Source of the DNA: Diadema antillarum
Lineage: Eukaryota
NCBI RefSeq assembly: GCF_040938485.1
Contig: NW_027272270.1
Span: 372,001 to 436,000, forward strand
DNA length: 64,000 bases
Direction: 5' to 3'
Shown here: positions 1 through 64,000 of the stretch, piece after piece
Position numbering within the stretch: position 1 is the stretch's first letter
Layout of the letters: each line of letters starts with the position of its first letter
Translations under genes and position numbers: made by a program
The notes under the pieces: model-generated
Seen by the model: the letters and a program-made list of their open reading frames with translations, nothing else
Databases searched by the model: none
What the model was told of the DNA's origin: nothing

Positions 1-2334
1 CAAAATCTGTAACCTTACTGTGAAATTGATCATGGATTTCATGAAACTGATTTGTGTTTTAAACCACCTCCAACGAAATTGTACACTATACAACTATCTC
101 CCATATCAATGATAGTGTTATCTGATATATAGTTACTGAATTATTAAGAATCAAAAGTGGATTTTTTTTTAAACGCCTATTAATCCATAGAATACATTCG
201 ATGCAAAATAATGACATGGATGTTTCCTAGAGTGTCAATTCACGGACCCAGTAGTTTGGTCACCTGGTGTGGGCATGTTCATTCTTTTCTTGAACATGAT
301 TTATGAATTCAATGAATTGTTGAGTCGTGCGAACTTATGTGCACATAAGTTGACTCCCAGATGGCTCTTTGTACAGCTCGTTCATGCGTGTTTGAGCTGA
401 GCATCTAACGCAAATTCCATTTCCATAGCAGATCAGCTCTTCTGAGGCTCTTCGTAGCGGCTTACTGCAACTCTGACTTCAAAATTATTTTGTCCACTTC
501 ATAATATCAAGACCCCGCAGATTCCTACCACGTGGAAAATGGTGAGTTAAAACATCATCGTAAAGCATGATTTGAAATATCCACAATGTTCTCGACCAAG
601 GCCTTACTCTCGATATTACCCTTCATCAAATTTCTTGTATCTGTTATGTTTTTGGTTGTATAGCCATGTCTTATAATGTAGGTTTGCAGGCAGTAATATT
701 GAAATGTTCATTTTAGAGTACTGTTAAAACTGGCTAGTTTTATGCGTGCTGTTTTCTGTTCTATTTTGTTTTGTTTCGTAACCATTCTGTGGAATTAGAG
801 CAGCTTTAGCGATAAAATGTCTTGCTAAAGACGTCATGGCATTCCGATTTCCGATTTCCGATTCATTTATTGTTCATTTAGGAAATTCTTTTTGTTGGTA
901 CATGGGCGTGCACATAGGAATATCTACATACATGCATAAACTCACATATATTCATGTACATGTACACATTATAAATGTTACAATTTTCACTACATACACA
1001 ATTATACAAGCATAATTTATACTCACAATACAGTGAACACATACATAATCACAAATTTCAAGTAATTCTTTATATTTACCGATTAACAACAAAACAAAAT
1101 AGTTAAGAAAACGTGGAATCGGATATTCCTATATAGGAAGTGTATCCTTAACATAACCTTTACGCCACCTCCCCCCCCCCCCCCCCCCCACGCACACAAA
1201 CACACATCCCCAAGGATAATACATCGCGTCGTGCCATACCACTTTTGATTAATAACGAATAAAAGGAACGGAACTGAAGTTGATGAATAATTGTTGATAA
1301 ACTTATGGATAAATAGACTAGTGTACTAACTAAACTTATAATGGCAAACATTGCACGCTCATTTTTATGCTGGGATAATTCTCTGTAGTCAGGTAGTGTT
1401 AGTGGTGGACTTGGGTACACCCTGTATGCAGCAGGGCAGCGCATAAGAATTGAACTATACATTAAGCTGCCATGGAGAGAGTTATGTAGTCACATTTACA
1501 TAAGTTAGCTCTTCTGCAAAATTATTACACACGCATGAACAGTGGCCTTGAACTCATGACACTTGATTTTCCTTTTCAGGTATTCAAGCAAGATACAATA
1601 ATTTGCGCGCATTCTCCTGATCACGTAAACTGATATGCAATTCTGAAGGACAGAGTGATTCCTCGACAGAATATGTAAGTTTCATTAATGGATTAATCCG
1701 TAATACATGTACACTTGTATATGTATTTTCAGGTTATTGATTCATCTAGATTTTCAGCATGTGATATCCGTGAAGTATATTAAATTAAAGCGTATTATTA
1801 CACATGAACGCAGTTTTATCAGTTACTATAACGTAGCCACCATTTAGTGGGTTGCGGAAAATTTGATAAGACTATAGTGCAATTTTTGATACCATCTATA
1901 ATCGAGAGATATGTTACTCAAGTGGACCATTGCGATCATTCATTCTTGCCTTTTCCGTTCTACGTCTTCTCAGTTTTTTTGGACTTTTTCCTGAAAACTC
2001 CATGATGGATTGTAACTCATACAGGCAGCATCTCTACCNNNNNNNNNNNNNNNNNNNNNNNNNNNNNNNNNNNNNNNNNNNNNNNNNNNNNNNNNNNNNN
2101 NNNNNNNNNNNNNNNNNNNNNNNNNNNNNNNNNNNNNNNNNNNNNNNNNNNNNNNNNNNNNNNNNNNNNNNNNNNNNNNNNNNNNNNNNNNNGTAACCAG
2201 TATTATTCCATCTGCTTTGTGACTAGAAATATAAGAGGAATATTTCTTTGCAACATTATCATGTTTTACTTATATGACAAAGAGCTGAAATGAATCTATC
2301 CGACCGGATTTGTTTAGAAACCAATATCAAAGCT

Positions 2335-2700
2335 TAAAGGGATGGTATAGTATTGGTGGAGGTGAGGATTTGGGCTTTTAACTTTTTGTGATATACCAAG
2401 AACCTACTTATGAAATAATAGAGAGTATGCCATTCTAAGAGGAATTCTAAAGATTATTTGATGAAAATTGGTTTTTAAATGGATGAGCCATCCAAAAACA
2501 AAATAAAACGCAGCGATCGCGATAAAAAGTGAATCCTGTATTATATTTTTATTGCTCTGTTTTGGATATCGCAGCTATTTCAAAACCATTTCTCATTATT
2601 TCAGCAAAAGACGTTAGAAACCTGAAGTAGATCTATGCAATCAATTTAATTTTCCATTTTCTGGTCAATGGTCATAGTTGCAACCTTTTAGTTTATGTAA
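2335..2700 (+). mobile_element. Possible non-autonomous DNA transposon fragment (TTAA-flanked, Kolobok-like terminus)
   Basis: Begins TTAA|AGGGATGGTATAGTA, a terminus style typical of Kolobok-type elements. No matching right terminus found and the end point is approximate. Confidence 0.35.
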
Positions 2701-5700
2701 GCAACAAAACCGCCTATAGTGTAAACGACCTATTTCCTTCGAAATTTTATTCAGTCATTATTTATTCATGCCAAAATCTCTTTCAGAACCTGGCAGGACT
2801 AAATCCCACAATCTTCACTGTGAATGCTGCGCACTATTTGGCTGGATGGTTGTGATATCTGCCCGAATTCCTGTATACAATCGTGTCTTCCTTCGCTACA
2901 ATGTTTCCGGCCTTCTGTGCTCTGTGGCTTTCAGTATCCCAGACAAGGCAGAAACACCCGATGCATACTTCAGCAGTACATTGCAAGCCTTGATCTGAAC
3001 AGGCAACTATCACGAAGAAAAACCTACGGCATTTCATTAACAATATTGTTCAATAATTGTCTTGATATAGTTTACCAGCCTAAAGTTTTCATGGTGTATA
3101 CTTTTACAAGGAATTGTCACCAGAGAAATGATGTTGTTCAGCTTGTCCCTCCGTTCGTACATCAGTCTGTTATCAATTATGGCAACGTTGTATCACGACG
3201 GGAAATGAAACGAAAAGTACAAGTGGACAAGTTAATGCAGGGAGATTACTTTAGCAGTTGAACACATCGTCACAAATTGAGGAATATCGGAAAATCCGTT
3301 GAAGAGCTATATATACACATATATTTAGAGTTTCAGTGCCGCCATTACGAGATGAGAAAGCTACGTCTTTGACGTCAACCATGGAAAATTATATAAAGAA
3401 ATGTAAAGAAAATAGGCATAGTTTCACGTTTCTAGCATTACAAAAGGAGCACTTGATTTTCTTCTTCCAGAAGGGGGTGGGGGTAATATTACCCTTAACA
3501 TTATGGCAACGACAAATAAGTGGAGGCAATTTGTACTTTTCATTTAGAATCAGATTTTATGGAATTCCCTTGATATTTTCTTCATATACGTTTCCATACA
3601 TGAAAGTGACACTGAAACTTAAAAAATGCATAACTTCCACTGGATCATACGATTTTCCATGTTCACTTATGTGTTCTTATGATATTGCTCCAATCCACGG
3701 GTACATTTGGGTTTCATTCCCCTTTAAGTACTGTTTGAGGTATCCAAATGAAACTTTGCATATGTATGTACGATTGGATGAAGTTACTTCTACCACCTTG
3801 TGGGTGCCAGCGTTCAAGGTCAAATATTGTAGGTCATTGTCAAATTCTACAATGTCATTTCTTGCTCTTTCTTTGTATCTCACCTTGTAAGCACTGTCGA
3901 CATAGTATTGTAGTGTTCTTTTAATAACTTTCCACACTTTTGAGCTATATGACCACCAAATTCACTCCCCAGAACATCTAAAGATGGCTGTCAAGTGTTG
4001 ATATTGGTGAAGTCCGACTCCGTCAACAGTCAAAAAGTCAATGAGCTTACATTTGAAAATCAGTGTAATCACAAATTCGATATGTGGGCAAGACATCACT
4101 TCGCTTTTACCTTGTTAGATGGTGAATATTTGTGAAGCTTCCGTTTCTAATTCATACAGCATCAGCATACCTTATGTCGGAGAATAGTAGTAAAGAAGAT
4201 TAGATACTTTGGCAACAGCGTGTAAAATTCGCAAAATTTTATTTTGTGCCTTATTTGCTGAACAAACGTCGTAGGAGGACTACAACCTGCCTGGCAGTAT
4301 GGCGGAACAATTACTCTATTATTAGCGTCATAGAATAAATGACAATGATGTAGTTCTGAAGCATGCTATTCATTAGATACTTTTGCAATGACTCCATGTA
4401 TACTTTTAATCGAACTAGGTATATAATCATCAATGTCTTGTACTTGAATAACGACAGAATGATTTCGGTGAGGAAAGTTTTCTGTCACGTCATTTAGGAA
4501 TAAGGGAACGTGTCAATATTATGCTATTTGTTCCATAGTTATTTCTGAAGTGGTTAAATGTATTTTCCTTAAAAAAAAAATCATTTTATATATACCTACG
4601 TTGCATCCAGATGCCTATTCGTTGAAAAATATGGGCAATGTATTCAAAGGACAAAGATCATACACTAATGGGCCTAGGGTATACAACATTTCACTCGTTG
4701 TTGTTGTTTTGCTTTGTTTTGTTTTGTGTTTGTTTGTCTTTTTTTTGGGGGGGGGGGACACGGTTCAAAGTGTCCTGAAACCTTGTATAATACATGCATT
4801 TAGTCATGTATGATGCCAAACTGTTCCCGCTCATACAAATGCAGCCGTTTCAAGGAAATAACATAAGATTATTCTTATACTCCATGATGTGGTAATGCTT
4901 AAGTGGTTCATAAGAGTCCAGTGAAACTGTGCACAGAACAAAAAGTGGATTTGACAAGGGTATACGATATCCGCAATTTACTCTTTGACGGGGTCTATCA
5001 TCCGATTAATATGTATAAGCACGGTAGTCCCCTATTCGGAAACTACAAGTTAGATAAGCTGCAATCATTTTGCACGCGACCATGGCGTTACAGCCAAAGG
5101 TGATCTGCAAATCCCTGTGTGCCTACAGAGGATTGGAAAACGTAACAACTTTCTATGTATAGAACAACGAAACAGAAACTGGTGCATGTATTATTCTCAG
5201 TCACTTTGTTAGTCATTATGATGATTTGCTCATTGCAGTTCCGGAATCTCAGCTCGAGGGACTCGAATTGATCACCCAAAACAAAATCTGAATACATAAC
5301 CATGATAACTTCGATTCTACCTAGTCTCCATTGGTAGCCCATAGGGGCTGGTATCAAGTTCGATTTCATATTATAATTATACCTTGTATTTAGATGTTTT
5401 CATCGAAATGCCCGTATACCTGAATATGGTATGCGTATGTCAGTTAAGTATCTAAACCATAATAAATTGTAGTCGTAATCTAAGTGCCAAGAATCTCATG
5501 ATTTGAATAAGTGTGAACACCAAGACATGTCGTGATAAGGACTGTAAGACAATTGGCATCGTCATTATAAAACAAACTCCTAACTGTAAGACAATGTCAT
5601 GTTTTAAATTTTAGATAAATTCATGTCTATGCTGGAAACATATCTTTTTGATGATTCATGATGACGTCACTGTTACATTAATATTGTACGCATGGAAATA

Positions 5701-6288
5701 TGTAGGCCTATTCGTTTAAATGCATACAAACAACTTGTTAAATCCTCTTACATTTTTTCTTTTTTTTTTAGATATGGTGCATACTTTAGAAATGTACGTA
5801 GCATGCTTTTGTTTTTTGAGGCTTTGTGTACTGGCAAAAAGCATATCTTATTCTTATAGATTATGTGAATAAGTACGTATTCAAGTACGTTTTGAATAAA
5901 ACGTATCCAGACAAATGTATATCATATTTTTACCTCTTCCTTCATGCAGATGTATGCTCTTGCCTAGAGAGTTTGTTTGATAGATATTGATAGTGCTCAC
6001 CTCACTGGAAAGGTAATTGGGTAAATATTTGGTTTTAGTATGTCATTCAAACACAACTATAAGTTAACTTCTACATTAACATTTCAAAACTCACAAATTC
6101 CACGCACACATTTCATGATTCACAGGATCCAAATTACACCAATCTTATTTACTTTGCAGAGTGCAACAACAGCATAAGTTTGATATACTGAGCAAACAGG
6201 CTTGCATTAGTTCGCACTATTCAAGGTTTAAAGTAGTTAAGAAACCAAATTGTACCTTGTTATGTGATGCTAAGTATATTTACCTTAT

Positions 6289-6550
6289 AGGTATAATGTT
6301 GCAAATATGTGGTGCTTATTTCATCCATAACTGCTGCAAAATTGCTTCTTTAAAGGAGCCAAGGCAGTGTCACTGCCTGTTCCTCTAGAGACGTAATATT
6401 GCCCAGTAATCTCAAGGTTCACTTGAGGTTATACTGGGCAACATTGCGCCTCTAAAGGCGTAGACAGTGACACTGACTGGCTCCTTTAAAGAAGCAATTT
6501 TGCTGCAGTCATGGATCAAATAATCACCACATAGGTGCAACATTATACCT
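6289..6550. mobile_element. ~260-bp imperfect palindrome (MITE-like hairpin)
   Basis: Arms AGGTATAATGTTGCA...CTCAAG and CTTGAG...TGCAACATTATACCT are centred on about 6419. Confidence 0.75.
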
Positions 6551-6554
6551 CTAT

Positions 6555-7032
6555 ATATATGGCACAAAATCGCACCCTCAAAAGAGGCTACAATCTTGGA
6601 ACTTAGGGTGCTTCTTTGCACCCTCACGAAAGGTGTAAAGTTGCACCAAAAGTAGAGGCAAGAGAGGGTGCAAAGTTGCGCCGAAAATTAAAGGGAGAAA
6701 GATCGCACCCTCAAGAAAGGTGCAACTCGGCACCAATTAGTGTGGGTGGAAAGATGCACCCTCAAGAAAAGGGTGCAACTTAGCACCACTTAGTGTGGGT
6801 GGAAATATGCACCCAAGGGAACCACTTCGCACCCTCAATAAAGGGTGCAATGTTGCACCTTCTTTGGCGGTGCAAAGGTGCACCCACAGGTTGCAAAGTT
6901 ATACCCTTGCGCAAGGTACCACTTTTGCACCCATTTCTCGAGGGTGCAAGATAACACCCATAGGGAGCCACCAGTGTGACATCACTTTGCACCCTTAAAA
7001 GGTGCAAGAATGAATCATTTTTTCTTAGTGTG
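6555..7032. mobile_element. Non-autonomous DNA element with many TGCACC/GGTGCA subrepeats
   Basis: Dense GCACCC/GGGTGCA motifs in both orientations. It ends TTTTTCTTAGTGTG followed by TA. The left terminus is unclear. Confidence 0.6.
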
Positions 7033-8185
7033 TAGCTCATCTCAATCATTCTCCTCTAATTTCTGTTTAAAAAAAAGGAACAACATTATTGTGCCACGCC
7101 CACGAAGATTGCTGGTCGCACTGTCCTGTGGTAGCCACATAGCTCCATTTCACTCATTCCCGGACCCTTCACCCCCTTCCTCTCCCCCACCCGATCCTAC
7201 CTTTTTTATCTCGTCATGCACTTTCTGCTGGATGTCAGTATGGACGGCAAGATACTTGATGGCCCAGGAGAGAGTGAGGGAGATGGTGTCCGTTCCCGCC
7301 AAGAACAGGTCCAGCAGGTCGTAGTGGAGAGCCTCGATGGTAAACGTGTCAGGGTCCGACTTCCGGTGCACCAGGTAGGCATCGAGGAAATCGTGGATTT
7401 CCGGTTCACCTGAAGAATTGAATATAACATAATATATAGAAAAATTATGACTACGAGAGCAATGATGATTACAAGAATGATATACACGAACAAGTAGGTA
7501 TGATAATTAATATGAATGAATAGTGATGATAACTATGATGACGATGATCATACAATGATATTACAATAATGGTGATTAACAGTCATAAACATAATACAAT
7601 TATTCACGGTTATCTCTATAATCATTTCAATTATCTTCATTGTCTTTATTGTCGACATTATGACTATAAGTAGTAGTTTTACTACTGCTATGATCATTGC
7701 TATAATTTGGATCAAAGATTTGTCTTCCATTGATTGGTTAAAAGAGCTTCACGTGATTATAGGTATTTTGAACTATTCTAGAGTGTTGGTGTGTTTGACA
7801 CTCCATGAAGTAATATTTGCAAAATGACGTCACTTTTATGACGACATTTTGCAAATAGTATACTATTTGCAAAATGATGTCACAATCACCCTTCTTCACA
7901 ATCAAGTGTACCAGTCCGCTTCCGGTCCCGAATTCTAGTGTTCAGGTTTGCAGCGGCCATACGAGCGCTTGGATACATGCGACGGGCAACTCTGGCGGTG
8001 CCACGGCTACTACGTTTTTCAATTTCCGATCTCTCGCACTGTTGCGTATTGCAGGCGCTGCGCTGCCATCGCAGTGCGGCTAAGCCTATATAATGATTTT
8101 CACTTTTTATTCAAATTTTTGATCCAAAATATAAAACAAATATACTTTGCCTAGTTTCGAGTTTCTTGTTAAAACTATGGGCCTC

Positions 8186-8256
8186 GGTGACTCCAAACTA
8201 GTACTATTCACTGAGGGGCTGCGCCCCTCAGTGAATAGTACTAGTTTGGAGTCACC
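8186..8256. repeat. Perfect hairpin, 34-bp stem, 3-nt loop
   Basis: GGTGACTCCAAACTAGTACTATTCACTGAGGGGC-TGC-GCCCCTCAGTGAATAGTACTAGTTTGGAGTCACC. Confidence 0.95.
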
Positions 8257-8258
8257 TC

Positions 8259-10004
8259 GGGTGCACGTCACGAGACCGACACCCACGAGTCATACAGCCC
8301 ACAAGTTATACAGCTCACAAGTCATACAGCCCACGAGTCATACAGCTCACAAGTCATACAGCCCACCAGTTATACAGCCCACGAGTTCGACACTGAGTAA
8401 ATAAAGCCCACGAGTTCGACATCAAGTAAAATAAGCCCAGGAGTTATACGGCTCACGAGACCGACACTACGCACAAAAGGCTCATGAGACCGACAGTAAG
8501 CAAACAAAGCCCACGAGACCGACACTACACTTAAATGGTCCACGAGACCGACGCTACGCATACAAGGCTCACGAGACCGACATTACGCAAAAGAGGTTCA
8601 CGAGACCGACACTAAGCAAAGAAGGCCCACGAGACCGACAGGATGAACAGCGCCACCTATAGACCAATAAATTGTATAGGGTGTCCTGATAATAGCATAG
8701 GAAGATATGAGAGATGGAAAAGAAGAGTTGCCATCTCCGGCAGGGTGTTACCCCATCGGTTGCCCCCCCCCCCCCCCCCCCCCCCCCGAAATGATCAGGA
8801 TCTTTAATTGTGTTTGCATGGGTGTGTGTTTGTGAAGAAAAAAAAAATGAACAAAGTACAGTAAAAGTGTGTAACAGATCTTTCCACAATAAACCTGCGA
8901 GGGTGTTGATTCAGTATTAATAAAAAATAAAAAAATAACGTAATCGTCTATTAATGTAGCGTTAGGAATTCGGAAAAAACCAGATGCATCCATGAAAACA
9001 GCTATTGTACTTCACGATAAAATGTACTGTTCGGAGGCGAATAACACAAGCACAAAATTGAGCTGAATCTCTGTGATGTAAAACGTTTTAATCAATAGAA
9101 TTGCATTATAGTTACAGAGAAAATTACAAATAGATCTTACTGCAAAACGTCAAAGCAGGAGGGTAGAATATCTAAAATAGAATAAGTAACTAGTGAATCG
9201 GGAAGGAGAAGAGGTAAAATTTATTTCTTGTCCATCTTCTAGCTAAAAACTGGGAAAGCCTATTAGAAATAGCACGATGGCATTATCAAAGCCCTAAAAT
9301 TAATCCATACATCGTTATTGTCCTCTTTTAAATTCATTTGTGTTTTTTTTTGTCTCTTTTTGGGGGATTAAGAATACTAATTCTTCTATTTATTTCTTTT
9401 TTTGGGGGTGGGGGCATGAAGAATACAATTCAATTTTTCTACTTGATAACAATGTCGCTCCCTGACACACTTTCCCCCCTCCCTAGAAGTATGTAGAAAT
9501 ACATATTTGATGACGGTCATAATTATGTAGATGGTCACCATCTTTCAATTGATAGGGTTACGAAATTACACCCGCCAGTATGTTATTTTTCCGTTCATGG
9601 AACACCCTGTACAGGTGATTGACATGTAGATGGCGCTGTTTATCCTGTCGGTCTCGTGGGCCTTCTTTGCCTACTGTCGGTCTCGTGGGCTTTCTTTGCT
9701 TAGTGTCGGTCTCGTGAGCCTTTATTGCTTAGTGTCGGTCTCGTGGGCCTTTTTTGCCTACTGTCGGTCTCGTGGGCTTTCTTTGCTTAGTGTCGGTCTC
9801 ATGAGCCTTTATTGCTTAGTGTCGGTCTCGTGGGCTATGTTTCTTAGTGTCGGTCTCATGAGCCTTTAGTGCGTAGTGTCGAACTCATGGGCTGTATGAC
9901 TCCTGAGCCGTATAACTCGTGGGCTGTATGACTCATGGACCTATTATTGATGTCGGTCTCGTGGACCGTATGACTCGTGGGTGTCGGTCTCGTGGGATGC
10001 CCCC
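8259..10004. mobile_element. Foldback DNA transposon with ~400-bp modular TIRs and 8-bp TSD
   Basis: TSD GTCACCTC at 8251-8258 and 10005-10012. The termini are GGGTGCACGTCACGAG and the reverse complement of GGGGGCATCCCACGAG. The arms are built of repeated CACGAGACCGAC / GTCGGTCTCGTG modules. Absent from the paralogous CYP-D intron 3. Confidence 0.9.
8677..9609. mobile_element. Probable Tc1/mariner-type non-autonomous element nested at the foldback axis
   Basis: Termini TA|TAGGGTGTCC and GGAACACCCTG|TA, with TA on both sides. The foldback arms run up to these TAs. Confidence 0.55.
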
Positions 10005-12866
10005 GTCACCTCTGCCCATAGTTTTAACAAGAAACTCTCAAGGCCAAGTATATTTGTATACTATAATTGCAATCATTTTGATATTGGTAATTGTCAATCA
10101 TCGAGGATGATCTTTAGTAGGGAAAACGTTCATAGATAATTCATATGAATGAATATACAACGACAATGAGCAATAATTTATAAACACATTTTTCTTCTAT
10201 GAAGATATAAGAGTCTACGTCTTGACGTATATACACGTTTAAGTCAAGCGCTTTTACGGTTTATTGTCATCAACAGGCGATTAATGTGCTCATTAGCGGA
10301 ATACCTTCTTCATAAAAAAAAAAGGTTTGTCGTGATTCATCAAAACATAAAAGATTAAGAATACTTGACCAGTAAATAAGACGAGGTGAAGGAAAGAGTA
10401 TTGTGACGTCATTATCCAGCAGATAATGCGATAGCCTTGTTTCAATACGTGCCTCCAGGAGGCATCCTGTTTTGTTTCGTGATAGCTTGGCTCAGGGAGG
10501 TGGGAAGAGATTCCCATCTCCCTGCTTAGGCTATATAATGATGCTTCATTTCACAGCTATCCTTGAAACCAGCCTCCCTTTCTCCCTTTCTATTTAGATA
10601 ACCTCTCCTTCAATAGTCTAGCTCCTCCAAAATGTCCTCTCAAAAGATAAGTGTTTGGGTGATGTGGTTCACTGACTATGTTTGGTATCTTTTAAGAGTC
10701 ACTTGAAGCGAAAGAAGGGGATCGTCCGTAATTGTCCGAATACCTGGGCGCCGCCGTGTTTGCAATGACCCGCTGCAAGGGACTATTTTACCTTGTTTAC
10801 ACCACACACTTCGCGAGAAGTGAGGTGGAACGCAGCCACTCCCGACATGGGAGACCTCGGTTCTATTTTCCGTCAGAGGGATAGAATGTGCTAGCTTAAT
10901 CCCAATCACAGAGAGAGCATTATGATATACACTACCTTTGGTTCCAGGATATCCTATCTTCACTATGAGGAAATAATCATAACGCTGAAATTATTTATCC
11001 AGCAGGTCGCTCGGGCGTGGTTACTCGGAGTCACGTACTCACCCGTCGCCGCGTCCAACCTCGCCTGGTGACTCTCGATCTGTTCGTTGAAGATCTTCTT
11101 CACTATCTCCCATGACGAGAGCAAATCCCGCCATTTCTTGGAGAATTGCATGATCGGCCAGGCGGACGGCACGAGTGTCAACAAGGCTCCCTCGTTGCCA
11201 ACCATGAGGTGGCGGACGTTTTCCATGAGCTCGCTGGCCGAGTCTGACCCATGTTCCTCTCGCCTCTTCATGACAAGGGTGCAAATTACGTTGGAAGAAG
11301 TCACCCCGAGGGCTGTCCGAGGATCTATCACTGAACCTCCGGTGCTCTGTGGAAGAAATATGGGGGAGGGGTTGGAGTTAATTCCACTGTAACGATGGTG
11401 TTTCATGAAAATTAATTGATGTCAACAAACCTTACTCAAATAAAAGTCACTCCATAAAGCATAATCTTTACTGATCTTGTCTTTAAAGTAAAATCAAACG
11501 AGGTCATTCGTGATTCCTCTCTCCCCCACACCCTGTACATGCAGTATTTTTTTCTGTTTCTGTGTATAATTTCTTGAGGATAGCTAGTTTTAAACAGCTT
11601 TGTCGCGATGAAAGGGCTGTCATTTCATCAAGAATCATTACACATGCTTATAGTGACGGCCCCTGCGACGTGGAACATGTCACGGAAGAGAAAATGGCAC
11701 GATCTATTTTGATTTGTTTCTACCTAATATATTCCGTTTGTTTTTAAAACTTGCCATTCCGTCCCTTTTGTCTTTGAACTTTCATTTGTACAGCGTATTC
11801 TTGGAAAAAATAAATTGTAGAAATAAATTGGAGCTGATAATGCGGAGGTAACGACTAGAAAGTCTGCATGAATAACGGAAGCGATGATGAATATGCATAG
11901 CAAAATAATATACCCCCTCCCTACTCCAAATAAAGGGTAATGAACTACAACCTTGAAGTACTTGACGAGGTGGTTGACTTCTTCCTGGATGAGTGGTTCA
12001 AGGGACACCTTTCCAAATCCCATACCTCTCAGGGTGGTGTGAGCGAACTTACGGTGCTGTTTCCACATCTCGTCAGCTCGACTGTCGAAAATACCTGGAA
12101 AATATCCATTCAGAATATATGTATACACGTAGGCACTAATATTTCCGCATTTACAGAATCCCCTTGTATATTTGAGGTAAATTACCCTTTGATATCAGGA
12201 CAGCAAATGACTGCATAATTCACGTCAGCGAATACCTGCAGGTATATGGCTTTAAAATACTATAAGTAGACCGAACTGCGACTAAGCTCACTACGAAAAT
12301 CAAACATAATAATTGTTATTCAATATCGAATTGAGGTATAAACCAAGCTGGTATAACTTTTTTTTTTCTTCACATTTATACATGAGTTTTTAATATATTA
12401 TAAAGGTATACCTCTCTAGTTCTACTTAAAGATGAAGTTTGGCTGAATTTGACCCGAGAAATAAACTAACTTTGGTCATAAACACTAGCCGTAATTTTGC
12501 AATCCCTGTCGCGGCGCAGCTATAGCAGCTATTCTAAATTACAAATTCAATGCACATCTATCAAGAACTGCAACAGAGCAGCGCGACTTAATTTTCCCTT
12601 TATGTAATTTCTGGATGAGAAAAAAAAATCATGAAAACAATGTAGGCCTACACATCCACCAATTTTGGTGGCTTGACATCTATTTCTCGTGGAATTTCTG
12701 GAGGGGAGACCTCTGAATTGTCGAGCATATTGCTGTAGGTACCGATACAATATGGTCGTGATAGCCACAGCCTCATACTCAGTGATAGCTCCTAATTTTA
12801 CTATCACAACTACAGTGTACAACCATTTTGCAATTAACTAAACATTCTTGTTAGTTCAGTTGCAAA

Positions 12867-12935
12867 CTACTATACTACTACTACTACTACATTGTACTAC
12901 TACTACTGCTACTACTACTACTACTTACTACTACT
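12867..12935. repeat. (TAC)n microsatellite in CYP-A intron 1
   Basis: Direct reading. The paralogous tract at 55196-55262 and 56059-56088 is split by the solo LTR. Confidence 0.9.
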
Positions 12936-25107: not shown

Positions 25108-26147
25108 TGACGGTTTGACCTGGCATGTAGATATTATTGAACTTTACGGATGTATCACCATGATATAATTTTGATAGAGAAAACTAGATAAAACGGCTAC
25201 CTTGAGATAGGAAAAGAGCTACCTAATAAGTGGTTATCCCATGTACATGCTAAGGTACAGAGGCTATCGCATGAGCAAAGCCAATGTAAACTTCTTTTTT
25301 CTGTCAGTGCATAATCTCACCTTAAGTGGCCTACAAAGGCTGAGCTACACATTTCAAACATGATTATTAGGCCCTCTGTTTTTTTGTTTTACAAGTTTTC
25401 TAGGAAACTCCGCTGTTCCAATTTGATTTCCAACTTTAAATTTCTGAAGTACAAAGATGATTCTCTTTTCGACAGCGAGACAAAAAGTAAACGGGATGAT
25501 TTCGGATGAAACGCCAAATATTGTTTCTACTCGACAAGCTAGCATTGTCGAGACGAGAAGACAAGATAATAATGCACCGGCAAGATTGACCACCATAATT
25601 TTGTGTGTGTACTGGTTCCTAGAATGTCGACCAGTCAATTTTTAACAGCTCGTCCCATTGTGTTTCTGTCCTCAACAAGGCAACGTTTTTATTAACTGTA
25701 TGGTACTTTCATGTATAAAAGTTCAGAGCGAGTCGACTCGTCGAATTCCAACAACTCGTCCACTCTACTGGCACTTGTTTGTATTTCACCCTTTCATCTT
25801 CCTTGTTACAAAATATCTCGTGTTCTTGCCAATTTGAAGATTCTTCCAAAATTACCTTGTGTTTGAATATCTGCGTGTTGACCCTTCATTTGCCGTAATG
25901 TTTCTTGTTTTGCAGTTACCTTAATTTTGTAGTTGGCTCTACAGTAGTTTGATTTGTTTAGTTTGTCGTAGATGACGAGTTTCATTAGTGGAGAACAATG
26001 AACAGTAGAGTACAAATGATCAATTTTATTCCCTCATGCTTGTTGGCATATGATATATAAAACAATAGAATACTCGTGGGATATAAAAACGAAAAGGAGA
26101 ATACAATACAGTTCTCGTGTAAATCAACGTGAGAACAAATCTACTAG

Positions 26148-26149
<2 letters not shown>

Positions 26150-26200
<51 letters not shown>

Positions 26201-26226
26201 TGTGTGTATGTGTATGTGTGTGTGTG
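26150..26226. repeat. (TG)n microsatellite
   Basis: Direct reading. Similar CA/TG tracts at about 17262-17347, 49880-49907, 58908-58944 and 59996-60035. Confidence 0.95.
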
Positions 26227-29200
26227 CATGTTTGCATTGGAGTCAGGGTTGATGCATACCATTTGTTTCTCATGGATGACTCATGCATACACAGGATAAA
26301 TTGCACTGATTCATTGCTAGACTCATAAAATAGGGGAATACAATGAAACGCAGTAAACTGAATGTAGCTGATATGAAAACATTTCATACTATTAGTCTTG
26401 CTTTATTCACTGTCTCAGTGTCAACAATTAAACATGTACTTTGGTATATCCACCTTACAATAGTACATCTTCCAGACTACAAGTACACATTCTCTTATTT
26501 AGACTGAGTCTTTATTTGTATAAAATACATAATTTCATGACTGACATTATTTCATGCATAAGTAGTGTGATATATTCTGTACTATACAAAAAAAAAATAG
26601 ATTATGTGAAAACATTAAATGACTTAAAAAGTACAAATACGTCATGTATAAATGGCATACAAAGAATATAAAGTAAAATCTTTGAGTGGAAATTAATACC
26701 GGATAGTCTTTGTGTCTAATTACTACAGAGTACTTTGCTAATGTCATTGAAATGAGTGTTTGCTTGCAGTCACGAAAAATCAAAATTCGCAGGAAAAAAA
26801 AACACATAAAAAGCATTTCCTGATAATCACTCAAGATATAGGAAAGGTATGACCATATACAAACATAATCACTTGGCAATTCTGGTTTCAGAGCAATCAT
26901 TTTATCAAAAGGCAAATATAAGAGTATATTTCTGCACTTTCACTGATAACACTACTAATCACTCACTATGAGCAGGATTTCACACAAGAAATTGCAACAA
27001 CATGAAGCATGTTCATTCTTCATTTTAGCAAGAGAGAAAGTTGTTACTTGCCAGGACTATTTTAAGAAGGTGAAACTGCTTGTTTTAATTCGATGGTAAT
27101 ATGCACTAAATTTCCTTGCACAAAAAGAGCACCCAGACACTCTTGTAAAGATACCTTTCATGTACAGCTTTAAAAAGTCTAAATAAATCAGTGATGATCA
27201 AATAATGATGAACAAAGAAAGTGGAAATTACAGCTTTGTTTCATTAGTAAACTCAAGAGGGCAGTATTCAAATATTAAAAAACTTTCAGACAACCCTCTT
27301 TGTTTTTTATACGTAACTTCTTGCCTTTCACATTTGTTATGAGGGAAATAATAACCTCTGGAATCATGAGAGAGAAGGCAGTTGGAATGGATACTTCTTG
27401 ACATAGCGTGAAATTAGATGAAAAAGTGAATCTGAAAAAAAAAAAGTTGAGTTCATCACTACGCACAATAAGAATCATATGGTAAATCTAGCCATGCATC
27501 AACAGCGAGTGCATCATAAGTACAATATCATGCTTGAAGTGATACAATGTAGTCATATTTCAGTATTCATAATTTCACAGACGAAAGAAAGTTTATGGTC
27601 CTGCATCAAATGTTACTACATCACTCTACATAATTTTCTTCTACACCTTAAATCATCCTACATGATATTCTATCACATGTCTGTAAAGATACAGGCTGTC
27701 ATTTGCAACATCTGACACTTTATCATTGTGATCTGGACAGGCAAGATTTGTTTACAAAACATATTTTTACAAGATCATTCTGTTACTTTTTTCATCTTCT
27801 GTTTTCGACGCAAGTGGGCACAAACAGACACGGAAATTGGAATGTCTTGGGAATTCTTGGTACAACTGGAAAAGATGATAAGTCCCTGAAAATGACAGCT
27901 AACTTCCATTTTGTCACTCATGAACCAGAAGGAAATTGATTCAATTTTGCACCATTTCTACATTTTCCCTGAATAATTATGATGAAGTATCAAACAGAAA
28001 AAAAGGCACTCTCAATAATTTTGACCTCAGAGTTCATCATCCACCCACCAATCATCCAAACACTGAATTTATTATTACGTAAAGAAGTAGCCATTACAAT
28101 CCTTGCTCAGCTGCATGCAGCACCAACTCTATGAAGCACATTCTCTACCATCCTCTGTTCCATTTCCCTTATTCAGCGTGTAGGTATTCTCTCATTCTCT
28201 CTTTTCTTCTTTCTTTCCTTCCATACTTTTCATCTATTCTGGCAAGTTGTGTCATGTTGTTGCGTTTCTTCTGTTTTGTCCCGTCCTGTCGTATATTATA
28301 TTCGTCACAAGTGTTTGTAAATAAGTAATTTATAGGTTTTATGAGTGGTTCACAATCTACAAGCTTTGCTTTTTAGTGGACCTCTCTATTCTTTCTTCCT
28401 TTTTTTTTCAACTGAAGCATGACTTTGTATTATTTTTTTTTTGCCAGTATGCGCTCCTATGTTTATTGATACCATTTATTGATTAAGACAAATGTTCTTT
28501 GTTTATGATGTAAAACCTGATTTATCTTGTGTTATGTTTTTGTTGAAAAAAAAAAGGAAGAAGAATGAAAATAAATGAATTGAACTGAATTGAATTGACC
28601 TGCTTTGGTTTGACCAAGGAAGGGGCTAATGCACATAATATGAGCTGTCAAAAAGGGGGGGGGGGAATAACAAGTATTCAAATTTGCATTCTGCAATCTG
28701 CATTCAAATTTACGGATACATTTTCCTCAATGACATAGTCGAGAGCTAATCATCCATTGCTTTTGAATATACAGTATCTCATAATGTGGCCCCTGGTTTT
28801 CATCCCATCATTTGTTGCTATGTCAGGCAATGCTCTGCAGGCACATTTTATTCCATTATTATCAGGCATAACCCTTGTTTCAAAAGTGCACATAGAATTT
28901 GAACATCTTCAGACAACCTAATCTATTTGCACATCACATCAAAAGGCAAGTTTCCCTTCTGTTTAAATGCTAGACGGGCGTTCACGCATGGTGAGTTCAT
29001 ATGTAACAATATAAGTATCTGAGATTTGCAATAAGGCCCCTCTGGCTCTGAAACAGTCATTATCCTTGACGAATGATAAGAATACTACTTCAACCTATGA
29101 CCCCTGCACCAAGATTAGTGGTCTCCTTACACTGATGAACATCGTATTACTCGTTAAATTTCTCTACCTCGGCCAAAATTGTTTCATCCTTTCTCATGAC

Positions 29201-31584
29201 ATAGCAGGGAGTTTTCTCTACACGACGGGAAGACCGAGAATACACGGAAGCAATCAGCTGTGACAGTCCCCGTACTCGGACTCCCGTCCCCATATGTAAG
29301 CAGTTTCGCTTTCCTGTACAGGACGGAGGCGTGGGGACAAGATCACTGATTGGCTGGCTCACTTGTGCCCAGCATCGGGACCGAATGCCATTTTGGCCGA
29401 GTACCGTACTCATTTTCCTCAGGATGGGACGTTTCTTGGATTTGAACATGCGCAGAAGCAAATTTTGCACACGGCACGCTCAACTCCCAGCCACATCGTG
29501 CTTGCAAAAACTCCCTAATATCTAGAGTAGGAAAGACTTTGTCATGTGGAAAACAAAGGAATGCTGTGTGCATGTGAGTCCAGTGTTACCTAAATCACCA
29601 TCCTCTTGAGAAATTTTGAAAATGGTCAGGAAAAGAATGTACTGATATGAAAAATAAATGCTCTACACATGTGACTCTGGGATTTTGCTGACCTAGCTTG
29701 GTCATCAGTAGGCTGACATTTAGTTTTGGTTTACAAGGGGCTTCAGATTTTTTTATTCATTATTTTTGTGTGTGTGTGTGTGTGTAAGATAAAGAGAGAC
29801 TACTTATGAATTATGAAAAAAAGTATACAATTCTAATAGGAAATCAAAGTTTATTTCATAAAATTCAGTTCTGAAATGCCTGAGATATCCAAAAACAAAG
29901 TGGCCCTAAGAAAAGGTGGGACCTCTTATAATTGTATGATCTCTCATATTTCATAAGTGGTTTCTCCATATCTTACAAAAAAAGTTAAAAAACACAACCC
30001 CTATATCAACCAAAGCTAAACCATACCTTTGTATACACAGAATATAAAACCTCTATAAGAGTTATCATTTCGTGAAAAGCCCATCCTAAAAATCAGTGTG
30101 TGTGTGAATAGAGGCAGAAGAGTGAAAGGAAGAGGACAGTGAAAGTTTGAGGATATTCTGATTAGAATGAAGACAGGTACGTTTAAAGTTGTGTTCAATC
30201 AGGCACAAATTGGCAACTCCATGAAGTAGCATGAGAGCTCACGATAAATTTTACCCTGTGCATAAAATTCCATGGAAACCTTTTTTTTTCTGTCATTAAT
30301 GTCAGAATATTCTTTTAAAGGGGTTGTGTAGAAAAAAAAAATATTTGTAATGATAACACTAAGGGTTCATAAATGACTGGAAATTTCCTGGACTGGAAAA
30401 TTGACAATTTCTTATTTTATAGCACAGAGCAAATGGTGGATGAGCTTGCATTGTGACCAAGAGAATTCACTGATCTCACCTACAAGAAATCATGACTTTC
30501 TCGTTGTTCATCAAAATATGATAAAGCTTTCACTTTCAAACTAAATTTCATGGTGGATTTCCCCATTCACTGTATATTACTTCATGACTCTTGTAACATT
30601 GATCGAAACACATGAAAGTTATTCCCTTTGTATATTACTTGTGTGACCTCATCCACATCAGTGAAACATATGCAGGTTACTCACTCAATATCTCTGTGAA
30701 ATATGAGATTTACACAACGATAATTTCATCAAATGTACACCTGTAAGAACACTGCATTAATATTCCCCATAATAGAATAAGAATTACATAAGTAGAAAGC
30801 AGCCTGAGCTCCATGTTGTGTAGAACATACTCTAGATAGCAGATATTATATCACAAAAATATGTACAATTTGCATAACAAACATGCAGTACTATTTTGAT
30901 ATATCACATAAAATTTAGTTGCATAACTAGTTTGCACACACACACACACACTTAAGAACTTTTCAAGTTAAAACAAAAAAAGATCTTTGTTCACATATGA
31001 ATTATTTCCCTTCATACCAATGTCACAGAACATTAAACTAAAAAGACATGACACATAATCTACCCATAATCATAAGAACCTGGAGTATGTGCTGAAAAGA
31101 AATTATTGATTTGAAATTGCACACCTTTAAATACAAACCTCAAAACTCCAGAAACTTTGCATCAATTTTAGAGAAAATGATAACGCAGAAACTCCCAGTC
31201 AACCAGGCATTTCTTTGCAAGTGCAGGTACAGGGCAGGACATGGATTAAATAACGAGACCCATTTTGACACTGTACACACATACATAGAGACATGTCTTG
31301 CGTCAACCTTTATTGGTTATGTGACATGCCTCCACAACACCAAGCATTTTGCTTCCATGCAAGGTTAGTACAGATGCACTCCCTCTGTGGTTTTAAGAAA
31401 AAAAGTGCTGAACAGTAAAGGATGTTCAGCTTCCTGCACTCAATCTCAAAAATAAGGCCAATTCGAATCTCATTTCATTAAATCTCTCTGTCATGATGTG
31501 CTGGTATCTCACACGTCTGGAACACCTCTAGAACCCAGTGGACCCCGTCCTGATTGGCGGCGAAAACACTTCAACCCACATGCT

Positions 31585-34500
31585 TTACTTGGCAAAGACC
31601 TTCTGAAGCTTGTCCTTGTGCACCCAGGCGGCACCCCCTGCACCCGCCAGAACGACGCAGGTCCCAACGAAACGGAGAAAGCCCGAGACCGACGGAATGA
31701 ATTTCTCCTTCCACGACACGGCAAACGGCAGGGCGGGCATGTCCTGCGAGAAGTGGTAATGCACAACAAAGTTAAAATGTTATACAGCTGATCGGTTTGC
31801 ATACGTGTGCTTGCATGCATTTTACCATGAAACCTCTAATCCTGCTGATACGTCCATTGTCTAAATCTACCTCATCACACTTTCTCTCTTTTTGTTCAGG
31901 CTTGCCCTTTAATTTTTTTTTAATTTTCTACTCTCTTTCTTTTTCTCTGTTCTCACCATGAAGTATTGGTAGCTATGCCTTTCCTCCCCCTTTTTCTTTG
32001 TTTTTTTATTTCTATTTTTTTTTTTAACATTTGCCATTCACCTCCTGTCTCTATGAAAGGTACAAAAATATATCAGTGATGAAATAATGTGCATACCCAA
32101 TAAAGCAGTGCTTCTCAACCAGTAGGCTCTCTCAGGTGAGCCACGATGTCGGCCAAAAATGAAATAAAAAAGGGTTCTTATTCAATATCAGTGGGCCTCA
32201 AAAAAAAATAAAATAAAATTGCGAGAGCCCAAGTGGGCCTCGGATTAAAAAGGGTTAAGAAGCATGGAAACAGAGGGTGTTTATTCCTCTGTATTTGAAA
32301 AAAAAAAAATTCAAGAGATATGTGTTGACTGATGATGCCTGTGTTTCCTGGTAAGACTCACATTCAAGACAGCCATTTTGAGGCAACGATGGTGCGTTGT
32401 GTTTGTTGGAGGGCTGATATCAAATGATCATGACTATTTACCACCAACACACTGAATGACCTGTAATCTTTCACACAGATCTATTGCATCATTAATTCAT
32501 TTACTTGAATAGGAGGATCAAAAATGAGGATGGTATCAGTGATAATGATGATGGTAGTGAAGATAATGATATAAAGATGATAATGATGAATGCCAACTCT
32601 ATCCAACTCTATCCAACTCTATCTGACTTTGAATTTCCAATAAATCAATGTTAAGTTTGTACACACTTGACTGATGTGTTAAGAGAGTTTTTTCATCCTG
32701 GTGGTTAAAAGGTGCTATATAAATGCATGTATGATGTTATGTTATGATACCAATAACTAAGAGTATAATGATGATGATATGAAAATACTGATGTGAAGTA
32801 GGCTGATGATTAGTAAAAAAGAAATTGCTGAAAATTATGACAATGCTGCAAAAATAGATAAAAAGATTAAAAAAAAACCAAAACTGACCACTCCAGCAGC
32901 TGTTGCTTCAAAATCTTTCACATTACCAGTCTCACCTGTGCTTCTGGTTCTTCCTGCCATACTTCATCCCCGGATATTTTCCCCATGTTGTGCAAAATCT
33001 GTACAAGAGACATGCAAAATCATTGACTGAAGTCATGTGACAGCTAGGTCATGTGACAGTCAGGTGACAGGTGGTCCTCGATTGACATGGAACAATCACC
33101 AGCAAGTAAATCCTCTTCACCCTTCATCCTTACCCCTTTCCACCCTCCTTCTTCCCTTATTCTCATTCCTCCCTCCCCCCCACCCCCAATGATATTTCTT
33201 TCTTCTTGACCTTAATCACCCTCCTCCTCCACCACATCTTCTATGACTTCCTGATGTTTACATATTTCCAACTTTCGTGGTCCATATTACAGGGATGCCA
33301 ACCCTGAAAATAGCACTGCAGAGTCCTGAGGCCCGAATAGGTGCATATTCGGAGGAAAAACAATATTCTTATCTTACTTACAACAGTCAAGTGCAATAAT
33401 ACAATTTGAGAAAAACACTATTTTCCATGAACCTTGCAGTGCTCTTGACAAAGAAAAAACAACAAACAAACAAAATACAAAATAATGTGAAAAAGGAACA
33501 ATTGGCATCTCTGGTCCACTGATCACCTCAGCACAGTCTATAAATCACTATAACATCCACACAGGATTTGCATTCAAATCTGTGAATTGAGTCTCTTGTA
33601 ATGAAGATACAGGTGTACTGCATGCAAGATGAAGGCCCATACAAAGGTATTCAAATGCATTTTACCATTGCATTTACATCTTATTTCTATCTTTCTTTTC
33701 TCTGTGGCACATACAATTTCTGTCCAGACACTCTAAAAAAATTTACACTTTATCTTCTGAGTATTCACAATCCACTTGCTTGAGATTCAAGTTATTTGAC
33801 CTATTAATTAATTTTCATCTCTTTCTCTCTCACAGATGTATGTACTAGGAAGAATGATAGTCCTTGGATAGACCAATACAAAGCCTATCACACCGCAACT
33901 TATGAGGCTAATCAATATACAAATGACGCACAGGTCTGAGTGCGTCAGTCGGAATTGTGTGCATAAGGTAACTATGGAATGCTTAACCCATGAGGCGAAG
34001 CCGAGTGGTGGGTTTAGGCTATAAAATTCCATAGTTACCGCATGCACACTATATTCAGACTGACGCACGAAAAGACATGTGCGTCATTTGATTTATAGAA
34101 TGGGTAATTTTCTTGCCAAAAACCTATTTTTCTATCGTGTTACCCGATGACAAAATGACTGGATGCATTTGCTTTTGGCTTGCCGTAAACGAGCATGCAT
34201 CAGTTTTTACTGGACGCACGGCCAGCCATGCAATTAGTTTTTACTGGACGCATGGCCAACCTAAGTGCGCGAACGCTTGCTTAGTGCGCGAACCTTTGTT
34301 ACAAGTACGCGTACTCTTGAAAAGTGCGCGATTACATGTTTACCACTGTGACTCGGCGTGCGGCCAGTAAAAATCAACGCATAGCTCTCGACCAGTCAGA
34401 TCGCAGGATTCTCGCTACCCATTTTATAACATAGACTTTAATAATCACTGTGCATGCTACATTTGAATAAAAAAAAGAAAAGAATGACTACCGACCTCCC

Positions 34501-35447
34501 TGGCAGCCCTTTCTCCAGCCTGAACTGCCCCATCCATGTATCCAGACCATTTAGTGGCTGTCTCTGTTCCAGCAAAGTACAGCCGACCGATAGGTTCTCG
34601 CAGGGCTCTGCCCAACAGAAGTACAACAAAGGAACAAGTTCTAGGAAATATTTCTAGTATTTCTTGTGCATCTTGGCAATATCACATTAACAAATTCTTT
34701 GGGAAAAAAAAGCAACAAAGTCCCTAGCATGCAAATTACTGTTTATAGACTCAAACATCAATATTACTTAATAACAATTGATCTATTTGAAAATGACTTT
34801 CACTTCTTATGCTGGAAGGTACTGTCTACGTAAAAAAAAAAAAATAGATAAATAAAGAAAAAAATAAAGAAAAATGACAATAATTATTGTGTTAGAGAAT
34901 AATGTCTAGAGTAATCACATTCACAGGAAATAAGGAAATTCTGGGATGAGACATTTCAATTTTCCACTGCAGAAAGAGGAGGTAATTTAATGTCAGACTG
35001 TACACAATGATACATGGTAACTGTAATAACTCGTTAATGATGGACATTTCTTTTCCATTTATCAATTTTTCTGCACTACAATGGCAGCCTCAAGAAATGG
35101 TATGGAGGTGTATCCTATTACCGAATGATTTTTGTTTTATTGCTCCAAACGGGCAACATTATGCAATAATTCAGCCAAAAATATCCTTTAGATAATTGAA
35201 ATGCTGATGACTTTAGCTGTAATGAAAATACTTGAAAAATAAGCCAACTTCTAGAAAAAATGCGTATTTCAAATAACCCTTCTACAAAAATTGTCTCTTT
35301 TTACTGACGCAAATCGTATTGTATTACCGAACGTGCGCCCTCTGTGTGGGGAAAATTGTACATTGTATTTTCGGTCAATGTTTATTAACGCAGGACAACG
35401 AACATCGAAATTTTAGCAATTATTGCGTAAATTTGAGGTAAATTACG

Positions 35448-35480
<33 letters not shown>

Positions 35481-38400
35481 CAGTTTAGCAATTTTCGGCA
35501 CTGGCTTCCCCTGTGAGATAACAGCGCGTAGTGCAATGAATGTGTATTCGAGTTGTTGTATGCGCTCCATTGACAAAGTACGCGTTCGGTAATAGGATAC
35601 CGTTCGGTGATAGGATACCTGACTATACTGCTGTCATTACAAAATCCATCATGACAGAAACCAGTAACAGTTTGTTGTGAAAAGTCAATTATTTCAATTT
35701 TCCTCACACTCATCTATGATATCAATGACTACGTCATTCATTGAAAACTGTCAAAAACACGCCAAGATCACACATACCATGCCCAAACTAACCTAACAGT
35801 TAGATGTGCACAATAAGGATCAATACATTGATTAGTCACAAACAGAGACTTAATTCAGACAATTCCATTGTCAGGAACTTGGTTATTCAGCAACTGTTTT
35901 GTCTTAATCCTCTCTGGCTCACACTTATAAATTTTTACAGCTGCACAGTATATCATGCTAGGATCTTGCTTTTGGCTGTGATAGAGATACACTCACTTGA
36001 GCACGATACATACCGTAAAGCAAGAGAAATATTCACAAATTGCAGTTGACGACCTTTTTCGCTGCATGAAAATTTTGCTTATTGCCACTGGCGTCCAACG
36101 CATTACAGTGTAGACAAGAACTTTCGCATGCAGTTTGACTACCCAAATCTTTGTTGGCTCTTGTGAAATTCGCAAAATTAAAATGCACATGAACATTTCT
36201 GGTTTTACATTTCTGCTTTCTGTCATCCAATCATGAGACAAACATTTGACAATTCTAAAGTAGTATCTTAAAGACAAAAAAATCTTTCTATTACTAATGT
36301 AAAAAAAAAGAAGAATAGTTATTGAGTTATTACTAATGTTTACAACAACAACAAAAAAAAAACGAATACAGTCAACCTCACCTACGTCGAAACTATTTGG
36401 ACTGAAGAAAGAGCTTCAACTTAAGAGAAAAATCAGACTTATGAGGGATTAAAATCAATAGAATATAAAGTGAAGAGGACTTGAAAAGACCTTCGACTTA
36501 GGCGATTACTCGTCTTGTGCAAGGTCGACTGTAATAAGCAAGGTTGACTGTACTTTTTTGAGGATCTCCCAAAATGACTGTACCTTTGAACCTACAATCT
36601 ATGACTTATTGTCTGTCTCCCATGAATTCCAACAAATTTAAACTGGGCACCGGTGACTATGTAACTCACTTCCAGTATTTTGTGATGATGCCTGGAACGG
36701 TGTAGCCCACGTAACCTCCACCAATGTATGGCTCCTCCATCCAATTCTTTTCAATGTACATCACAGGCTTGAAATGACATGGACGAGGGAACAGGAACCA
36801 ACACCAACACACACAAACACACACACAAATAAAAATGAAGGAATACACAGTGATAAACCAAACAAAAATCAACATCAAACCCACATCCTATCTCCCTACT
36901 TACCAGCAAAAAATTGCCGTATGTTGTACTCAGAGCCCTTATATCTACACAATGTATACAGGTCCACAAGGCCTGGGTAGACCTTTCTTTGCCTTTGTTT
37001 GCGCAATGAAATCACATGCCATGCGATTTGTATAACATTTATAAAATAAAAAAAAATCATTGCATTTTTAGAATCAACGCAAAGAACATGAATGACATTT
37101 GACCCAGAAGAAATAAAAGGATTATGGGAAAGGTGAGTTTGAAAGGGACATGCCTGAGCAGTAGATATCTGTCAAGAATGTGCTTTCGAAAGGTTGCAGT
37201 CCTTTGGTAATGAACATGCATCTTTATACATGACAACAGAAAATTGCAGGCCTGGGGTGATATTCTGAAAATCTTCCTAAGTTTTTTCCTAAGTTTCTTC
37301 CTAAGTCAGAAACTTAGGAAGTGCCTAGGAAAGACAAAATTGGTATTCTGAAATTTCTTCCTAGGCACTTCTTAATGCAAATTAGGCCATCCTTATTCCC
37401 GCCCACGTCCTTTCCTAAGCCAATACGAAATGCCGTATCATAAGGAACTAACCGATGTCTGCCAATGACAATCGCATATTACTATGACGTAGGGTCAAAT
37501 ACACGAGGGCGCGGGATGTCCCCTTTCTCACGCTCATTTCGCGCATCAAGGTACATGTGCGCGCAATGACTGACAAGCGCGCCTATCACGATGCTTGCAG
37601 TTTGCTATTCTTAACAACGTACTTAGGACAGGGGTGGAGCTTTCCTAAATATTTTCCTAAAATTCTTTCCTAAGTGCATTCTAGAATACCAACTTCTTCC
37701 TAAGTCAGAAATTTACATATTCCCGCCCCCTCCTAATTTTCTTCCTAAGTCTACTTAGGAAGAAACTTAGGAAGATTTTCAGAATACCACTCAGGAAAAA
37801 ATCCTGACTTAGGAAGAAATTTCTTCCTAGGAAGGATTTCAGAATACCACCCCTGGGGTGGTATTCTGAAAATCTTCCTAAGTTTCTTCCTAAGTTTCTT
37901 CCTAAGTCAGAAACTAAGGAAGTGCCTAGGAAAGACAAAATTGGTATTCTGAAATTTCTTCCTAGGCACTTCTTAATGCAAATTAGGCCATCCTTATCCC
38001 CGCCCACGTCCTTTCTTAAGCCAATACGAAATGCCGTATCATCAGGAACCAACCAATGACAATCGCATATTACTATGACGTAGGGTCAAATACACGTGTG
38101 CGCGACATGTCCCCTTTCTCAAGCTCGTTTCACGCATCAGAGTACATGTGCGCGCAGTGAATGACAAGCGCGCCTATCACGATATCTGCAGATTGCTATT
38201 CTTAACAACGTACTTAGGACAGGGGTGGAGCTTTCCTAAATATCTTCCTAAATTTCTTTCCTAAGTGCATTCTAGAATACCAACTTCTTCCTAAGTCAGA
38301 AATTTGCATACTCCTGCCCCCTTCCTAAGTTTCTTCCTAAGTTTAGGAAAAAACTTTGGAATAGACTTAGGAAGAAACTTAGGAAGATTTCAGAATACCA

Positions 38401-40487
38401 CTTAGGAAAAATTCCTGACTAAGGAAGAAATTTCTTCCTATGAAGGATTTCAGAATACCACCCCTGGGGTGGTATTCTGAAAATCTTCCTAAGTTTCTTC
38501 CTAAGTTTAGGAAAAAACTTAGGAACAGACTTAGGAAGAAACTTAGTAAGATTTTCAGAATACCACTTAGGAAAAAATCCTGACTTAGGAAGAAATTTCT
38601 TCCTACGAAGGATTTCAGAATACCACCCCTGGTTTGTATGAACAGGTACTGCTATCTTATGTTATTGTGAACAGTCTGAAAGTTACTGAGAAGTCACAGC
38701 AAGATTTTTTTTCTTCTATTTTTGGAAAGAAATACTTTTAGTTTAATCTCACGATGAACAAGTCATCATCTGCATGAATTGAGACAAACTTTCACTAAAA
38801 GAAATTACTTTTCCAAGATTTAGTGAATTCAACATTTAAGTGCATGTTTAACTTTATCTTCACAATCGGAATAGAATCAGACCAACAGAATGGTAAAGGT
38901 CTTATCCAAATCATACATACAGCGCTGGAGCTATGGAATTTCACAGTTGCACATGCTTTCTATGAAGAAGCACTTGCTACTGGTTGCCAACAAAATTATG
39001 TGCACAGTAGCTAAATAAATGGTGATCACTTCACAACTCTCCTGTCAGTGTGCACACATGAACATCATTCAAATCACATTTGTGGTTAATGATCTAGCAA
39101 CTTCAACACCATACCCCTGTGAGTCAACATTGTTGGGTTATCAAAAAAGAAATACTTTGATCCAAGATACAGGTTCTTCTCTTTCATTTCATGTAAAGTA
39201 AAAAATAATAATAAAATAAACTTACTATGAGAATTCTTAGGCAATGATATCACCTCATGTAATTTCCATTTGTGGTAGCAATATATATTGCTTTCTTGTA
39301 TAAAACAAAAACAAAACAACAACATAGAGCCAGACTGTTATTTATTTTTGTGCCTGAATTTGATGAAACTGCTATGATTCTGTCTGTTTGAGTGTACTGT
39401 GAAGTCAAATTGAACACGAACTGGAATTGCATTTTTATAATGTTTCACTTAAAGGTATACATTGCCTTTCTTGCCCATTCATGTACAAAGTATACTCATT
39501 CTTTGGTATCTGATTTGCGGAGCAAAGGCATGGCACATTCTTGTCCTTATTTCAACCATAAAGGTGTCCCTTTGACGACTTTATCATCACAACTGAATTA
39601 ATTTTATAACTGCAGGTCTGCCAACATTCCCACATCCAAATCAGGGAGATTCCACACAGCAATCAGGGAGATATCTGTGTATTACATGCATTTCAATGGG
39701 CAAAAATAATTCCCAAATCAGAGAGATTTTATTATTCTCTTATTCAGGCAGGGGCAGATTTTGACATTTTCAGGGAGACTCCCGCAGAATCAGGGAGACT
39801 TGGCAGCTCTCTAATAGCAAGTGAATTACCTTCAGGGCCTCATCACTCTTCAGTATCTTGGCATAATGTTGACAGATCTTCTGTTTTCTGAAGGCAGGAA
39901 TGATGAAGCAAGAATAGCACAGGGGAAAAAAAAGAACACAGCAGTTAATCCTTATATCAAGAGACATAACTGATTTATTGCAAGACTCCAAAGGTAGATC
40001 AGTGCGTCTAACATAATTTTTGCAAAATTACTGTTCAACATGGTAACCAATGGATGTAGATCAGGAAACACTGCAAGAAAGAAAAACAAAAGAAAACAAA
40101 ACAAACTAAGTAAAGTGAATAAGAAGGCTACAAACTATCCACAGACTGGCAGTTATACACCTTGAGGGGGGGTATTTCATAGACATTCAAGGTGCACAGA
40201 ATGATACTGTGTCGTTATTCTAGCTCACAAACCAAGAAACACACCATATCCCTTGTCTTCTTAAACATTCTTCTCATCTGACAATTAAAAAAAAACATGA
40301 TCAACTTGTCTTGCAAGACACAAAACTTATCTAAGAGAAGACATATGCAAAGTTTTTGTTGAGATTAAAAATATTTCATTGCTTAGCCTGCAGAAAAAAA
40401 AAAAAGAGGCAGCAAAATCAGACAACTTCTTACCGTTCTTCTTTAGAAACTTCACAGCATTCTCTGGCCGCATCTCCAGCTACGAAC
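31585..40487 (-). CDS. MAO: Flavin monoamine oxidase, 3' six coding exons (equivalent to MAO exons 10-15); 5' exons absent from window
   Basis: Exons 40487-40434 (54), 39887-39830 (58), 36767-36670 (98), 34607-34496 (112), 32998-32936 (63) and 31743-31585 (159), all GT-AG and in frame. Translation: [180 protein letters not shown]. It has the MAO signature [27 protein letters not shown] and a C-terminal hydrophobic tail. The exon sizes match human MAOA exons 10-14 as I recall them. Confidence 0.95.
36369..36531. mobile_element. Tc1/mariner (pogo/Tigger-like) MITE in MAO intron
   Basis: Termini TA|CAGTCAACCT and AGGTCGACTG|TA. A second copy of the right end lies at 36541-36552. Confidence 0.6.
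37255..38628. mobile_element. Tandem trimer of a PIF/Harbinger-like MITE separated by single CTG target triplets
   Basis: Units 37255-37852, 37856-38463 and 38467-38628, each GGGTG(G/A)TATTCTGAAA...TTTCAGAATACCACCC. CTG occurs at 37252, 37853, 38464 and 38629. Internal CTTCCTAAG/CTTAGGAAG motifs. Confidence 0.85.
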
Positions 40488-41120
40488 CTGCGGTAGAACG
40501 GAGGTGTGAATGGAATTTTACATCTCTGTCTACTTGCTGGAAACAGCTTTGATTTGTCAACATTGAGACACTGACAAAAACAAAAGCAGAGTGTATCGTT
40601 AGCCACCGGATTGAGGAGAGTTTATGGTAACATGATGATGGAGTTTTATTGTCACGGAGGCAAGCCGCTGGATCTCAAGCAGCGTGGCTTCGGTGTAAGG
40701 AAGCTGCCCACGGTGTGATATGGATACCTGCTGGTCGCCAACGATCTATATCATGAAAAAAAAAAGAAATGAAATGCAAATTGATAATGATAACGTCATA
40801 GGCATGTATGCTGTACAACTGTATATACAAGTCCTGTACTTGCATATCTATATATCATACGTAAATTTTGAGCTTGATTGAAAGTCTGTTCGATGCAGAG
40901 GTAAACCATTACAAACAATCTTCAAACCTTTCGACACAAATAATCATCTTAAATATTACTGATCGGTCATAGGCCCTGTAATGGCAGAATTTGATACAAC
41001 GTGAAAAGGTGACCCAGTAGGCTTACAAGTGGCAATTCAGTTGGGAGACGAAAATGATCTCGCATCTAATTCGGAGTATGATATGCTACCTTCTATAAAT
41101 TTCAGTTCTGTAAATCAAGA

Positions 41121-41494
41121 GAAGAACATTATGGTGCCACGCCCACGCAGATTCCACGATCGAACAGTCATATGGTAGTCGCATAGCTTCTCTTCACTCA
41201 CTCCCGCCCCCTTCTCTTAAACGATTTTGGTGCTACGCCATGAAAAATCCTCGATAGGACAGTCACGTCGTAGTCTCATAGTTAAACTCCACACATTCCC
41301 GTCCCCTTCTGTTAAACAATTAATATTGCACGCCCACGAAGATTCCTCGGTCGCACTGTCCTGTTGTATAGTTACATAGCTCCATCTCACTCATTCTCCT
41401 CCCCCTTAATAATCATAGTGCCACGCCCATGAGTATTCCTTGATCCACTTCACTCGTTCCCGGATCGTTCACATCCTCCCCCACCCGATCCTAC
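41121..41494. repeat. Degenerate ~95-bp minisatellite in CYP intron 4 (4 units here)
   Basis: Recurring GTGCCACGCCCA(C/T)GA...ATAG...CACTCATTC units. About 2 units at 51780-51959 and 1 at 7081-7200. Confidence 0.7.
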
Positions 41495-42365
41495 CTTCTT
41501 TATCTCGACATGCACTTTCTGCTGGACGTCGGTATGGACGGCAAGATACTTGATGGCCCAGGAGAGAGTGAGGGAGATGGTGTCCGTGCCCGCCAAGAAC
41601 AGGTCCAGCAGGTCGTAGTGGAGCGCCTCGATGGTAAACGTGTCAGGGTCAGACTTCCGGTGCACTAGGTAGGCATCGAGGAAATCATGGATTTCCGGTT
41701 CACCTGAATAGTTGAATATTGATGATGATATTTGAATAATTGAATAGTATTGATCATGCTCATATGCACAAAGAAAGTGGGTAGGATATCATGAATGAAT
41801 AGTGATGATAATGACGATAATGTTGACAACACCATTCTTCAGGATCTATCCTATGACCTCTATTATTTCTGAGATATATCAATATCTTACCTTGTTTAGC
41901 TTAAAATCTTCATTACATATTACTAGCAGAGGATACAGGTGTATTCTGTAAACGTTGTAAAGGTTCCGATAGCAAAACTTGATTTCATCATGTTAAAGAA
42001 AAATTATATGAAGTATAGCAAAAGGATGACAACAAATAATCTGATTCTCAATGTTAATGAAACTAATTATATTACTGTATTTGGAACTCGAACTATGCAG
42101 TGTGAATCAAAACAGGAAATCCAACCTTAAAGGGCTACTATTTCATAATCGTCAGCTATGGAGAGCGCAATATTGGTTGTGAGGAAAGGGGAACTCTACC
42201 TCTTTCTATTGATACCTAATTATGTTGACAAATGTCATATTGTGTGACTGAGCACATGAACTTAAGACAGCAATGGTAAATTGCACTTTTTCCTAATTTT
42301 TTGAGGGTTATTATTGTGAAGGAAAAATGCATGTCTCACTACATGGATGAGATATATTAATGAAA

Positions 42366-42546
42366 GTAGTCAAATTAACAGGCCAGCTTGCATGACTGCA
42401 GGTTTGTGTTTAGGGTTTCTTCTAACCAAGTTATCGGACATGTGGTCATGCATGTTAAAGGTTATGGACCATAAAATGTTAGAAAAAAAAATCCTAAACA
42501 CACACACGCCTGTATTCATACCGGCTGGCCTGTTTATTTGGCCACT
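42366..42546. repeat. Degenerate ~180-bp inverted repeat (old MITE-like)
   Basis: CAAATTAACAGGCCAGC...TGTGTTTAGGGTTTCTTCTAAC is mirrored by GTTAGAAAAAAAAATCCTAAACACA...GCTGGCCTGTTTATTTG. Confidence 0.6.
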
Positions 42547-44279
42547 TCCAGTGACAGATCTCATCCATTCAATGAGACATGCATTGTTCCTTCATGTCAC
42601 ATTAGATCACAGCTTCATCCCGACATTTCGACAAACCAATTTCATGAATTTGAATGATTATACGCAGTAGCCGCTGCATGCTACGGAGATTAGAACCAGC
42701 ATTTGCGATGTTGGGAAATTTGTCAATCACTTGCAGTGCACATTACACTTCGTAATCGGGCGGCGGCGGTCGCGGTGGTGATCAGATGGGATCAATGAAA
42801 GATCTCTGTTAGTAGTCCATGTGTAGTAGGGCCCTGTACTGACCATGCAGGAAGGTGTGCTCTCACCACCTTCCTGCACTGACCTAAATGTCTATATTAA
42901 GTACGAGGAAGAAATTATAATGCTGACATCATTAATCCAGCAGGACGCTTGGATGTGGACACTCGAATCACAAATAATTGTACTCACCAGTGGCAGCGTC
43001 CAACCTCGCCTGGTGACTCTGGATCTGTTCGTTGAAGAACTTCTCCACTGCCTCCCGTGACGAGAGCAAATCCCGCCATTTCTTTGAGTATTGCAGGATC
43101 GGCCAGGCGGATGGCACAAGCGTCAACAAGGCTCCCTCGCTGCTAACCATGAGGTGACGGACGTTTTCCATGAGCTCGCTGGCCGAGTCCGACCCATGTT
43201 CTTCTCGTCTCTTCATGACAAGGGAGCAAATGACGTTGGAAGAAGTCACCCCGAGAGCTGTTCGAGGATCTATCACTGAACCTTCGGTGCTCTGTGGAAG
43301 AAATGGTTGAGGTCCCCACATGTAGAATCAATTCAAATAACAACAGAATCATGTTGGCTCACAAATCCTTTTTAAAGACACTATGGACCTGATGTACAAA
43401 AACGCTCTCCTTAACAATCTGAAGCAATTGGCGTCCTTAAAATCTGAAAATTAAAGACAATGATGATTGATACATATTGTTCTATGACCGAACAATCTTT
43501 GAAAAACAAAATATATCGGAATACACTGCAGCACTGACAACTATAACGGAAACGCAGAGTAGCAATAATTTATGGTCACTTTAAGCATAATTTAATCTTT
43601 TATGCCTATATTAGTGATTCTTCTTTTCTCCTCACCCTTCACTTGTACCTCTCGTCCTTCTTTTGTGTGTAAATCTTTTAGAACAGTTTTTTCTTTCTTT
43701 CGTTTCATCACGAAAAAAAAAAGAGCTCTCATCTTATCAGACATCATTACGCAAAGTGGAACATAATATCTTAGAAGAGATGACAAAATCTAACGTATTT
43801 TGCATCTACATGATCTATTCAATATTTGTTTGTATATCTTGTTTTTTCGTTTTAAAAATACCACAATCTCTATTGTTATATTTTCATTGTACATCACATA
43901 AGGCTACATACTTGCAATTATTAATGCATTACAAATTCTGTAGTTATTATAACTATTGCTTGAAAAAAAAAGTTGTGAAAAATTGATATTGAGGAAGTAA
44001 CGACTAGAATATTTACAAGAATAACATAAGCGATGATGAACGTATACACAACAAATATATCCCCTCCCTATTCCAAATAAAGGGTACTGAACTACAACCT
44101 TGAAGTATTTGACGAGGTGGTTGACTTCTTCCTGGATGAGTGGTTCAAGGGACACCTTTCCAAATCCCATACCTCTCAGGGTGGTGTGAGCGAACTTACG
44201 GTGCTGTTTTCACATATCGTCAGCTCGGCTGTCAAAAATACCTGGAAAATACCCACGAAAAATAGAAGAGTACCCAACA

Positions 44280-44464
44280 AAGAAGGCCCACGAGTTCGAT
44301 ACTATGCCAAGTTCGACACCTATAGGCCTTGTACCCAGTGTAAGACCCGTGGGCCTTTATGCCTAGTGTCGGATCCATGGGTTTTATATGCCTGTTATCA
44401 AGCCCATGGGCTGTGTGACTCGCGGGCTCTATGACTCGTGAGTGTCGAACTCTTGACGTGGTAT
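44280..44464. mobile_element. Deleted remnant of the same foldback family as 8259-10004
   Basis: Contains CCCACGAGTTCGAT and GTGTCGAACTC modules. The right end GTGTCGAACTCTTGACGTG resembles the foldback terminus. Confidence 0.6.
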
Positions 44465-44486
44465 CCGTTGTAGGCAAGTAGGTATA

Positions 44487-44772
44487 CTCTCTAAAAAAAA
44501 TCGAGTGAAAATTTTCACTCTAAAAAGAGTGAATACAAAAAAGAGTGAATTTCGAGTGAAATTGTGAATTTTGAGCGAAAATGTTCATTTTCACTATTTT
44601 GGAGTGACGTCAGGGATCACTCGAAGATTTTGGAGTGATCCCTGACGTCACTCCAAAATGAGTGAAAATGAACATTTTCGCTCAAAATTCACTCCAATTT
44701 CACTCGAAATTCACTCTTTTTTGTATTCACTCTATTTAGAGTGAAAATTTTCACTCGATTTTTTTTAGAGAG
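44487..44772. mobile_element. Near-perfect 286-bp palindromic MITE with TA TSD (Tc1/mariner-type)
   Basis: TA|CTCTCTAAAAAAAATCGAGTGAAAATTTTCACTC ... GAGTGAAAATTTTCACTCGATTTTTTTTAGAGAG|TA. The arms pair almost to the centre (about 44630). Confidence 0.9.
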
Positions 44773-47700
44773 TAACCTTGTATGGTCCATGGTATAACTG
44801 ATACCACTGTCCTGATACATCACTGACTGTTACTAGTTGCCTGACACTTATCATTACATGCAGATAGTGTAGTTGCATACTGTTGCTACTTTACCATAAC
44901 CATCCCTGCAACATCTATCATATTTAATACTGATGTAATGGTACCACAGTACAGTTGCGGAGACGGGGGGGGGGGGGGGGGTAACGCCCCCACTTTCTTG
45001 TTAACTCTATACAATCATTAAGTGGGCCCCTTCATTTTGTAAAAACGTAGCACCTGCCCTCCACATACACAAACACTGAGATATGCATGAACGAACATGC
45101 ATACACACACGGGTATACAATAAATAGGCCTACTAACATGATTTATTCGAAATCAGATCTGCTTTTACCCGATTCCGCATGTATAATTTAATTCTAAATT
45201 GTTAAAGAAAAAGAAATCCCCGTGTGCTGTTACAACTTATCCCACCCATTCCCCAATATACACGTATTATTCTTGTTTGCTTTACTGGTAAGGTTTTACC
45301 GTTTCCATCAGCTAACAGATCGAGGGTCTTATCGTCTAAGCTTCTCTCACATGGAAAAAGAAATACATAGTTCGTTTCCTTATGGTGACGATCGAGTTGT
45401 AGCTATTGGATTTCTATACTCACCACAATTATTACCAATCATACCACTCCATTCACAACCAACATCGCGGAGTCACCTACCGAGTCGCTTCGAGTTCATC
45501 TTCATGAAAATGACGGTCTCCCCTCGGTCAATGAAATCGTTTCCCGCTCTTATTGTGACCTCCCTGATCTCTTCCCATCCATTGACCACGACAGCGGGTC
45601 TGCTTCCGAGATAGAGCGTGTACACGGAGCCGTACTCTTTCCCAAGCTCATTCAGCATGTTGAGAAAGGCGTCGTTTTCTGGAAACGACAACAGGTTCCC
45701 AAAGAAAGGCAGAGGTCGAGGACCTTTCGGTAGTCGGCCTCTTGCCCTGGTCTTTAAGATGGTCCAAATGACCACTAGAGTGAGGCTGCACAAACATAAC
45801 GTTGTCCAGTTTGACTCGAGAAAGCCCAGGGTCTCCATGTTGCGTGTACAACGAGAGACTCCGTATCTTTTCTTGGTTTATCTATTGGGCTTCAGCTTGG
45901 TTTTATATCTATTAGGCTTCAGCTCGTCCGAAATGACGCTCCGGCGAGTCGCAGTGGACAACAAAGCAGGACCTAATAAACGTTGACCTTTCATGCATGA
46001 AAAACTATAGAAAATGTCTGATCAGAGAAGTGACCTTCCTCGTCTGACCAATGAGCTGGGCACTACACGGCCCAGTGCATTTATGCAATATCGATCTCTG
46101 CCATGGTAGGGAGAATCCCGAGTTTTGTTGGGTATGTGAAGGGATATGTTTGAAAGCAGGCGCAGCAAACTTTTCCGAAGAACGTGTTTTTCATTGTTCA
46201 GTTTAAATCAAATTATACTTTATTTCCATCAAACAAAAGGTAATAATTCGCCCACAAAGGAGAGGCCCAATTAAGGGCCATAGTGATTTTGATTGCTTTT
46301 TTCCAACCCGGCAACTTAGGGAACCGCATTAGGGAAAGCCTGACATCTTGTAGCCTTGTATTTCGCTTCTTTTATTTGTTTATCTGTTATCACTTGTAGT
46401 GCCTTGCAAATGCCGAATAAATAAGTAAATAAATAAATTATGAATAAATGAATAAATGAATGAATGAATAAATGAATAGATAAATAAATGATAATAATAA
46501 TAATAATGATGATAACAATAAATACATTTGTCAAAATATATTGTTACACAATTTGAAAAAGTGTCTGCATGCTATAACGAGTAATATAATCTTCTCTACG
46601 GTACAAATTACATGTACTCATTAAGTCTTTCTGATGACCGACGATGATAATGATGATGTGTTCATGGTAACATAAAAAATGATAAGGATGATGTTGCTAT
46701 ACTACTCCATTAATGCTGTTATCAATGACGCTCATAATGACGAACATAATTTCTATTGTGCCATTTTCTGTACGGAACGCTCAAAGGCGCCAAATGACGG
46801 TGATAATTAATGATGACAACAATAATGACATGACCTATAATCATCAAAGCCATCATCATCGTAATGCTAATTTGTAATACTGGTCTTTAGTAACACAAAT
46901 ATGAACCTATTAAACTGTACAGCATTGTATGCATTGCATGGGTGACTATTATGCATGGATTTGTAATGACACGTGCTTGTGCCAGATACTTATTTGTATG
47001 ACCTAAACTTTCGTTTGACAGCAATATAAATAGTTTCTCTTTTGACAATCACTTCTCTTTCGAAACATTTGTTTGTTTTAGAAACTTGCGCACATGGTAG
47101 AAAAAAAGAAAATCATACATTTGGGGGCATGCGCGCCTGCGCGTCAGTGAGAAATCTGCTGGCGTCAATCAATGTTATGTCAATCAGTGAGTTGACTCTT
47201 GTAAAGGAGATTTTAGTGACAACAGTTTTTGTTATTCCCTTTGATCCCACGTTTGATACCTCCACGCAGAAATACTGAAGTATGTACGGGTATGTAGCAA
47301 AACTTGGGCTGCCCAACAGATAGGAAGACAATTTATTGATCCATGTGTCATTGCATCATGACTACCGTAGTCACACTCTTCGCCGTCCCTTCTCAAGAAA
47401 TATGAGAGGTGCAGGTACAGACACGGAGATGTGCGAATAAAAATTGCGCAGAATTGTTCCCCCCCCCCCCCCCAAAAAAAAAAAAAAAAAAAATCGAAAT
47501 TACTCGACCTTACATGATTTTACATTAATTAACATTATAAATGAATAAAGAACTATACTTGGAGATTATACCATATCAGTTCGATATGTCAGAAGTGATT
47601 GGAAAGATGATAAAATTGGCTTTTTAGTGAAGGTAAAACAGTTTAAAATACTTTCACGACTACAGCTCAGATTTATATACACCTTGGCACATATTTCTGG

Positions 47701-49531
47701 ACTGGATTTACTTTCGTTTCATATGCTTTATCATTAAGTTAAATTTATTTCATTTCATAAAAAACAAGCAAAATATAGCCGACATTATGTTAGTGTTGAA
47801 AACGAATCTTCAGATTGCTCACAAAGACAACAGCAATGAAGGCAAAAATGCACCTGTGGAACTCTTTTTCACATTTATAGAAAACTGACAGATGTTTGAA
47901 TAATACATTCAGTAGGAATTCATCTCTTATACCTCCTAATTGGTATGATCCACTAATCACTATCTCTCGGTGCAGTGCGTGCGATTCTATACTTTTTGTG
48001 TGGCGGTTTTTGTTCTTATTAGTGGTTAATGTCAGCTCCCAGAAAACAAATACAAAAACTGTCCATAGACATTGCTATAAACTAGTCCTATAGCTACGTC
48101 ACAAATCATAATCCACCTCTGTTATACTTATATAGAGTACATGTAGAGAATATGATCAAAGTAAGGCATAAATAGTAGTGCATGACACCTCCGTATAGAT
48201 GAACAATTCAGTTTTATTACAAGATTGCATGTACACATTACAGCTTTGGTATGAGATGGGCGCAATGACACAATTATGAAAACTGCTTCCTTTTACACGA
48301 AAATATCACTTTGCGCACGTCACAGCCTGGCCTAAAAAGTGGGATTCCCTGTACAGTACAGTATTACCAAGTCTTTCTTATGTGCATTATAATGTGTACA
48401 GTACAATTTTGACAAAGACTAAAACACATGCAATACAATTCAATTATCAACATCAGCCATCCGAGTTATACTATTATATATTGTATATACATGTATATTT
48501 AATGATAATGATTTGATATAAACTTATGCTCATTCAAGATAAAATGATAAAAATAGATGAAATCTCAACAATTACACACTCTTCTATTCACTAATCATTA
48601 TCATCGTAAGACATATATACAACAGTACAATAATGCTCTTTAATTGCATAATATCTTTCCTTCTCAACGTGCATTTCTTTGCAAGCGTAATGATTGGAAT
48701 GCAGGGTTGGAGGTATACCCTGTGGAAAAAAAACAAACTTTTTTGGCTACCTTTATTCTTTAAGTTCTTCTATAATCATCTCTCTTCTTCAGTCTTTTTT
48801 TTTTTGCATTTTATTTCCTTTTTGATGAAAAGAAATAAAATGGTTTAAGTTAACAATATTGTACAGTATTATGTCATGTTATTTGCATTCAGCTGTGTAA
48901 AAAAACTACTGATGTTTTTCTTTCTGATTGTGGAACACTTATTATCGTGAAAAACATTTTTTTTTCTTTAATCCGTACGAAAGATGACATCCCAGGAATG
49001 TAAAAAGGAACATAACACGAATATCATACAAATAACTCACGAGTATTACCCCTCTGATCCTGGGGAGAAATGATCCTTTGTTGGTTAAAGTTATATCGCT
49101 GATAAAAGAAACCCCGCCCTAACCTCTAACAAATCAAAGTAAATACGGAAGAAAAAAAAAGTCTGCTATTGGTTGCCAGTATGACTACAGTGATTTTTAC
49201 TCATGCAGTGTCCGATCCACATGTATATAACTACACTGTATACACCATAATATGGTGGTTGCATTACAATGTCTGGTTTTTGTTTGTTTGCTTGCTTTTT
49301 CTTGGGGGGGGGGGGGTTAGTGACTGACAAAAAAAAAATGTGGGTTTTTTTTTCATATATATATATATATATATATATGAACATACATACATATCTGAAA
49401 ATGCATGAGTGTATGTGCTGTTTGCGCCTCTAAGATAGCAAAAGTGTGAGATATAGAACAAATTTAGTTATCCGGTTTCTAAGCAGGATCTCTTCTTTTA
49501 GAGTTTCTGCATAATCCAGGATGTCATTGAA

Positions 49532-49873
49532 TTAGTCATTCCAGGGATAAATCTGGATTCCAAACGGTGCTGGGTCACGGGTCAAATCCATAAAACCTTC
49601 GAAGGAGACTGATTCGCTGGGCGGAAGTGAAAACTTGACCTGTTGCATGATGGTCGTGAAGAAGAGGAATAATTCCATCTTGGCCAGCTGCTCACCCATG
49701 CAGACGCGTTTCCCTTGAAAGAAGAATACAAAACAAACAGTATTGGCAATTATTTGAGTAAAGACAAAATCATCAATGTGCAATATGGGCAGATAAATCA
49801 TTGGTTTCCTTGACTTAATGTATAAGGCGAACACTTGTGGATTTGCAGTTAGATTGTGAGAGGTTGCTGATGT

Positions 49874-49909
<36 letters not shown>

Positions 49910-50232
49910 TTTAAGACGATGTATGAGCACTTGGTGTGATAAACATGAGCGAGTAAGGCTCTGTACTAATTCCCGATCCTAAGCCTTTGAAGGTAGTTTC
50001 GAGCTTTGCATAGTGATAAAAGTGGGCCAAAAAGGACCATCTTCAGATAAGTGAGAGACTAACTCGAAAAAGTTGGAAGTGAGAAACGCCATTCCATCCA
50101 TTATCGCTGCAGTGGGCCGCAAACTACAGCCATCAAAACGAAAGTTGTATCACTATGTGCTTGAAACTCCAGGTTAAAAATTCCTATGAATTGCCATCTA
50201 TACAAAAAGTATGGAGGGGACACCGCCCATGT

Positions 50233-50263
<31 letters not shown>

Positions 50264-50646
50264 GGGGGTCAATTTACCGGCAGAGAATGGGAGGAAGTTC
50301 TTCGGTTGCTTGACGACAGTCCCATCATCCTCCAAGAATCTCTCAGGATTGAACTTATCTGGGTCAGTCCACACATCTGGATCACGATGCAGAGACCTTT
50401 CATGATGAAAATAAAACATTTTATTCATTAAAAGAAATCCACAAATGTTTCGTTTTCTGCCAAGCTACGATGAGTTAATGCAACTTTCTATGCAATGAAA
50501 ATCAAATAATTGAATGCAATCATTATTGTAGGCCCAACAACAAATTTAATCACGAGACAGCTTGTCCAAGATGAGGTGTGAATGCGATTTCATTCGGTAC
50601 TTCAAATTTTTCGTGTTGCACCTCGTTAAATATTCTCCCATTGGTT

Positions 50647-50686
<40 letters not shown>

Positions 50687-64000: not shown

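What the first reader, a model, noticed from the sequence alone, without database searches (positions are those of the whole stretch)
40434..40745. P450-monoamine oxidase junction: CYP exon 5 fused to MAO intron 9 on the same strand
Seen: CYP-C exon 5 matches CYP-D up to ...EIQRLASV (about 40653). It then switches, with no gap or TE, to unrelated sequence (frame ends TIKLHHHVTINSPQSGG*). About 165 nt later comes the acceptor of MAO exon 10, and all six MAO exons are intact. Model 1: a tandem-duplication breakpoint (unit from CYP exon 5 to MAO intron 9) puts an orphan MAO 3' half behind a CYP promoter, and predicts a full MAO right of the window. Model 2: MAO exons 1-9 lie right of the window and the C/D/B' block (over 23 kb) is nested in intron 9, with CYP-D on the host strand. 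Splice phases permit in-frame chimeras: a CYP exon 5 donor (phase 2, e.g. CYP-D 51103) to MAO exon 10, or CYP exon 4 (phase 0) to MAO exon 12. CYP-C itself stops in exon 2, so a C-driven chimera would be non-coding or an NMD target. Any fusion protein would lack the heme Cys and the MAO N-terminal FAD fold.
Basis: partly seen in the sequence, partly recalled or inferred. Interest (0 to 1): 0.8.

Follow-up and report, generated by a model that had tools for sequence, protein, structure and literature searches.

The report
Duplication breakpoint joining P450 and MAO
In the sea urchin Diadema antillarum, a segmental duplication broke inside a cytochrome P450 gene and inside a monoamine oxidase gene, leaving a dead half P450 butted against an orphan MAO tail: a real but ordinary by-product of gene-cluster duplication.

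Summary
The window is Diadema antillarum contig JBFRCO010001382.1. CYP-C matches its paralogs down to 40651-40653, in the middle of exon 5. The sequence then becomes single-copy MAO intron, and 163-166 nt further on lies the acceptor of a 54-nt MAO exon 10. Exons 10-15 are all intact. The same junction lies on the second haplotype contig, so it is not a misjoin.

The gene order is P0007, A, B, spacer, MAO 3' part, then the junction, then C, D, B'. C pairs with P0007 (dS 0.07) and D pairs with A (dS 0.10). C-P0007 homology ends exactly at the junction.

DNA contigs, most likely from the reference animal, fork at 40654 into the C continuation and an unlike one. The MAO side has about 1.5-1.9 times the depth of C-specific contigs. 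A near-identical MAO copy with an unbroken intron 9 therefore exists somewhere. I could not locate it.

An orphan that had drifted neutrally since the duplication would stay intact with probability about 0.005, so gene conversion is inferred.

There is no evidence for a chimeric transcript. C carries a TGA in exon 2, and the spliced CYP RNA contigs carry CYP-A letters. RefSeq models C as a 348-aa stub and the MAO piece as 134 aa. This is a known kind of event and of low interest.

The parts
40651..40654 (.). Breakpoint. These four bases (TGAC on the minus strand) can belong to either partner (microhomology).
   Evidence: C-P0007 homology runs down to 40651. Identity of the MAO-side DNA contigs with the window runs up to 40654, where X2's contig ends and X1's contig continues unlike the window.
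40651..40745 (-). CYP-C exon 5, first half only (K-helix EIQR kept). The second half of exon 5 and exons 6-7, which carry the heme-binding Cys, are absent.
   Evidence: D's exon 5 is 182 nt.
40488..40650 (-). Remnant of MAO intron 9, with no other copy in the window. RefSeq's CYP-C reading frame runs into it and stops at 40599-40601.
40434..40487 (-). MAO exon 10 (54 nt).
   Evidence: RNA joint 39887/40434 in X7.
39830..39887 (-). MAO exon 11 (58 nt).
36670..36767 (-). MAO exon 12 (98 nt). It has GGGY where vertebrate MAO has the covalent-FAD GGCY.
34496..34607 (-). MAO exon 13 (112 nt).
32936..32998 (-). MAO exon 14 (63 nt).
31585..31743 (-). MAO exon 15 with the stop codon and a hydrophobic C-terminal tail.
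   Evidence: RefSeq's 134-aa Amino_oxidase CDS spans 31585-36740.
41495..45838 (-). CYP-C exons 4-1 (41495-41703, 42988-43291, 44099-44241, 45481-45838), with TGA at 44210-44212.
49532..56687 (-). CYP-D, intact, 7 exons, 498 aa (XP_071478579.1). It is the unit-2 partner of CYP-A.
7198..13547 (-). CYP-A exons 4-1. The gene is intact (XP_071478564.1, 498 aa); its exons 5-7 lie left of the window.
18794..24760 (+). CYP-B, the unit-1 partner of B' (60.8 kb to beyond the window's right end).

Best explanation
The junction is the novel joint of one tandem segmental duplication in a P450/MAO gene cluster of Diadema antillarum.

Inferred ancestral order, left to right (CYPx, CYPy and MAO on the minus strand, CYPz on the plus strand): CYPx, CYPy, CYPz(+), spacer, MAO.

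The duplicated segment began in the middle of exon 5 of CYPx and ended in intron 9 of MAO, 163-166 nt upstream of exon 10. The two ends were joined over 4 bases of microhomology.

The left unit keeps an intact CYPx (today the P0007 gene), then CYP-A and CYP-B. It ends in an orphan MAO 3' part (exons 15-10). The right unit starts with a CYPx copy that lacks half of exon 5 and exons 6-7 (CYP-C), followed by D and B'. It should end in the complete MAO gene.

CYP-C cannot be an enzyme, because it has no heme-binding region and carries a TGA in exon 2. The MAO tail cannot be one either, because it has no FAD-binding N-terminal part.

Shown: the junction, its presence on both haplotype contigs, the paired gene order, the end of C-P0007 homology at the junction, and a second continuation of the MAO intron in reads.

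Inferred: that the second copy is the complete MAO gene and where it lies; and that gene conversion from it keeps the orphan exons intact and nearly identical.
For: 1. Identity and context. RefSeq protein P0003 (XP_071478578.1, D. antillarum) is the CYP-C model and maps the window to JBFRCO010001382.1, with window y = record 372000+y. Just left of the window lie the intact P0007 gene and the 3' exons of an intact CYP-A.

2. Pairing. Synonymous divergence over 369 codons is 0.069 for C-P0007 and 0.096 for A-D, against 0.19-0.24 across the pairs. A+B aligns with D+B' at 81-90%.

3. C-P0007 DNA homology (84-96%) runs from 46424 down to exactly 40651 (alignment).

4. The same junction, and the same TGA in exon 2, lie on contig JBFRCO010000933.1, which is colinear with window 59145-39525 at 98.9%. 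The assembly keeps both haplotypes of one male and was built from HiFi reads (PMC13511894).

5. Reads. X2's contig covering 40166-40654 ends exactly at 40654, which in a k-mer graph marks a fork. X1's 738-nt contig fits 40120-40654 at 99.4% and then runs on for 177 nt unlike the window. MAO-side contigs have depth 33.4-36.8 (X2) and 8.1-9.6 (X1). C-specific contigs have 17.6-20.7 and 4.4-7.3. That is about 1.5-1.9 times, or 3-4 copies against 2.

6. Noncoding divergence between the units is d = 0.095 with 16 indels per kb. If the six MAO exons had drifted neutrally since the duplication, they would stay intact with probability about 0.005. Yet the MAO side appears as a single sequence class. 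This fits homogenisation that stops where the duplicated unit ends.
Against: - The complete MAO copy was not seen. I could read only to window 66687.
- X1 and X2 carry coded names. That they are the reference animal's MiSeq and HiFi runs is my inference, from shared contig borders, a depth ratio of about 3.5-4, and the paper's list of runs.
- Contig depth is a rough guide to copy number, and it does not separate 3 copies from 4.
- No listed contig bridges 40654|40655. Exon 5a is shared with paralogs and breaks the k-mer graph there.
- The MAO side is practically identical between copies while the rest of the units differ by 5-15%. This needs an extra assumption: gene conversion, or a later second duplication.
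- Contig 933 holds about 81 kb more than the window between CYP-B and MAO exon 11. Its content is unknown. If the second MAO-side copy lies there, the simple two-unit layout is wrong.
- The C lineage shows 9 nonsynonymous to 8 synonymous changes, fewer nonsynonymous than expected for a gene dead from birth (binomial p about 0.06). Gene conversion from P0007 could explain this.
Confidence: 0.55

Rival explanations
1. A whole-unit duplication followed by a deletion. The cluster first duplicated with breakpoints between genes, giving [P0007 A B MAO1][C D B' MAO2]. A later deletion, joined over a few bases of microhomology, then removed MAO1 exons 9-1, the spacer and CYP-C exons 7-5b. In this reading the second continuation seen in reads comes from MAO2, or from an undeleted allele.
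For: It explains the same junction, the same fork and the same gene order. The intact MAO exons and the fewer-than-neutral count of nonsynonymous changes on the C lineage are easier to understand if both genes worked until recently. The two haplotype contigs differ by only 5 SNPs in 39.5-49.5 kb, against 2.52% genome-wide heterozygosity (PMC13511894), as expected for a young shared allele.
Against: It needs two events where one is enough. Both haplotype contigs of the reference animal carry the junction, so if the reads come from that animal the unbroken form cannot be an allele. The DNA contigs on the C side that I first took for a second allele carry P0007-gene letters at every intronic position that aligned unambiguously, so nothing points to an undeleted C.
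Confidence: 0.17
2. There is one MAO gene, with exons 1-9 to the right of the window. The block C/D/B' is nested in a giant intron 9, so the window's exons 10-15 are the working 3' end of that gene.
For: The MAO exons are intact and exons 10-11 are spliced in RNA. The RNA contig stops at the exon-10 acceptor, and no RNA contig lies on the intron remnant.
Against: It predicts one copy of the MAO side per haplotype and no other continuation at 40654. Both predictions are contradicted. RefSeq/Gnomon has no gene spanning the block and calls only a 134-aa fragment. It needs a separate event to explain why C is cut where its homology with P0007 ends.
Confidence: 0.07
3. An assembly misjoin of a MAO intron to a CYP exon.
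For: No listed read contig spans 40654|40655 with 31 letters on each side.
Against: The junction is identical on two separately assembled HiFi contigs that differ by SNPs, indels and an 81-kb length difference nearby. X2's contig ends exactly at 40654, which means two continuations exist in the reads. The two sides share only 4 bases, which is too few for an assembler to join on.
Confidence: 0.02

Closest known systems
Partial and chimeric genes at tandem-duplication breakpoints in Drosophila (PMC4069613, PMC5460883; titles and abstracts seen only)
   Same: A tandem duplication whose two ends fall inside different genes produces one novel joint. That joint places the 5' part of one gene next to the 3' part of another on the same strand, and both parent genes stay intact at the outer ends.
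   Different: Here the 5' partner is dead (TGA in exon 2, and the break removes the exon-5 donor), and no chimeric transcript was seen. The duplication is old (noncoding d about 0.1) rather than segregating.
The human RCCX module (C4-CYP21-TNX); from my own knowledge, not checked here
   Same: A tandem segmental duplication of a P450-containing module. It leaves a P450 pseudogene and a truncated copy of the neighbouring gene (TNXA), and gene conversion continues between the modules.
   Different: Different genes. In RCCX the truncated neighbour lies on the opposite strand. Here the truncated P450 and the orphan MAO tail are co-oriented and directly abutted.
Genes nested inside introns of a host gene
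   Same: C, D and B' would lie inside MAO intron 9 if Model 2 were right.
   Different: The extra depth and the second continuation of the MAO side argue for two MAO 3' parts rather than one host gene.
Large presence/absence and hemizygous variation in broadcast-spawning marine invertebrates (mussel pan-genome, PMC7653742; title and abstract seen only)
   Same: The two haplotype contigs differ by about 81 kb next to the junction.
   Different: The junction itself is present on both haplotype contigs.

Membership tests
Cytochrome P450 (PF00067), for CYP-C as a working enzyme | P450 fold recognised by the family profile | tested here: met
   Exons 1, 3 and 4 hit PF00067 at E 2.5e-14, 1.2e-06 and 1.5e-14. 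C matches D and P0007 at 83-99%.
Cytochrome P450 (PF00067), for CYP-C as a working enzyme | K-helix ExxR, followed by the PERF region and the heme-binding FxxGxRxCxG loop | tested here: not met
   EIQR is present. The gene ends 8 codons later. D has PERF and FSAGKRVCMG in exons 6-7, and C has no such exons.
Cytochrome P450 (PF00067), for CYP-C as a working enzyme | Open reading frame | tested here: not met
   TGA at codon 130 on both haplotype contigs. RefSeq avoids it with a non-homologous splice.
Flavin monoamine oxidase (PF01593; MAO-A/B type), for the window's MAO part | C-terminal part of the amine oxidase fold | tested here: met
   Exon 13 hits PF01593 at positions 407-441 of 443 (E 6.8e-10). 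The best solved relatives are rat and human MAO-A/B (E 2e-17).
Flavin monoamine oxidase (PF01593; MAO-A/B type), for the window's MAO part | N-terminal FAD-binding domain (exons 1-9) | tested here: not met
   No such exons lie between 40488 and the CYP genes. RefSeq's product is 134 aa. Nothing MAO-like was found in the 2.7 kb beyond the window. This was not searched with an N-terminal query, because none was available by reference.
Flavin monoamine oxidase (PF01593; MAO-A/B type), for the window's MAO part | Cysteine that binds FAD covalently (SGGCY in vertebrate MAO; from memory) | tested here: not met
   Exon 12 reads IGGGYVGY.
Flavin monoamine oxidase (PF01593; MAO-A/B type), for the window's MAO part | Exon plan of vertebrate MAO, with exons 10-14 of 54/58/98/112/63 nt (from memory) | tested here: met
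   The sizes are 54, 58, 98, 112 and 63 nt, all with AG/GT borders.
Tandem-duplication novel joint | Two adjacent units with the same gene order and orientation | tested here: met
   P0007-A-B and C-D-B', paired by dS and by DNA identity.
Tandem-duplication novel joint | Homology between the units ends exactly at the joint, on the unit-2 side | tested here: met
   The C-P0007 alignment ends at 40651.
Tandem-duplication novel joint | The unbroken parental versions of both partners persist in the same genome | tested here: inconclusive
   The CYP parent is found (the P0007 gene is intact). The MAO parent is only inferred, from the fork at 40654 and the 1.5-1.9-fold depth. It was not located.
Expressed chimeric (fusion) gene | RNA that joins exons of both partners | tested here: inconclusive
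   None of the 15 listed joints links a CYP exon to 40487; 16 further joints were not shown. There is no RNA contig on 40489-40659. The CYP RNA contigs carry CYP-A letters. Only contigs of one RNA run were laid, so rare forms would be missed.

The most novel reading that the evidence does not exclude
Read-through from the intact CYP-D promoter (or from CYP-C) is spliced into the orphan MAO exons. One route is the D exon-5 donor (which ends with two bases of a codon) to the exon-10 acceptor at 40487, which is in frame. This would give a protein with the N-terminal membrane anchor and first two thirds of a P450, fused to the last third of MAO with its C-terminal membrane tail. The orphan exons would then be kept intact by selection rather than by gene conversion.
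Probability: 0.03. Interest if true: 0.5.

Novelty: new member of a known kind. Interest (0 to 1): 0.22.

Why it matters
The main value is for annotation. XP_071478578.1 ('cytochrome P450 2G1-like', 348 aa) and the 134-aa amine oxidase product are the two stubs of one duplication joint, not genes with their own function, and they should not be counted as P450 or MAO family members.

The locus is also a clean natural example of how a P450 cluster grows by unit duplication. It shows a base-level breakpoint with 4 bases of microhomology. It may also show gene conversion that stops at the edge of the duplicated unit.

If the complete MAO copy is confirmed, the pair gives a simple test of how long an orphan gene fragment can be kept intact by conversion alone.

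None of this would surprise a specialist.

Tried and rejected
1. I first read CYP-A as truncated after exon 4. That was wrong. RefSeq protein P0010 is encoded 498/498 by the window plus the sequence to its left; intron 4 is simply long.

2. I took X1 and X2 for two independent animals, and the 'diverged' contigs on the C side for a second allele. From that I built a model of a polymorphic deletion. I rejected it for three reasons. The alternative letters are those of the P0007 gene at every intronic position that aligned unambiguously. X1 and X2 share contig borders and joints. The genome paper lists only HiFi and MiSeq runs of the reference male, plus two small Nanopore runs.

3. A search of protein representatives with MAO exon 15 (52 aa) found no MAO.

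4. The three word searches gave the CYP proteins of the species, but no B-type CYP and no MAO protein id. Because of this I could not walk right of the window with the look-up of encoding contigs. The spliced MAO peptide (180 aa) has no reference, and I did not type it in.

5. An exact look-up of a 48-aa ORF in the intron remnant found nothing.

6. The S. purpuratus orthologue locus (L006) has no MAO within 10 kb. The L. variegatus protein is not on record.

7. A recent tandem duplication with a large unit is rejected. The P0007 protein occurs only once per contig, and the units differ by about 10%.

8. There is no other copy of the intron remnant in the window or in the fetched loci.
Full report
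**What is in the sequence**

On the minus strand the window holds a CYP2-type exon reading ...EIQRLASV and then TIKLHHHVTINSPQSGG-stop. Aligned with CYP-D exon 5, similarity is high up to ...CCTCCGTG at 40653 and then vanishes. D's exon 5 is 182 nt, and C keeps its first 93-95 nt. From 40487 downward lies a 54-nt exon with a cag acceptor and a gtaag donor. It is followed by five more exons of 58, 98, 112, 63 and 159 nt, all with AG/GT borders. Together they give an open 180-codon reading frame that ends in a stop. Exon 13 matches Pfam Amino_oxidase, and its best matches among solved structures are MAO-A and MAO-B. The CYP pieces match Pfam p450. CYP-C has a TGA in exon 2.

**Where the window comes from**

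A word search with a CYP exon found RefSeq protein XP_071478578.1 of the sea urchin Diadema antillarum. It has 348 aa and its last 17 residues are the read-through peptide. Its locus places the window on JBFRCO010001382.1, with window y = record 372000+y. RefSeq calls three genes there: CYP-D (498 aa, identical to my own model), CYP-C (348 aa) and a 134-aa Amino_oxidase product that starts at a Met in exon 12. No gene spans the block.

According to the genome paper, this assembly (GCA_040938485.1) is a hifiasm HiFi assembly of one male. It kept both haplotypes (84% of BUSCO genes duplicated, 2.52% heterozygosity) and has no gaps (PMC13511894). The N runs in the window are therefore masked on purpose. 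I left them alone.

**The junction is not a misjoin**

A second contig, JBFRCO010000933.1, is colinear with window 59145-39525 at 98.9%, straight through the junction. It has no difference between 40481 and 40756 and carries the same TGA in exon 2.

**Wider gene order**

Left of the window lie an intact 498-aa CYP (the P0007 gene) and the 3' exons of CYP-A. I had wrongly taken CYP-A for truncated. The order is P0007(-), A(-), B(+), spacer, MAO exons 15-10(-), junction, C(-), D(-), B'(+). Over 369 codons, dS is 0.069 for C-P0007 and 0.096 for A-D, against 0.19-0.24 across the pairs. A+B aligns with D+B' at 81-90%. C aligns with the P0007 gene at 84-96%, introns included, from 46424 down to exactly 40651. 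This is the layout a single tandem duplication produces when its unit starts in the middle of exon 5 of the first CYP and ends in MAO intron 9. The left copy of the CYP stays whole. The right copy is born truncated and is butted against the end of the left unit.

**Reads**

One call each of the look-up of sequencing runs and read laying was allowed. X7 behaves as RNA. Its joints are 39887/40434 (MAO exon 11 to exon 10) and the CYP exon borders. X1 and X2 are DNA.

X2's contig over 40166-40654 ends exactly at 40654. In a k-mer graph, a contig that ends at the last shared base marks a fork. A merge with paralogous exon sequence would have ended it about 30 bases further on. X1's 738-nt contig fits 40120-40654 at 99.4% and then runs on for 177 letters that are unlike the window. 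So a second continuation of the MAO intron exists.

Identity on the MAO side reaches 40654 and CYP homology reaches 40651. The two partners therefore overlap by four bases (TGAC), which is typical microhomology at a rearrangement joint.

**Whose reads they are**

I first treated X1 and X2 as two other animals and built a deletion-polymorphism model on that. I withdrew it. X1 and X2 share many contig borders and joints. Their depth ratio (about 3.5-4) equals that expected for the HiFi and MiSeq runs of the reference male. The paper lists no other sizeable DNA runs. The contigs on the C side with 'other' letters carry the P0007 gene's letters at every intronic position that aligned unambiguously, so they come from the paralog and not from an allele.

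With that settled, C-specific contigs (28-39 differences from P0007) have depth 17.6-20.7 in X2 and 4.4-7.3 in X1. The MAO-side contigs have 33.4-36.8 and 8.1-9.6. The MAO side is thus present about 1.5-1.9 times as often as C, that is 3-4 copies against the 2 assembled junction copies. The additional copy or copies must carry the other continuation. This is what Model 1 predicts for the parental MAO gene.

I could not see that gene. The furthest I could read is window 66687, where B' turns out to lack exon 5 and is not annotated.

**Why the orphan exons are intact**

Noncoding divergence between the two units is d = 0.095, with 16 indel events per kb. Under neutral decay since the duplication, the chance that 544 coding bases and 11 splice dinucleotides all survive is about 0.005. 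In the reads the MAO side forms a single sequence class although it is present in 3-4 copies, while the rest of the units differ by 5-15%, and unevenly (84.5% to 95.9% along C-P0007). The simplest reading is gene conversion between the orphan and the complete MAO copy, which can reach no further than the end of the duplicated unit. This step is inferred, not shown. The alternative is a whole-unit duplication followed by a later deletion. It explains the intact exons, and the modest excess of nonsynonymous changes on the C lineage (9 to 8, against 3 to 7 for P0007), without conversion. It needs a second event, and nothing else points to it.

**Chimeras**

The phases allow them, but nothing supports them. 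C is dead and lost its exon-5 donor with the break. No RNA contig lies on 40489-40659. None of the listed joints enters 40487 from a CYP exon. The spliced CYP RNA contigs laid on C carry CYP-A letters at all informative positions, including the five mismatches in exon 5. The RNA contig for exons 11-10 stops one base past the acceptor, so its upstream partner is unknown. Because the two MAO copies look identical here, RNA cannot be assigned to the window's copy.

**Verdict**

This is a real duplication joint, resolved to the base. It is an ordinary product of gene-cluster growth: two gene stubs that RefSeq annotates as proteins. Interest is low. The open points are where the complete MAO copy lies, what the 81 kb extra on the other haplotype contig contains, and whether conversion really maintains the orphan exons.

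Noticed in passing
window 24809-24941: An interstitial telomere-type repeat, (ACCCTA) x 22, lies about 50 nt after the last exon of CYP-B, at the start of the spacer that leads to the MAO 3' part.
   Followed up: no
between window 24655 and 39525, compared with JBFRCO010000933.1 records 451395-548621: The other haplotype contig is colinear up to 24655 and again from 39525, but holds about 81 kb more in between. Its content is unknown. It could be an expansion of the 165/600-nt tandem array at 37251-38632, or it could hold further gene copies.
   Followed up: partly
window 39525-64000 compared with L002: The two haplotype contigs differ by only 50 SNPs in 24.5 kb (0.2%), and by 5 SNPs in 39.5-49.5 kb, against 2.52% genome-wide heterozygosity. 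The SNPs cluster at 49.5-51.5, 54.5-57.5 and 59.5-60.5 kb.
   Followed up: partly
window 60800-64000 and L007 (window 64001-66687): CYP-B' is not annotated as a gene on either contig and lacks exon 5. The sequence after its exon 4 aligns with the part of CYP-B that lies downstream of B's exon 5.
   Followed up: partly
window 24126-24277: The exon-6 match of CYP-B is split between two frames (24126-24197 and 24209-24277). On the other contig the gene is annotated with a 470-aa product.
   Followed up: partly
   Followed up: partly
window 40488: The RNA contig (X7) that joins MAO exons 11 and 10 ends one base past the exon-10 acceptor. This suggests more than one upstream partner in the RNA graph. 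The partners are unknown.
   Followed up: no
window 2039-2192, 16994-17122, 59146-59347: There are N runs in the window although the published assembly has no gaps, so they are masked on purpose. I did not fill them or look them up.
   Followed up: no
window 44350-44950 and 42150-42750: High-copy repeats lie inside CYP-C introns, with contig depth up to about 400,000 in X2. One DNA contig in X2 replaces 43695-44965 with 19 other letters (an insertion/deletion variant, or the paralog).
   Followed up: no
window 42861-44486 compared with the P0007 gene (L003 11045-12998): Identity between C and P0007 varies from 84.5% to 95.9% along the gene, and exons 3-4 are 99% identical. This patchwork suggests gene conversion between the two units.
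   Followed up: partly
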